Virus record (IMG/VR): IMGVR_UViG_3300042563_002443
Origin: a virus
Direction: 5' to 3' (one strand)
Length of the DNA: 64,000 nt
Positions 1 to 64,000 of the stretch are shown in pieces; the first letter of the stretch is position 1; each line of letters starts with the position of its first letter. The notes beneath the pieces are model-generated. The model was given only the letters and a program-made list of their open reading frames with translations. It was not told the origin of the DNA and ran no database searches. Position numbers and translations under genes: made by a program.

Positions 1-103
1 TTTACTGATTCGCAAATACACGAACGTGTTATGGCTATATGGCAAGAACAAATTAAACTGTTTAAAATTAAACCTAAAACAAAATAAATATAAACAACAA
101 GTT

Positions 104-583
104 ATGGCTAAAAATCATTGGCATAGTGCAGGAAGCTCTAAACGAGCTGAAGCATATAAATACGGTTATAAATCAGGTTTAGAACATACAGTTGCTGATC
201 AAATAAAAAACACTGAATATGATTTGAATTATGAGACAGAAACATTAAATTACGTAGTTCCAGAACGCAAAGCAAAATATACACCTGATTTTATTTTTAC
301 AAAAAAAGATGGCAATATTATGTACATTGAAACTAAAGGACGATGGACTAGTATTGATCGACTTAAAATGAAACATGTTTTAGCTTCGAATCCAGGCATT
401 GATATTCGCCTAGTATTTCAAACACCTACACAAAAAATTTCAAAAGGTAGCAAAACAACATATGAATCATATGCATTAAAGCTAGGAATTAAACATGTAG
501 CAAAAAAAGATATTCCCATGGAGTGGCTCACGGAATGTATTAAAACCGGTGAAGAATTAAAAAAACCTAAAACTTTTTTCTAA
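104..583 (+). CDS. T7 endonuclease I-like Holliday junction resolvase
   Basis: YKSGLE...YTPDF...IETKGRW motifs of the endonuclease I family. Start at ATG 104 (MAKNHWH) preferred over the ORF-track start at 26. Confidence 0.85.
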   Translation: MAKNHWHSAGSSKRAEAYKYGYKSGLEHTVADQIKNTEYDLNYETETLNYVVPERKAKYTPDFIFTKKDGNIMYIETKGRWTSIDRLKMKHVLASNPGIDIRLVFQTPTQKISKGSKTTYESYALKLGIKHVAKKDIPMEWLTECIKTGEELKKPKTFF

Positions 584-588
584 TTAGG

Positions 589-617
589 TTTGATTCGTAA
601 AATATTTTTAATATATT
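589..617 (+). promoter_or_regulatory. TTKGA-N18-TATAWT promoter-like element
   Basis: TTTGA 589-593 and TATATT 612-617; same spacing as the other copies. Confidence 0.5.
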
Positions 618-644
618 CATGATAATTAATTTATTTAATTAATA

Positions 645-701
645 GATTGATTCTTTTATTGAATCGATCGTTAGACCAGGAATGTAATGTATGTGTCTAA
701 C
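645..701 (+). ncRNA. Candidate small structured RNA or origin element (two adjacent hairpins)
   Basis: GATTGATTC(645-653)/GAATCGATC(661-669) and GTTAGAC(670-676)/GTCTAAC(695-701) in an otherwise very AT-rich 180-bp gap. Confidence 0.35.
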
Positions 702-728
702 TAATATTATTTATATTATTATATTTAA

Positions 729-757
729 TTGGAAAAGAACTAATAATTCATTATATT
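729..757 (+). promoter_or_regulatory. TTKGA-N18-TATAWT promoter-like element (leaderless primase mRNA)
   Basis: TTGGA 729 and TATATT 752-757; ATG follows 7 nt later. Confidence 0.6.
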
Positions 758-764
758 ATATATA

Positions 765-1709
765 ATGAAGAATCTTAAGTTATTACAGTTACTGGAATCA
801 GTATTAGGTAAAGGTAAATCTACTTCCGGGAATAACATTGCATTTTTCTCTCCTTTTATTTCTCACTACAAGCCAAAATTAGAAATTGATATCAATACTA
901 ATCATAACGGCGAAAATCCATGGCATTGTTGGATATCTGAAAAAAAAGGTCGAAGCATTGTTTCATTGTTTAAACAATTAAATTTATCAAAAGAAAAGTT
1001 TGAACAATTAGCCCGTATCATTGAAACTTCAAAGTATCGTAATCATGATACTACAACAGAAAAAAGTGTTGCAATACAATTGCCGGACGATTATCGACCA
1101 TTATGGATAAAAAAATTAACTCCTGATTATAGAAATGCAATTTATTATTTAGAATCTCGAGGAATTACTATTTTTGATATTATTAAATATCGAATTGGAT
1201 ATTGCGAGAATGGAGAATATTCCGGCAAAATTATTATTCCAAGTTATGATGGAAATGGTCAATTAAATTATTTTGTATCTAGAGCATTTTATAAGAATGA
1301 CAAACAAAAACATAAAAATCCTAAAATATCAAAAGATATTATTGGGTTCGAACTGTTTATAAATTGGGCAGAACCTATTATACTTTGCGAAGGTTCATTT
1401 GATGCAATTTCTATTAAAAGAAATGCAATTCCATTATTTGGAAAAATAATACAACCACAACTTCAAAAAAAAATTATTCAAGAGCGTGTACGAAACATTT
1501 ATATATGTTTAGATGCAGATGCATTAAAAAATGCACTTCAAATTGCTGAGCGATTTATGGGAGAAGGATTAAATGTATATTTTGTAGAATTAAAAAGTGA
1601 AGATGCATCAGAATTAGGATTTAAAAAAATTACAAATATATTAGCAGATATCGATGTTTTAACATTTGAACGATTAATGCAATTAAAAATGGGAATGATA
1701 TGGGCATAA
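765..1709 (+). CDS. dnaG: DNA primase (DnaG/gp61-like, TOPRIM)
   Basis: IIIPSYD...YFVSR, LCEGSFDA and CLDAD TOPRIM motifs; N-terminal Zn-binding-like region. Confidence 0.9.
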   Translation: MKNLKLLQLLESVLGKGKSTSGNNIAFFSPFISHYKPKLEIDINTNHNGENPWHCWISEKKGRSIVSLFKQLNLSKEKFEQLARIIETSKYRNHDTTTEKSVAIQLPDDYRPLWIKKLTPDYRNAIYYLESRGITIFDIIKYRIGYCENGEYSGKIIIPSYDGNGQLNYFVSRAFYKNDKQKHKNPKISKDIIGFELFINWAEPIILCEGSFDAISIKRNAIPLFGKIIQPQLQKKIIQERVRNIYICLDADALKNALQIAERFMGEGLNVYFVELKSEDASELGFKKITNILADIDVLTFERLMQLKMGMIWA

Positions 1710-4700
1710 AAAAGATTGATATTGGTATTGATAAGATTGATAAAATTTTTCACGTATCAGATATTCATATCCGAACATTAAAACGACATAAAGAATATCG
1801 CGAAGTATTTCAAAACATGTTTGACCATATTAATTGTCATTCAACTAAAAATAGTATTGCAGTTGTTACTGGAGATATTGTGCACAGCAAATTAGATATG
1901 TCTCCGGAGCTAATTCAGATGCTAGTAGAATTTTTTAATGGATTTACAATACCTACAATTGTTATTCTAGGAAACCATGACATGAATTTGAATAATATGC
2001 AGAGAATTGATGCTGTTAGTCCTATTCTAGATGTTATCAATAATAAAAATATCATCTTTATTAAAGATAACGGATTGTTTGAATGCGGCGGAATTACATG
2101 GAACCATATGGCGGTTGATGTTGCACCAACTGAATACATTATGGCAAAAGATTTTACTGCATCTTATAAAATTGCAATGCACCATGGTGCTGTAAATACT
2201 GCTAAGACTGATATAGGATACCAAATATCAAACGAACATGTAACTACAGAATTATTTGCAGGACATGATTTAACATTGTTAGGAGATATTCATAAACCTG
2301 CACAATTTTTAGATGCTGCCCAAACAATTGCTTATCCAGGTTCATTGATTCAACAAAATCATGGCGAAGCATTAGACCATGGAATTTTAGTTTGGGATAT
2401 TGAATCTAAAAGTGCTAAGTTTGTTGAAATTCAAAATGATTATGGTTATGTTACAATAGAAGTTGATGGGACTACAATTGTCAAGTCTCCACATCGAATG
2501 CCAAACAAACCTAGAGTCAGAATAAAATTTCATGAAACTAGTGCAGCTGACATGAAACGGTTGATTGCAACAATTCGTAAAAAATATGATGTTCAGGACA
2601 TTACAATACAACGTAGTACATCAGGACCAGATTCTAATGCAACAGCATCATTTACAATTGGCAATGTACGAGATGTAGAATATCAAAACACGTTAATTAC
2701 TGATTATATTTCAATTAATCATCCACAAGCAACTGCTGAAGAAACTGATGCAATTAGATATATTAATCGAACAATTAATTCAAAATTACCAGCAGTAGAA
2801 TCAATACGACATACAACATGGCATCCTATATCATTTGAATTCGATAACATGTTTTCATATGGCGAAGGCAATGTTATTAATTTTGAAAAGTTATCAGATG
2901 TATGTGGTTTATTTGCGGCAAATACCTCAGGTAAATCATCACTATTAGATGCAATTACATATACTATATTTGATAAATGTAGTAAAACAGGTAAAGCAAA
3001 TGAAGTTTTGAACAACAAAAAAACTACATTTAATGGCATTTTTAAATTTGAAATGAATGGCATTCAATATACAATTGAAAGGCGCGGCACCAAGAAAAAA
3101 GAAAAACATGTTAAGGTAGATGTAGATTTTTATACTGACACTGAAAATTTAAATGGTGAAGAACGAAGTGATACAAACAAATCAATTCGTCGTTATTTAG
3201 GCACATATGATGATTTTATTTTAACTGCATTTTCACTTCAAGCTGATAATAATAATTTTATTGAAAAGTCTCAAAAAGAACGCAAAGATTTGCTTTCACA
3301 GTTTTTAGATATTACAGTATTTGAACAACTATATCAACTTGCAGCTGACGAAATTAAAGAAACTGCCGGAAAATTAAAAACATATAAAAAAACAGATTTC
3401 GATATCATTATCAATGATGCTGATACTATTATTACAAATAATCAACAAGATATTACTAACCTAGAAAAAAAGGAAGATGTATATCAAGAATCTAGAAATG
3501 ATCTACAAACTAAAATGTTGCAACTTATTGAGACAAAACAGCCAACAACATATAACGGTCCAGACATTGATGATTTAATACAAGTAGAAACAACACTTAC
3601 AAAAAAAGTTACACAATTACAAACAGACATTGAATTAGCAGAAATAAATTTAGAAACGGTTGTTAGTAAATATTTAATAATCAAACGAGATATACGAGCA
3701 TTTAATGAAAATAAACTAGTTACAGAATTAAGATCACTAGAAAAATTTGAAACTGAATTAGAACAAATTGAGTTAACTGTTAAAAAACAACAAGGAATTA
3801 TAAATGCAAAGCAAGAAAAAATTAATCATCTTTCCGACCATGAATATGATCCGGAATGCAAATACTGTACATCTAACGTTTTCGTACAAGATGCAATTGC
3901 GGCTCAAAATACGATTGATACAGATCGATCAATATTAGACGAATTACAACTTAATCAAAAAACTTTAAACAATACAATATTAGAATATGATGCTGTACGT
4001 GTGGAGTTGTCGACATTGAACAATTTAAAACAACTACATGAAACAAATCGGTTATCGATAGAAAAACAAGAATTGCAAATTCAAATTTTAGAAAATGATT
4101 TACAAACTCGTGAATCTGAATTAGAAACATGTTTAGAGCGACAAGAATTATTTCGTGCTAATGAATCGGCAATTATACATAATAAAACGGTAGATTCGGA
4201 AATTGCAACTTGCAAAGAAACAATTGATTCATTAACAAAATTAATAAAACAAACTACAGATACAATTCGAAGTAAACATGGCAAAATTGAAGTTGCTAAA
4301 ACTACAAAGAAAACAGCAATCGAATCTTTAGACACCTACAAACAATTAGAAACTGAATATAAAGCTTATGAATATTATTTAGATTCAGTTAAACGTGATG
4401 GCGTCCCGTATGAATTAATTGCAAAAGCAATGCCAAAGATTGAAGCTGAAATTAACAATGTATTGAATCAAGTAGTTGATTTTAATATGGTGCTTCAAAG
4501 TGACGGCAAAAATATCAATGGATATATTATTTATGATGAAGACAATTTTTGGCCTCTAGAATTAACAAGTGGAATGGAACGATTTATTAGCTCATTAGCA
4601 ATACGCATTGCATTAATCAATGTTTCCGCATTACCTCGTCCTAATTTTATTGCAATTGACGAAGGTTGGGGAAGTTTAGATGCAGAACATATCTCAGCAG

Positions 4701-4840
4701 TAGTAAATTTGTTTGATTATTTTCGCACTAAGTTTGATTTTTCAATTATCATATCACATGTAGATACAATGCGAGATATGGTTGATAATTTAATTGAAGT
4801 TAACAAAATAAATAATTTTAGCTGTATTCAACACAATTGA
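1700..4840 (+). CDS. Fused SbcD/Mre11 nuclease - SbcC/Rad50 ATPase (gp47-gp46-like)
   Basis: SDIH, TGD, GNHD, GDIH, YPGS phosphoesterase motifs; Walker A ANTSGKSS; coiled coil with CKYC zinc hook; LTSGME signature; IDEGWG Walker B; IISH. Confidence 0.92.
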   Translation: MGIKKIDIGIDKIDKIFHVSDIHIRTLKRHKEYREVFQNMFDHINCHSTKNSIAVVTGDIVHSKLDMSPELIQMLVEFFNGFTIPTIVILGNHDMNLNNMQRIDAVSPILDVINNKNIIFIKDNGLFECGGITWNHMAVDVAPTEYIMAKDFTASYKIAMHHGAVNTAKTDIGYQISNEHVTTELFAGHDLTLLGDIHKPAQFLDAAQTIAYPGSLIQQNHGEALDHGILVWDIESKSAKFVEIQNDYGYVTIEVDGTTIVKSPHRMPNKPRVRIKFHETSAADMKRLIATIRKKYDVQDITIQRSTSGPDSNATASFTIGNVRDVEYQNTLITDYISINHPQATAEETDAIRYINRTINSKLPAVESIRHTTWHPISFEFDNMFSYGEGNVINFEKLSDVCGLFAANTSGKSSLLDAITYTIFDKCSKTGKANEVLNNKKTTFNGIFKFEMNGIQYTIERRGTKKKEKHVKVDVDFYTDTENLNGEERSDTNKSIRRYLGTYDDFILTAFSLQADNNNFIEKSQKERKDLLSQFLDITVFEQLYQLAADEIKETAGKLKTYKKTDFDIIINDADTIITNNQQDITNLEKKEDVYQESRNDLQTKMLQLIETKQPTTYNGPDIDDLIQVETTLTKKVTQLQTDIELAEINLETVVSKYLIIKRDIRAFNENKLVTELRSLEKFETELEQIELTVKKQQGIINAKQEKINHLSDHEYDPECKYCTSNVFVQDAIAAQNTIDTDRSILDELQLNQKTLNNTILEYDAVRVELSTLNNLKQLHETNRLSIEKQELQIQILENDLQTRESELETCLERQELFRANESAIIHNKTVDSEIATCKETIDSLTKLIKQTTDTIRSKHGKIEVAKTTKKTAIESLDTYKQLETEYKAYEYYLDSVKRDGVPYELIAKAMPKIEAEINNVLNQVVDFNMVLQSDGKNINGYIIYDEDNFWPLELTSGMERFISSLAIRIALINVSALPRPNFIAIDEGWGSLDAEHISAVVNLFDYFRTKFDFSIIISHVDTMRDMVDNLIEVNKINNFSCIQHN

Positions 4841-4847
4841 TATTTAT
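4840..4847 (+). promoter_or_regulatory. ATATTTAT late-promoter-like motif (representative copy)
   Basis: Copies start at 4840, 9757, 12318, 16118, 17993, 21940, 24816, 25795, 31154, 33154, 39403, 40361, 42900, 43506, 44521, 52232, 53870, 59487 and 61642, each upstream of a gene start. Confidence 0.7.
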
Positions 4848-4868
4848 ATAAAAGAATATTAAGGTGTA

Positions 4869-7800
4869 ATGCAACGTAAAAAAACAGTCTATAAGGGTTT
4901 ACAGTTTATCGATGTATGGTATACTGATACATCATTAACTTCGCCTGATTATTTTCAAATTTCTGAATTTCCAACTAGATTAACTGCCGGCAAAAATTTA
5001 TTTAAATTGCTAGGAAACCCAACAACGTTAAAAGTCGGCGGATATCTTAACCTTGAAATTTTAGATTATAATGGCGATCCAATTTATTATGAAGTTGTTA
5101 ATTATATTGATGAAGACACGAGCCGAGTAATTGCAATTTATATTTATGAAGATACACCTCCGGGCGACTGCACAATAACATTAACTGCTGAATCAGTAAA
5201 TGCACCACCGGAATGGCAAGGTCGTGCAAACATCAAATGGACGCGCACCGTACAAGTTAATCCTACAGTACCAAATGATTCAGAAATTATTTTTGAAACA
5301 TTGCCGTCAATAACATTATCAGAACAAATTGGTCCGCATTTAGATCGAACATATACAACAGACCAATTTCCTATATATACAACCGGAAAAATTAAATATT
5401 TTTTATTGAATAATCAACCTGCTATTGAAATTAGTGGTGGATCATTTATAAATGATATGACTGCTGGAACAGTTACTGTTGCTGCCCCTCAAAATGCAGC
5501 CCCATTGCCAACATATACTCCGTCTACGACGGCATATACATCGAGCATTAAAAAAGTATTATCTTCAACTACCGCATTGTTAGATACAGCATATACGGTA
5601 TACAGTAGTAAAACTATTTTTCCACATATTTACACAAATTTTGCAAATTCATCATTTTCATTAACATATGAATCAACCCCAACATATACAGAAACACAAA
5701 ATTCTGAATCATATGCATTAATACAAATTTCAGGGTTGCAACCAGCAACAGGTGATGTTTCTAGAATTAAAACGTTCATGAACAATAACGGTACCGTTGG
5801 AACATGGGAGTTGATCAATGATGTAGAATTGGCAGAGACGGAAATATTTGTAACCGATACAGCATCATTATTCCCGGATACATCTATAGGATCATTTACA
5901 TCACAAGATATTATTGATGCATATTGGTCAAGAAATGCTTACCGAGGCAAGACTACATTAACAGCACCAACGTTGGTATGGAGTACTGCATCTATTGATA
6001 ATGCAATGAAAATATCTAGTGCACTTAATTTAGATGCAAAAGATACTGTTTTAAAAATACGATCTGATATAAACGGTATATTCCAGGAAAATGCATCATA
6101 TAAAATAACAATAGATGCATTAGGTACTAGATCAGGAAGTGTAGCCCCGGTATTAGCTATATATATGTCAGGTAGTTCATTTTATCAAGATCCAACAGAT
6201 TATTTTAATCAGGAATTTTCTACAAAATTTGGAAAACGAATAGGAGAATTACGTGTAACTAGTAATAATCAACGTTTTGACGATTATGTAGTAAATTTTA
6301 ATTCTGACTATACTGGTACCGGTATTTTACAATTAGTTGTTGAATCAGGCAATTGGCAAGTTGCTAACATTAGAACTACATCAGATAATGATGCTGGATA
6401 TACACCTGATTATACCAGAATAAAAAGTTTAGTACCAACCGCACATAAATCAAACAATCAACTTTCATTTAAGATTGAATATTATAATGTTGCTGGAGTT
6501 AAAAGTAAACAAATTAATTATAGTTTAAACAACAATTGGCAAGGAGGCAACCGTTACGTAGACGGTGATTTTTCAATGCTTACGGGTTCATTGTATGTTG
6601 CAGATTCGTTAGGTAGTGGTATTGAAATAGCCGGCAATACCAGTACTGGTTATATTAGAACTTTAGGATATCAAGGTTTTGACTATGGCGCGTCCGGATT
6701 CCTAATGTGGTCGGGATCAGCACTACCTGGAAAAACATCTAAAGGAAATCCATATTCAGGTGTCGGCCTAGAATTATATCAAGATACTAACAACTATTTT
6801 AGATATTCAACATCAGACAGTGAATTAGATATACACACATCAAAATTCTTTTTGGGTGGCACAAATCAATACATAAGTGGTAGCGGCGGCAAACTTGCAA
6901 TATCATCTTCTAATTTTTATTTAAGTGCCTCTGGTGATGTAACAATGACCGGAAAAATAACTGCAACATCAGGTAGAATTGGCGGATTTGAAATAACTCA
7001 AGATGCAATTACAGGATCAGGATTTTATTTGTCAGGTTCTGCAACTGGTAATGGTTTCTTTATAAGTTCAAGCAAATTCAATGTAAAAGCAAATGGCGAT
7101 ATAACAGGAAGCAATGTGTTGTTTACTGGAGGCAAAATAGCCGGATTTACAATTAGTGATAATACTTTATCCAACGCAAACAATTTTTATATATCAGGTG
7201 CTGCCTCTGGAAATGATTTCTTTATTTCATCTTCGAAGTTTAATGTTAAAGCTTCAGGGGATGTTACTGGTTCGCAAGTATTGTTTACCGGCGGCAAAAT
7301 TGGATCATTTACATTAACTAACAACGCATTAAGTGCAGGATCTACATTTTTAATATCAAGTTCAGTCGATGTAGGTAATTTAAGTACAGCATTTTTTATA
7401 AGTTCAAGCAAATTCAATGTTCGACAAGATGGCACAATATCTGGGTCTCAAGTATTGTTTGACGGAGGCAAAGTTGGCGGATTTACAATTAATTCTTCAA
7501 AAATTACTGGCACAAACATTGTAATAGATAGTGCAGGCTCAATTCAAACGTCTGATTATGCATCTGATTTAAAAGGATGGAAAATTTCTGCCGCAGGAAA
7601 TGGATCTGCAGAATTTGAAAATGCAAAAATTCGAGGAACGTTAGCAACCACTGTATTTGAAAAAACATCAGTTAATGCAGTTGGAGGACAATTATATGTT
7701 GCAAATTCAACTACATTAACAGGATCAAGTTTTGCAGGAGCAAGTCCAAATGGTAATTATACTCCTACGCAAACAACAATGTCTGTAGAAAATGTTACAG

Positions 7801-8900
7801 GATTCGAGACTGGAGAAATACTTACTGCTAAAAAGTTTAGTGGTACCGGATTTGCAACAGAATATTTATATGTAAATTCAGCATCTCGAGATGGAGTAGG
7901 CGACACAGATTTAACGGGTAGACTATATGTAACTAGAGCATATGGAAATGGACTTACAGGAAATTCGGCATCATTAGGAGAATCACCTAGCGCAGCTCAA
8001 AGTTATTCAGGCTCGCAAGTAATTGTGTCAACCGGTAAATTAAATACTGGATTCATTCGTATTAATGCTAATCCAAATGATACAGCAACTCCATATATTG
8101 ACATTGTTGAAAGAACCGGTAGTGGAATTTATGATGTTGCACTAAAAGCTCGTTTAGGTGATTTATCCGGATTAGCAAATAGCAGTTATGTGTTTGGAAA
8201 ATCTAATCCTGGTTTTGGTTTAGCTACCGATAATGTATTTTTGCAAGGTGGTATTATTGCTAATACGGGTAGTATCGGCGGCATCAACATGACTTCAAGC
8301 AAATTATTTACAGGCACAGGTACATTTAATAATTCTAATACTGGATTTTATTTAGACAATGCCGGCCAATTTTCTTTAAAAGACAAACTTTCATGGAATG
8401 GTACCACATTAATAGTTTCAGGCACCATAAACGCAACCACCGGAAATATTGGAGGGTTTGCAATTACGCAGAATGCAATAACAGGTTCAGGATTTTACTT
8501 ATCAGGATCTGCCACCGGAAATGAATTTTTTATATCATCATCAAAATTCAATGTAAAAGCAAATGGCGATGTAACTGCATCAAATGCAAATATTGGAGGA
8601 CGAATTGAAGCTTTATCGTTTGTGCAATCTCATATTAAATTGTTAGATTCAAACTCCGGGTCATATCAAACAGCCGGCTCTACTGTAGCTAGCAAAAATT
8701 TAGTTTTTGACGGATCAGCTGGTGGCAATCCAATTGGTGCAATGACAATAGCAACAACCACCGGATTTCAAATTAGTGGAATAACAACCGCCGGCGGCTC
8801 CGACCAATTAACAGACGTAACATTATTTATAAGCACCCCTGGAGTTACTTTAATAAACACAATAGCTGACGCTCCAATTGCTGAAGGAACTAAATCATAA
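4869..8900 (+). CDS. Large virion structural / tail fibre-like protein with internal repeats
   Basis: 1343 aa, G/S/T-rich, with repeated FxISSSKFNVKAxGDxTGS...GGKIGGFTI units; preceded by the late-type motif. Confidence 0.65.
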   Translation: MQRKKTVYKGLQFIDVWYTDTSLTSPDYFQISEFPTRLTAGKNLFKLLGNPTTLKVGGYLNLEILDYNGDPIYYEVVNYIDEDTSRVIAIYIYEDTPPGDCTITLTAESVNAPPEWQGRANIKWTRTVQVNPTVPNDSEIIFETLPSITLSEQIGPHLDRTYTTDQFPIYTTGKIKYFLLNNQPAIEISGGSFINDMTAGTVTVAAPQNAAPLPTYTPSTTAYTSSIKKVLSSTTALLDTAYTVYSSKTIFPHIYTNFANSSFSLTYESTPTYTETQNSESYALIQISGLQPATGDVSRIKTFMNNNGTVGTWELINDVELAETEIFVTDTASLFPDTSIGSFTSQDIIDAYWSRNAYRGKTTLTAPTLVWSTASIDNAMKISSALNLDAKDTVLKIRSDINGIFQENASYKITIDALGTRSGSVAPVLAIYMSGSSFYQDPTDYFNQEFSTKFGKRIGELRVTSNNQRFDDYVVNFNSDYTGTGILQLVVESGNWQVANIRTTSDNDAGYTPDYTRIKSLVPTAHKSNNQLSFKIEYYNVAGVKSKQINYSLNNNWQGGNRYVDGDFSMLTGSLYVADSLGSGIEIAGNTSTGYIRTLGYQGFDYGASGFLMWSGSALPGKTSKGNPYSGVGLELYQDTNNYFRYSTSDSELDIHTSKFFLGGTNQYISGSGGKLAISSSNFYLSASGDVTMTGKITATSGRIGGFEITQDAITGSGFYLSGSATGNGFFISSSKFNVKANGDITGSNVLFTGGKIAGFTISDNTLSNANNFYISGAASGNDFFISSSKFNVKASGDVTGSQVLFTGGKIGSFTLTNNALSAGSTFLISSSVDVGNLSTAFFISSSKFNVRQDGTISGSQVLFDGGKVGGFTINSSKITGTNIVIDSAGSIQTSDYASDLKGWKISAAGNGSAEFENAKIRGTLATTVFEKTSVNAVGGQLYVANSTTLTGSSFAGASPNGNYTPTQTTMSVENVTGFETGEILTAKKFSGTGFATEYLYVNSASRDGVGDTDLTGRLYVTRAYGNGLTGNSASLGESPSAAQSYSGSQVIVSTGKLNTGFIRINANPNDTATPYIDIVERTGSGIYDVALKARLGDLSGLANSSYVFGKSNPGFGLATDNVFLQGGIIANTGSIGGINMTSSKLFTGTGTFNNSNTGFYLDNAGQFSLKDKLSWNGTTLIVSGTINATTGNIGGFAITQNAITGSGFYLSGSATGNEFFISSSKFNVKANGDVTASNANIGGRIEALSFVQSHIKLLDSNSGSYQTAGSTVASKNLVFDGSAGGNPIGAMTIATTTGFQISGITTAGGSDQLTDVTLFISTPGVTLINTIADAPIAEGTKS

Positions 8901-8918
8901 CAATAAAAGAAAAATAAT

Positions 8919-9707
8919 ATGCCAAACATACCATTATCATCAGGCGAAACTTTTGTATTATCCAAAAAAAACAACGTTGCATATATTAAATCATCAACTG
9001 ATTCTGCAGAACAAAATTTGTTTATAAGAAATGATATACAATTAACCGGTTCAGCTGGCGCGGGAACTACTATTTTCAACACTGGTTATATTGAATTAAC
9101 AAACACAAACGCCGGTTCAGACTCATATATTGTGTTTAAGCCTAGCACTGTAGCCCTACAAAATTTTGTGTTAGGATATGACGATAGCCAAAACCGATTT
9201 GCTTTAGGTACCGGCAATACTCTAGCTAGCACAACCGCCACCCGGGTAGTATTCCATGTTCATTCAGGTTCGCGCATATTACATGTAAATGAAGGATTAA
9301 CGGTTACCGGTAGCATTAATGTTAGTAGTAGTGGCGACATTAATTCTGGCATTGTAAATAATAATTTTGTTTTTTACAATACTAGTGACTCCAATTTAAC
9401 AGTCGATGCTGCTGTAACTCAATCATTAGCATGGGTGGTTGAGTTTACAGCAGATAGAGCGTTATTTATTACTAACTTAACAAAGGGAAGAAAGTTTGAA
9501 GCCTATATTCAAAACACCAACGCAGCATCACGCACAATAACATTTAGTGGAAGTGCCGGAACTGCCGGAGGTGTAGGGTTAGCATTAGCAAAATACACCG
9601 GAGCTTGGGGCAGTTCAAAAACTATTGATGCAGATTATGGCGCAGCTTATATTCATGTACAAAACTTTGGCACTGCCACTAATTCAATTTTTGGTTCAAT
9701 AACATAA
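8919..9707 (+). CDS. Tail fibre-associated structural protein
   Basis: Beta-rich G/S/T composition; directly follows the fibre-like gene. Confidence 0.5.
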   Translation: MPNIPLSSGETFVLSKKNNVAYIKSSTDSAEQNLFIRNDIQLTGSAGAGTTIFNTGYIELTNTNAGSDSYIVFKPSTVALQNFVLGYDDSQNRFALGTGNTLASTTATRVVFHVHSGSRILHVNEGLTVTGSINVSSSGDINSGIVNNNFVFYNTSDSNLTVDAAVTQSLAWVVEFTADRALFITNLTKGRKFEAYIQNTNAASRTITFSGSAGTAGGVGLALAKYTGAWGSSKTIDADYGAAYIHVQNFGTATNSIFGSIT

Positions 9708-9787
9708 AATATTTTATATTCGTCAAAAAAATAAATTTATATAATATATTCTAATCATATTTATTAAAATAACATGTTAACTATCAT

Positions 9788-12316
9788 ATGCAAACAACTA
9801 AAACAACAATACTTTTCCCAGGCGGGTTCAAACCATTAACTGGAGCACATTTAGCATTAGCACAACGATATGCTGAAGATCCTGCAGTTGACCAAGTAAT
9901 TTTGTTGATTGGACCAACAGAGCGAGAAGGAATTACTAGAAGCAAAACAATTGAAATATTCAATCTATTAAATTCCGATCCAAACATTGAAATACAGGCA
10001 ACTGAATTTAATTCTCCAATAACAGCCGCATATGAATATCTTTTTGCATTACCAAAAGATGCAACGGGACGGTATGCAATGGCAGCTTCAACTAAAGGCA
10101 ATGATTATGTTCGCGCTAAAGACTTTGTTCCAAATGTAGATAAGTATGCTACAATTGGCGATAAAAAAGGCCGTACGATTCCTAGCGGTATTGATGCAAT
10201 TGAATTAAATGTTAATGTTGATCCATTAACATATAATAACGGAGAACCAATATCAGCAACAATTGTTCGACAATCAATTCAAGATAATGATTATGATACA
10301 TTTCGTTTATCATATCCACAATTTGAAGATGCACTAGTTAAAAATGCATGGCAAACACTTAAAGGAGTTCAGGAAGCAACCGTATTTAGTAAAGATTGGT
10401 GGACTTCATCATTGCAAGAAGAAGTAGATGAAGTTTTTGAAGCAATAATGAATCCCAAGGAAAAAGATCGGCATGAATCAAAAATTAATCATTTGCGTTC
10501 ATTCTTAGAAAAACATCGAGGAGAATCATTTGTATATGATTTTGATAATTTTGCTAAAACAGTTGTTGGTGCTAAATTAATAGAATCAATAATTGTAGAA
10601 AATTATATTACACGAGATGAATTAAAACAAATAGAACCAGTAATTGATAGATTTTTTAAACGTTTTGGTATCGATGTAGATTTTCAAGGTAAATTTACTC
10701 ACTTTATTGAACGTTTAAATGATCCTAGAAATGAAGGAACTATTAGATTAGATGATTTAGAAAACTTATTCAAAGACTTATCAGACGAATACGGCGAAAA
10801 AATTGTACAACAATTCCAATCTGGCAATCCTACTGCGGTAGAATCTGATTATCAATTCGATGTTCCATTACATATGCCATTCCAATTAGAGTTTGATCGT
10901 CAGTTAGGTCAGATTAAATTGATTCCTCGCACTATTAAAGCACAACGTAAACAATGGCAACCAAATAATCCTAATGATGTAATTTATAAAATTGAATCAG
11001 TGATGCCTAGAAGTAATAATAGAATTCAATCTGAATCTAAACTTATTACTGAAGGTGGCGCGGCGGGACATATGGCGCATCCATGGGACGATCACGGATT
11101 ATCATTTAATGATATGAAAGAAATTGTGTCTAGAGCATTAGAAGGACGTTTAGATATTGAACAAGCAGTAACTGAAAAGACTGATGGACAAAATATTTTT
11201 GTAACTTGGAAAAACAATGAAATTGGATTTGCCCGAGGATCTGGAACTATAATTAATCCAATGACAACGTCTGAAATTATTGCAGATTTCCAACGCAAAC
11301 AACAAAAAGCAATTGCAGAAAAAGGAGCTGAAGCGGGAGCAAATTATCAACCGGTAGTAGATGCATATCAGGCCTGCGCTGAAGATTTAACAGAAGCATT
11401 TAATGCAATTGCTGAAAATACATTGAATCAAATATTTAAAAATGGCAGAGTATTTGCTAACATGGAAATTATTTATCCAGCAACTAAAAATGTAATTGCA
11501 TATGATAAAGCTCATTTACAATTTCATAATTTGGTTGAATATGATGAAAAAGGAAAAGTAATTGAAACTGATTTAACCGGCGGGGCAACCATGCAAAAAA
11601 TCATTCAAGATGCAAATTCACATATGCAAAAAACATTTTCATTTATTCCACCACAACGTATTAAATTGGGTCGAGTATATGATTTTGAAGATCAACAAGC
11701 AGCATTCTTTAATGAGATTGCACAATTACAAACAAAATTTAATCTTAAAGAGACAGATTTAATCAGCGAATATCACAAATCATGGTGGCGAGATGTTATC
11801 AAATCAAAAGCCCAACAATTGGGATATGATATTACAGACGAGTTGGTTGATACATTGATGTATCGATGGTCATTTAATGATAAATCAACAAATATATCCA
11901 TACTTAAAAAACAAATTGCAAATCCTGAATTTTTAGCATGGGTTGATGAGTTTGATAAAAAAGATTTCAAACAATACAAAAAACAAAATTTAGAACCATT
12001 TGAATCAATCTTTTTGCGTCTAGGAGTTTTGGTATTACAAAATGCAACCAATTATCTAGCAGCAAATCCAGACCAAACGGTTCAAGAAATAAAAACAGAA
12101 TTAGCTCAACTTATTAAAGATTTGCAAGCCAAAGGCGATGCTGCTACAATACAAAAATTAGAACATGAACTAAGACGCATACAAAAACTAGGCGGTTTTG
12201 ATGCAATTGTACCAACTGAAGGAGTTGTATTTACATTTCAAGGAAATACATATAAAATGACAGGAGCATTTGCTCCGGTTAATCAACTACTAGGGGTATT
12301 GAAATATACACGATAA
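9788..12316 (+). CDS. Multidomain protein: HxGH-type nucleotidyltransferase + putative RNase-like domain + ligase-like (KxDG) nucleotidyltransferase
   Basis: N-terminal FPGGFKPLTGAH and ISATIVR; central FTHFIERLNDPRN; C-terminal TEKTDGQN...EIIYP...EGVVF...YKMTG. Confidence 0.6.
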   Translation: MQTTKTTILFPGGFKPLTGAHLALAQRYAEDPAVDQVILLIGPTEREGITRSKTIEIFNLLNSDPNIEIQATEFNSPITAAYEYLFALPKDATGRYAMAASTKGNDYVRAKDFVPNVDKYATIGDKKGRTIPSGIDAIELNVNVDPLTYNNGEPISATIVRQSIQDNDYDTFRLSYPQFEDALVKNAWQTLKGVQEATVFSKDWWTSSLQEEVDEVFEAIMNPKEKDRHESKINHLRSFLEKHRGESFVYDFDNFAKTVVGAKLIESIIVENYITRDELKQIEPVIDRFFKRFGIDVDFQGKFTHFIERLNDPRNEGTIRLDDLENLFKDLSDEYGEKIVQQFQSGNPTAVESDYQFDVPLHMPFQLEFDRQLGQIKLIPRTIKAQRKQWQPNNPNDVIYKIESVMPRSNNRIQSESKLITEGGAAGHMAHPWDDHGLSFNDMKEIVSRALEGRLDIEQAVTEKTDGQNIFVTWKNNEIGFARGSGTIINPMTTSEIIADFQRKQQKAIAEKGAEAGANYQPVVDAYQACAEDLTEAFNAIAENTLNQIFKNGRVFANMEIIYPATKNVIAYDKAHLQFHNLVEYDEKGKVIETDLTGGATMQKIIQDANSHMQKTFSFIPPQRIKLGRVYDFEDQQAAFFNEIAQLQTKFNLKETDLISEYHKSWWRDVIKSKAQQLGYDITDELVDTLMYRWSFNDKSTNISILKKQIANPEFLAWVDEFDKKDFKQYKKQNLEPFESIFLRLGVLVLQNATNYLAANPDQTVQEIKTELAQLIKDLQAKGDAATIQKLEHELRRIQKLGGFDAIVPTEGVVFTFQGNTYKMTGAFAPVNQLLGVLKYTR

Positions 12317-12343
12317 CATATTTATATAAAATAGGATATTATA

Positions 12344-13141
12344 ATGGCTGAAAAACATAAAAGCAAATACAAAAAACCAGAAAACAAAAAACCTACATAT
12401 CGTAAAGATATAAAAGATTATACATTGGATGACAAAGATGGCAAATCAAATCCAAAATCTTCAGGTGAAAAATTACCTATCATTTTGCGTAAAACAGACA
12501 AAGAAGTAATAGATAATGGAAATCTAGTTCCTAAGTATGAAGCAGATGATCGTTTATATAAAGATCTAGAAGATGCTGATTATGATTCTAAAACAGCATT
12601 AAAACGTTTAACAAAGCGTCAAAATGATGAAGCTAAAGATGTTAAAGATGTCATTAAAGATAAAATTGAAAACTTAACGAGAGAACAAAAAGAACGTTTA
12701 GTTAGAGAATATATTCGTAGGAAGATTGAAAAAGTTTTATACGAGCAAGAAGAAAAGCCAGAAGATGCTCCTGCAGAAGAAGCACCTGAAGCTCCAACAC
12801 CAGAAGCACCAGCTCCTGAAACAACACCGACTGCACCAGAGGCAGCCGCAGAAACTCCTGCACCAGAAACACCAACTGAAGAGCCAGCCCCAACTGAAGA
12901 ACCTGCAGCAGATAACGCTGAAAAAGAATTAGATCCTGAAGCAAAAGAAGCGTTAGCTGTACAAAGATTTGTTGATCACTTAAAAAGTGAAACAGGAAAT
13001 ATTGCTAGGATTAAAGCAATATCAAAAGTTATTAATGCAACAATGCGTGAAGCAGAACCAGAAGATTATACTAATTTTTATGAGTTACTTCGTTCATTAG
13101 CAATTAATAAACTTTCAACGGGAAATAAATCTAAAAAATAA
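12344..13141 (+). CDS. Hypothetical protein with a Pro/Glu/Ala-rich linker (possible internal head protein)
   Basis: Basic N-terminus, VLYE|Q site, PEAP/TPEA linker; preceded by the late-type motif. Confidence 0.6.
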   Translation: MAEKHKSKYKKPENKKPTYRKDIKDYTLDDKDGKSNPKSSGEKLPIILRKTDKEVIDNGNLVPKYEADDRLYKDLEDADYDSKTALKRLTKRQNDEAKDVKDVIKDKIENLTREQKERLVREYIRRKIEKVLYEQEEKPEDAPAEEAPEAPTPEAPAPETTPTAPEAAAETPAPETPTEEPAPTEEPAADNAEKELDPEAKEALAVQRFVDHLKSETGNIARIKAISKVINATMREAEPEDYTNFYELLRSLAINKLSTGNKSKK

Positions 13142-13144
13142 ATA

Positions 13145-13795
13145 ATGTCTAAAAAGTTACAAAATGTTAAAGCTGTACAACAAATGTTGGATGGCACCCA
13201 CAAGTTTCAAACAAAAAAAACTGTAGGATTTTCCGATGTTGCATCGGTTGCAAAGAAAAATGATCGTCATGAAATTGGCGACATATGGGAAGAAACAAAT
13301 TCATCAACAGGAATCACACACATCATTGAGCAAAAAGACGGCTTTCGTATACGCAAGTCAAAAGGCACAGATGTATTGCAATCAGTCCGAGATGAATTAA
13401 AATCATTTCCTAATTGTAGAAAAGATACATGTACATGTTTAGGTACACATCATATAGATCAAAAAATGCGTAAAGTGCATGGAATGTGTTTTGATTGTAC
13501 AATTGATATGGAACATGAATTAAAAAAAGCTGGAACATATGAAGAATATGAGCAAAATAAAATTCGCGAAAATGCACTTGCATGGTTAGAATCCGCAGAG
13601 CGAGATGTTAAAATGTTAAAAGACGCATATACAACCGCAGCACAATTTGTTACAAATTCCGAAGGCGAACAAGAATCTTGGTCCGCAAAAATGACTCCAG
13701 AAGAATTTGAAGATACAATACAAAAACAATTTGATATTTTTAAAGAAAATTTTTTAAACAAACTAAATAACAAGGAAACAAATGAAAACAATTAA
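13145..13795 (+). CDS. Hypothetical protein with Cys cluster
   Basis: CRKDTCTC and CFDC; tightly packed ORF. Confidence 0.65.
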   Translation: MSKKLQNVKAVQQMLDGTHKFQTKKTVGFSDVASVAKKNDRHEIGDIWEETNSSTGITHIIEQKDGFRIRKSKGTDVLQSVRDELKSFPNCRKDTCTCLGTHHIDQKMRKVHGMCFDCTIDMEHELKKAGTYEEYEQNKIRENALAWLESAERDVKMLKDAYTTAAQFVTNSEGEQESWSAKMTPEEFEDTIQKQFDIFKENFLNKLNNKETNENN

Positions 13796-14120
13796 AAAAT
13801 ATTGGGCATTTATAGTAGGAGCAATAGTTGCTATTATAGGTATTTTTGCAGTAACATCATCAAAACTTACTAGTAAAAAATTAAGAAAAACTGCAAAACA
13901 AATTGATGATAATGATTCGTCAATTGATAAATTGCAAGGCAAAATAGAAGTAGTAGAAGAAACAAGAATTAAAACAAAACAAGATTTAGTAGAACAAACA
14001 GCAGCAATTGCTGATTTGCAAGAAGCTAAAGACAATTTAATTGTTGAAGAAGTTCCAATTGAAGATGCCAAACAAAATATTTTAAAAAATGTGCGTCGAG
14101 CAAAAAAACAAACAAAATGA
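13782..14120 (+). CDS. Membrane-anchored coiled-coil protein (possible spanin-like)
   Basis: N-terminal TM (WAFIVGAIVAIIGIFAV) followed by a coiled coil; SD-like AAGGA upstream. Confidence 0.5.
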   Translation: MKTIKKYWAFIVGAIVAIIGIFAVTSSKLTSKKLRKTAKQIDDNDSSIDKLQGKIEVVEETRIKTKQDLVEQTAAIADLQEAKDNLIVEEVPIEDAKQNILKNVRRAKKQTK

Positions 14121-14506
14121 AAAAGCTATTAATTATATTATTGTTTCCGCTAATATCATTTACTCAAACAAAAAAGCAATTACCTGATACATGTTTTACT
14201 CAACAAGAACTTGCTGATATATCATTTGTATTAGATTCACTTTGGACAGCTGATGATATTAATAACAATTTAATTAAATCATATGATACAGCATTTCGCA
14301 CACAAAGTACTTTGATTAAATTAGATTCAGTACAATTACAATATAAAAACAATCAAATTAAATTGTTGCAAGAAAATATTGATTTATATGTAAGTAGAGA
14401 AAAATTATTACAACCAAAATGGTATGATAAAAAAGGTTTATGGTATGGCGCAGGATTTCTATCAGCATTAGGCACCGGCATATTAATAAATCAACTTATA
14501 AAATAA
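14117..14506 (+). CDS. Signal-peptide coiled-coil protein with C-terminal hydrophobic segment (possible spanin-like partner)
   Basis: MKKLLIILLFPLISF signal; C-terminal GLWYGAGFLSALGTGILI. Confidence 0.5.
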   Translation: MKKLLIILLFPLISFTQTKKQLPDTCFTQQELADISFVLDSLWTADDINNNLIKSYDTAFRTQSTLIKLDSVQLQYKNNQIKLLQENIDLYVSREKLLQPKWYDKKGLWYGAGFLSALGTGILINQLIK

Positions 14507-14511
14507 ATACA

Positions 14512-16089
14512 ATGTCTGCAAACATAAAACAAATAATACAGCAACAGTACATGATGTGTGCTAAAGATCCTGTATTTTTTATGCGTAATTATTGTTATAT
14601 ACAACATCCTAAACGAGGAAAGATTAAATTTAATCTATTCCCTTTCCAGGAAGATTCATTAACTGAATTGCGTGATAATCGTTACAATGTAATATTGAAA
14701 TCACGACAGTTAGGTATATCAACATTGGCAGCTGGATTTGCTTTATGGAGCATGTTATTCAACGAAGACTTTAACGTATTAGTTATTGCAACAACACAAG
14801 AAGTAGCAAAAAACTTGGTAACAAAAGTTCGTGTCATGCATGACAATTTGCCTAGTTGGTTAAAAGGTACAGTTGATGCAGACAATAAACTATCATTAAA
14901 ATTTAAAAACGGTTCGCAGATTAAAGCAGTATCGTCTGCCGGGACAGGAGCACGATCTGAAGCATTATCATTATTAATAGTTGATGAGGCTGCATTTATT
15001 CGAAACATTGAAGAGATATGGATTGCATCTCAAGCAACATTATCTACGGGTGGTGGAGCAATAGTATTATCTACTCCAAACGGAGTTGGTAATTGGTTTC
15101 ATCAAACATGGGCTGACGCAGAAGCAGACATTAATGGATTTCATACAGTTAAACTACATTGGACAGTTCATCCAGAACGCGACCAAGATTGGCGAGATGA
15201 ACAAACTCGTTTATTAGGTGAACGTGGCGCAGCACAAGAATGTGATTGTGACTTTGTTAGTTCAGGTCATACTGTAGTTGATGGCCCATTATTATTAGAA
15301 TATGATGCAATAACTGAAGATCCAATTGAACGTAGAGGCTTTGACGGAAACTATTGGGTATGGGAATATCCGGACTATACTAGAGACTATTTAGTAGTAG
15401 CTGACGTTGCGCGAGGAGATGGCGCAGATTATTCTGCATTCCATGTTTTTGATGTACAAGATGTACGTCAGGTTGCTGAGTACAAAGGAAAAATTCCTCC
15501 TAATGAATTTGGCAACATGCTAGTAACGGTTGCAACAGAATGGAACAATGCATTATTAGCAATTGAAAATGCAAATATTGGTTGGGCAGCAATTCAACCG
15601 GCATTAGATAGAGGATATCAAAATCTACATTATACATATAAAGATGATGGATACACAGATGCAGATGTACAATTGAAAAAAGGATATGATATGAAAGATA
15701 AGGGCCAAATGGTTCCTGGAGTATCAACTACAACTCGTACAAGGCCATTAATGATTTCTGCATTAGAAATGTATATGCGTGAACGAACTCCTATAATTCG
15801 TAGTAAAAGACTTATACAAGAACTACTAGTATTTATTTGGCTTAATGGTAAAGCCCAATCACAAAATGGATATAATGATGACTTAGTAATGTCATTTTGT
15901 ATTGGTCTTTGGTTGCGCGATTCAACTCTTAAATTACGACAACAAGGAATTGAGCTCAATAAAAAAGCACTTTCATCATTTCAAAAAACAAGTCCAGTTA
16001 TATATACAGGCAACAAAAATAACACCGATAATGGATGGTCGTGGAACAACGGCCGAGATGATGAATCACTAACATGGCTTATCAAATAA
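14512..16089 (+). CDS. terL: Terminase large subunit (gp17-like)
   Basis: LKSRQLGIST Walker A, LLIVDEAAF Walker B, LSTPNG, ADVARG and DDLVMS nuclease motifs. Start 14512 (MSANIK) preferred over 14440. Confidence 0.95.
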   Translation: MSANIKQIIQQQYMMCAKDPVFFMRNYCYIQHPKRGKIKFNLFPFQEDSLTELRDNRYNVILKSRQLGISTLAAGFALWSMLFNEDFNVLVIATTQEVAKNLVTKVRVMHDNLPSWLKGTVDADNKLSLKFKNGSQIKAVSSAGTGARSEALSLLIVDEAAFIRNIEEIWIASQATLSTGGGAIVLSTPNGVGNWFHQTWADAEADINGFHTVKLHWTVHPERDQDWRDEQTRLLGERGAAQECDCDFVSSGHTVVDGPLLLEYDAITEDPIERRGFDGNYWVWEYPDYTRDYLVVADVARGDGADYSAFHVFDVQDVRQVAEYKGKIPPNEFGNMLVTVATEWNNALLAIENANIGWAAIQPALDRGYQNLHYTYKDDGYTDADVQLKKGYDMKDKGQMVPGVSTTTRTRPLMISALEMYMRERTPIIRSKRLIQELLVFIWLNGKAQSQNGYNDDLVMSFCIGLWLRDSTLKLRQQGIELNKKALSSFQKTSPVIYTGNKNNTDNGWSWNNGRDDESLTWLIK

Positions 16090-16139
16090 AAAAACATACA
16101 TGGTTCTATCGATAGTTATATTTATATAAAAAAGATAAT

Positions 16140-17984
16140 ATGGCGTCATTAAGAAAACGTTTACAGAATTTATTTAGTACCAATGTGGTTGTTAGAGCAT
16201 ATGGTAAAGATCAGCTACGAGTAGTTGATACAAACCGATTACAATCAGTAGGTAATTTAAGTCAAAGTAAAGTTGCAGATAGATATACTCGTCTGCACGG
16301 AGCAAATAAACATCGTGTCGGCGGAAATGGCGGGTATGATTCAAATTATTATATGCATCAAAATCGTCTGCAATTATATGCTGACTATGAAATGATGGAT
16401 AAAGATCCAATTATATCTTCAGCATTAGATATATATTCAGATGAATCTACATTAGCTGATCAATTTGGTGATATTTTAACTATCAGAACTAATAAAACAC
16501 AAATACAAAAAATACTTTATAATTTATTTTATGATGTTTTGAATATTGAGTTCAATTTATGGACTTGGATTCGTAACATGACAAAATATGGTGATTTCTT
16601 TTTAAAGTTGGATATTGCTGAAGAAATTGGAATTTTAAATGCACGTCCATTTTCAAGTTATGAAATGGAAAGATGGGAAGAATATAACCAATCTACTGGA
16701 GAATATGAAATCAAATTCAAAAACGTTGCGTCAGAACAAATGACATACGATGTGTTTGAAGTAGCACATTTCCGCATGTTATCAGATTCTAACTTTTTAC
16801 CATATGGTAGATCCATGTTAGAAGGAGCTAGAAAAGAATTTCAAAAATTGATGATGATGGAAGATGCAATGCTTATTCATAGAATAATGCGCGCACCTGA
16901 AAAACGTATTTTTAAAATTGATATTGGTAATATTCCTACAAATGAAGTAGATTCATTCATGGAACAAATTATCAATAAAATGAAAAAGATTCCACACATT
17001 GATCCGCAAACTGGAAATTACAATTTAAAGTTTAATATTAACAACATGTTGGAAGATTATTATCTACCAGTTCGCGGAGGTCAATCATCTACAACAATTG
17101 ATACATTACCGGGTATGACATTTACAGGAATGGATGACATTGAATATATTAGAACAAAGATGATGTCAGCCCTAAAAATTCCAGCACCATTCTTAGGGTA
17201 TTCAGAGGCAGTTGAAGGTAAATCTACATTAGCATCAATGGATATTCGTTTTGCTAGAACAATTGAACGTGTACAAAAAATTGTATGTTCTGAGCTTGTT
17301 AAAATTGCAATTATACATTTATATGCTCAAGGATTTGAAGGAGAAGATTTAGTAGGATTTGAATTAGAATTAACAGCACCGTCAATTATTTATGATCAAC
17401 AAAAAGTTGCATTAATGAATGAAAAAATAACTTTAGCAAATGCAATGAAAGATTCAAAATTAGTTTCTGATAAATACATATATGAGTATATTTTTAATAT
17501 GTCTGAAGATCAATGGTTGCAAGAAAGAACAAATGTTGTTGAAGATTTAAAACTTAGATTCCGTCAAAATCAAATTGAACAAGAAGGAAATGATCCAGCA
17601 ATCACAGGAACATCATTTGGAACACCACATGATTTAGCATCAATACATATGAGTAGCAACGATGTTGGAGAAAAAGATAAGGGTGGCCGTCCAAAAGAAG
17701 GAATTAAATTTGGACAACATAAAAATGAATTTGGTTGGGATCCTACCGGAATCAAAGGAATTAAACAAGAAATTAATCCTGAGCACCAAAAAACAACATT
17801 CCAACCTGATACTAATTTTAAAAATAGAGCAGGCGCAGTTGCAGTAGAACATCATGATATATTAAAACAAATAAAGTCAAAAAATAAAGGTGCGTCAATT
17901 ATTACAGAATCATTAAAATCTAATAAGATAAGTGAAACAGATACCGATGCAGGTACATTATTAGATGAAAACAACATTTTGTAA
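16140..17984 (+). CDS. Portal protein (gp20-like)
   Basis: MEDAMLIHRIMRAPEKRIFKIDIGN and EDYYLPVRGG...IDTLPG are typical of T4-like portals. Confidence 0.93.
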   Translation: MASLRKRLQNLFSTNVVVRAYGKDQLRVVDTNRLQSVGNLSQSKVADRYTRLHGANKHRVGGNGGYDSNYYMHQNRLQLYADYEMMDKDPIISSALDIYSDESTLADQFGDILTIRTNKTQIQKILYNLFYDVLNIEFNLWTWIRNMTKYGDFFLKLDIAEEIGILNARPFSSYEMERWEEYNQSTGEYEIKFKNVASEQMTYDVFEVAHFRMLSDSNFLPYGRSMLEGARKEFQKLMMMEDAMLIHRIMRAPEKRIFKIDIGNIPTNEVDSFMEQIINKMKKIPHIDPQTGNYNLKFNINNMLEDYYLPVRGGQSSTTIDTLPGMTFTGMDDIEYIRTKMMSALKIPAPFLGYSEAVEGKSTLASMDIRFARTIERVQKIVCSELVKIAIIHLYAQGFEGEDLVGFELELTAPSIIYDQQKVALMNEKITLANAMKDSKLVSDKYIYEYIFNMSEDQWLQERTNVVEDLKLRFRQNQIEQEGNDPAITGTSFGTPHDLASIHMSSNDVGEKDKGGRPKEGIKFGQHKNEFGWDPTGIKGIKQEINPEHQKTTFQPDTNFKNRAGAVAVEHHDILKQIKSKNKGASIITESLKSNKISETDTDAGTLLDENNIL

Positions 17985-18025
17985 TTATAAACATATTTAT
18001 TAAAAACACAAGGCATCGTATATAC

Positions 18026-18874
18026 ATGAAGAAATTAAAACATTCAAAATATAAAAATACGGGTATACTATTTGAAATGTTGGTTAGGAAACTAACATCT
18101 GAAACATTAACATCAAATAAATCAGTAACTATTGATATTATTAAAAAATATTTTGGCCGAAATACTGAATTATCTAAAGAATTACAATTATACAATTCAT
18201 TAGTTAAAGAACAGTTTCGAAGTGAAGCTCAAGCATTAGATTATATACGGACTGTTAAAGGCGCATATGATAAATTGAATCAAAGTGTGTTAAAACGACA
18301 ACGTTACAATTTAGTAAAAGAAATTTCAGATAAGTTTGTATTTCCGGATATGTCAAAAATGCATATCAATAACTATAAAGTATTAGCGTCTATTAACATG
18401 ATATTTGAATATGCAGAAAATGAAAATCCTAAACAGTTATTGGAATGTAAAAATGTAATAATTGATCATAATTTAATTACAGAACGAGTTGCACCAAAAA
18501 AAGATGAATTAATTGAATCATTTACATCGCAGCCAAAAGATATGCGTTTATTAACATATAAAATATTAGTTGATAAATTTAACGAAAAATATTCAGGATT
18601 AGATGAGTCGCAAAAACAATTATTAAACAAATATATTACTCATGTAAATGATACAAATGCATTGCGTGAATATATTAAAAAAATAATTCCAGGAATTAAA
18701 TCTGATTTAGCAAATCAATCAAAATCTATAACAGACGCAGCAACTAAAATTAAAGTAGCAAAATTATCAGAAATGCTTTGTAATGTTGAATCAATGAAAA
18801 CTATTAAAGAATCACATGTATTATCATTGTTACGTTATTTTGATTTAGTTCGCGAATTACAAGGGATGCATTAA
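18026..18874 (+). CDS. Hypothetical head-cluster protein
   Basis: 282 aa helical ORF between portal and protease; late-type motif upstream. Confidence 0.65.
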   Translation: MKKLKHSKYKNTGILFEMLVRKLTSETLTSNKSVTIDIIKKYFGRNTELSKELQLYNSLVKEQFRSEAQALDYIRTVKGAYDKLNQSVLKRQRYNLVKEISDKFVFPDMSKMHINNYKVLASINMIFEYAENENPKQLLECKNVIIDHNLITERVAPKKDELIESFTSQPKDMRLLTYKILVDKFNEKYSGLDESQKQLLNKYITHVNDTNALREYIKKIIPGIKSDLANQSKSITDAATKIKVAKLSEMLCNVESMKTIKESHVLSLLRYFDLVRELQGMH

Positions 18875-19557
18875 TGAGATCATTTTTAAAAGAAATTGAA
18901 GACAAATTTTTAGATCTTGAAGAGTCATGTGATAAATGCGACACACCTAAGTCTCAATGTGCATGTGATGACGAGATTGATGAACAAAATGTTACTGGTG
19001 CAATTGCAGGATATAATATACCAGCAGCGTTTGCTAAGCCAGGAAAATGGAAACAAAAAAATGCACAGTATGAATCAAAAACACGAAATCAAGGCCAGTA
19101 CCAGGTTCCAGAGTTTGATGAAGAAGTGCAAGCCGATAAATTTCCATTTGCAATGGATGATGACATTTGGTTAAACAAAGATATGGAATATCCATCTAAA
19201 GATAAAACAAAGACCCCAGGTACGGCTCATAAAAAAGATTTAGATATGGCAAATCGAAAAACTAAACTTCAAGTTGAAGATGTATTAGAAAACAAGTACC
19301 AACAATTAATTGAAAGTTATCGTAATTTTTCTGTAGACGATCCAAAAATATCTCCGGAACGCAAAGTAAAAAATACAATTCAAGAAATTGCAAAAAAGCT
19401 TCAAGAAATTGAAACTATGGTGAATTACAATACTAGATTAAAAACAGAATCTGGAGTGACTTCATCAAACTACGGACCAGGAACACAAAAAGCATTAACA
19501 AAAATATCAGAGAGATTGATTAAAATTTCAGAACGAGTAAGATCACTAGGAGAATAA
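18874..19557 (+). CDS. Hypothetical head-cluster protein (possible core/internal protein)
   Basis: Overlaps the upstream stop; contains FLKE and LIES sites. Confidence 0.6.
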   Translation: MRSFLKEIEDKFLDLEESCDKCDTPKSQCACDDEIDEQNVTGAIAGYNIPAAFAKPGKWKQKNAQYESKTRNQGQYQVPEFDEEVQADKFPFAMDDDIWLNKDMEYPSKDKTKTPGTAHKKDLDMANRKTKLQVEDVLENKYQQLIESYRNFSVDDPKISPERKVKNTIQEIAKKLQEIETMVNYNTRLKTESGVTSSNYGPGTQKALTKISERLIKISERVRSLGE

Positions 19558-19559
19558 CA

Positions 19560-20189
19560 ATGTCAAAACAACTAATATTAGAATATATACCATTTAAGCC
19601 ATTTGAGTCATTATCAGAATCTTCTGGTGCTGCATATGGTGTACCTGGGGGTGTTGTTGTACAAGGTGTTTTACAAAGAGCAGGCGCAAAAAATCAAAAT
19701 GGTAGAATATATCCTAGAACAATTTTAGAACGAGAATGCAACCGATATCAACAAGAATATATAGATCAACATAGGGCATTAGGTGAATTAGATCACCCAG
19801 AATCATCCGTAGTTAATTTAAACAATGTTTCACACAATGTTTTAAAGATATGGTGGAAAGGCGATGATTTATGCGGAGCAGTACAAATCTTAGAAACACC
19901 AAGTGGTAAAATTCTTAAAGAACTTTTTAAAGCTGGAATAACATTGGGTATTTCTAGTAGAGGTCTAGGCTCAGTTAAAGAACTGCGTAGTGAAGGCACC
20001 GTTGAAGTACAAGAAGACTTTGAATTAATATGTTGGGACTTCGTATCTAATCCATCAACCCAAGGCGCTTTTATGCGTCCTACGCACATGAACGAATCGG
20101 TAGGTAAACAATCTACCGCAAATAAATATAATAAAGTAAACAGTATCATTACATCGATTTTATGTGATGACGGTAAATGCAGGATATAA
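19560..20189 (+). CDS. Prohead core protease (gp21-like)
   Basis: NQNGRIYP, ALGELDHP, GISSRGLGS, WDFVSNPST. Confidence 0.93.
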   Translation: MSKQLILEYIPFKPFESLSESSGAAYGVPGGVVVQGVLQRAGAKNQNGRIYPRTILERECNRYQQEYIDQHRALGELDHPESSVVNLNNVSHNVLKIWWKGDDLCGAVQILETPSGKILKELFKAGITLGISSRGLGSVKELRSEGTVEVQEDFELICWDFVSNPSTQGAFMRPTHMNESVGKQSTANKYNKVNSIITSILCDDGKCRI

Positions 20190-20190
20190 T

Positions 20191-20568
20191 ATGAACTCAC
20201 CAAATTTAAAAAGAATTTTAGAAATGATCACTGAAGATCAACCACAGCCATTAACTAAACAAGAAAAACAAGAATTTACAAATCAAGTTAAACGGTTTAG
20301 TGAAATGAATCAATCAGTTTACGGAAATGGTGATCTTCAATCTTTAACGGATCGTGTTAAAGACATGATCAACAAAGCTGAACAAATTACAACAGAAGCT
20401 GGAGATTGGTTTGATAATGTAACAATTAAACGTCACATGAAAAACTTGAATGATTCATATCGTGTATTTGAATCAACAGCAAAAGAAATGAGCCAGCTGC
20501 AACAACGTTTAAGTGCAGCTTATGAAGATATTGCACAAGGATTAAATAAATATTTTGATGTTAATTAA
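20191..20568 (+). CDS. Hypothetical helical protein
   Basis: Start 20191 (MNSPNLKRILE), immediately after the protease stop. Confidence 0.6.
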   Translation: MNSPNLKRILEMITEDQPQPLTKQEKQEFTNQVKRFSEMNQSVYGNGDLQSLTDRVKDMINKAEQITTEAGDWFDNVTIKRHMKNLNDSYRVFESTAKEMSQLQQRLSAAYEDIAQGLNKYFDVN

Positions 20569-20569
20569 T

Positions 20570-20598
20570 TTGGATTTTTAAATAAAAAATATTATAAT
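20570..20598 (+). promoter_or_regulatory. TTKGA-N18-TATAWT promoter-like element
   Basis: TTGGA 20570 and TATAAT 20593-20598. Confidence 0.6.
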
Positions 20599-20609
20599 AT
20601 ATAGGTAAA

Positions 20610-21599
20610 ATGATGAATCGAATCAAACAAATGTATAAAGACTTTTTTGGCTATCGACTTAATGAAGCTGCATATGTTCCATACAACATAATGGATTTTG
20701 CTAAAAATAAAGGACCTTATGCAGTAGCGCTTGTTAAGAAAGCAGCAACATGGGCAGAAAAGTCCGGCAAAAGAATCAGCGGCGGAACGGCTATTGGTAA
20801 AAATTATAGCACTATTATCTTAGATATGAAACATCAAGGAGCTGAAATTTATATTAATCTAGATAATGAAACTATTGAATTGTTTGGTGAAGAAGTTTAT
20901 GATGCAAAATCATTTGCTCAAGTATTTAAAACTATGTCTGATACTAACAATATTATATTTTCAATTAATGACGAAAAATTAGATGATATATTGCAAGCAA
21001 ATCATCGTAGAGAATTAGAATATAGAAAAGATGTAACGGGTGATGTATATTATATATTACCAATAAAAGAGTTTGATCGATTTATTGGTTATGCAGATTC
21101 TGCAGGATATGATGTAGATTATGAAAACTCAGAAAATTCAGTAATTTATGTTGCAGACGCTGAAATTAAATTACGTGAACAAAACACCGGAACAATTTCA
21201 ACTAAAGATCCAAAGCAAGCTGAAGAACTTGCAAAAAAAGGAATCAACGTTAGTTTGTCAGAAGATGAATTAGACGAAGCTCAGCTTATTAATCATATGA
21301 CTGATTATCGTGGAGGAGTTGAATATGTAGTACGTGATGTAGCAGAAGCACAATCAGTTTCACAAAATATTCAACAATGGGCTGAGAAAAAAGGATTTAC
21401 TGTTGTTAACAAGAAAATTTCAAAATCAGGTCGAGTTGGATATTTTTATTTTAGACTAGGCGAAAACCCATCACAAGAATCACAAAAGATACAAGGATAT
21501 ATTTCACAAATGCCAAGTATTAAACATTTTAGATTTCGCGTAAGATCACAAAATTCTAGACCAACACAACCAGCACAACCAACGCCAGATATGGTATAA
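20610..21599 (+). CDS. Hypothetical multi-segment protein
   Basis: 329 aa with RLNE|AA, KLRE|Q and LDE|AQ boundaries. Confidence 0.6.
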   Translation: MMNRIKQMYKDFFGYRLNEAAYVPYNIMDFAKNKGPYAVALVKKAATWAEKSGKRISGGTAIGKNYSTIILDMKHQGAEIYINLDNETIELFGEEVYDAKSFAQVFKTMSDTNNIIFSINDEKLDDILQANHRRELEYRKDVTGDVYYILPIKEFDRFIGYADSAGYDVDYENSENSVIYVADAEIKLREQNTGTISTKDPKQAEELAKKGINVSLSEDELDEAQLINHMTDYRGGVEYVVRDVAEAQSVSQNIQQWAEKKGFTVVNKKISKSGRVGYFYFRLGENPSQESQKIQGYISQMPSIKHFRFRVRSQNSRPTQPAQPTPDMV

Positions 21600-21620
21600 A
21601 CAATTTATTAAACAAGTTAT

Positions 21621-21866
21621 ATGAGTAAAAAACAAAAACAACATCAAGCAATTGTCCCAGGCAATACATTAGCAGTAAAAGTTACCGGATCATCGCGAGA
21701 AGATTTAGCATATGCCCTTAAAGCATGGAAACGCAAAATAAAATCATCGGGAATTTTAGAAGAAGTAAAAGAACGAAAAGAATTTATTAAGCCTAGCGTC
21801 AAAAAAAGAAAACAATTACAAAATGCAAAATTTATGCAAATGGTAAGAGATTTACACGCAAATTAA
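21621..21866 (+). CDS. rpsU: Phage-encoded ribosomal protein bS21
   Basis: VKV...LAYALKAWKRKIKSSGILEEVKERKEFIKPSVKKRK matches the bS21 pattern. Confidence 0.88.
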   Translation: MSKKQKQHQAIVPGNTLAVKVTGSSREDLAYALKAWKRKIKSSGILEEVKERKEFIKPSVKKRKQLQNAKFMQMVRDLHAN

Positions 21867-21887
21867 AATTTAATTGATTTAAAATAT

Positions 21888-21918
21888 AAGCCCCTTCTTA
21901 AAAAGTTGGGGCTTTTTT
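21888..21918 (+). terminator. Rho-independent terminator after rpsU
   Basis: AAGCCCC...GGGGCTT stem followed by a T-tract. Confidence 0.8.
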
Positions 21919-21955
21919 ACTGATTTTTTATTTTTGCTTATATTTATTTTAGAAT

Positions 21956-22023
21956 ACGCTATTACAACATATATAGCGTTTATAGACAATTAAAATATTC
22001 TATTAAGATTTCAAATAATCTTA
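21956..22023 (+). promoter_or_regulatory. Structured 5' leader of the scaffold/capsid operon
   Basis: ACGCTAT(21956-62)/ATAGCGT(21973-79) and TAAGATT(22004-10)/AATCTTA(22017-23). Confidence 0.45.
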
Positions 22024-22053
22024 TTTCCAAAAACAAATTTAAGGAGAAAAACT

Positions 22054-23040
22054 ATGGCAAAATCAGATTTGCTAAAAGAAGCAATTGCCGACGCTCGTGC
22101 TGTTAAAGAAACTGCATTAGCAAACGCAAAAATTGCTTTACAAGAAGCATTCGCTCCCCGCTTAGAAAGAATGTTAGCTACAAAACTAACAAATGAAATT
22201 GAGGGTGAAGAAGAATTGCAAGAACCAAATTTGGATGATATGGGTGACGATGTCCCTGTAGAAGACGAAACAACAGACGGTGCTGTTGATTGGGTTGACA
22301 ATGATATTTCATTCTCAGTAGGTGGAAACACTTATGATGCTGAGATTGATAATTCAATGGAAGACGAACCAGTTGCAGAACCAGAAATGGGTGGTGAAGA
22401 AGAAGCACCAATGTCAAATGACGAAATGTCAGACGAGTACAATGAAAACTATGAGATGGATGAAGATCTAAATCTTGAAGCAATCATTCGCGAGTTAGAA
22501 GGCGATTTAGACGAACCAGAAATGGAAGAACCAGAAATGGAAGAGCCAATGATGGAAGGCGAGGAATATGCTGAAGAAGACGATTCGGATATGAACATTG
22601 ATGAAATCATTGAATCGATCCTACGTGAAGAAGAAGAAGATGTGCCTGCAGCAAAAGCAGACGATGAAGTTGAAGCAGTAAAAGAAGAATTGGAAGAAGC
22701 TTATAATACAGTTCGTCAATTGAAATCTATTATCAACGAAGTTAATCTTTTAAATGCAAAACTTCTTTACACAAACAAATTGTTTCGCAATTTTGAATTG
22801 TCAGAAAATCAAAAAATGAAAGTAATTGAAAATTTTGATAGAGCTGGTAATACAAGAGAAGTGAAATTAGTATTTAGTACGTTAGCTGAATCATTTAAAC
22901 GTCCAACAACAAAGAAACGTGTAGTTAAGGAATCATATGCATCTAAACCAGTTGCAACAACGGCTCCTAAATCTACAAATATTATTAATGAAGGATTTGA
23001 CCAAGCAGAACGATGGAAAAAATTAGCAGGATTGCTATAA
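22054..23040 (+). CDS. Prohead core scaffolding protein (gp22-like)
   Basis: Highly acidic, directly upstream of the capsid gene; C-terminal NEVNLLNAKLLY...WKKLAGL; SD AAGGAG. Confidence 0.8.
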   Translation: MAKSDLLKEAIADARAVKETALANAKIALQEAFAPRLERMLATKLTNEIEGEEELQEPNLDDMGDDVPVEDETTDGAVDWVDNDISFSVGGNTYDAEIDNSMEDEPVAEPEMGGEEEAPMSNDEMSDEYNENYEMDEDLNLEAIIRELEGDLDEPEMEEPEMEEPMMEGEEYAEEDDSDMNIDEIIESILREEEEDVPAAKADDEVEAVKEELEEAYNTVRQLKSIINEVNLLNAKLLYTNKLFRNFELSENQKMKVIENFDRAGNTREVKLVFSTLAESFKRPTTKKRVVKESYASKPVATTAPKSTNIINEGFDQAERWKKLAGLL

Positions 23041-23068
23041 ACATTTTAAAAAAAAAGGAAAACAAAAA

Positions 23069-24730
23069 ATGAGTATTTCAAATTTATTACAAACTAACGA
23101 TTTCGTTCAAAGAAACAATGCTAAATTAGCAGTTTCTAAATGGGAGAAGACAGGTTTGTTAGAAGGTCTTAGAACCGAAACAGAAAAAGCCGGTATGGCT
23201 CAATTGCTTGAGAACCAAGCAAGACAACTAGTAAAAGAAGCATCATCTACAGGAACAACTGCAGGATCAGAAGAATGGGCAGGAGTTGCTCTTCCATTGG
23301 TTCGTCGTATTTTTGCTGAATTTGCTGCAAAAGAATTCGTATCAGTTCAACCAATGAACTTGCCATCAGGTCTAGTATTTTACTTAGACTTTAAATATGG
23401 TACAGCTCAACCAGGATTTGATAATGACAACAACAGCAGATCAGGTGATCCATTTGGTTCTCCTAACGCTGACGATTCATTGTTTGGTGTAACAAGCACA
23501 ACGTTGGATCCATCAGGTGGTTTATATGGCGCAGGCCGATTTGGTTATTCAATCAATGAAACTTCAAGTGTAGTATTAGCAACAACGGCATCTGCCGCAA
23601 CTGCTGGTTCAGGATCTGTTAACTTTGATGCTAGCTATACAGGAACATTGTCAGGTTACAGCGTTGTTTATGTAGCAGCAACCGCTTTATCAAGCTCTGA
23701 TTTAACTGCAGTAAGATCATTTGTATTAACATCTGGTTCAAATATTACAGCAGCAATGAACGTTCCTGCATTTACAAAATACAATGCATCATCAGGTAAT
23801 GTTGAATTCTTTATTTCAAAATCAGCAGGGATGAATGGTACAACAGGATATACTGTATCGTATAGCAAACAACCGCTTGATTATGCTAGAGGTGATTTTG
23901 AAGACAACAAAGGATCAGCAGGCGCAGGAACATCAGGCTTGAATGCTGATATTGACATTCCAGAAATCAACTTGGAAATGCAATCAGATCCAATCGTTGC
24001 CAAGACTCGTAAGTTGAAAGCAGTTTGGACTCCAGAATTTGCTCAAGATTTAAATGCTTACCATTCAATTGATGCTGAAGCTGAATTAACTTCAATGTTG
24101 TCTGAGTATGTATCCATGGAAATCGATTTAGAGATCTTAGATATGTTAATCTCTGCAGCACCAACAACTGAATATTGGTCAGCATTGAACAACAACTTCT
24201 TCAACTCAGCAACTAACACATTCGTTCAATCGGGCGCAGGTGCAGCAACATCTTTAGGTGATGGATATTACAACACACAAGGTGGTTGGTTTCAAACATT
24301 AGGTACAAAACTTCAAAAAGTATCTAATAAGATTCACCAAAAAACTTTAAGAGGTGGTGCGAACTTCTTAGTAACTAGTCCAGCAGTAGCAACAATCCTT
24401 GAGTCTATCCCAGGATTTGCAGCTGAAACAGATGGCACTAAGATGGAATTTGCAGCAGGTGTACAAAAAATTGGTGCAATTAATAACCGATACACTGTAT
24501 ACAAAAACCCATACATGACAGAAAACATAATCTTAATGGGATTCAGAGGAGCACAGTTCTTAGAAACAGGAGCAGTATTTAGTCCTTATATTCCATTAAT
24601 TATGACTCCGTTAGTATACGATCCAGTTAACTTCACTCCACGTAAAGGTGTTATGACACGTTACGCGAAGAAAGTAGTTCGTCCAGAATTCTACGGAAAA
24701 GTATATGTTCATGGTTTAAATGCAATTTAA
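23069..24730 (+). CDS. Major capsid protein (gp23-like)
   Basis: LLENQ, LPLVRR, VQPMNLPSGLVF, AKTRKLKAVWTPEFAQDLNAYHSIDAEAEL, PYIPL, GVMTRY. Confidence 0.96.
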   Translation: MSISNLLQTNDFVQRNNAKLAVSKWEKTGLLEGLRTETEKAGMAQLLENQARQLVKEASSTGTTAGSEEWAGVALPLVRRIFAEFAAKEFVSVQPMNLPSGLVFYLDFKYGTAQPGFDNDNNSRSGDPFGSPNADDSLFGVTSTTLDPSGGLYGAGRFGYSINETSSVVLATTASAATAGSGSVNFDASYTGTLSGYSVVYVAATALSSSDLTAVRSFVLTSGSNITAAMNVPAFTKYNASSGNVEFFISKSAGMNGTTGYTVSYSKQPLDYARGDFEDNKGSAGAGTSGLNADIDIPEINLEMQSDPIVAKTRKLKAVWTPEFAQDLNAYHSIDAEAELTSMLSEYVSMEIDLEILDMLISAAPTTEYWSALNNNFFNSATNTFVQSGAGAATSLGDGYYNTQGGWFQTLGTKLQKVSNKIHQKTLRGGANFLVTSPAVATILESIPGFAAETDGTKMEFAAGVQKIGAINNRYTVYKNPYMTENIILMGFRGAQFLETGAVFSPYIPLIMTPLVYDPVNFTPRKGVMTRYAKKVVRPEFYGKVYVHGLNAI

Positions 24731-24776
24731 TAGTTAGTTAATTAATTTAATTACTAGTTAAATAATTAAAGGAATG

Positions 24777-24806
24777 AAAAGGGGTGGCTTCGGTCATCCC
24801 TTTTTT
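24777..24806 (+). terminator. Rho-independent terminator after the capsid gene
   Basis: GGGGTGGC-TTCG-GTCATCCC followed by T6. Confidence 0.88.
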
Positions 24807-24841
24807 ACTGTACAAATATTTATAATAAAGGAAAAATATAT

Positions 24842-25117
24842 ATGGCAGTTCCAAGAAATAAATATTCAATGCAAGCTATCATTCGTTATGACGGACGTTT
24901 GGTTGATGTTCTAGATCGAATTCGAGCAATCCGTTTAGTACTTATGGTGCATATTGAACAAGATTTAGGAAAAAATAAAGAATTAATTACAATCAAAGTT
25001 ATGACTCCTTATCCAGCCCGCGAAACATTTAAAGCAATTCGACAAATGGCCTTAGGAAAAATTGAAACATGTAAAGACATAACTTTACAAGAATCTACAC
25101 TTACAAAATTATCTTAA
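24842..25117 (+). CDS. Hypothetical protein
   Basis: 91 aa; late-type motif and SD upstream. Confidence 0.65.
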   Translation: MAVPRNKYSMQAIIRYDGRLVDVLDRIRAIRLVLMVHIEQDLGKNKELITIKVMTPYPARETFKAIRQMALGKIETCKDITLQESTLTKLS

Positions 25118-25129
25118 TTAAATTAAATT

Positions 25130-25789
25130 ATGGCTACACTAAACAAGGAAAAAACTCCACCGAAAACTGAAATTAAATTTTCAATTACATTATCTGAAGA
25201 ACAAAAATTAGCAAAAGCAAAAATCATTGAAACACCTTTTAATTTTATTTTAGGAGCAGCTGGTTCAGGCAAAACATTGTTAGCAGTTCAAATAGCATTG
25301 GACATGTTTTTTAAACGAAGAGTCAATAAAATTATAATAACAAGACCTACAGTATCAAATGAAGATAATGGATTTTTGCCAGGATCACTTAATGAAAAGA
25401 TGGAGCCATGGTTAGTTCCAATTCGTAGTAATATGCGTAAAGTTTACAATAAACCAGAATTACTAGAAAAAATGGAAAAGGAAGAAAATATTGAACTAGT
25501 TTCATTAGCACACTTTCGAGGAAGAACATTTGATAATGCTGTTTGTATAGTAGATGAATTTCAAAACTTGACAAAAGAACAATTAAAAATGGTATTATCT
25601 AGATTAGGTAAAGACAGTATCATGATTTTATGTGGCGACAAATATCAAGTAGATTTAAAATTTAAAAATGATTCTGCAACTCACGAAGTTCCAAAACTAC
25701 GAGATTCAATTTGGGTCAATGAAATTGTTTTATTGGATAATCATCGACATGAAGCTTTACATGATATTTTATCTCGTTTAAATGATTAA
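25130..25789 (+). CDS. phoH: PhoH-like ATPase
   Basis: GAAGSGKT, GFLPG, FRGRTF, DEFQN, SRLG, GDxxQxD. Confidence 0.93.
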   Translation: MATLNKEKTPPKTEIKFSITLSEEQKLAKAKIIETPFNFILGAAGSGKTLLAVQIALDMFFKRRVNKIIITRPTVSNEDNGFLPGSLNEKMEPWLVPIRSNMRKVYNKPELLEKMEKEENIELVSLAHFRGRTFDNAVCIVDEFQNLTKEQLKMVLSRLGKDSIMILCGDKYQVDLKFKNDSATHEVPKLRDSIWVNEIVLLDNHRHEALHDILSRLND

Positions 25790-25818
25790 CAACAATATTT
25801 ATATAAAAGGAACAAATA

Positions 25819-27048
25819 ATGGATTACAGCACAAATAAACCAATCTGGCCCGGAAGTTCATCTTTCACAACAGGATCTACGCCTTTTGGATTTTTTGATA
25901 CTGATGCCATGTTCCAAAAACATGCAGATAGCTTCGCAAAATATGCTGCTCAACATATTGGATATCCGATCATGGATATTGAACTTTTAGATATAAACTT
26001 CTATACAGCATTTGAAGCATCTGTAATGGAATATTCAAATCAAGTTAATCAAGTTAACATTGTTAACAATTTGATGAATACATTGGGTATTCAAACAGGC
26101 TCCGGATTTATGTCAGGTTCAAGCTTCACGGGACAACAAATAGGTAATTCATTTGGATACATATCAAAACTATCAAAAGCATATGGCACAGAAGCTGATT
26201 CGGGAGGAACAGCAAAGTGGTATAAAGCTAAAGTAGATATGATTCCGGGACAACAGACATATAGTATTCGAACCGCAGTATCTAAATCTTTAGGAATTAA
26301 TTTAACAAATACTAGTTCAATTGAAATTAAACGAGTGCTTCACAATCCACCGCCAGCAATTGTTAGATATTTTGACCCATTTGTTGGAACTGGATTAGGT
26401 TCTCAACAATTACTTGATTCATTTGGATTTGGTGGAATGTCTCCATCAATTAGTTTCATGATGATGCCAATACATGCAGATTTATTGAGATTACAGGCAA
26501 TTGAATTTAATGATCAAATACGTAAGTCACACTACACTTTTGAAGTACATGGAGATGATATCAAATTTTGGCCGGTACCGACATCAGGAACAGGTTCAGC
26601 ATCGTCAACAATATTTTATGGATCTGTATGGTTTGAATTTTTATTTGAAGAAGATAAAAACAATGATGCACTTTTATTCGGCAATACAGCTCTTATAAAC
26701 GGGGCAGTAAGTGACGCATCAAATATACCATATACATATCAAACATACAGTAGCATTAATGATATGGGGCGTGCGTGGATTATAAAATACGGATCAGCAT
26801 TAGCAAAAGAAATGTTAGGATTTGTACGTGGAAAATATAGTTCAATTCCTATTCCTAATTCAGAAATAACATTAAACGGCTCAGAATTAATATCACAAGG
26901 TCAAACTGAAAAAGGTGAATTAATAACTCAACTACGAGAATTTTTAGATAAAATGACCAAAGAGCAAATGCTAACAAGACAAAATACAGAAGCAACTCAA
27001 ATGAATGAAATTCTTGCAAAAGTTCCATTAAAAATTTATGTTGGATAA
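25819..27048 (+). CDS. Neck protein (gp13-like head-tail adaptor)
   Basis: GYPIMDIEL; C-terminal WIIKY...AKEMLG.RGKY...TLNG pattern; position after the capsid gene. Confidence 0.7.
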   Translation: MDYSTNKPIWPGSSSFTTGSTPFGFFDTDAMFQKHADSFAKYAAQHIGYPIMDIELLDINFYTAFEASVMEYSNQVNQVNIVNNLMNTLGIQTGSGFMSGSSFTGQQIGNSFGYISKLSKAYGTEADSGGTAKWYKAKVDMIPGQQTYSIRTAVSKSLGINLTNTSSIEIKRVLHNPPPAIVRYFDPFVGTGLGSQQLLDSFGFGGMSPSISFMMMPIHADLLRLQAIEFNDQIRKSHYTFEVHGDDIKFWPVPTSGTGSASSTIFYGSVWFEFLFEEDKNNDALLFGNTALINGAVSDASNIPYTYQTYSSINDMGRAWIIKYGSALAKEMLGFVRGKYSSIPIPNSEITLNGSELISQGQTEKGELITQLREFLDKMTKEQMLTRQNTEATQMNEILAKVPLKIYVG

Positions 27049-27060
27049 CGGAGAACACTT

Positions 27061-27582
27061 ATGGCACTATTTGGAGGAATTAGAGATGCTCGATTTTTAG
27101 CTGCAGTTAATTCGGAATTGCTTAATTCAATTATTGATACTGAAATTGAGTTTTTTAAATTAATAGTAGAATCTAGCAATTCAAATATATATGGCGAATC
27201 AGAATCAAAAGCATTCAATGATTCTATTTTGATTCCATGTTTAATTACCAAAGAAACAAAAACAGCAAACATGGATGATTTTGGTCATTCATATACAAGA
27301 ACAGCACAATTTGCAATATCACGAGATATTTTAGAACGAGCTTCATTTTTTCCTGAAGTTGGAGACATTGTATTTTGGGACAATGAATATTATGAATTAG
27401 ACAACATTGATGCAAATCAATACTTTGCAGGAAAGAATCCAGAAACATGGCCAAATGGATCACAACATGGTTACAGTGTTTCTGTATTATGTGAATCTCA
27501 TGCAACAAAACAAACACCGCAAGGAATTAAAGATATACGACGAGGCGGAAATAATAATTCGCCGGCATATAAAGGATATTAA
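27061..27582 (+). CDS. Head completion / neck protein (gp14-like)
   Basis: NIYGES...F and PEVGDIV...YYE pattern; synteny. Confidence 0.6.
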   Translation: MALFGGIRDARFLAAVNSELLNSIIDTEIEFFKLIVESSNSNIYGESESKAFNDSILIPCLITKETKTANMDDFGHSYTRTAQFAISRDILERASFFPEVGDIVFWDNEYYELDNIDANQYFAGKNPETWPNGSQHGYSVSVLCESHATKQTPQGIKDIRRGGNNNSPAYKGY

Positions 27583-28802
27583 TGCCTAGATTGAATAGAC
27601 AGGATATTGATCGTAAAACCAATAAACCTAATCCAAAACAAACGGAAGGGGTATCTAACGATTCAATTTTAAATCGGGCAGAACAATTGCGACGCGACGA
27701 TGATATAATTCGTACGCCAAAACGTACAACATATGATATTGATCATGCAATTAAATGGTTTATAGAAAATGAAATACAACCACAACTAGAAACCAACAAT
27801 CAAACAATTCCAGTCCCGGTAATATTTGCTGCCGGAGAGAAATGGGATAATGTACGTCGTTTAGGTTATATGCGAGATGAAAAAGGAATGATTCAATCTC
27901 CAATGATCATGTTAAAACGAAACAGTGTATCGGAACGAGACTCAGTTAAATCATTGGATGTGAATCGACCTCAATCTGAAAACGTGCGGATCTATCAAAC
28001 AAAATACAATGAACGCAATCGGTATGAAGATGATTTATTTCCAATACCAACCAATCAACCAAATGAATCTATTAAAGTTTATGTTGTAGACATTCCTAAA
28101 TATGTAACAATTGAATATGATATGATGTTGTGGTGTGATTTTACAACACAAATGAATTCATTGGTTGATCAAATTTTACCATACGGTCGATTTGCTTGGG
28201 GAAATGAACAAAATCGTTTTACTACTACAATTGGAAGCATAAGTTTCGAAACAGTTAATACGGTGGGAGAAGATAGATTGGTTCGAGCAACTATTCCATT
28301 AACTGTATTAGGAACATTGTTATCAGAACAAGAAGCACGACGTTCAACTTTAAAGAAAATGTATTCAATTAAAAAATTAACATTTGAACAAGTGATTGAT
28401 ATTGAATCAGATATATTTAGCACAACAATTGTGCCAGCACAAATAATTCAAGCACAAAATATTATTAATAGTGGCGGAACTGTTATTGTTAGTGGTGGAG
28501 GAAGCTCTACTACAATTGATTCTGCAGTATTATTATATTTAACAGAATTATCAGATAAACAAGCAACATGGGCAAGTACAACTACAGTTACTATACCATA
28601 CGCAGTAGGATTAAACCCAGCAACAATGTTAGCAGCAACTAAAAATGAATTCAATGTTTATGTTAACGGTCAATATATTGATAAAGCAGTATATGCATGG
28701 ACACCAACTTTAACAACACAATCAATTGTATTTGATACCAGCATATTAGGATACACACTAGATGCTACAGACACAATAATTGTAAATGGGAGATGGGCAT
28801 AA
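27582..28802 (+). CDS. Tail terminator / sheath stabiliser (gp15-like) with C-terminal extension
   Basis: IPVPVIFA.GEKW, PMIML.R, PKYVTIEY; synteny. Confidence 0.6.
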   Translation: MPRLNRQDIDRKTNKPNPKQTEGVSNDSILNRAEQLRRDDDIIRTPKRTTYDIDHAIKWFIENEIQPQLETNNQTIPVPVIFAAGEKWDNVRRLGYMRDEKGMIQSPMIMLKRNSVSERDSVKSLDVNRPQSENVRIYQTKYNERNRYEDDLFPIPTNQPNESIKVYVVDIPKYVTIEYDMMLWCDFTTQMNSLVDQILPYGRFAWGNEQNRFTTTIGSISFETVNTVGEDRLVRATIPLTVLGTLLSEQEARRSTLKKMYSIKKLTFEQVIDIESDIFSTTIVPAQIIQAQNIINSGGTVIVSGGGSSTTIDSAVLLYLTELSDKQATWASTTTVTIPYAVGLNPATMLAATKNEFNVYVNGQYIDKAVYAWTPTLTTQSIVFDTSILGYTLDATDTIIVNGRWA

Positions 28803-30613
28803 TGGCAAGACAATTTAAACCAGGTCAATTACAAACCGGATCCTTATTCAATATATCTTCCTCTTACGCATTAACAGCCTCTTTTGCGTTAAACGGAGGA
28901 AGCGGAGGCAGCTCATTCCCATACACCGGATCAGCAAGAATTACAGGTTCATTAGTAGTTACTGGAAGTGTTAAAGCAACTGCCGGATTTACTGGATCAC
29001 TACAAGGTACTGCAACCTTTGCTAATGCTACAAATACATCCTTCTATGCAGATACAGCAAATAGTGCAGCATTTGCAGCAGCTCCATCAGGTGATTGGGT
29101 TCCTGCAAAACCAGACGGTGGTGGTTTTTCACAATACAATTTAGGATCACCCGAATCCGCATGGAATCATTTATATATCAGAGATCGTACTATATTCTTT
29201 TTGTCAGAAAGTATTGGAGCTCCAACAATATCTAGTAGTCTTAGTGTTGAAGAAGATCCGGATGGATCCTCTCGTTTTATATTAGGTACTAAAGAGCCAG
29301 GTAGTACAAAGAAAAACATAGTTATATCAGATAAAGGAGCATCCTTAGCTATAACTGCTTCATATGCATTAACGGCTTCTTATGCCCAAAATGCACAAAC
29401 TGCATCATTTTTTAGTGGCTCAGCATCAAATGCAGTAAGTGCTTCATATGCATTAACGGCTTCTTATGCCCAAAATGCACAAACTGCATCATTTATTAAC
29501 CCAACGTTTATATCGCAATCTGCAGCTGCTAGCGGATTTGGTGCAGGGGTTACATATGTGTCTGCTAGCAATAATCCATTAAATGAAATTGAAGTAGCTG
29601 ATTATGATAGCAACGTAGCTGTAACATTCGTTAACGGAAGACTTAAATTTATATTTGGAACACCTACAGTACCATCGGCCCCAGTAGCTTCTTTTAATAG
29701 CACATTTGCAACGGATAGATTTAATCAGGTATTCGATGCTTATACGGTTACGGGAACAATAGCAGTAGGTGGATATACTTTAATAAGTGCATCACTATAC
29801 GAAGGTGGTGTTTTATTAACAAGTACTGGATCACTAGCAACTCAATTAGTTTATAACACAACTACAACTGGAAGTCATACATATAGTCTGCAAGTAACTG
29901 CATCAAGTCCGTTAGACAATACGTTGAACATGCAATCAACTACACTTACAGGATCCTTATCAAAAACCAACCCAGGATCACCAACAATTACACCAACAGC
30001 AACTGTTCAACTAGGCTCAACATCAAACCAAATAGAACAAGGAGCTACAGGTAGTATTTCATTTGTATCAGCTTCTGGAACAGCAAATGGTTGGGTTCAT
30101 AATTTTACTTCAACAAATGTAACATCACCTATATTTGTAACTGGTTCTGCAACTGGATCAAGTTCAATAACCGCAACTGCAACATCCTATTATTCCTCAT
30201 CAGGAGTATTAGGATCTGACAATAGTCCAGCATTGACAATAACATCTTCAAACTCATTCACATATACAAAGATTAGAAGTTTAAGATATGGAGCATCAGC
30301 GGCAACAGCGTTTACATCTACAGAGTTAGAAAATTTAGCTACATGGGATACTGCTCTAGGTGGTACAGTTGGAACTATATCGAAAGGAACAACAACAGCA
30401 AGTGGAGCAACATTAACAATAACTTGGACCGGCGACAAGTATCATTATATAGTATATAATAGCTCACTAGCAAGTTTAACAAACATAACAACGGGTGGAT
30501 TTGGTGTACTTGGTTCATTCACACTAACAACAGTAGGTCAATATAAAGTATATAGATCAAACACACTACAAGCCGGCGGAGCAGGAACAAGTATAACATA
30601 CATATTAACATAA
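28802..30613 (+). CDS. Fibre-like structural protein
   Basis: S/T/G-rich with ASYALTAS and GFTGSL modules; start 28802 (MARQFKP). Confidence 0.6.
   Translation: MARQFKPGQLQTGSLFNISSSYALTASFALNGGSGGSSFPYTGSARITGSLVVTGSVKATAGFTGSLQGTATFANATNTSFYADTANSAAFAAAPSGDWVPAKPDGGGFSQYNLGSPESAWNHLYIRDRTIFFLSESIGAPTISSSLSVEEDPDGSSRFILGTKEPGSTKKNIVISDKGASLAITASYALTASYAQNAQTASFFSGSASNAVSASYALTASYAQNAQTASFINPTFISQSAAASGFGAGVTYVSASNNPLNEIEVADYDSNVAVTFVNGRLKFIFGTPTVPSAPVASFNSTFATDRFNQVFDAYTVTGTIAVGGYTLISASLYEGGVLLTSTGSLATQLVYNTTTTGSHTYSLQVTASSPLDNTLNMQSTTLTGSLSKTNPGSPTITPTATVQLGSTSNQIEQGATGSISFVSASGTANGWVHNFTSTNVTSPIFVTGSATGSSSITATATSYYSSSGVLGSDNSPALTITSSNSFTYTKIRSLRYGASAATAFTSTELENLATWDTALGGTVGTISKGTTTASGATLTITWTGDKYHYIVYNSSLASLTNITTGGFGVLGSFTLTTVGQYKVYRSNTLQAGGAGTSITYILT
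29356..29494 (+). repeat. 55-bp exact direct repeat (period 84)
   Basis: 29356-29410 = 29440-29494, encoding ASYALTASYAQNAQTASF. Confidence 0.9.
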
Positions 30614-30621
30614 GATAAAAG

Positions 30622-31137
30622 ATGGCAATTATATTACCTAGTGGGTTTAACATTACTAACGTCGATCCGATTGATGCAAGGTTTTCGGTTTCAAACCAAA
30701 CCGCGCGTCTAGGATTTTCTGCTGCTAATGTCTACGAGGGGTTGGTGGTATATCAACAAGATACGAATGAGCTTTATGTTTTAACAGATACCGGTAGCTA
30801 TAACTCAAACGCAGGATGGACATTAGTTGGTGCAGGAGCCGGAGGTACCTTTATAGCAACCGGAAGTGTTACTGCAAGTGTTGATGTATCCGGAGATATT
30901 TTTATTATTAGATCCGCAAGCTACAATCCATTCACAGTGTCAGGCACTGGGTTGACAACTATATCTGGAAGTGCTGCTAACCTATTCTTAATTAAGAATG
31001 CTAGCAATCAACCCGTATTAACCGTATCACAAAGTGGTGTGTTAACTTTAGCAACGTCATCAGTCGAATTAACCGGAACAGCTCCAAATGGAGCAATATA
31101 TTTCACATCAAACTCATTATTTGTAGGATTAGATTAA
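30622..31137 (+). CDS. Fibre-associated structural protein
   Basis: PIDARF...YEGLVVY...LYVL module; located in the fibre cluster. Confidence 0.55.
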   Translation: MAIILPSGFNITNVDPIDARFSVSNQTARLGFSAANVYEGLVVYQQDTNELYVLTDTGSYNSNAGWTLVGAGAGGTFIATGSVTASVDVSGDIFIIRSASYNPFTVSGTGLTTISGSAANLFLIKNASNQPVLTVSQSGVLTLATSSVELTGTAPNGAIYFTSNSLFVGLD

Positions 31138-31182
31138 AAATTAAACAAGTATCATATTTATTAAAAAAAGGAAAACCATACC

Positions 31183-32739
31183 ATGGCAGAATGGAAAAAA
31201 GTAATAGTCTCGGGTAGTACCGCCCAATTAGCAACATTACAAGTTGGTTCAAACCAACAAATTACAAATTTACAAGCAACTACATTTTTAACAGGATCGT
31301 TTACGGGTTCATTTAAAGGCGATGGATCAGCATTAACAGGCGTTTTAGCAACATCATTAGATATCGATGCATTTGGTTCAGACTTAACAGGTATTACTGT
31401 TGTAGCAACCGACAAATTACCTTTATCAGATGCAGGTACTGAAGGTCGTATTAACGTAGGTCAATTAGCTACTCCATTAGCAGGTACAGGATTAGAAGCC
31501 AATTCTAATACAATTCGTATTGCTGCTGCAGCAGCAGGAAATGGTTTAACCGGTGGAGCTGGATCTGCATTAGCAGTTGGAGCAGGTACACACATTACCG
31601 TTAACACTGATGACATTGCAGTTAATACAGCAACGTTAATACCAGCAATATCTGGTTCAATTTTAACTACAGTATCAGGCGATATCGCAATTACAGCATT
31701 AGGTGTTGCAACGATACAAGCTAACTCAGTAGCATTAGGTACTGATACAACTGGAGATTACGTTGCTAGCATTACATCAGGTGCTGGTTTAACGGGTGGT
31801 GCATCTGGAGAAGGCTCAACACCGACTCTAGCAGTAGGAGCTGGTACGCACATCACTGTCAACGTTGATGATGTAGCAGTTAACACCACAACATTAATAC
31901 CTGCAATTTCAGGATCTATCTTAACAAATATTTCTGGAGATATTACAATTACCGCAGCTGGAGTTTCTTCAATTGGAACGGGAGTAATTGTTAATGCAGA
32001 TGTTAATGCAGCTGCAGCAATTGCATATACAAAATTAAATTTAGCTTCTTCTGGTATTGTTTCAGGATCAACTTTAGCAGCAGGTTCAGGTCAAGGTACA
32101 CATACATTAACTACTAACGGTGTCAGCTCAGGTGATATTACAGCAACTGGATTAGGAACAGCAGGAACACCAACATTTGCAGGTTTAACAATTACCAATG
32201 GTAACATTGCAATAAACAATGGTACTTCAACCGCTCTTACTACAACAGGTACAACTGCAGCAGTATTCAATACAACAGCTACAACCGTTAACGCATTTGG
32301 AGCAGCAACTACGTTAAATTTAGGTGCCGCAACTGGTACAACAACAGTTGGAAACAGCTTAGTAGTAACCGGAGACTTATTTGTTAACGGAACAACTACA
32401 CAAGTAAACACTACAGACTTACTAGTTGAAGATAAGTTTATTATATTAGCATCCGGATCTGCAACAGCAGGTGATGGTGGTATTATAATTGACCGCGGAT
32501 CAGATGGTGCAGGAAATATTGCATTTGGTTTTGATGCAACAACAGATCGTTGGGGTTATCAAAACGGATTGACAGATTCAACCAATGCAATTGTTATTGG
32601 AACAAACGGCAACTCAGCATTTGCAGGATATGTATTTACAGAAGCTGATCACACTGCAACAAAACCAACTACGGGTGAATTTGTACAAGCAGGAGCAATA
32701 TATACAAATACAGATGGAACAATTTGGATGTATGCATAA
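31183..32739 (+). CDS. Tail fibre-like protein
   Basis: Internal duplication LAVGAGTHITVNxDDxAVNTxTLIPAISGSILT; GDLFVNGTTT...VEDKFI module. Confidence 0.65.
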   Translation: MAEWKKVIVSGSTAQLATLQVGSNQQITNLQATTFLTGSFTGSFKGDGSALTGVLATSLDIDAFGSDLTGITVVATDKLPLSDAGTEGRINVGQLATPLAGTGLEANSNTIRIAAAAAGNGLTGGAGSALAVGAGTHITVNTDDIAVNTATLIPAISGSILTTVSGDIAITALGVATIQANSVALGTDTTGDYVASITSGAGLTGGASGEGSTPTLAVGAGTHITVNVDDVAVNTTTLIPAISGSILTNISGDITITAAGVSSIGTGVIVNADVNAAAAIAYTKLNLASSGIVSGSTLAAGSGQGTHTLTTNGVSSGDITATGLGTAGTPTFAGLTITNGNIAINNGTSTALTTTGTTAAVFNTTATTVNAFGAATTLNLGAATGTTTVGNSLVVTGDLFVNGTTTQVNTTDLLVEDKFIILASGSATAGDGGIIIDRGSDGAGNIAFGFDATTDRWGYQNGLTDSTNAIVIGTNGNSAFAGYVFTEADHTATKPTTGEFVQAGAIYTNTDGTIWMYA

Positions 32740-32769
32740 AATTCTATATATTAACTAAAAAAGGTTATA

Positions 32770-32961
32770 ATGAGTATTCTTTCTAAAATAATAGGCGAAT
32801 CAAAGCAACCGGCGGTTGAAACAAAAAATCAATTGGTTCAAGAAGAATTAGAATTTGTTTTAAATTCTTTAAAAGATGTAACAATCGCCGGTTCGCAAGT
32901 TGAAATGTTTTATAATCTTGTAGTTAAATTACAAAATCAATATATAGAACAATCCAAATAA
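32770..32961 (+). CDS. Small hypothetical protein (possible fibre chaperone)
   Basis: 63 aa; resembles the next ORF (L..VTIAG....KL). Confidence 0.55.
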   Translation: MSILSKIIGESKQPAVETKNQLVQEELEFVLNSLKDVTIAGSQVEMFYNLVVKLQNQYIEQSK

Positions 32962-32967
32962 ACAAAC

Positions 32968-33150
32968 ATGAATATTTTTTCAATTGAACTAACATTGCCT
33001 GAAATTCAGACATTGCGACAATCTCTAGATGTTATTACTATTGCAGGAAAAGATGCACAGTTTTTAGCTGCATTGCAAATCAAATTAGAATCTGAGATTC
33101 AACAAATTGCAAACATGCAGTCTGCACCTCAACCAAAGAAATCTAGATAA
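32968..33150 (+). CDS. Small hypothetical protein (possible fibre chaperone)
   Basis: 60 aa; SLDVITIAG...KLE, paralog-like to 32770. Confidence 0.55.
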   Translation: MNIFSIELTLPEIQTLRQSLDVITIAGKDAQFLAALQIKLESEIQQIANMQSAPQPKKSR

Positions 33151-33171
33151 CCCATATTTATAATAAATAAC

Positions 33172-33235
33172 TTGTTGTTGGCCGCAAGGAAGTAGGCGCA
33201 CACACGGCATAAGTGTATGTATCTAACCGCAACAT
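33172..33235 (+). ncRNA. Candidate cis-regulatory structured RNA (three-way junction) in a fibre gene leader
   Basis: GC-rich island: TGTTG/CAACA closing stem, CC-GCAA-GG GNRA hairpin, imperfect TAGGCGCACACAC/GTGTATGTATCTA stem. Confidence 0.5.
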
Positions 33236-33249
33236 AATTAAGATATAGT

Positions 33250-36200
33250 ATGCCAGCATGGAAACGCGTCATAGTATCGGGATCTGATGCAACCCTCACC
33301 TCTGTAACAGCAACTGCCGGATTTACCGGTTCATTATTTGGTACCGCTTCATTTGCTCAAACAGCATCATATGTTAACCCACTAAACCAGCAAATTCTAT
33401 TATCTGGTAGTTTAAAATTTGACCCAACACAAGATCCAGACCCATTAGGTATTGATTTAGATTCAACAGTTTTATTTCAAAGCAGTTCCAACACGGCATT
33501 AGGATATGATCTATATGTTCGTCAAAATGGAAATCTTGTAAAATGGAAATGGATTGAAGGTACTTTAGAAACTGGATTATTATATGGAGGAGTAGTTACC
33601 TATAGTGGAAGTAATGTTTTTGTTTCTCCTGGTAGTGGTATTATAGCGGATCATAACCCAACAACTGGTTCCGAAGCTTCACCTATGATAGAGTACGTTA
33701 CTTGGAATGCAATCACACAAAGTATTACAAATATTGCAACTCAACAAGTAACTTATTTATATATTGATAATAATGGAACTTTACAACAACAATCAACTAG
33801 ATTTACATCACAACAATACCACGATTATATACCATTAGGGGCCGTAGGTCATTTTGATTATACACAGGTATCTGTATTTGGTGGTGGAGTGCAAACCGCA
33901 TATGATCAAATATCACAAATATCAAATTTCATAGATGCATTTGGACCATTAAAGATGTCAGGATATGGGTTGACGGGTCAAGCAGGTAGTTTAAGATTAT
34001 CTGTCGGGTCTGGTACTTCTTTTATACATGGTGGATTTTATCAAAATGATCCTGAGTTTCCATCCCAAATAACAACACCATTACAAACAACGGCTAGCAT
34101 GGCTTATGTATATAGATCGGGTTCGGGTGTAAGATTTGATACAAATGGAGGCAACTTATACACTCAATTAAAACCTGGATTTTATGATCCCGGAACAGGT
34201 GTTACTGGTTCTGTTTCAAACAATGATTGGACTATACAACGAGCATATTCTGATCCCAAAACCGGTGTATTGTATGTTTACTTTGGTCAAAATATATACC
34301 CGGATTTTTTAACAGCAGTTGCAAACATATCAGCAGACTCGTTCACTGAAGGATCTACATTTGATTTTACTACTTTTGTTGGTTTTCTTATATTAAAAAG
34401 CAATGAAACCGATATAACAGCAGCCGATAATAAGATTGTATCTGCTGGGTTATTCCGCGGTTCTGGTCAAGGTAGCGGTGGAGGAATAGCAATATCTAAT
34501 TTACAAGATTTAACAGATGTCTCAATCGTTGGTCCTACAAATGGGCAAGCACTTATATATAATAGTGGAACATGGGTAAATGGAGTACCAACAAGTGCAT
34601 CATTTGCAACACAAGCACTAAGTGCTTCCTATGCACCATCCACACCTGCGTTTCCATTCACAGGATCCGCTCAAATAACAGGATCTTTAGGAGTAACAGG
34701 ATCATTCAATCAAGCATCTGCATCTTTAGCATCAGGCCTATTTGCTTATGCTCAAGGATTTGCTGTTACAGCCTCCGGAATATATTCACACGCAGAAGGT
34801 CAAGCAACAATAGCAGATGGATTATATTCACACGCAGAAGGACAAGAAACATCGGCAACCGGAGCATCATCACACGCTGAAGGTTATGCTACATTAGCAC
34901 AAGGCAACTATTCACACGCAGAAGGTCGAGAAACAACCGCCACCGGAGATTTTTCACACGCAGAAGGCAATTTTACAGTAGCATCTGGAGATTATCAGCA
35001 CGTACAAGGTCAATTTAACCAATCATCCTCAGCACAAAGTGCATTTATTGTAGGTAATGGAACAGGAACCGGAGCACTTCGATCAAACTTAATCTTTGCT
35101 TCAGGTTCACAAGTTCAAATAACAGGTAGTGTTATTGCAACTGCAGGATTTACAGGATCATTTACAGGATCATTGTTTGGAGGAGCATTAACAGCAGTAA
35201 CAGCTTCATATGTAGCAACAGCTCAAAATGTAACAGTATCTCCAAGTAGTTCTGCAGCTATTGTAGATGCAGCAGGAAATCATAAATTTTATCCTTTGTT
35301 TGGAGCCGTGAGAAATGATGGCAATTTTACCAACGTAATTACATATGCTAACTCTGGTAGTTTTCAATACATAATGGGTACAAATACCTTAACAGTTACA
35401 TCATCCTACGCTAATCAAGCATTAAGTTCATCATTTGCAGTAAGTGCATCTAGAGCAGTAAGCTCAAGCTTTGCAACAACGGCTTCTTTTGCAGTAAGTG
35501 CATCTAGAGCAGTAAGCTCAAGCTTTGCAACAACTGCTTCATATGCCACGGTTGCACAAACAGTTTTAAATGAATCATCATTTGCATTACTAGGATCTCC
35601 CAACAACTTTACTAGTGCTCAAACAATAACAGCAACATTAAATCAAGGTAATAGTACAAATACAGGAACTACTAAAGCATATTCTTGTGATATATCAAGC
35701 GGTGTTGTAACTTTAAATGCTCTACTATATGGAGATGTAACTGCAGATTTCAATGTAGATGATCAATTGTTAATATATGATGCACCATTTGATAATAACT
35801 ATGGTATCATAACATCAAAAATAGCGTCAGTAATTTATGATGGGTTTGTTACTTTTAGTACTATTATAACCTTGTATGATACTTCAATTAGTACTACTAC
35901 AGCATATGTTGGAGATCTTACCCTAGGCGTATCAAATTGGCTCGGAGATCAAACAATACCTGCAAGTTATTCACACGCAGAAGGTTCTGGCACAACAACA
36001 TTAGGAGATTACTCACACGCAGAAGGTGCTAATACAAACGCATTAGGATCATATTCACACGCGGAAGGTAATAACACAATAGCACAAGGTGATTACCAAC
36101 ATGTACAAGGAGCGTATAATATAGCATCATCAGCTCAATCAGCGTTTATAGTAGGTAATGGTACAGCAGATGGTTCGAGATCAAATCTTATATTTGCATC

Positions 36201-36414
36201 TGGATCTCAAGTACAAATAACTGGATCTTTAACAGTATCTGGATCAAGCACATTTACAAACATAGGTCCTGCCGTATTTAGTGGAAGTGTTGCGTCGACT
36301 GCCGGCTTTACTGGATCATTGCAAGGTACTGCTTCATTTGCTTTAGCAGTAGCAGGAGGTGGCGGCGGAGGTGACACAACAGCTGTTGAAGCACAGTTTT
36401 ATTTTTTAATGTAA
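33250..36414 (+). CDS. Tail fibre/adhesin with YadA-head-like SHAEG repeats
   Basis: Two blocks of 14-aa (Y/F)SHAEGxxTxAxG repeats, each followed by QHVQG...RSNLIFASGSQVQITGS. Confidence 0.75.
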   Translation: MPAWKRVIVSGSDATLTSVTATAGFTGSLFGTASFAQTASYVNPLNQQILLSGSLKFDPTQDPDPLGIDLDSTVLFQSSSNTALGYDLYVRQNGNLVKWKWIEGTLETGLLYGGVVTYSGSNVFVSPGSGIIADHNPTTGSEASPMIEYVTWNAITQSITNIATQQVTYLYIDNNGTLQQQSTRFTSQQYHDYIPLGAVGHFDYTQVSVFGGGVQTAYDQISQISNFIDAFGPLKMSGYGLTGQAGSLRLSVGSGTSFIHGGFYQNDPEFPSQITTPLQTTASMAYVYRSGSGVRFDTNGGNLYTQLKPGFYDPGTGVTGSVSNNDWTIQRAYSDPKTGVLYVYFGQNIYPDFLTAVANISADSFTEGSTFDFTTFVGFLILKSNETDITAADNKIVSAGLFRGSGQGSGGGIAISNLQDLTDVSIVGPTNGQALIYNSGTWVNGVPTSASFATQALSASYAPSTPAFPFTGSAQITGSLGVTGSFNQASASLASGLFAYAQGFAVTASGIYSHAEGQATIADGLYSHAEGQETSATGASSHAEGYATLAQGNYSHAEGRETTATGDFSHAEGNFTVASGDYQHVQGQFNQSSSAQSAFIVGNGTGTGALRSNLIFASGSQVQITGSVIATAGFTGSFTGSLFGGALTAVTASYVATAQNVTVSPSSSAAIVDAAGNHKFYPLFGAVRNDGNFTNVITYANSGSFQYIMGTNTLTVTSSYANQALSSSFAVSASRAVSSSFATTASFAVSASRAVSSSFATTASYATVAQTVLNESSFALLGSPNNFTSAQTITATLNQGNSTNTGTTKAYSCDISSGVVTLNALLYGDVTADFNVDDQLLIYDAPFDNNYGIITSKIASVIYDGFVTFSTIITLYDTSISTTTAYVGDLTLGVSNWLGDQTIPASYSHAEGSGTTTLGDYSHAEGANTNALGSYSHAEGNNTIAQGDYQHVQGAYNIASSAQSAFIVGNGTADGSRSNLIFASGSQVQITGSLTVSGSSTFTNIGPAVFSGSVASTAGFTGSLQGTASFALAVAGGGGGGDTTAVEAQFYFLM
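35434..35534 (+). repeat. 47-bp near-tandem direct repeat (period 54)
   Basis: 35434-35480 = 35488-35534 (FAVSASRAVSSSFATT). Confidence 0.88.
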
Positions 36415-36421
36415 TAACGAT

Positions 36422-39370
36422 ATGGCTAAAAAAGACAATAATGGATATATAGGTAATCCAACACTAGGACTTGATAATCAAGGTATAATATCTAGAAACA
36501 AAAATTTTGATACTAGATTTTTTACACAAAATGATGCATATTCTAATGACACAAATCTAATGTCAAGTCCTCCTTATATTGATACCACCCCACTTTTAAC
36601 CGGGTCTGCAACAGGAGGAGGTTCTGGCTCGATTGCTACCGCATCATTATCAAACGGGTCAATAGCCAACATGATAACATATAAGGGCGGTACAGGATAT
36701 CCTGTTTTGTTTCAAAACACTACAATGAGTTTTTCTGGAGGCGGCGGTCAAGATGCTGCAGCATATGCATCTACTGTCACCGCTCAAGGTGTTATAACTG
36801 TAGTTGCTCCCCTCTACTCAATTCAAGATGTAATTATAGCAGATGCCGGAGGGCCATACACCTCACCTCCAACATTATCCTTTTCAACCCCCGCAGTAAC
36901 CAATATCACTTGGAGACCACATATAACTGCAACAGGAACAGCTACAATAACAAATGGACGTGTAACAGGTGTTACTATTACAACATCAGGTAGCAATTAT
37001 ATTTCTACATCTTTTCCAACAATAACAGTAAGTGGCGGAGGGTTAGCAGCTGGAGGAACACACGCTGTGCTAGTACCTGTAATACGTTGTGGTAGAGGAT
37101 ATACTTCAAATCCAACTTTAACAATAACAAGTCCTACTGGAACCGGAGCAGTTATATCATCATCTCTTATAGCCGGAATAGGTTCTATTGATATTATAAA
37201 TGGGGGTGGTGGATATACTACTCCACCAACTGTACAAATACAAGGAGCAGCCTTACAAGACACATCAGCAACTGCAGTATTATCTGGAAACACAGTATCA
37301 ACAATATCTGTTACATCTGGTTCATCACGTTTTTCAACTGCACCTACAATTAATATAAGCGGCGGTTTGCCACCACTTCCTGCAATATCTAACAACCAAA
37401 TAGTGGCATGGTGTAGGGTTTATAACAATAACTCAAATTTTGTTGGGTTACAACTTTCAACAAATGGAGGTGGAGGATACTTGGTTAATTGGGGAGATGG
37501 TACTTCAAACAATTATAATTCAGGTGCAACTGGATCAAAACAATATACAACTGATTCATACGCAGCCTTAACAAGCTCAATATATTCAGTAGCTGACTTA
37601 TACAAACCAGCTTTAATTACTGTAACTTTATCAGGCAGTGCTACAAGTTTTAGTACTGTCAATTTTACCACTCGACCAACACTATCAACAGGATCCTTAG
37701 TTAACGGCAGCCATAATAACTGGAAGTCAATTAAAATGTCCGGTAATCTAGTTACGTCAGTAGTGCTGAGTCAGAGTAGCACCTCCTCTTTATCACTAGG
37801 GCAATTAGAAAGATTTGAGTATTCTGGATCAAATAGCATATCGAACTTTACCGCCATGTTCATCAACCTTCAAAATTTAGTAGAAATTGTATCCCTTGAT
37901 ACAAGAAACGCTACCACTTTTAGCAACACGTTTCAACAATGTAACAACTTGCGAAAACTCCCTCCATTAGATCTTATTAATGCAGGTTCAGCTATAAACA
38001 TGTTTAACGCATGTCCTAACCTTAGAGAAATAACACTATTAAACTCTCAAAATGTAAATAATTGGTCAAATGCTTTTCAAGGATGTTTAACACTGCAAAA
38101 AATAAATGCTACATTTAGTAGTGCTGTTACATCCTATAGTAGTACATTTGCTAGTTGTTATGCTTTAGAAAAACACCCTCCTTTAAATGTTAGCAACAAT
38201 ACTAGTTTCAGTGCTACATGGCAAAACTGCTTTAGTTTAAAACAAGTTAAATTTATTGGCACTACTTCAAAAGTTACTTCTTGGTTTGCTGCGTTCAACA
38301 ACTGTTACCAATTAGAATCATTACCATCAACGTTGAATCTAAGTGCAACTACAACGTTGACAAGTATGTTTACCGGCTGTTCGTCACTTAAAACATGTCC
38401 AATTTTTACAAACACACGTAATTTAACAGGTATAAATTCAATGTTTTCATCTTGTAGGAGTTTAGTAACCATACCATGGTTTGATACAGTAACTGTGACA
38501 AGCGCAACCTCACTATTTTCCAGTTGTACATCATTAAGATCTATACCAAAATTAAATTTTGCTAGGATCACAAGCTGTGATAGTATGTTTTCAAGTTGTA
38601 CTAGTTTAGTATCAGTTCCTGCACTTGAAACTTCTAATGCAACAAGTTTTGCGTCCATGTTTACAAGTTGTGGTATCAAGGAAGCACCATTTCTTAATAC
38701 ATCTAAAGGAACTAATTTTTCGCAAATGTTTCAAAGTTGTACTAATTTATTAAAAGTCCCGGCTTATGATTTAGGAGAAGCTACAAGTGTACAATCTATG
38801 TTTAGTGGTTGTACAACACTTACAACTATACCAATTTTTAATTTAACTAAATGCATTAATATGTCCGGCATGTTTAATGGATGCACTTCATTAAGATCAG
38901 TACCATATTTAGATACTGCAGTAGCTACATCGTTTGCTTCTCTGTTTGCAAATAACACTGCATTAGTAGATGTTGGTGGTTTTAATTCATCCAAAGTAAC
39001 TGATTTTGGTAGTTGTTTCGCTAACTGTCCGCCACTACAAAATATTCCATTAATGGATACATCTCGTGGAGTTTTTTTCTCCAACATGTTTCAAGCCGGC
39101 GGCACTACTGAAATCCCGGCATTAAATATGACTTCTAGTGCAGCTATTGGCAACCTAGGTAGTGGTAACTTAAGAAGAATGCGCGCAACCGGAATGAATG
39201 CTAGCTTTGATGTTTCAAACAATCTTTTAGATTCAATAGCATTAAATGAAATTTATACCAATGCATCTGCAACAGGTGCAGGAAAAACCATTACAGTTAC
39301 TGGTAACTGGGGTACAGCAAATGATACTCCATCAATTGCAACAGCAAAAGGATGGGCTGTAACAGGATAA
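36422..39370 (+). CDS. Putative receptor-binding protein with BspA/DUF285-like leucine-rich repeats
   Basis: N-terminal GxGYTxxPT repeats; C-terminal ~22-23-aa MFxxCTSLxxVPxLxTS repeats. Confidence 0.7.
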   Translation: MAKKDNNGYIGNPTLGLDNQGIISRNKNFDTRFFTQNDAYSNDTNLMSSPPYIDTTPLLTGSATGGGSGSIATASLSNGSIANMITYKGGTGYPVLFQNTTMSFSGGGGQDAAAYASTVTAQGVITVVAPLYSIQDVIIADAGGPYTSPPTLSFSTPAVTNITWRPHITATGTATITNGRVTGVTITTSGSNYISTSFPTITVSGGGLAAGGTHAVLVPVIRCGRGYTSNPTLTITSPTGTGAVISSSLIAGIGSIDIINGGGGYTTPPTVQIQGAALQDTSATAVLSGNTVSTISVTSGSSRFSTAPTINISGGLPPLPAISNNQIVAWCRVYNNNSNFVGLQLSTNGGGGYLVNWGDGTSNNYNSGATGSKQYTTDSYAALTSSIYSVADLYKPALITVTLSGSATSFSTVNFTTRPTLSTGSLVNGSHNNWKSIKMSGNLVTSVVLSQSSTSSLSLGQLERFEYSGSNSISNFTAMFINLQNLVEIVSLDTRNATTFSNTFQQCNNLRKLPPLDLINAGSAINMFNACPNLREITLLNSQNVNNWSNAFQGCLTLQKINATFSSAVTSYSSTFASCYALEKHPPLNVSNNTSFSATWQNCFSLKQVKFIGTTSKVTSWFAAFNNCYQLESLPSTLNLSATTTLTSMFTGCSSLKTCPIFTNTRNLTGINSMFSSCRSLVTIPWFDTVTVTSATSLFSSCTSLRSIPKLNFARITSCDSMFSSCTSLVSVPALETSNATSFASMFTSCGIKEAPFLNTSKGTNFSQMFQSCTNLLKVPAYDLGEATSVQSMFSGCTTLTTIPIFNLTKCINMSGMFNGCTSLRSVPYLDTAVATSFASLFANNTALVDVGGFNSSKVTDFGSCFANCPPLQNIPLMDTSRGVFFSNMFQAGGTTEIPALNMTSSAAIGNLGSGNLRRMRATGMNASFDVSNNLLDSIALNEIYTNASATGAGKTITVTGNWGTANDTPSIATAKGWAVTG

Positions 39371-39424
39371 TTGTACTAAATAAAGAATATAAACACATTA
39401 GAATATTTATAATAAATAAAGAAT

Positions 39425-39688
39425 ATGGATACACCAGGATTTTATAAAGTAGACCCAAGCGGAATAGTAATATATGGCCCTAACTATATATTCGGGCCTC
39501 ATGACCAATACAAACTGCTAAAAGAAGAAAAAGATACTTATACATATCCAATAGATGGATGGTATTGGTTTGACACAGAACAAGAAGCTTATGAATTTTT
39601 TCAAATAGAATGGTATCCTGAAGTATACACAATGGGACTATCTAAACCTTTATTAATCGAAACAAACAATATACAAAATAATGGCTAA
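39425..39688 (+). CDS. Small hypothetical protein
   Basis: GFYK...YTYPIDGWYWFD; late-type motif upstream. Confidence 0.6.
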   Translation: MDTPGFYKVDPSGIVIYGPNYIFGPHDQYKLLKEEKDTYTYPIDGWYWFDTEQEAYEFFQIEWYPEVYTMGLSKPLLIETNNIQNNG

Positions 39689-40007
39689 TACTTACAAAAT
39701 AAACGCAAACAAACTTAACGCAAGTGGTTTTACAACAATTTACACAACACCCTTAGGTACAACTACTCTTGTAAAAAGTTTATACATTGCAAATGTATCT
39801 TCTAGTGGAGTTACCATAGATGTTATTTTAAACAAGAGTGGATCTGCTACTAATTTTTATTTAATTTCAGGATCATCCGTTCCGGTTCAAGCATCATTTC
39901 AACCTATATCAGATACAATAGCATTACAGACCGGTGATTCACTAAAAATTAGTACACCATTTCAAAGTGGTTCTGACACACTATTATCTTATATGGAAAT
40001 AACTTAA
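39681..40007 (+). CDS. Small beta-rich virion protein
   Basis: MANTYK...YTTP...VKSLYIANV...LQTGDSLKI pattern. Confidence 0.6.
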   Translation: MANTYKINANKLNASGFTTIYTTPLGTTTLVKSLYIANVSSSGVTIDVILNKSGSATNFYLISGSSVPVQASFQPISDTIALQTGDSLKISTPFQSGSDTLLSYMEIT

Positions 40008-40021
40008 ACCATACATAATAC

Positions 40022-40050
40022 TTGGATTATCATGATAAATTACATATATT
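40022..40050 (+). promoter_or_regulatory. TTKGA-N18-TATAWT promoter-like element
   Basis: TTGGA 40022 and TATATT 40045-40050. Confidence 0.55.
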
Positions 40051-40071
40051 AAAATAAAAAGGAAACAAGTT

Positions 40072-40341
40072 ATGACCAAAAAACTGGACATGGAACATCT
40101 AGATGAAATTCAACAATTACGTGAAGAATTTGCAAAGAATACAAACATTCTAGGAAACATTGTATTAGAACAATATGCAACGGAATCTAGATTAAAAACA
40201 ATTGATTTAGAAAAACAACGCTATTTAGATCAATTTGAAACCCTACAAAAACAGGAATCTGCATTGCTAGAAAAAATGCGTGAGCGTTATGGCGAAGGCC
40301 AAATTGATATTGCTGAAGGAACATTTACTCCAAATGCATGA
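40072..40341 (+). CDS. Small coiled-coil hypothetical protein
   Basis: Ends in RYGEGQIDIAEGTF; SD AAGGA upstream. Confidence 0.65.
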   Translation: MTKKLDMEHLDEIQQLREEFAKNTNILGNIVLEQYATESRLKTIDLEKQRYLDQFETLQKQESALLEKMRERYGEGQIDIAEGTFTPNA

Positions 40342-40394
40342 TGTTTGACACTAAACAATCATATTTATAATAAAATAAAACAAGGAGTATATTA

Positions 40395-42842
40395 ATGGCA
40401 GAAAGAATAGTTTCAGCAGGCGTATTTACAAATGAAGTAGATCAATCGTTTTTAGCTGGCGGCATTGCACAAATCGGTGCAGCAATTGTAGGACCAACAG
40501 TAAAAGGTCCTGCACTAATTCCTACACAAATAACTTCGTTCGGCGATTTTACGGCAATATTTGGATCATATACAGATGATTCATATGTACCATTCGTTGT
40601 ACAAGACTATTTGAAGAATGGAAATGTAATTACAGTAACAAGATTATTGTATGAAGATGGGTATACATTAGCTGCTGGAGCCTTAGCAATTATTGCTAAA
40701 TCAGGTTCGGGTGCCGGAGCGGTACAAGTTGTAACTCATGTGCTTCATCCAACCAATCCGGTTGCATATGTTGCAACAAATTTATTTGAAAAATCGGTAT
40801 TAAGCAATTTAGGTTCTGGTTCATTCACAATCAAAGTTTCAGGATCATATACTCCAAGCCCAGACTTTGCATCAGATGCAACGTCGGCAATTAGTTGCTC
40901 ATTAGTATCATCAACAAACAATTACATACAAAAGAAATTTGGGTCATCTCCTAAATCAGTAGATTATCCAGTATATGTGCAATATGAAAATGCTAATGCA
41001 TCTGCATTGTTTAACAACCTAGGCGATGTTACCATGGAATTAGCATCAGCATCAAGTTATGCATTTGCACAAGGATTTCAAGCAGCAGCAACACCAATGA
41101 TCACATCACAAAAAATTGGCACAACTGTTAAAAATTTATTTCAATTTTATACAATCTCACATGGCACATCAGTTAACACCGAAGTTAAAGTTGGTATTAG
41201 AAATATAAGAACTGCTGCTGAAGTTGCTGATCCAAATGGATATGGAACATTTACAATAGAAGTTCGTCGAGTAAATACTGCAAATATTCCAAATTCTCCA
41301 TATTCATCTAATGATACAGATCGCCAACCGGATATTATTGAAACATTTAACAATGTTAATTTAGATCCAAACTCATCAAAATATATTGGTCGCGTAATTG
41401 GTGATAGATATAGCACAATTGATACTGCAGGTAACTTGATTGTTAATGGAGATTATCCAAACATGTCTCGTTTCATTCGTGTAGCAGTTGATGCTGGAGT
41501 ATCTAATGCAACTAATGCAAAAACATTGGTACCATTTGGATTCCGTGCAATGAATGCACCAATTCCATTAATGTCTGGGTCATTGAATTTGAATGCAACA
41601 TCATATGCAACATCACAAGTACCTTCATCATCATCATATTACTCAAACAATTATTTTGGATTTGATTTTACCAATTTAAACAATTTAAATTATTTAGCTC
41701 CACTTCCAACAACAGGAGCAAATACAGGAAGCAATTCTGATTTCTATCTTGGAAATGTATCACAAAATGCTGAAGCAGCTTTCCCAACAGCAACACCATA
41801 TTCAGGGTCATTAGAAACTGCATTGACTGCTGGAACATTTACAACAAATGTTGCATTATCAACACGTAAATTTATTGTTGGATTCCAAGGAGGTTTTGAT
41901 GGCACTCGTCCAAACTTAGCTAAATTTTCCGGCGAAGATATTACAGCGGCAAATACATTTGGATTTGATTGCTCCGGGACTGGTACAAGTGGAACAACAT
42001 CATATAATAAAGCATTTGCATTGTTAGCAAACACTGATTATTATGATATGAACATGTTAATTACACCGGGTATTATTGACAGTCTGCACAGTGTAATAAC
42101 AAGTGCAGCACGCAATTTGTGTGAAACTCGTCAAGATACATTTTATGTGATGGATTCAAATGAATTAACAGATTCTGTAAGTCAGGTTGTCAGTCAAGCA
42201 ACAACTTTAGATAGCAATTATACTTCAACTTATTGGCCTTGGGTAAGAATTTTAAACCCAGCTAAAAATGTTCCATTATGGGTACCGCCATCAGTAGTAG
42301 TTCCGGGAGTATTGGCATTTAATGATGCAGTAGCTGCACCATGGTATGCACCAGCAGGTTTAACAAGAGGTGGTTTAACAAGTGTATCTGATACGTATAT
42401 GAATTTATCACAAACAATGCGTGATTCATTGTATGAGGCCCGTGTTAATCCTATTGCGAACTTCCCTAACGAAGGACAAGTGATTTGGGGTCAAAAGACT
42501 TTACAGGCTCGACCAAGTGCATTAGACCGCGTAAATGTACGTCGATTATTGATCACAGTTAAGAAATTTATTGCTTCTTCAACTCGTTATTTGGTATTTG
42601 AACAAAACACAGATGCAACTAGATTAAGATTCTTGAGCATAGTTAATCCATATTTAGATCAAGTAAAAGCTAAACAAGGTATTTACCAATTTAAAGTGAT
42701 TATGGATCAATCAAATAACACAGCAGATATGATTGACCAAAATATTTTATACGGACAAATACTTATTCAACCGACTCGTACGGCTGAATTTATTATTTTA
42801 GATTTCAATATTCAACCAACTGGAGCAAGTTTCCCGGAATAG
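40395..42842 (+). CDS. Tail sheath protein (gp18-like)
   Basis: SAGVFTNEVDQS; YWPW, VPPS, WYAPAG, NPI, WGQKT, RVNVRRL, PTRTAEFI. Confidence 0.95.
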   Translation: MAERIVSAGVFTNEVDQSFLAGGIAQIGAAIVGPTVKGPALIPTQITSFGDFTAIFGSYTDDSYVPFVVQDYLKNGNVITVTRLLYEDGYTLAAGALAIIAKSGSGAGAVQVVTHVLHPTNPVAYVATNLFEKSVLSNLGSGSFTIKVSGSYTPSPDFASDATSAISCSLVSSTNNYIQKKFGSSPKSVDYPVYVQYENANASALFNNLGDVTMELASASSYAFAQGFQAAATPMITSQKIGTTVKNLFQFYTISHGTSVNTEVKVGIRNIRTAAEVADPNGYGTFTIEVRRVNTANIPNSPYSSNDTDRQPDIIETFNNVNLDPNSSKYIGRVIGDRYSTIDTAGNLIVNGDYPNMSRFIRVAVDAGVSNATNAKTLVPFGFRAMNAPIPLMSGSLNLNATSYATSQVPSSSSYYSNNYFGFDFTNLNNLNYLAPLPTTGANTGSNSDFYLGNVSQNAEAAFPTATPYSGSLETALTAGTFTTNVALSTRKFIVGFQGGFDGTRPNLAKFSGEDITAANTFGFDCSGTGTSGTTSYNKAFALLANTDYYDMNMLITPGIIDSLHSVITSAARNLCETRQDTFYVMDSNELTDSVSQVVSQATTLDSNYTSTYWPWVRILNPAKNVPLWVPPSVVVPGVLAFNDAVAAPWYAPAGLTRGGLTSVSDTYMNLSQTMRDSLYEARVNPIANFPNEGQVIWGQKTLQARPSALDRVNVRRLLITVKKFIASSTRYLVFEQNTDATRLRFLSIVNPYLDQVKAKQGIYQFKVIMDQSNNTADMIDQNILYGQILIQPTRTAEFIILDFNIQPTGASFPE

Positions 42843-42861
42843 TAGAATAAACATTTAAAAG

Positions 42862-42890
42862 AAAGGTAGGACTTAGGTTCTACCTTTTTT
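42862..42890 (+). terminator. Rho-independent terminator after the sheath gene
   Basis: AAAGGTAGGAC-TTAG-GTTCTACCTTTTTT. Confidence 0.8.
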
Positions 42891-42931
42891 ACTTTACTTA
42901 TATTTATATAAAACAAATAAGGAAGAAAAAA

Positions 42932-43447
42932 ATGCCATTAACGCCAACATTACCAGATATTAGTCAAAGTGATTTATTCACTAGTGCATTTTCGTGGGAA
43001 CCAAAATATGCTAACCGATTTATCATGCAACTTGCAGGAACAAATATACCAGCATACTTAATTAAGGCAGCAGCACGACCTACAATTACTAACGGTGAAA
43101 TTGTTTTAGATCATATCAATATTGACCGAAAAGTTAAAGGCAAGTCTCGTTGGAGTGATTTAGCAATTACATTGTATGATCCAATTACAAGTGAAGGCGC
43201 ACAAGCAGTAATGGAATGGGTACGTTTACATCACGAATCATTAACAGGTCGCGACGGATATTCATCTGATTACAAACGTGACATTGAATTTTATGCTTTG
43301 TCTGCAATGGGCGAAAAAATTGAAAACTGGACATTAAAAGGAACATTTATTTCAGATGCAAATTTTGGACAAATGGATTGGGGAACAGAAGAAGCAATGA
43401 CAATTGAATTAACATTGAAATTTGATTACGCAATACATCAATATTAA
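42932..43447 (+). CDS. Tail tube protein (gp19-like)
   Basis: EPKYANRF, ITLYDPI, WTLKG, LTLKFD; follows the sheath gene. Confidence 0.85.
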   Translation: MPLTPTLPDISQSDLFTSAFSWEPKYANRFIMQLAGTNIPAYLIKAAARPTITNGEIVLDHINIDRKVKGKSRWSDLAITLYDPITSEGAQAVMEWVRLHHESLTGRDGYSSDYKRDIEFYALSAMGEKIENWTLKGTFISDANFGQMDWGTEEAMTIELTLKFDYAIHQY

Positions 43448-43469
43448 TCTATAAAATAGTAGAATCATT

Positions 43470-43496
43470 AATGGGGGCAAATTGCTCCCATTTTTT
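43470..43496 (+). terminator. Rho-independent terminator after the tube gene
   Basis: ATGGGGGCAA/TTGCTCCCAT followed by a T-tract. Confidence 0.78.
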
Positions 43497-43535
43497 GTGT
43501 TCTATATATTTATAATAAAGTTATAAAGGATAAAC

Positions 43536-44297
43536 ATGGCAGGAATGACAGATAGAGTTTCAGATCAAACAATAATTCAACTAGCAAAACAGCAGTACGA
43601 ATCACAAAAACAACAAAGTATGCCTTCGGAAATATTTCCATTGGTAAGCAACGGTATGGTATATCCAAAAGATCATCCATTGCGTTCCGGAAAAATTGAA
43701 ATGCGATACATGACCGCATATGATGAAGATATTTTAACTAATTCATCATATATGCGAGAAGGAGTTGTATTAGACAAATTGCTTGAAGCATTGATAGTGA
43801 CACCTGTTGATTATTCTACAATTGCTAGAATTGACAAAAACGGATTAATTATTGCAGCACGCATTGTAAGTTATGGAAAAGATTACAATGTTATTGTAAA
43901 AGATCCGAAATCGTTAGTAGAATTAGAACGAGTTGTTGATTTAACTAAATTAAAAAATTCAACGTTTGAATTACAATCTGACGACATTGGTGAATTTGAT
44001 TACGTTTTAGAAGATAAAACTCAATTAAAATTTAAATTTTTATTAAATAGTGATTCTGAAGACTTAAAAATTTCAGAATTTTTAGAGCGAACAATTACAC
44101 AAATTAACACATCTAGAAAACTTGAAGACATACAAGATTTTATTCGTTATAAATTTATGGCACGTGAATCAAAACTATTTAGAACATACATCATAAAACA
44201 TACACCTAGTGTATTAATGGACTATGAATTTGAAGGTGAAGACGGGAGCACCTTCAACTCCGGGTTTCCGTTTGGAGCAGACTTTTTTTGGTTTTAA
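43536..44297 (+). CDS. Tail/baseplate assembly chaperone (gp26-like)
   Basis: LVSNGMVYP, MTAYDEDIL, ARIVSYGKDY, terminal GADFFW; sits between tube and tape measure. Confidence 0.7.
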   Translation: MAGMTDRVSDQTIIQLAKQQYESQKQQSMPSEIFPLVSNGMVYPKDHPLRSGKIEMRYMTAYDEDILTNSSYMREGVVLDKLLEALIVTPVDYSTIARIDKNGLIIAARIVSYGKDYNVIVKDPKSLVELERVVDLTKLKNSTFELQSDDIGEFDYVLEDKTQLKFKFLLNSDSEDLKISEFLERTITQINTSRKLEDIQDFIRYKFMARESKLFRTYIIKHTPSVLMDYEFEGEDGSTFNSGFPFGADFFWF

Positions 44298-44520
44298 ACC
44301 AGAAGACCGCGTACAATTGCATTCTAGCCTGTTTGATTTAATATGGTTTGGAGCCGGTCGTTGGGATTGGCAAACATTGTATACGATGCCGGTACATATT
44401 CGAAGATTCTGGATTAGCAAAATCAATAAAATGCAGGATGAAAAAGCCGCAGCTATTGAACAACAAAAATCTAAAGCATCAATGAAGAAAAAGCCTACGA
44501 TAGTAAAATCTCCACTGTAA
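44284..44520 (+). CDS. Frameshift extension of the tail chaperone (gpT/gp51-like)
   Basis: The +1 frame is open across the T7 run 44283-44289; contains a LYTMPVHIRRFW motif typical of chaperone extensions. Confidence 0.6.
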   Translation, partial: FFGFKPEDRVQLHSSLFDLIWFGAGRWDWQTLYTMPVHIRRFWISKINKMQDEKAAAIEQQKSKASMKKKPTIVKSPL

Positions 44521-44541
44521 ATATTTATATTAAATAGGATA

Positions 44542-46233
44542 TTGTCGATGCTAGATACTAATGAAATTCAACTAATCAAACGTTTGAAATCTAAACCTAG
44601 ACTAGGCATGGCCGCAGCTGCCGATCCACTTGGTGAAGTCACTAAAGCATTAACCGCTGTATTTTCAGCATATAAAGATCAAGGCGGCGAAGTAATTCGT
44701 CAAAACGTTTTTGGTATTTTAGCTGGACAAGTACAAACATTAAATAACAATTTAAATGTTCTAGAGCAACTTAATTTAACAGTACAATCCGGATTTAATA
44801 AAAGTACAAAAAATGCAGCTGCATTTGGAGTACAATTAGATGCAGTTGCAAAAAGTGCAGGAGTCAATGCAACTAAGTTCAAACAATATGCCGGAGAACT
44901 TAGAACAGTGTTTGCAGGCCAAACCAAATTTTACAAAGATAATGGAAAGTTTTCACAACAACTCGCAAAACAATCAGATGTTATACGAAATCAATTAGGA
45001 GTATCTGAAGAAGCATATCGTAACTTTGTTAAATATCAAGGTACAGCGTTTGGCAGATCAAAAGATGCAGCTCAGTTAGCAACCAATTTTGAAAGCGTAA
45101 ATAGAGAATTAGGCAATGTTGCTGAATCTGTAGCAGGATTTTATGAAGGCGGATTAACGGATATTATTGAAGGGATGGGAACTTTAGGTCAAGCAACTTT
45201 AGCAACGTTTGGACGTATGCCTAAAGAATTAGGATTAGCTATACTCAAATCAAAATCTTTGGGACTTGAACTAGAAAAAATTACTGGAATTGGTAAAGGA
45301 TTTTTAGATATAGAACAATCAATTGCAGCTGAAATTGAATTTCAAATTTTATCAGGTGAAGAATTATTAACACAAGATGGTAAAAGTTTAACTGCTGAAT
45401 TTCAAAAGGCTGCATTTGCACAAGATGCAAATAAACAAGCAGATTTATTGGTTGGATTCATTGAAAAATTTGGAGAAAAACTAAAAGACAATGTCCCCTT
45501 GCAAGAACAAGCGGCATCCATGTTAGGTCTTACCGCTGATGATTTATTTGGTGCAATCAATCAATATAATGCCGCCGGCGCCATTAGTCAAGATATTTTC
45601 AAAACACAAACGGCGGATATTAAGGATCAAGGAAAAACATTTTCGCAAATTGCGGCTGAAGAAGACAAACGAACCAATGAAACAGTATTATCAGATGATG
45701 CCACAAAAACCTATATAGAAACCTTAGGCAATTATACAAATAAAGTAACAGGACTCCAAAAAGCAACAGCAGATTTAAATAAAACAGTATTAGACGGAGC
45801 CGCAGATATTGGAGAATCATTAGCAACTAATCCAGTTGTTAAAACGGCGTACGCCGGCGCCCAATCATTGAAAACAGGCAAGGATGTAGTCAATACAATA
45901 AAAACAGGAACTGGTGACAATACAGCTTTACAAGTAGGTCAAACGATTGTTAAAGATGTTTTTATTCCTGCAGGAGGCAACAATGTTATTACCGGCCCAC
46001 TTGGATCATTTTCATTGGATCCTAAAGATGATATAATTGCAATGCCAAATGCTAGAGAAGCCTTAGCAAATCAGGGTTCTACTACACCAAATAATACAAC
46101 ACAAGGCGGAACAGATACAGCAGCATTAGTTGCCGCATTACAAGGAATGAGTTTTCACGTAACAAATACATTTGATGGAGATAAAATACAATCTCAATTA
46201 ACAATACGACAAGGTCAACGACTTAATGCTTAA
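44542..46233 (+). CDS. Tape measure-like protein
   Basis: Helical, A/Q/G-rich; follows the chaperone. Start uncertain (44542 TTG, 44548 ATG or 44608 ATG). Confidence 0.65.
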   Translation: MSMLDTNEIQLIKRLKSKPRLGMAAAADPLGEVTKALTAVFSAYKDQGGEVIRQNVFGILAGQVQTLNNNLNVLEQLNLTVQSGFNKSTKNAAAFGVQLDAVAKSAGVNATKFKQYAGELRTVFAGQTKFYKDNGKFSQQLAKQSDVIRNQLGVSEEAYRNFVKYQGTAFGRSKDAAQLATNFESVNRELGNVAESVAGFYEGGLTDIIEGMGTLGQATLATFGRMPKELGLAILKSKSLGLELEKITGIGKGFLDIEQSIAAEIEFQILSGEELLTQDGKSLTAEFQKAAFAQDANKQADLLVGFIEKFGEKLKDNVPLQEQAASMLGLTADDLFGAINQYNAAGAISQDIFKTQTADIKDQGKTFSQIAAEEDKRTNETVLSDDATKTYIETLGNYTNKVTGLQKATADLNKTVLDGAADIGESLATNPVVKTAYAGAQSLKTGKDVVNTIKTGTGDNTALQVGQTIVKDVFIPAGGNNVITGPLGSFSLDPKDDIIAMPNAREALANQGSTTPNNTTQGGTDTAALVAALQGMSFHVTNTFDGDKIQSQLTIRQGQRLNA

Positions 46234-46244
46234 CAAGGAAAACT

Positions 46245-47921
46245 ATGCCATATTCATATAACGCGCCGTACGGCTTTACATTGTTTTCATTAGGTGGATC
46301 TGGAAATTATGCAACACCAAACACTGTATACTTGCAAGATAGTATAGGTTTAGGATCAACAACCTCCGGAACAGCATTACATCCAATACAAGCAGAAAAA
46401 CCCATAATTGCAGGCAACACTGCAGCATATGACAAAAAAAAAAATATAAAAACTGTATATGCTAATTTTGACAATGACTCTGCCAACCCAAGCGGATACA
46501 CATATCCAAATCGAATAGATATTATTGGCAATATAGGAAACGTTGCCCCAGGAGCTATATTTGCAAATGTTGCTAAAAACGCAATACTTGGAGCTGCATC
46601 CGGCCTTGGAAATCCTATAACTCAGCAATTTGTTCAACCAGCAGTATCTTCTTTATTCAAAATAAAAACATTGGATGGTATTTTAGATGATCGCAGTGAA
46701 AACATGGGACAGCCATATTCAATAATGCCATTTACTAGACTAGAACAAATTGCAAAATGGCCAGGCAAATACAAAGATTTTAGATCCTTTAAAGGATATA
46801 CGTTTAATGTTAACACTGTTAGATTAGATGGAGCGTCTGCTGCAACTCGAGGAGTTGCAAATAAAGATGCTAAAGGGAGCATAATTGGAGCTGCGTATGC
46901 AGCTGCTTCAGTATTACCAGGTGGAGCTTATCAAGTATTTAATATTGAATCCATATATGGTTGGGGAAACCATGGCGAACCAAACGCAGCACATCGAGAT
47001 TTTACATCAAGAAGTCATGTTGCAACAAGATGGAAAGTAGAAATTGGATTAGATGAAGTTACAGGCAAACCTAAAAAAGGAAGCTGGGCACCTACAAATA
47101 ATCCTATAGAAAAGGCAACGGAATTCCGCGGAGATAAAATTACTGTTATTGATTATAGTCAAAGAAAATTATCTCAGGCATATCAATGGAAATCTCCATT
47201 ATTCCCAGGAGCTGAAAAATGGAATAAATTTGTAGCTGCAACTGATTTAACTAGAGATTTTATCAAGTTTTATTTTACAGGACCAAAATTACAAAACGGA
47301 GTGGATGAAATTGATGATATAATTGTATTTCGTGCAATTATTGATTCATTTACTGATACACATTCACCAAGTTGGTCATCAGTTCCCATGATTGGTCGAG
47401 CGGATCCTAATTATACATATACTGGTTATTCACGTGAAGTAAATATATCATTTACTGTATTTGCAACTAGCCGTGATGAAATGAAACCTATATATCGAAA
47501 ATTAAATGCATTGGCATCATATACAGCACCAGAATATGGTACCGGGACAATTGCAATGAAATCACCATGGATGCGTATGACAATTGGAGACTTATTAGTT
47601 CAACAACCTGTACTTATAAATTCATTGTCATATACATTTGCAGATGGAGATACAACTTGGGAGATCAACATTGAAGATGATCCTACAATGATGCAAGCTC
47701 CACACAAAATTTCAGTGTCATTAGGATTAAATGTAATTACAGATTATCTTCCTGAGAAAAAAGGCAAAATGTATACATTAGCTAAACAATTCAATTCCGA
47801 AGCAACACCAATTGAAGGTGGAAATAATTGGTTAAGTGATTTTGGAACAACTGCAATGAGCGATGAACTTTTAAGACAAGCAGCAAATAAACAACAAGAT
47901 AACAAAACCAAAATAGAATAA
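46245..47921 (+). CDS. Baseplate / tube-initiator-like protein
   Basis: C-terminal FRA...D..SPSW....IGRADP.YTY.GYSR...PWMRMTIGD domain; synteny. Confidence 0.6.
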   Translation: MPYSYNAPYGFTLFSLGGSGNYATPNTVYLQDSIGLGSTTSGTALHPIQAEKPIIAGNTAAYDKKKNIKTVYANFDNDSANPSGYTYPNRIDIIGNIGNVAPGAIFANVAKNAILGAASGLGNPITQQFVQPAVSSLFKIKTLDGILDDRSENMGQPYSIMPFTRLEQIAKWPGKYKDFRSFKGYTFNVNTVRLDGASAATRGVANKDAKGSIIGAAYAAASVLPGGAYQVFNIESIYGWGNHGEPNAAHRDFTSRSHVATRWKVEIGLDEVTGKPKKGSWAPTNNPIEKATEFRGDKITVIDYSQRKLSQAYQWKSPLFPGAEKWNKFVAATDLTRDFIKFYFTGPKLQNGVDEIDDIIVFRAIIDSFTDTHSPSWSSVPMIGRADPNYTYTGYSREVNISFTVFATSRDEMKPIYRKLNALASYTAPEYGTGTIAMKSPWMRMTIGDLLVQQPVLINSLSYTFADGDTTWEINIEDDPTMMQAPHKISVSLGLNVITDYLPEKKGKMYTLAKQFNSEATPIEGGNNWLSDFGTTAMSDELLRQAANKQQDNKTKIE

Positions 47922-47955
47922 TGCGGTTTTTGCGTAAAAATAAAAGAAACTAATT

Positions 47956-48255
47956 ATGAATAGATACGAAACAGCATCTGCAATTAAAGACAGTAATGAA
48001 AAAAGAAAACTATCAACCATAATAACACCTACGCCAGAAGCAAATACTGCTGATGTATACATACAAACAAGATCTATAGAACGATTGGATTTATTGGCTT
48101 ATAAATTTTATAATGATCAAACACTTTGGTACATTATTGCTGCAGCAAATGGATTAGGCAAAGGATCCTTATATGTACCAGCAAATAGCAGATTGAGAAT
48201 TCCATCCAAAGATACAATACAACAACAAACTGAACAAACAAACAAAACTAGATGA
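47956..48255 (+). CDS. LysM-like baseplate protein (gp53/gpX-like)
   Basis: RLDLLAYKFYNDQTLWYIIAAAN...LRIP. Confidence 0.8.
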   Translation: MNRYETASAIKDSNEKRKLSTIITPTPEANTADVYIQTRSIERLDLLAYKFYNDQTLWYIIAAANGLGKGSLYVPANSRLRIPSKDTIQQQTEQTNKTR

Positions 48256-50294
48256 GTACAATATTTTATTCGCAAGTAAACAAATCGTTACAACAAGAAT
48301 TGATAGCGCGAGGTACAGCTGGCACGATAAATCGTACTACTGCTGCAATAGACTATATGGTTAGTAAAATAGCAAATGTTCAAATTGAAGCATATGATAC
48401 AAAGCCAACTGCCGATACAAAAGCTATGCCTGGATTCGGAACTTTAGGAGGAACAACCGTTCGTGCAGGAGCATATATGCCAAGTGGTGAAACTGGATTC
48501 TTAAATGATAAATTAAGACCTGCCAATAGGATACCACCGATTATAACTGGATTAAGTATTTCAATAAATGACCAATCTAAATCATATATCAATAAAGCAA
48601 GTGTCACCATATTAGTACCAGATGCTACAACTGATATGGATGGCAGTTATGGTATGGAAGCAATATATTGTAAACCCGGACGTTACGTTAAAATTGCTAT
48701 AATACATCCAGCAAGTGCATTGCTAACAGATGGAATCTTAGATGATGATAAATTACCATCGATTGATTTTTTAAAAACTTTATATCCAAACACAGATGTT
48801 TCAAGTTTACGAAAAATGAATGAATTGTATTTTCAAGGACGAATTACAACATTTTCATACACGTATAATTCTGACGGAACATTAGCATTAACATTTGAAT
48901 TAATTGGAACAAGCAATACATATGCAGAAGCAAAAATTTATATAGATAATAAACCAAATGCTACTGCAACAGGAACAAAAACTGAAAATCAAGTAACAAG
49001 TTTATATACTTCGCTGAGTGATGAAGTAAATGCAATCAAAAAAACATATGAGGAAAAAGGCATAAATGATTTTGAACACCTAGTAGCAAATACAACGGAC
49101 CAAAGCATATTAGTAGGAAAACCATATGTAATTGGAAATACAGACTCAATAAATACAACGCGTATGATATCATTGGGATATTTAATACAACATATTAATA
49201 CAAAAATAACAGCAGCAATAGGCGCTAGAATACATTGTGATGACGTTGTATGCAAAAGCAATTATTATGAACGATTAGTTTCAGCAAATCCATTAAGCCT
49301 GTTACTTTGGCGCGGCAAAACTGATTTGTTGCATGACACATATAAATTTGATTATCCGGAATCTGATCGTATTAAAAACTTAAGCCCAACAAATGCTGCA
49401 GCATTTAATGCATCATTACAAATGTTTCCTAATATTAAAAAAGCAGATATTAAAACAGACGGATTTTCAGTTGTATCTGCAAATTCTTCATATTCATTGC
49501 CGTCTAGAATATACATTGATTTAGAATTAATTCGAACTCTTATTAAAAAAATTGAAACTAAAAACGATCCATCAATTAACAACTTTTTAACTGAGGTATC
49601 ACGTGAAATTGCAGAAAGCACCGGCAATGCAATAATATTAGCACTAATACAGCATCCAACAATTTTTGATGCCCTAATTTATTATGATACAAATTATGTA
49701 AATGTAGAAGGTGCACCTACATTAGAATTTACATTACCAGTTTTTGCAACAAAAACAGGAGCGTCGATTGTTAGAGAGTTTTCATTAACATCAAAAGTTC
49801 CAAACAATGTTAAAACCATGGTATACGGTATTGATTCTAATAAAACAGGAACTCAACGTGTAACTACATATAATCCATATATATATGCTGATGCAGAGAC
49901 AAGAAAACAATTAGCAGACGATTGGAAAACAGAACATAAACAAGCAATACGTAAGTTAGCGGAAGCAAAAGAAAAAATTGCAAAGAAACCAGAAAGAGAT
50001 GAACAAATTATTAAAGAGTTAAAACAAGTACTAGAAAAATATGTTACATATTTTACTGATGATATTGAAAAATCAATTGGGAACAACAAATCAATCTTCC
50101 CAATGGAATTAGAATTTACAATTGATGGTATTAACGGATTTAAATTTGGAGACGTGTTAAACTTTAACGGATTACCAAAAAGATATACAGATTCATTTGT
50201 ATTTACAGTACTGGGAATGGAACATACAGTTTCTAATGAAGGAGAGTGGACAACTAGAATTAAATGCAATCCTAGGATTCGAATAAAAGAATAA
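48252..50294 (+). CDS. Baseplate hub-like protein
   Basis: C-terminal PMELEFTIDGINGFKFG...HTVS..EWTTRI; synteny. Confidence 0.6.
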   Translation: MSTIFYSQVNKSLQQELIARGTAGTINRTTAAIDYMVSKIANVQIEAYDTKPTADTKAMPGFGTLGGTTVRAGAYMPSGETGFLNDKLRPANRIPPIITGLSISINDQSKSYINKASVTILVPDATTDMDGSYGMEAIYCKPGRYVKIAIIHPASALLTDGILDDDKLPSIDFLKTLYPNTDVSSLRKMNELYFQGRITTFSYTYNSDGTLALTFELIGTSNTYAEAKIYIDNKPNATATGTKTENQVTSLYTSLSDEVNAIKKTYEEKGINDFEHLVANTTDQSILVGKPYVIGNTDSINTTRMISLGYLIQHINTKITAAIGARIHCDDVVCKSNYYERLVSANPLSLLLWRGKTDLLHDTYKFDYPESDRIKNLSPTNAAAFNASLQMFPNIKKADIKTDGFSVVSANSSYSLPSRIYIDLELIRTLIKKIETKNDPSINNFLTEVSREIAESTGNAIILALIQHPTIFDALIYYDTNYVNVEGAPTLEFTLPVFATKTGASIVREFSLTSKVPNNVKTMVYGIDSNKTGTQRVTTYNPYIYADAETRKQLADDWKTEHKQAIRKLAEAKEKIAKKPERDEQIIKELKQVLEKYVTYFTDDIEKSIGNNKSIFPMELEFTIDGINGFKFGDVLNFNGLPKRYTDSFVFTVLGMEHTVSNEGEWTTRIKCNPRIRIKE

Positions 50295-50295
50295 T

Positions 50296-50904
50296 ATGAG
50301 AAATCGTTTACATTATACACCTAACCAAATAACACTTAACTTGTATACAACTGGGTCGCAATGGATGACTGATGATGGAGTTGAGTTCATTGGGCCATAT
50401 CATACATATACTACAGGTGAAATTTTTTCAGAATCCAAATGGAATGCAAAAACATCAAAAAAATTAGTGCCATTAGTTTTACATGCAACAGACAATTATG
50501 TATATAAACAATTAAAAACGGTTCAAACTAAATTTGATAACCCACAACCTATACAACCCGTAATTACAGAACAAGACAAAGCTGTAGGATTTATTACTAG
50601 ATATTTCTTGAAAAAAACAAATGAATATGTAATTACTGAAATTGATGAACCACAATATGATAAATGGGTAATACAAGAAATTGATTCATATATGTGGACC
50701 GCTAAAAAAATTACATGGTATATAACTGGCAATTTGCATGATGCAATGCAAAATGGCGTATTAGCACCAGGTGTAATTGAAAAAAATTTTCAAGAAATAC
50801 GAAAAGCAGAAACGGAAATACCTGGAATATCATTAATATTAACAAATCCAATACAATATTATTCAGACTCTGATTTTGTAATTCCAAAAGATATCAATTC
50901 ATAA
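50296..50904 (+). CDS. Hypothetical baseplate-region protein
   Basis: NLYTTG...GPYH and GFITRYF motifs. Confidence 0.6.
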   Translation: MRNRLHYTPNQITLNLYTTGSQWMTDDGVEFIGPYHTYTTGEIFSESKWNAKTSKKLVPLVLHATDNYVYKQLKTVQTKFDNPQPIQPVITEQDKAVGFITRYFLKKTNEYVITEIDEPQYDKWVIQEIDSYMWTAKKITWYITGNLHDAMQNGVLAPGVIEKNFQEIRKAETEIPGISLILTNPIQYYSDSDFVIPKDINS

Positions 50905-50906
50905 CA

Positions 50907-50938
50907 TTGGATTCCTAAGATTTTATCATTATTATATT
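50907..50938 (+). promoter_or_regulatory. TTKGA-class promoter-like element, near-match (near-leaderless polA mRNA)
   Basis: TTGGA 50907 and TATTAT 50930-50935; ATG at 50944. Confidence 0.5.
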
Positions 50939-50943
50939 AATGT

Positions 50944-52266
50944 ATGATAGTGGACTCAGAATCGGAATTGAATACATTATTCACATACATAAAAGGACGA
51001 AAAACTTTGCTAGTTCCAATATTAGCAGATCCACTTCTCCATGCCGCTGTGAATAAAGTAACATGTATATATGTATACACTGAAGATGCAATAGAACGCA
51101 TTGTGCCTATTCAACATACTGAACAGCTAAGGGGCTTTACTGAACATCTACAACAATTCATGGATCTGACTGATATCTTTGTATATGACAAAAAACAATG
51201 GCTTCAAATAGGAGGAAACAATGCTGTATGGGATGTTAAAACATTGTGGTGGTACACATATAATGAAGCATATGACGAAACTCATTATTATACACCAGCA
51301 CATCAATTTTATTGGAGACGGCACACCGCACTTCCAAATATAAATGCACTTATTCCAATAATGCAACATTTGGCAATGTGTCAAAAAATTAGAAAATATG
51401 CTTGGCCAATGTGTGTGAATTCAAAATTAACTCAATCATATTTGCAATTCAATTCAACATACCCGGAAACATTTGCAGCAATTGAGCGTAATGGATTACA
51501 AGTTAATGAAACATTTAAAATGCCTGAACTAGTTAAAGATAATCTGGTTTATTCGCAGTACAATTATTATACAATGACAGGTCGTCCTAGCAATGCATAT
51601 CGAGGATTTAACTTTGCTGCAATGAACAAAGAAGATGGCACAAGAACAGCCTTTTGTAGCAGGTTTGAAAATGGAGCATTAGTTGAAATGGATTTTGATT
51701 CATATCATGTTAGATTGATTGCTCGATTGATTGGGTATGATTTGCCGACATCATCAATACATGATTATTTAGGCCGATTTTATTTTGGTGTAACCGAACT
51801 AACTGAAGAACAACGTGCGGAAAGCAAACAAATAACATTTCGATTGCTGTATGGAGGCATTGACTCAGAATTTTTATCAATTCCATTTTTTGAAAAGGTA
51901 AATGCATTTGTATATGATCTTTGGGCTAAATGGAAAGCAAAAGGACGCATTGACACGCCCATATTGAAACGACCTATTACCAAGGATATGGTAAAAAATA
52001 TGACTGCAAACAAATTGTTTAATTACTATTTGCAAGCCGTTGAAACAGAAGTATCAGTTCAAAAAATACAACAAGTACAATCATTATTAAAGACCCATGA
52101 AACGGTTATAATTTTATATACGTATGACAGTATTTTATTTGATGTGCCAGTAACTGAAGCAAAAGCGTTATTGCCTCAAATCAAACACGTGTTAGAACAA
52201 GGCAACTTTCCCACGAAAGTGAAGTGTGGGAATATTTATAATAAATTAAACACAATATCTTTATGA
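50944..52266 (+). CDS. Divergent, short family A DNA polymerase
   Basis: TGRPSN, motif A DFDSYHVRL, motif B ESKQITFRLLYG, motif C YTYDSILFD. Confidence 0.8.
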   Translation: MIVDSESELNTLFTYIKGRKTLLVPILADPLLHAAVNKVTCIYVYTEDAIERIVPIQHTEQLRGFTEHLQQFMDLTDIFVYDKKQWLQIGGNNAVWDVKTLWWYTYNEAYDETHYYTPAHQFYWRRHTALPNINALIPIMQHLAMCQKIRKYAWPMCVNSKLTQSYLQFNSTYPETFAAIERNGLQVNETFKMPELVKDNLVYSQYNYYTMTGRPSNAYRGFNFAAMNKEDGTRTAFCSRFENGALVEMDFDSYHVRLIARLIGYDLPTSSIHDYLGRFYFGVTELTEEQRAESKQITFRLLYGGIDSEFLSIPFFEKVNAFVYDLWAKWKAKGRIDTPILKRPITKDMVKNMTANKLFNYYLQAVETEVSVQKIQQVQSLLKTHETVIILYTYDSILFDVPVTEAKALLPQIKHVLEQGNFPTKVKCGNIYNKLNTISL

Positions 52267-53474
52267 ACATTGATTCAATATTAACAGAATGGAGTTACAG
52301 ATTACCTAGCGGGTATCCAACTCGCGCACAAGATTATGAAGTATTATATGATGTTTTAATTGAAACTGCAAAAATAACACCTACCGAAGCCCGGCAAATT
52401 GTAGAACGAGCAAAAGGCACTGTTATTAATTCTATTAATGAAGCAATCAAAATAGATTCTATAGAAAATCAACTTTTACTAAAAGCAGTAAGTGATGTTA
52501 ATAAAGTTGAAGATTTAACAAAATTTTTAAGTTTGTTACCGTTAGAAGCCGAAATGGTAACTTTACAATTTTTAAATAATTTATCAAATGAACAATCGCA
52601 ACAATTTGCAAATTTATTATATTCTGAAACTGAGGTTAGTGAAGAATTATTAAATTCATTTAATTTTAAATCAGGAATATACGGCGAAATATTTCGATTA
52701 CATAAACCTGGCTTAGGAAAAGGTGAAATACTTTTAGCAACACTTGTTCGAGATTCATATATACAAGGCGGCACCGTCTCATATGATTTAAATGTTAATG
52801 GTAAAAAGTATGAAGTAAAAGATTACAGTAATCCAGATAAACCTAATGCATCAATTCGTTTAGGAACAAAAGGTACAGTAACAAGATTCCGATTTTGGGA
52901 TGAAATTACAACAACATTTCAACGATTATCACAATTGCGAGGTATAGATACACCTAAATTTGATTTAGATAAACTATTGCCAGAACCATTATTAAATGCA
53001 ATTTACTATTTAGAACGCCGAAGAGATGTTATTCTTGCCGGAAATTTAGGTATAAAAGATAAGCAATATTTAGAACAATTTTATCAAGAAGCAAATAAAT
53101 TACAATCTGAAATTAAAGGTTATACCAATGTAATTTTAAGAGGTCCAAATGCAATTCCAATTGAAATGTCAATTGAACCTATTAGTGATGCTAATGGCGA
53201 CTCTTTTGTAATTCGCCCTATACGAGATACAAGTCAAAATTTAACATATGTTAATACAGAATTACGACGATTAAAATATGTTAGAAATCCATTAGATTTA
53301 AATAAAGATATGCAAGAAGCAGTTACAACTATTATCAACGATGTAACGTTTATCATATTCCGTAGAGATCGTACAAACGTAACACAAGATGTCCGCTATG
53401 CAGCAACTGATGCCGGCAAGATACGTATTATAGAAAAAGATATAACTCCATCAACAGACGAATTTGAAGTATAA
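52263..53474 (+). CDS. Putative PD-(D/E)xK nuclease-like protein
   Basis: GKGEILL...SYDL....KYEVKD motif; late-type motif upstream; ILTE|W leader. Confidence 0.5.
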   Translation: MNIDSILTEWSYRLPSGYPTRAQDYEVLYDVLIETAKITPTEARQIVERAKGTVINSINEAIKIDSIENQLLLKAVSDVNKVEDLTKFLSLLPLEAEMVTLQFLNNLSNEQSQQFANLLYSETEVSEELLNSFNFKSGIYGEIFRLHKPGLGKGEILLATLVRDSYIQGGTVSYDLNVNGKKYEVKDYSNPDKPNASIRLGTKGTVTRFRFWDEITTTFQRLSQLRGIDTPKFDLDKLLPEPLLNAIYYLERRRDVILAGNLGIKDKQYLEQFYQEANKLQSEIKGYTNVILRGPNAIPIEMSIEPISDANGDSFVIRPIRDTSQNLTYVNTELRRLKYVRNPLDLNKDMQEAVTTIINDVTFIIFRRDRTNVTQDVRYAATDAGKIRIIEKDITPSTDEFEV

Positions 53475-53483
53475 GGACATGAA

Positions 53484-53867
53484 TTGAAAACACAATTACT
53501 TTGCACATTTGCACATAGATCAGACTTAAACATTGTATCAGATTACATACAACAAAGCTACGTCATACCAGAACAACGAATATTTGTGTTTGCAAATGCT
53601 GATGCTGGAGATAATTTGTATTGTACATATAATGCAGATGCAGGAACACGCAGAGGTCAAAATACAATAAGCATTCATCGTAAAAAAGAAACCAATACAC
53701 TGTATACTGTTAATGCACTCAATCAAATTATAAAGGCAGTTAATAACGGCGTAATAGACAAAACATTTCAACTCGATTGGAGCATTTATCAAAATTCATT
53801 TATACTTACAGACGAGGCAGGATATCGAGTGATTGATTTGATATTCTTCAAGAAAATAACGTGGTAA
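53484..53867 (+). CDS. Hypothetical protein
   Basis: TTG start with SD; QLLCTF...HRKKETNTLYTVNALN. Confidence 0.7.
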   Translation: MKTQLLCTFAHRSDLNIVSDYIQQSYVIPEQRIFVFANADAGDNLYCTYNADAGTRRGQNTISIHRKKETNTLYTVNALNQIIKAVNNGVIDKTFQLDWSIYQNSFILTDEAGYRVIDLIFFKKITW

Positions 53868-53891
53868 CAATATTTATATATAAAAAACATC

Positions 53892-54323
53892 ATGATAAAA
53901 CTAAAAGATTTATACACAAAAAATTTAACAGAGGCAGAAATGCCAGATACAGAAAAACTTGGTAGAAACAATCCTGATTGGATTAATTTGGTTTCTAAAT
54001 TAAAAACTCTTTCTTATTCACCAAGAATATTAACATTTATGGACTTTGATGGTATCCCATCTCAAAGTTTGAATTGGGGAACTACTAAATCTGCTCGAGG
54101 TAAATACGGGTTTGCACTTGCATCAACCTCTCCAAACTTACCTAAAGAACGTATGGATTTATTTAACACTGAAGATAAAGAAAATCAAATAGAGATGATC
54201 AATTGGTGGAAAAGCCGCGGATATCAAATAGATAATAGATCTGAAATTTCAATAAACTTTAAAGATGCAAACAACTTAAGAAATGATATTGAATCATTTT
54301 TTAAAATTTATCCGCCAGAATAG
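53892..54323 (+). CDS. Hypothetical protein with MIKLK leader
   Basis: MIKLKDLYTKNLTE|AE; late-type motif at 53870. Confidence 0.65.
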   Translation: MIKLKDLYTKNLTEAEMPDTEKLGRNNPDWINLVSKLKTLSYSPRILTFMDFDGIPSQSLNWGTTKSARGKYGFALASTSPNLPKERMDLFNTEDKENQIEMINWWKSRGYQIDNRSEISINFKDANNLRNDIESFFKIYPPE

Positions 54324-54330
54324 GAACATC

Positions 54331-54990
54331 ATGATAAAATTAAAAACATTATTAGATGAATCATTTGGTGGCATGCTAGCAGCTGCAATTAGAGCAAACA
54401 ACGCAATAACGCCACATAAAAACAAATTTAAAGTTGATCCTAAACAGGTAAAAGTTGGCGATGAATTAGAGTGGTATGGCAAGGATAAAGATCCTAGAGT
54501 AACTGGTACAATTTCAAAGATTGACTCTAAAGGCATAGAGATTACTAATCTTAAGGCAGTAGGTACTAAGAAGATGGATTATGGCCTTAAAGGAGTCACA
54601 ATCAACGCTAATACAAAGTATTTTTATTTTGGTTCCTACAACAAAATGTTAAATCATTGGAAACTTAAAGACTCACAAGATACAGATCAAAACAATAATG
54701 GTTATCCAGATTCAACGGAAGGATCCTCAAATAATGAATTTACAGCATTGTTATCATCGTTAGAGTCTGATTTAAAGGCATATAATGGTGAAGAAATAAC
54801 ATATGAAGACGATGACGAAACAATGGAAATAACTGTAAGCATTTATCCAAGTGAACTCAAAAAAGAAATTGTCCAAGCCATTAACGTTATACTAAAAAAA
54901 CATCCATTATTTGAGATAGACAAAGACACTATTGATCGATATCGAGATGAAGACGGCGTTACTTTAACATTTGATATCATTAAAAAATAA
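54331..54990 (+). CDS. Hypothetical protein with MIKLK leader
   Basis: Start 54331, MIKLKTLLDE|SF; SH3-like VKVGD segment; DTDQNNNGYPD. Confidence 0.65.
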   Translation: MIKLKTLLDESFGGMLAAAIRANNAITPHKNKFKVDPKQVKVGDELEWYGKDKDPRVTGTISKIDSKGIEITNLKAVGTKKMDYGLKGVTINANTKYFYFGSYNKMLNHWKLKDSQDTDQNNNGYPDSTEGSSNNEFTALLSSLESDLKAYNGEEITYEDDDETMEITVSIYPSELKKEIVQAINVILKKHPLFEIDKDTIDRYRDEDGVTLTFDIIKK

Positions 54991-55013
54991 ACAAAAAAAA
55001 CTTAACCAATTAC

Positions 55014-55042
55014 TTTGAATTAACCCATTTATTAATTATAAT
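55014..55042 (+). promoter_or_regulatory. TTKGA-N18-TATAWT promoter-like element
   Basis: TTTGA 55014 and TATAAT 55037-55042. Confidence 0.6.
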
Positions 55043-55090
55043 TAATAAGTAAACAGAATATATTATTAACAACTTAACAAAAGGCAAAAA

Positions 55091-55852
55091 ATGGCTTTAA
55101 ATTTAGACGCTATCAAAGCGAAGCTCAACCAGCTGAATAAGCAGGATGACAAAAAACAAAATTTGTGGAAACCTGAAACAGGCAAAACTCGTATTAGGAT
55201 CGTTCCTTATATACACCGCAAAGACAATCCGTTCTTAGAATTGTATTTTCATTATGACATTAGCAAAAGATCTATGCTATCTCCGATTTCATTCGGTAAT
55301 GCAGATCCAATTGTAGAGTTTGCAGAAAAACTAAAAAAGACGGGTGACAAAGACGAATGGTTAATGGGTCGCAAGATTGAACCAAAAATGCGTACATATG
55401 TTCCCGTAATTGTTCGTGGTAAAGAATCCGAAGGAGTTAAATTTTGGGGATTCGGCAAACAAATTTACACGGAATTATTAAGCATTGTTTCAGATCCAGA
55501 TTATGGTGACATTACAGACTTGATGAATGGACGTGATATTGATGTTGAATTTACTCCAGCAGAAGGTGCAAATTTTCCAAAAACAACAATTCGTGTTAAG
55601 CCTGCAACTAGTGCAGCAACGGAAGACAAAGAAATTGCAACAAAAATCATGACTCAACCAGAGATTACAGATTTATTTCCTGAACCAACTTATGAAGAAC
55701 TAGAAACAGCTCTTAAAGAATGGATGAATCCTGAAAATGCAGACGCAGATGTTGATTCTGAAGAAGCACCAGCAACTCCAACTAAAACCGCAAAACCAAT
55801 TGCTGGTAAAGTAGAGGATGTTGCATCAGCATTTAACGATCTATTTAATTAA
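55091..55852 (+). CDS. Single-stranded DNA-binding protein (gp32-like)
   Basis: WKP..GK..IRIVP, FWGFGK, DITD...GRD; acidic tail ending FNDLFN. Confidence 0.82.
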   Translation: MALNLDAIKAKLNQLNKQDDKKQNLWKPETGKTRIRIVPYIHRKDNPFLELYFHYDISKRSMLSPISFGNADPIVEFAEKLKKTGDKDEWLMGRKIEPKMRTYVPVIVRGKESEGVKFWGFGKQIYTELLSIVSDPDYGDITDLMNGRDIDVEFTPAEGANFPKTTIRVKPATSAATEDKEIATKIMTQPEITDLFPEPTYEELETALKEWMNPENADADVDSEEAPATPTKTAKPIAGKVEDVASAFNDLFN

Positions 55853-55862
55853 GGAGTAACAA

Positions 55863-57026
55863 ATGGCAAAGAGCAAAAGCAAGTCAGAACTGGAAGACAG
55901 TTTAGCAAATACCCTAGCAGAAAGCATTAACAAGCAATTTAAAGGGCAGGCATTAAAAACTGCATTCTTTTTAGATGGTGATGATGATTCACCCAGCAAT
56001 GTTAAAGAATGGATATCATCGGGATGCTCAATGCTCGATTTAGCAATTTCAAACCGTCCATATGGTGGATTTCCTGTTGGACGGATTACTGAAATTACCG
56101 GATTAGAAGCATCTGGTAAATCATTATTAGCAGCACACACTTTAGCAGAAACGCAAAAGAAAGGTGGATTGGCTGTATATATTGATACTGAGTCGGCTAC
56201 TAGTTCCGAATTTTTATCAGCAATTGGTGTTGATTTAAAAACCATGTTGTATGTTCCATTAGAAACAATTGAAGAAATATTTGAAACCATTGAAACAATT
56301 GTTGAAGGTGTACGCAAATCAGACAAAGACCGTTTAGTTACAATTGTAGTAGACTCAATTATGGGTGCATCCACAAAAATTGAAATGTCAGCTGAATATG
56401 ATAAAGATGGATATGCAACCAGCAAATCTATTATTTTATCAAAGGCAATGCGTAAAGTTACCAATTGGATTGCACGTGAACGAATTTGTTTGATATTTAC
56501 CAATCAATTACGTGTCAAAATGGGCGTATCATTTGGTGATGCTTGGACAACGTCGGGTGGTAAAGCAATTCCATTCCATGCATCGGTTCGTCTTCGTCTT
56601 AAAAATACGGGGCAAATCAAAGCAAAGGTAAATGGAGCTGAACAAATTGTAGGAAGCAAAACAAATGTGCAAGTAGTTAAAAACCGAATGGGGCCTCCAC
56701 ATCGTAAAATAGATTATGAAATTTATTATGATAGTGGAATTGATAATTGGGGCGGATGGCTAGGCGTAATGAAAACATTTGATATAGTTGCACAATCAGG
56801 TGCATGGTATACAATGCAAGATGTAGATCATGAAACTGGAGAAACCTTTGGAGACGTTAAATTCCAAAGCAAAGATTTCATTGAAAAGGTAATCAACAAC
56901 CCGGAAATGAAAGACAGGTTATATAAAAGAATTTGCGATGCTTACATATTCAAATATCAAGCAGGTGTCGATGGTGGAATTGATGATGTTATCATTGTCA
57001 ATGAAGTAATTGATGAAGAAGGATAA
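55863..57026 (+). CDS. recA: RecA/UvsX recombinase
   Basis: GRITEITGLEASGKS, YIDTE, VVDS, FTNQLR, TSGGKAIPFHASVRL, KNRMGPP. Confidence 0.93.
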   Translation: MAKSKSKSELEDSLANTLAESINKQFKGQALKTAFFLDGDDDSPSNVKEWISSGCSMLDLAISNRPYGGFPVGRITEITGLEASGKSLLAAHTLAETQKKGGLAVYIDTESATSSEFLSAIGVDLKTMLYVPLETIEEIFETIETIVEGVRKSDKDRLVTIVVDSIMGASTKIEMSAEYDKDGYATSKSIILSKAMRKVTNWIARERICLIFTNQLRVKMGVSFGDAWTTSGGKAIPFHASVRLRLKNTGQIKAKVNGAEQIVGSKTNVQVVKNRMGPPHRKIDYEIYYDSGIDNWGGWLGVMKTFDIVAQSGAWYTMQDVDHETGETFGDVKFQSKDFIEKVINNPEMKDRLYKRICDAYIFKYQAGVDGGIDDVIIVNEVIDEEG

Positions 57027-58090
57027 TGAACAAGTTTCAAAAATTATTTAACGAGTTACAACAAGAAAGAAGTTTAGGTCCATCAAACGTCAATGATCAT
57101 CTCATGGTGTTTGATGGCTTAAACACCTTTATAAGAAGTTTTGGTGCTACTCCGGCATATAACGAAGATGGTGATCACGTAGGTGGTATTTCCGGATTCT
57201 TGTATTCAGTCGGCAAAACAATCAGAGACTTTAAACCTACTCGATGCATCATTGTGTTTGATGGTCGAGGCGGCTCGGCAAAAAGAAAACGAATTTATAA
57301 AGATTATAAAGGGAACCGAGCAAACAAAACCAAGTTGCGCAGACACGATCATCATGAGTCAACATTGGAACAAGAACAAGAATCAATGCGACATCAATTT
57401 AGTCGATTGATTTCATATCTAGATAATTTGCCTGTTACATTCATTTCAATGGATGGAATTGAAGCAGATGATACAATTGCATATATTGCTCAAATGTATG
57501 AAGACACTTGCAAAAAAATGACAATTGTTTCTACGGATAGAGATTTTTATCAACTAGTAGATGATCGAATTCAAGTTTGGTCTCCAATTAAAAAGAAAAT
57601 GTATTCGGTTGATACTGTAATAGAAGAGTTTGGTGTTCATCCAAACAATATGGTTGTGTATCGATCATTTACAGGCGATGCGTCAGATAATATTCCTGGA
57701 GTTAATGGTATAGGACCAAAAACCATTTTAAAAGTAATTCCACAACTAGTAGAATCTACGGAATATACATTGGATAATTTATTTGCATTAAGCACTGAAT
57801 CAGTATCTGCAAAGTCACCTAATTACAAAACATTTACAAAAATATTAGAAAATTCACATACGCTAAAACAAAATTGTGAATTAATGAATATTAAATTGTT
57901 GGACATTCCTGCGCAGACCGCCACAAAAATACGTGGGATAATGGAACAACCAATACCTGAATTAAATAGGGCAGAATTCCAACGCATGTTTTATGAAGAT
58001 AAGCTGTGGGCAATAATGAAAAATGTTCCTGAATGGATAACTAATACCTGGTTATCGTTAAATGCATTTGCAAAACAAACGCACAAATAA
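57026..58090 (+). CDS. 5'-3' exonuclease / flap endonuclease (PolI N-terminal or RNase H-like)
   Basis: DGLN, VFDG, YKGNR, EADD, STDRD, GDASDNIPGVNGIGPKT. Confidence 0.92.
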   Translation: MNKFQKLFNELQQERSLGPSNVNDHLMVFDGLNTFIRSFGATPAYNEDGDHVGGISGFLYSVGKTIRDFKPTRCIIVFDGRGGSAKRKRIYKDYKGNRANKTKLRRHDHHESTLEQEQESMRHQFSRLISYLDNLPVTFISMDGIEADDTIAYIAQMYEDTCKKMTIVSTDRDFYQLVDDRIQVWSPIKKKMYSVDTVIEEFGVHPNNMVVYRSFTGDASDNIPGVNGIGPKTILKVIPQLVESTEYTLDNLFALSTESVSAKSPNYKTFTKILENSHTLKQNCELMNIKLLDIPAQTATKIRGIMEQPIPELNRAEFQRMFYEDKLWAIMKNVPEWITNTWLSLNAFAKQTHK

Positions 58091-58091
58091 A

Positions 58092-58120
58092 TTTGAATTT
58101 ACAGTAATTTTACTTATAAT
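58092..58120 (+). promoter_or_regulatory. TTKGA-N18-TATAWT promoter-like element (leaderless helicase mRNA)
   Basis: TTTGA 58092 and TATAAT 58115-58120; ATG 6 nt later. Confidence 0.6.
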
Positions 58121-58126
58121 TGTTAT

Positions 58127-59482
58127 ATGACAGATAAATTATCGGACTACGGTTGGGGCTTTCAAGTTAAAGTTCTTGCTGCTATGTTTACGGATAGACT
58201 ATTTTTACAGCAAATTTCAGATATTATACGTGCTGAATATTTTGAGTCTGATGCAAACAGTTGGTTATTAGATATCATATTAACACATTTCCGAGAATAT
58301 AAAACACCGCCTAGCAAAGATGTTTTAAAAGTAAAAATAACGGAAATTGAAAATGACATATTAAAGGCAACCGTATTAGAACAATTGAAAGATGTGTTCA
58401 GATATATGGAGTCAGATGACTTGACATTTGTAAAAGATGAAATTTTAAAATTTTGCAAGAATCAGGAAATTAAACAAGCTATAATGGATTCGGTTAGTTT
58501 GTTAAAACATGGAAATTTTGACGAAATAAAAAGCAAAATTGATAGTGCCATGAAAGCTGGCGCCGATACCAATATTGGATTAGAATATGTAACGGATGTT
58601 GCTGCACGATACAATGAAGCAGCACGACATACAATAACAACCGGTTGGGATGTAATTGATGATTTGATGGATGGTGGACTAGCCCCAGGAGAATTAGGAG
58701 TTGTAATGGCACCTGCGGGAATTGGTAAATCTTGGCTTCTTATCAATATTGGAGCAAATGCAGTAAAAGACGGAAAAACAGTTATACATTATACATTGGA
58801 ACTCAATGAAAATTATGTAGGCCAACGCTATGATTCAGTATTTACAGGAATTCCAGCACAAAATTTAAAAAATTATCGAGACGACATTGAAGCAAAAATG
58901 CTAACACTTAAAGGCGATTTAATTGTAAAATATTTTCCTACCAAATCAGTAGGAGTAATGGGCTTAAAGGCTCATATAGAAAAAACAATAATGCTCGGCA
59001 AAAAACCAGATCTGGTAATTGTGGATTATGGTGATTTGCTTAAAGTTAACATTAAAAAGGACAAGCACGAAGCCTTAGAGGACTTGTACGAAGAATTACG
59101 TGGTATGGCAGGGGAATATGAAATTCCAGTATGGACCGCATCACAAGCAGGAAGAAGCGCCTTAGAAGAGGATATTATTGAAGCAGACAAAATTGCATCA
59201 TCATATGGAAAAGTAATGGTTGCTGACTTTTTAATGTCGCTTTCTAGAAAGGTAGAAGACAAAATGTCAGGAACGGGTAGAGGTCACGTTATTAAAAATA
59301 GATTTGGACCAGATGGCATAACATTGCCATGCAAAATTAATACAAATAATGGACAATTTCAATTCTTTGAACCACAAACTCAACAAGGAAAACAAACCAC
59401 ACAAATCATGAAAACAGGAGAAAACATGGTCAAGAAAAATTTAGCACAAAAGTTCAAAGATTTAGGCGGAACTTTAGGATAA
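58127..59482 (+). CDS. dnaB: Replicative DnaB/gp41-like helicase
   Basis: APAGIGKS, YTLEL, IVDYGD, WTASQ, KNRFG. Confidence 0.92.
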   Translation: MTDKLSDYGWGFQVKVLAAMFTDRLFLQQISDIIRAEYFESDANSWLLDIILTHFREYKTPPSKDVLKVKITEIENDILKATVLEQLKDVFRYMESDDLTFVKDEILKFCKNQEIKQAIMDSVSLLKHGNFDEIKSKIDSAMKAGADTNIGLEYVTDVAARYNEAARHTITTGWDVIDDLMDGGLAPGELGVVMAPAGIGKSWLLINIGANAVKDGKTVIHYTLELNENYVGQRYDSVFTGIPAQNLKNYRDDIEAKMLTLKGDLIVKYFPTKSVGVMGLKAHIEKTIMLGKKPDLVIVDYGDLLKVNIKKDKHEALEDLYEELRGMAGEYEIPVWTASQAGRSALEEDIIEADKIASSYGKVMVADFLMSLSRKVEDKMSGTGRGHVIKNRFGPDGITLPCKINTNNGQFQFFEPQTQQGKQTTQIMKTGENMVKKNLAQKFKDLGGTLG

Positions 59483-59501
59483 AAACATATTTATATAAAA
59501 T

Positions 59502-59532
59502 GGGTTAGGAAAGTGATTTCCGCCCTTTTTTT
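59502..59532 (+). terminator. Terminator/attenuator-like hairpin between helicase and nrdJ
   Basis: GGG-TTA-GGAAA-GTGA-TTTCC-G-CCC followed by T7. Confidence 0.6.
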
Positions 59533-59574
59533 ATCTAAAATCATTTACATATACAAACAAGGAGATTACGAACA

Positions 59575-61431
59575 ATGGACATTTCAAACAAAATTTTAAG
59601 TGAAATTACGGTATACATGAAGTATGCAAAATATCTTCCAAACCTCAATAGAAGAGAATCTTGGGAAGAACTAGTTACAAGAAACAAACAAATGCATATT
59701 AAAAAATATCCGGCGTTAGTTGATGAAATCAATGCCGCATATGAATTTGTATATGCAAAAAAAGTATTGCCATCAATGCGTAGTTTGCAATTTGGTGGGA
59801 AATCAATTGATATATCACCCAACCGAATTTACAATTGTGCATATTTGCCAATTGATGACCACCGTGCATTTGGAGAAGCAATGTTTCTTTTATTAGGAGG
59901 CACGGGTGTTGGATATTCGGTTCAAAAACATCATGTAGAATTATTACCAGAAATACATAAACCAAATCCAAAAAAGATGCGTCGTTATTTGATTGCAGAT
60001 TCAATTGAAGGATGGGCCGATGCAGTTAAGATGCTTGTTAAATCATATTTTGTTGGCGGATCATCTTACAATTTTGATTTTTCAGATATTCGTGCCAAAG
60101 GTGCAAGACTTGTTACTTCAGGAGGAAAGGCTCCAGGACCTCAACCATTAAAAGAATGTTTGATGAAACTGCAAGGAATTTTAGATACAAAAGAAGATGG
60201 CGACAAATTATCTCCAATTGAAGTTCATGATATGGTTTGCCATGTTGCAGATGCAGTATTAGCAGGTGGTATTCGTAGAGCAGCACTTATAGCATTATTT
60301 TCAGCAGATGATGAAGAAATGATTGCATGCAAATCAGGTAATTGGTGGGAAATCAATCCACAAAGAGGTCGTGCTAATAATTCAGCTACATTAATGAGAC
60401 ACAAATTAACAAAAGAATTCTTTATGGATCTTTGGAAGCGTGTTGAATTATCTGGAGCAGGAGAACCTGGTATATATCTTACAAATGATAAAGATTGGGG
60501 AACTAACCCATGTTGTGAAATTGCATTACGTCCATTTCAATTCTGTAACTTGTGTGAAGTAAATGCATCTGACATTGATTCTCAAGAAGATTTTGAAAAT
60601 CGAGTTAGAGCAGCAGCATTTATTGGAACATTGCAAGCAGGATATACCAACTTTCATTACCTACGTCCAATTTGGCAACGTACAACTGAAAAAGATGCAC
60701 TTATTGGAGTATCAATGACAGGCATTGGATCTGGAACAGTATTGGGATATGACATGAAAGCTGCAGCAAAAACGGTTAAAACGGAAAATGAAAGAGTTGC
60801 TGCACTTATTGGTATTAATCGATCCGCACGAACAACCACAGTAAAGCCTGCAGGAACAACATCATTAACATTAGGCACAAGTTCAGGAATACATGCTTGG
60901 CACAATGATTATTATATTCGTAGAATCCGTGTTGGAAAAAATGAAGCAATTTACACGTATTTAGCAAAAAATCATCCCGAGCTAATTGAAGATGAATATT
61001 TCCGTCCACACGACACGGCAGTAATTTCTATACCACAACAGGCACCAGAAGGAGCAATTATGAGATTCGAGTCACCATTTCAATTATTAGATCGAATCAA
61101 AAAAGTTCATTTAGAATGGGTGAAGCCAGGTCATAGATCAGGAAACAATACACACAATGTATCGGCAACAGTTTCATTGAAAGATGATGAATGGGAATTA
61201 GCAGGTGATTGGATGTGGAACAATAGAGATCATTATAACGGCCTATCAGTTTTACCATATAATGGCGGAACCTATATTCAAGCCCCATTTGAAGATTGCA
61301 CCAAAGAAACATATGAATCAATGATGAAATCTTTGAAGGGTATTGATTTGAGTCAAGTAATTGAATTGGATGATAATACAGACCTATCAGGCGAATTGGC
61401 TTGTGCAGGCGGAGCGTGTGAGATTAAATAA
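59575..61431 (+). CDS. nrdJ: Class II (adenosylcobalamin-dependent) ribonucleotide reductase
   Basis: PSMRSLQ, YNCAY, GGIRRAA, TNPCCEI, TVKPAGT, terminal CAGGACE; no beta-subunit gene adjacent. Confidence 0.9.
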   Translation: MDISNKILSEITVYMKYAKYLPNLNRRESWEELVTRNKQMHIKKYPALVDEINAAYEFVYAKKVLPSMRSLQFGGKSIDISPNRIYNCAYLPIDDHRAFGEAMFLLLGGTGVGYSVQKHHVELLPEIHKPNPKKMRRYLIADSIEGWADAVKMLVKSYFVGGSSYNFDFSDIRAKGARLVTSGGKAPGPQPLKECLMKLQGILDTKEDGDKLSPIEVHDMVCHVADAVLAGGIRRAALIALFSADDEEMIACKSGNWWEINPQRGRANNSATLMRHKLTKEFFMDLWKRVELSGAGEPGIYLTNDKDWGTNPCCEIALRPFQFCNLCEVNASDIDSQEDFENRVRAAAFIGTLQAGYTNFHYLRPIWQRTTEKDALIGVSMTGIGSGTVLGYDMKAAAKTVKTENERVAALIGINRSARTTTVKPAGTTSLTLGTSSGIHAWHNDYYIRRIRVGKNEAIYTYLAKNHPELIEDEYFRPHDTAVISIPQQAPEGAIMRFESPFQLLDRIKKVHLEWVKPGHRSGNNTHNVSATVSLKDDEWELAGDWMWNNRDHYNGLSVLPYNGGTYIQAPFEDCTKETYESMMKSLKGIDLSQVIELDDNTDLSGELACAGGACEIK

Positions 61432-61652
61432 TGATACAACCAGCATCAAAAGATTGGATACAACAAACCTTTGTAAGGGAGTTTGGAAACAAGCTCCTGG
61501 CTACGGACTTTTACTATAATGAAGACGGATATCGTGTAATGACTGAATCATATCATGTACGACGCGGATCATGTTGTGGTAATGGTTGTTTGCATTGTCC
61601 ATACACGCCAAAACATGAGACCAATAATACCAAGTTGAATAATATTTATTAA
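61431..61652 (+). CDS. Small Cys-rich protein (DUF5522-like)
   Basis: RGSCCGNGCLHCPY. Confidence 0.7.
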   Translation: MIQPASKDWIQQTFVREFGNKLLATDFYYNEDGYRVMTESYHVRRGSCCGNGCLHCPYTPKHETNNTKLNNIY

Positions 61653-61653
61653 T

Positions 61654-62334
61654 ATGATTAAACTAAAAAATTTATTATTAGAAGTACATATTGATAACAA
61701 ATTCCAACGTGAATTAATTGATAGGATAAATGATGAGTATAGGGAAGATTACAAATCATTAACACCACAAGAAATTAACGATGGTTATTGTGATATGTGG
61801 GCTTCATTGTTTGTGGATCGTTTTGGCGGAGATCATCAATGGTCTTTTGATTTTCCAAATGATCCAAATGGACATTCGTGGGTAAAATTAAATAATAAAT
61901 TTTATGATGCTGAAATGACTACGGGTACAACAAAATTAATAAATTTGCCGCATTTTCAACGAGCTATAAAAAAATATGGCACTGATTGGTTAGATACTAA
62001 ATTCTTTAATAATATTCAAAAAACAAAATATGATGCATCAAATATCAATAAAATTGAGGAAATAGGACCTCAAAATTTTATTGAGATGTATTTGGATTGG
62101 CTAGAAGAGTTATTAAATGATTTAGAAGATTCTAATGATATTGAAGCCATTAAACGGTACGATACAGTATTAAATGCTAGGTTTGCATTAGAAGATGCTG
62201 ATTCTACGGAAATTATACAATATCTACAACGAAAATATGGCAATGATGTCGATCAGATAATATTAAAAATAATCGGCGATACAACAAAATATGATGCATC
62301 AGGCATTGATACACCTGGCAATCCTAACATGTAA
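61654..62334 (+). CDS. Two-module protein with MIKLK leader and putative Cys-His-Asp (papain/transglutaminase-like) domain
   Basis: MIKLKNLLLE|; GYC...GHSW...FYDAE; KYDAS repeat closes each module. Confidence 0.55.
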   Translation: MIKLKNLLLEVHIDNKFQRELIDRINDEYREDYKSLTPQEINDGYCDMWASLFVDRFGGDHQWSFDFPNDPNGHSWVKLNNKFYDAEMTTGTTKLINLPHFQRAIKKYGTDWLDTKFFNNIQKTKYDASNINKIEEIGPQNFIEMYLDWLEELLNDLEDSNDIEAIKRYDTVLNARFALEDADSTEIIQYLQRKYGNDVDQIILKIIGDTTKYDASGIDTPGNPNM

Positions 62335-62350
62335 TAAGTTTGCATAAAAC

Positions 62351-62379
62351 TTTGAAATTCCAATAAAATATATTATATT
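62351..62379 (+). promoter_or_regulatory. TTKGA-N18-TATAWT promoter-like element
   Basis: TTTGA 62351 and TATATT 62374-62379, upstream of folE. Confidence 0.6.
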
Positions 62380-62395
62380 AATATAAGAACAAGTT

Positions 62396-63085
62396 ATGAC
62401 AAGAAAACATCTAGAAACAGTTGCCCCTGGATATGCGAACGGTATATCATTGCAATTAGCAGTAAAGCAAACTTTAGAAGGTCCTGACGCTCAATTAACT
62501 CAGCAAGAAAAACAACAAATAATTGATAACGCTGCATATCATTACGGTTTATTTTTAACGGCACTAGGAGTATCTTGGGAATCAGATCCAAATTCATCTA
62601 ATACTCCTAATCGAGTTGCAAAAGCATATGTAAACGATTTATGGAAAGGCAGATATGAACCAATGTCAGACATTACTTCATTTCCAAGTGATGGGTATGA
62701 CGGAATTGTATTCGAAGGCGGTATTCCATTAACATCAATGTGTAGCCATCATCACCAAACCATTTCCGGAAAAGTTCATGTTGCATATATTCCAGCAGAA
62801 AATGGAAATGTAGTTGGATTAAGTAAAATTAATCGAGTAGTAGAACATTTCGGCAGACGCGGAGCTATACAAGAACAATTAACTGTAGCAATACAACATG
62901 CAATTGATGAACTTATAGAAGATAACAAAGGTGTTGCTGTAATGATTGAAGCAACTCATAATTGTGTATCTTGTAGGGGAGTAAAACATATAGGCGCTTC
63001 AATGAAGACCGCAAAATTATCCGGAGCCTTTTTAGATGATGGAAATGCTAGGTCTGAATTTTATCAATTTGTAAAAGGTTATTAA
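62396..63085 (+). CDS. folE: GTP cyclohydrolase I
   Basis: TPNRVAK, SMCSHH, GLSKINR, IQEQLT, HNCVSCRGV. Confidence 0.95.
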   Translation: MTRKHLETVAPGYANGISLQLAVKQTLEGPDAQLTQQEKQQIIDNAAYHYGLFLTALGVSWESDPNSSNTPNRVAKAYVNDLWKGRYEPMSDITSFPSDGYDGIVFEGGIPLTSMCSHHHQTISGKVHVAYIPAENGNVVGLSKINRVVEHFGRRGAIQEQLTVAIQHAIDELIEDNKGVAVMIEATHNCVSCRGVKHIGASMKTAKLSGAFLDDGNARSEFYQFVKGY

Positions 63086-63384
63086 TGAAAAGATTACACG
63101 TAAAATTAATTAAATGGATATCCAATAAATTTGGATACAAGATTGCAATGCTTAAAGCAGCAAACGGAACAACAACTGTTGAAGGAGATATTGAACTATT
63201 AAGATATGTTGATATATCCGGATATTTCTTTAAGAAAAAACCAATTTCTAGAATACAAGCTTCTAGAGCTCCAAGATCAGCCAAAGAAATGTTTTTAGCT
63301 GAACCAGTTCCTAATATTGATAATGTTGAACCGATAGTAAAACTTACATCGAAGCAACTTAAAGATTTACAAATAATAAAATAA
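63085..63384 (+). CDS. Hypothetical protein
   Basis: 99 aa ORF tightly packed between folE and queD. Confidence 0.55.
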   Translation: MKRLHVKLIKWISNKFGYKIAMLKAANGTTTVEGDIELLRYVDISGYFFKKKPISRIQASRAPRSAKEMFLAEPVPNIDNVEPIVKLTSKQLKDLQIIK

Positions 63385-63387
63385 ACT

Positions 63388-63852
63388 ATGGCAAAGTATA
63401 ATTCAACAAAATTATTTGATGGTTACTCAACTTGTTTCCGGCAATGGCGAGCAGAGGATACTCATTGCAAATTCTTACATGGATATGCAGTATCTTTTAA
63501 AGTTTGGTTCGAAGGCGAATTAGATCATCGTAATTGGGTATGGGACTTTGGTGGTATGAAGCGATCTAAAACTAAAATTGCTGGAATGTCTCCTATAGAA
63601 TATTTTTCATTTTTGTTAGATCATACTACAGTTGTAGCTATTGATGATCCATATTTAGAGAAATTTCAACAAATGGATGAAGATGGTATCATACAATTAC
63701 GCATACTACCGGCAACAGGATGTGAAAAATTTGCAGAACATTTATATTATATAATCAATGCATTCTTAAAAGAAGAAACACAAAGTAGAGTAAAAGCAAT
63801 AAAAGTAGAAGTTTATGAACACGAACGAAACAGCGCAAGCTACAGTGAATAA
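63388..63852 (+). CDS. queD: 6-carboxytetrahydropterin synthase (QueD/PTPS family)
   Basis: HCKFLHGY, WVWDFG, LDH, GCEKFAE, VYEHERNSA. Confidence 0.88.
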   Translation: MAKYNSTKLFDGYSTCFRQWRAEDTHCKFLHGYAVSFKVWFEGELDHRNWVWDFGGMKRSKTKIAGMSPIEYFSFLLDHTTVVAIDDPYLEKFQQMDEDGIIQLRILPATGCEKFAEHLYYIINAFLKEETQSRVKAIKVEVYEHERNSASYSE

Positions 63853-64000
63853 TGATACGTATGTATCACTTTATGAATATTTAGGTAAAGGGTCTCGAGA
63901 CACCGGAGTTGGAAAACTAGTTTCGGCCGAAGCATTAAAACGTGGTATTAAACCTCAAGTTAAATTGCTGCCTAAAGAAATGCAAAGGCCAGAATTTAAT
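63845..64000 (+). CDS. Hypothetical protein, truncated by the window end
   Basis: GTG start overlapping the queD end; open to the window end (MNNDTYVSLYEYLGKG...). Confidence 0.5.
   Translation, partial: MNNDTYVSLYEYLGKGSRDTGVGKLVSAEALKRGIKPQVKLLPKEMQRPEFN

Follow-up and report, generated by a model that had tools for sequence, protein, structure and literature searches.

Among the closest described systems is the T4 capsid targeting sequence MKTYQEFIAE, a peptide of 10 residues in which positions 4 and 7 act in targeting and positions 8 and 10 in processing (PMC9026906; PMC8442874; reviewed in PMC9026906 and PMC3012670). The ejection or inner-body proteins of the giant phages phiKZ, 201phi2-1, and SPN3US carry propeptides mostly of at least 100 residues with the motif (S/A/G)xE, and their processing has been mapped by mass spectrometry (PMC5694885). 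We compared such systems with a locus in the viral record IMGVR_UViG_3300042563_002443, of which the whole stretch of 64,000 nucleotides analyzed here is referred to as the window. Two further systems offer partial parallels: the PeSL (promoter-early stem-loop) cassettes of T4-type phages, reportedly described by Arbiol et al. in 2010, and the cargo-loading peptides of encapsulins, which are usually C-terminal and uncleaved and bind the shell protein directly, with no viral genome or ejection involved.

In the window, an uncultured T4 relative puts the same 10-residue tag, MIKLKxLLxE, on unrelated, fast-changing genes. The tagged genes and the motifs next to them are as follows:

53870..53877, + strand: late-type promoter-like motif ATATTTAT, 14 nt 5' of the ATG at 53892, with putative promoter activity.
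53892..54323, + strand: leader-cargo gene 1 (143 aa, start MIKLKDLYTKNLTE), with a leader (MIKLKDL..NLTE, 14 residues) followed by a conserved 'GRNNP' domain.
54331..54990, + strand: leader-cargo gene 2 (219 aa), with MIKLKTLLDE, module A (approximately residues 11-125), a linker, and module B (approximately residues 131-219).
61642..61649, + strand: late-type motif ATATTTAT, only 4 nt 5' of the ATG at 61654.
61654..62334, + strand: leader-cargo gene 3 (226 aa), with MIKLKNLLLE, followed by a papain-like Cys-His-Asp domain at residues 11-122 and by a helical module at residues 129-210.

The initial annotation, made from the sequence of the window, had described 3 unrelated proteins with a MIKLK leader, and we found this description to be accurate. 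MIKLK occurs only 3 times in the six-frame translation of the window, each time as an ORF start (53892, 54331, and 61654), and all 3 leaders lie at the extreme N-terminus with no upstream in-frame ATG. Scored with a position matrix derived from independent instances in IMG/VR, the leaders reached 25.4 bits (61654), 19.0 bits (54331), and 12.4 bits (53892), far above the best of the 1,614 other Met-start peptides in the window (6.1 bits). The DNA said to be shared by the first 2 leader genes, the 15-mer AACATCATGATAAAA, was present at both places (53886-53900 and 54325-54339). Similar early (L/I)xE sites had also been claimed for the protease, the scaffold, and the ORFs at 18874 and 52263, a claim that we set aside: the matrix places these N-termini outside the leader family, and early [LI]xE was found in 12 of 58 window ORFs, or 9 of 55 without the 3 leaders, near the chance rate (13% of internal 14-residue windows), which counts against reading the leader as a prohead tag.

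The 3 cargoes differ in their domains and in how these are combined. In gene 1, the processing-type site of the leader is displaced to residues 12-14 (LTE), and homologues of the 'GRNNP' domain carry at least 5 unrelated leader types before the same domain. Its structural model has residues 1-20 disordered (pLDDT <50) and a well-folded domain (pTM 0.74) without a clear fold match, a single weak double-wing/MotA-like row being a lead only. Cargoes 1 and 2 had no match to a Pfam or PHROG family, and the protein atlas gave no usable lead. Modules A and B of gene 2 are separate ORFs in relatives (L012-L016), each with its own leader. For gene 3, the model has a leader with pLDDT 40 and an N-terminal domain with pLDDT of about 90, in which Cys46, His74, and Asp85 are almost invariant across 33 homologues; the top Foldseek rows were MepS/Spr and other NlpC/P60 peptidases, weak matches with E of about 0.1 and TM of 0.25-0.29. 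The C-terminal module returned generic helical-bundle rows only (Z <=6) in the VIA wide search. This helical module sits between two exact copies of a 19-bp repeat (62022-62040 and 62283-62301) and corresponds to a free-standing leader-bearing ORF in L008 (8904-9233). A second ORF of G001 (MIRLRHILKE, 150 aa) was considered as a split-off copy of the module and rejected, as BLASTP matched the leader and the C-terminal tail only. Free-standing modules each have their own leader, and in fused modules the inner leader is gone.

The leader family extends across IMG/VR: a degenerate DNA pattern matched at least 158 sites, and of the 158 matches listed, 132 stand at the start of a complete ORF that has no in-frame ATG further upstream. 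The swappable cargo proposed in the initial annotation is supported by 116 unrelated cargoes among the matches listed (mean column identity 6%), often 2-5 in tandem, and by hypervariable loci that differ in content despite flanks of 97-100% identity. Most cargoes are without a known family; at E <=0.001, 22 Pfam families were assigned over the 116 cargoes among the matches listed, the commonest in only 4. Cargo domains among the matches listed include ADP-ribosyltransferase, cell-wall hydrolase, nuclease, and zeta-toxin-like kinase. NUDIX, NT5C, HD, and Mom cargoes are ordinary cytoplasmic enzymes for which a need for packaging is not obvious, and they count against a prohead tag. Orthologous cargoes carry different lineage-specific leaders, each with its Glu end directly before the domain, including the T4-like leaders of Melnitz (MKTFAELQE) and RsoM2USA (MTTFKEYLLE).

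We examined the residues and codons of the leader in 146 instances among the matches listed. Because the search pattern itself dictated positions 4 (codon YTN) and 10 (codon GAR), only the choice among permitted residues is informative. Position 8 was Leu in 106, Ile in 28, Met in 7, and Val in 5 of the 146, though the pattern permitted Val codons, and position 7 was Leu in 79, Ile in 58, and Phe in 6. Leader codons match background synonymous usage in these instances, which points to selection on the peptide. Comparison of the sequences supports the leader as a genuine protein-level module at the N-terminus of unrelated cargoes.

In the window, 16 ORFs have TATTTAT no more than 35 nt upstream. 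Of these, 13 belong to the virion-gene block, with a spacing of 14-26 nt; the motif-bearing ORFs of this block with a PHROG match are the portal, adaptor, sheath, tube, and hub. As the motif is found before virion genes, it is late-type rather than early. In the replication block, only the ORFs at 52263, 53892, and 61654 carry TATTTAT. The close spacing of the ATATTTAT-type motif to the ATG (4-10 nt) was found in 12 IMG/VR leader genes among the matches listed, and we infer that the motif before 61654 may give a leaderless transcript. Elsewhere, 21 of the 146 leader genes (14%, among the matches listed) had TATTTAT within 60 nt upstream, and most are inside operons. The placing of leaders behind the late motif was thus right for 53870 and 61642 in the window and did not extend to a general link.

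The head module of the window includes the following genes:

19560..20189, + strand: prohead protease (T4 gp21 type, Peptidase_S77; PF03420, E 6.5e-32; phrog_207, E 1.2e-55), the presumed processing enzyme.
20167..20568, + strand: conserved head-module gene, identified by BLASTP of head modules L153-L161.
22054..23040, + strand: scaffold (gp22-like, from the gene order portal-protease-scaffold-major capsid protein), the presumed docking partner of the leader.
23069..24730, + strand: major capsid protein (gp23-like), in which VKE|ASS at residues 55-57 is a candidate maturation site where the protein would be cleaved.

The protease has LILE at residues 5-8 of its own N-terminus, and T4 gp21 carries an analogous LIE-9 (PMC9026906). 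Orthologues of the gene at 20167 begin with a MIKLK, MIRLK, or MAKLK leader in relatives, the window copy having only a degenerate NLKRILE. The scaffold N-terminus (..LLKEAIADAK) is kept in nine relatives, as is Q[LI][LIV]xE followed by A, S, or T in the capsid protein, whose candidate site was located by alignment to mature T4 gp23*. In nine relatives, the variable interval between protease and scaffold is filled with leader ORFs. Counting leader-bearing contigs alone among the matches listed, PF03420 was identified in 21 of the 38 that are 30 kb or longer and in 5 of the 5 with a completeness of 90% or more. These observations support the view that the leader travels with phages encoding an S77 (gp21-type) protease and clusters in head modules. 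Flavobacterium phage immuto, the closest named cultured relative, has the protease and no MIKLK leader, which counts against the prohead-tag reading.

Among cultured phages, Microcystis phage Mel-JY01 (PP395634) carries the leader, on genes at 60276, 60923, and 62056; its 'VWHLT' cargo family was considered as ADP-ribosyltransferases and dropped, having no Pfam match. Megablast of 53400-62400 found no match in cultured phages, and tblastn of 2 head-module cargo families and an extended 24-residue leader against them returned nothing. These tblastn searches with the cargo families and the extended leader thus revealed no cultured phage that combines a MIKLK protein with a proteome. Virion evidence comes from Atu_ph07, a distant phage whose gp53 is related to the kinase cargo family through an internal domain and has no N-terminal MIKLK tag. 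This protein (predicted 87 kDa) was detected in virions with 31 peptides, which peak in a gel band of about 21 kDa, and it appears to be processed (PMC6102473, Table S5). We found no published description of the MIKLK leader, literature matches to 'MIKLK' being unrelated vaccine-design papers.

Like the T4 capsid targeting sequence, the MIKLK leader is a roughly 10-residue tag at the N-terminus, with hydrophobic residues at 4, 7, and 8 and Glu at 10, and it occurs on unrelated proteins in polymorphic loci; this phage, too, has a protease of the gp21 family, a scaffold resembling gp22, and a capsid protein resembling gp23. The MIKLK cargo set includes an Alt-like ADP-ribosyltransferase domain, T4 Alt being a packaged ADP-ribosyltransferase. 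However, MIKLKxLLxE shares with the T4 sequence only Met1, the hydrophobic pattern, and Glu10, with no recognizable sequence similarity. The lineage is distant, its capsid protein being approximately 34% identical to those of T4-type jumbo phages appearing in the search, and the phage has PolA and, in its head module, a bS21 gene. The cargo repertoire is far larger and mostly enzymatic or unknown, whereas that of T4 comprises a few small basic proteins, and several leader types occur across lineages here. PeSL cassettes are similar in that related T4-type genomes exchange small accessory genes flanked by repeated boundary sequences, but their boundaries are early promoters and stem-loops at the DNA level, whereas here the common element is a translated peptide under protein-level selection, located behind a late-type motif. 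In encapsulins, too, a short disordered terminal peptide suffices to load unrelated enzymes into an HK97-fold shell; the MIKLK tag differs in being N-terminal, proposed to be cleavable, and in a phage. With phiKZ, 201phi2-1, and SPN3US, the common features are head-internal cargo, a gp21-related protease acting at x-x-Glu, paralogues with conserved N-termini, and a proposed targeting role (PMC5694885), whereas the MIKLK tag has 10 residues and Leu/Ile at 8.

We consider that MIKLKxLLxE is probably a propeptide that directs a hypervariable set of cargoes to the prohead and is then cleaved off. In a distant T4-like branch of freshwater and marine phages, it would be functionally equivalent to the capsid targeting sequence of T4. 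Leader genes would be expressed late, either from a promoter of the ATATTTAT type or, within late operons, by read-through, and the flexible N-terminal decapeptide would dock the protein on the scaffolding core via hydrophobic residues 4 and 7. The shell would then close round the core, and the gp21-type S77 protease would cleave after Glu10, recognizing Leu/Ile at 8. Mature cargo would be retained alongside the DNA in the head, and some or all of it would be ejected into the next host. Because the tag alone would be needed, cargo genes could be freely gained, lost, fused, and split, and cargo entering another phage lineage would acquire that lineage's own tag. The packaging cassette suggested in the initial annotation, promoter plus leader, is retained here in its protein-level leader, hypervariable cargo, S77 link, and T4-like layout, and loses its general late-promoter link (21 of 146 elsewhere, among the matches listed).

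The tag may instead target the prohead core while the majority of its bearers serve only in assembly, as core or scaffold accessories comparable to T4 gp67 and gp68; these proteins would be degraded and expelled during maturation rather than delivered as effectors. Many tagged ORFs are indeed small (61-150 aa), have no assigned function, and are located in the protease-scaffold interval, where the 20167 family represents a conserved head-module gene with the tag, and T4 core proteins are fragmented and exit the head (PMC9026906). We nevertheless consider this explanation unlikely, as folded enzyme domains (kinase, ADP-ribosyltransferase, nuclease, hydrolase, and papain-like) make up many of the cargoes, hypervariable cargo loci between near-identical flanks are unusual for assembly parts, and Atu_ph07 gp53 is retained in virions. 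A protein tag with a role outside the core, directing proteins to another virion part (tail lumen or baseplate), acting as a degradation or timing signal, or serving as an inhibitory propeptide for toxic enzymes, is quite improbable: a peptide of ten residues is unlikely to be an inhibitor of many unrelated folds, the tag goes with the S77 protease and the protease-scaffold interval and not with tail genes, and its layout agrees with the T4 head-targeting signal, although some cargo is potentially toxic (zeta-toxin-like kinase, nuclease, and ADP-ribosyltransferase) and the tag is disordered and exposed in the models.

The conserved start could also be a DNA or RNA module, either a translation-initiation region or a PeSL-like block of recombination homology, with a functionless peptide. 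The 15-mer around the ATG of the 2 tandem genes would fit such a module, as would the GGAACAT(C/T)ATG context kept by close relatives, the exact repeats at module junctions, and chimeric proteins such as P0098, in which the cargo switches just past the leader region. Against it stand the background synonymous usage described above, the conservative K/R and L/I/F replacements that are tolerated in the leader, and the upstream regions, which are unrelated for most IMG/VR leader genes (both among the matches listed); other lineages, moreover, place quite different peptides there, all ending in [LIV]xE. We regard this reading as very improbable.

Short-tag packaging itself is not a new principle, given the T4 precedent, and T4 workers are said to have proposed that T4-like phages can package varied proteins by means of the capsid targeting sequence. 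A prohead-targeting role for MIKLKxLLxE would, if true, extend the short-tag protein packaging of T4 to distant lineages, with cargo passing between lineages by tag swapping. We tentatively suggest that environmental T4-like phages may use a few lineage-specific 'address' peptides (MIKLKxLLxE, the T4-like MKTFxEFxxE, and longer helical leaders) to load and inject a very large pool of enzymes and inhibitors that is traded horizontally. In that case, the leader by itself would flag hundreds to thousands of first-strike host-takeover and anti-defence proteins in metagenomes and would offer a ready tag for packaging in phages whose hosts are Bacteroidota, cyanobacteria, or other non-model bacteria. 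Should the tag work as proposed, a 10-residue string would list the proteins that enter the cell with the DNA in a large uncultured phage group, and these would be its earliest-acting host-takeover and anti-defence factors.

Only three MIKLK strings occur in the six frames of the window, each at an ORF start, and these ORFs, named here by start, begin MIKLKDLYTKNLTE (53892), MIKLKTLLDE (54331), and MIKLKNLLLE (61654), bearing out the shared 10-residue leader MIKLKxLLxE described in the initial annotation. On a leader position matrix built from independent instances, 61654, 54331, and 53892 scored 25.4, 19.0, and 12.4 bits, and none of the other Met-started peptides among 1,617 exceeded 6.1. 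The claimed DNA identity also held, the 15-mer around the start codons of 53892 and 54331 being exact, and the 54331 gene starts 7 nt past the end of the 53892 gene. Sixteen window ORFs have the late motif TATTTAT no more than 35 nt upstream; 13 belong to the virion-gene block, where those with a family match encode portal, adaptor, sheath, tube, and hub. In the replication block (from ~50.9 kb: PolA, SSB, UvsX-like recombinase, 5' nuclease, helicase, NrdJ, FolE, and QueD), it was correctly placed before leader genes, with two of these (53892 and 61654) and 52263 the only ORFs there that have it. The further early LxE sites proposed, found in 12 of 58 ORFs versus a 13% background, are not above chance. 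The late-type motif often ends just 4–10 nt before the ATG (window 61642-61654 and at least 12 IMG/VR leader genes), and this spacing suggests that some cassettes may have (nearly) leaderless late transcripts. The late-motif gene at 52263-53474 has a conserved N-terminus (MNIDSILTEWSYRLP..GYPT) and a C-terminal part strongly divergent among relatives, with just residues 1-70 or 1-184 alignable in the related-phage stretches L016 and L013.

Relatives reached via the cargo proteins, the parts behind the leader, contained more ORFs beginning with the leader or with MIRLK or MIRLR variants. An IMG/VR search with a degenerate DNA pattern encoding M-I-K-(L/F)-K-x-Φ-Φ-x-E recovered the leader from at least 158 sites on at least 119 stretches. 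Among the matches listed, 132 of the 158 sites open complete ORFs (minimum length, 60 aa) that lack an in-frame ATG upstream, and tandem runs of 2–5 leader ORFs are found in many cases; near-complete genomes carry 1–8 canonical copies, with no matches to a reversed control pattern. The anticipated variability of the cargo was evident among the matches listed, in that 116 cargoes had no mutual similarity (mean column identity, 6%) and included 22 Pfam families (E ≤0.001), the commonest in only 4 cargoes, with zeta-toxin/AAA_33 kinases, ADP-ribosyltransferase, RNase T-type exonuclease, cell-wall hydrolase, Mom, NUDIX, HD, NT5C, SprT, and OmpA represented. A literature search for the MIKLK leader found no paper mentioning it.

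A conserved start could also reflect a DNA-level cassette or translation module. This explanation is weaker, as leader codons follow background synonymous usage (Ile2 ATT/ATA/ATC 54/40/6% vs 45/43/12%; Glu10 GAA 81% vs 79%) and, among the matches listed, Leu and Ile prevail at the free pattern positions, with Val rare (position 8: L 106, I 28, M 7, and V 5), a pattern that speaks against an element acting purely at the nucleotide level. Different cargoes repeatedly carry a longer, 22-residue form of the leader, MIKLKxILAENMRRFGTKNLSE, which has 2 LxE sites in succession (L012 2164 and 2863, L017 1952, L016 8851, L137 185, and L139).

In the structural model of 61654, the leader is disordered (pLDDT 40) and the N-domain confident, with Cys46, His74, and Asp85 nearly invariant and weak Foldseek rows to NlpC/P60 peptidases (E ~0.1). 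The 53892 model shows disorder at residues 1–20 and a confident α/β domain, and its fold search gave no clear match. Pfam, PHROGs, and the protein atlas returned nothing informative for the 54331 protein. The leader ORFs in the interval from o52263/o53484 to the SSB gene differ among relatives, within flanks 97–100% identical in protein:

Window: 143 aa and 219 aa
L017: one, 147 aa
L012: 111, 112, and 229 aa
L014: 131 and 69 aa
G001: 83 aa

The 219-aa protein (54331) consists of 2 fused modules, each elsewhere a separate leader-bearing ORF, and the 226-aa protein (61654) of the Cys-His-Asp domain and a helical module, with an exact 19-bp repeat marking the junction; the helical module is free-standing in L008 with its own leader, MIRLKNLLLE. 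Free modules are therefore always tagged, and fused modules are without an inner tag. The conserved domain of 53892 sits behind at least 5 unrelated leader types, all ending [LIV]xE, and its homologues also bear longer leaders of the MKKIVRLTESDL...INEQ type. Likewise, the leader of an orthologous P-loop kinase differs by lineage, always with Glu final before an invariant Gly: MIKFKKFMTE or MIKLKDILNE in uncultured phages, MIPFILKE in Pelagibacter phage HTVC008M, MKTFAELQE in Methylophilales phage Melnitz, and MTTFKEYLLE in Ralstonia phage RsoM2USA. At the NrdJ/DUF5522 locus, different cassettes have in common the leader and a C-terminal tail, TKYDxSGIDTPGxPxM (L022 11113-11991, equal to G001 71113-71991; L008 8904-9233; window 62283-62334), and therefore conserved coding ends on both sides. 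In L008, nrdJ and the DUF5522 gene are separated by a cassette that is absent at that place in the window.

The window (34% G+C) comes from an uncultured T4-like phage; by capsid protein, the named phages closest to it are Mel-JY01 (Microcystis) and immuto (Flavobacterium), each ~56% identical. Its head genes are in T4 order:

14440, large terminase
16140, portal
19560-20189, Peptidase_S77 prohead protease (Pfam E 6.5e-32; phrog_207 E 1.2e-55)
22054, scaffold
23069, gp23-like capsid protein

A bS21 ribosomal protein homologue (21621-21866; phrog_21469, E 5e-6) lies between the protease and scaffold genes and is kept in relatives. Among the 38 leader-bearing contigs that are 30 kb or longer, 21 encode the S77 protease, as do 5 of the 5 that are at least 90% complete, and all 17 contigs lacking it are fragments; for scale, ~5% of cultured phage records (2,494/50,697) have gp23-like capsid genes. 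In the 9 relatives whose head modules were compared, the protease–scaffold interval is variable and full of leader ORFs, and orthologues of the conserved head-module gene 20167-20568 begin MIKLK, MIRLK, or MAKLK, with just NLKRILE retained in the window. Several unrelated ORFs in this interval begin with a leader of a second family, MK(L/I)(T/S)KSQLKEIIKEE-like (L155 10578-16275, L160 11471-14868, and L156 5748-6548). The capsid protein can be aligned to mature T4 gp23*; a short way ahead of where that alignment begins is a conserved motif, Q[LI][LIV]xE and then A, S, or T, which reads VKE|ASS in the window and is a plausible candidate maturation site. The scaffold contains an internal leader-like VRQLKSIINE (residues 220-229, window 22711-22740; 9.4 bits on the leader matrix), which may be an internal protease site.

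The capsid targeting sequence of T4 is MKTYQEFIAE (PMC8442874), of which packaging needs no more than the first 10 residues, with targeting dependent on residues 4 and 7 and gp21 cleavage on 8 and 10; LIE-9 also occurs close to the N-terminus of gp21 (PMC9026906). The sole element common to the T-even internal proteins, "a highly diverse set," is the targeting signal (PMC3012670). Although not a sequence relative of the T4 signal, MIKLKxLLxE, judged by sequence, resembles it in every feature that could be compared, and we liken the two because length, residue pattern (hydrophobic at 4, 7, and 8; Glu at 10), and the window protease's LILE-8, comparable to LIE-9 of gp21, all match.

Agrobacterium phage Atu_ph07 possesses a homologue of gp21, and the cargo kinase domain is found there within gp53, with ..VTE|G ahead of it. 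Predicted at 87 kDa, gp53 was detected in virions (31 unique peptides, 45.5% coverage), with its highest abundance in gel band 9, the position of ~21-kDa proteins (PMC6102473 Table S5); this fits packaging and processing, though in a distant phage without the MIKLK tag. Beside the RsoM2USA (L167) large terminase gene ORF253, in the stretch ORF254-258, ORF257 is flanked by a run of genes with T4-like leaders (MTTFKEYLLE, MNQTFKQFLTE, MKFSDYILE, and MRLKQFLME) and is itself among the virion protein bands assigned by the authors of the phage's study (PMC8504454). Mel-JY01 encodes 3 paralogous leader proteins (L152 4277-6719; PP395634 60276-62718) beginning MIKLKSLLQE, MIKLKSLLKE, and MIKLMSLVTE, with ISDRVWH.T next in each; a leader remnant of 18 codons lies at 62733.

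The likeliest mechanism, which we consider probable, is that the leader acts as a propeptide that directs a hypervariable set of cargoes to the prohead and can be cleaved off. Weaker explanations are that the tagged proteins are core proteins serving assembly only or that the leader is a tag for another destination. Beyond prohead targeting, it is plausible, if more tentative, that the cargo proteins are delivered to the host to act as effectors. The cultured phage Mel-JY01 would be practical for testing the tag.
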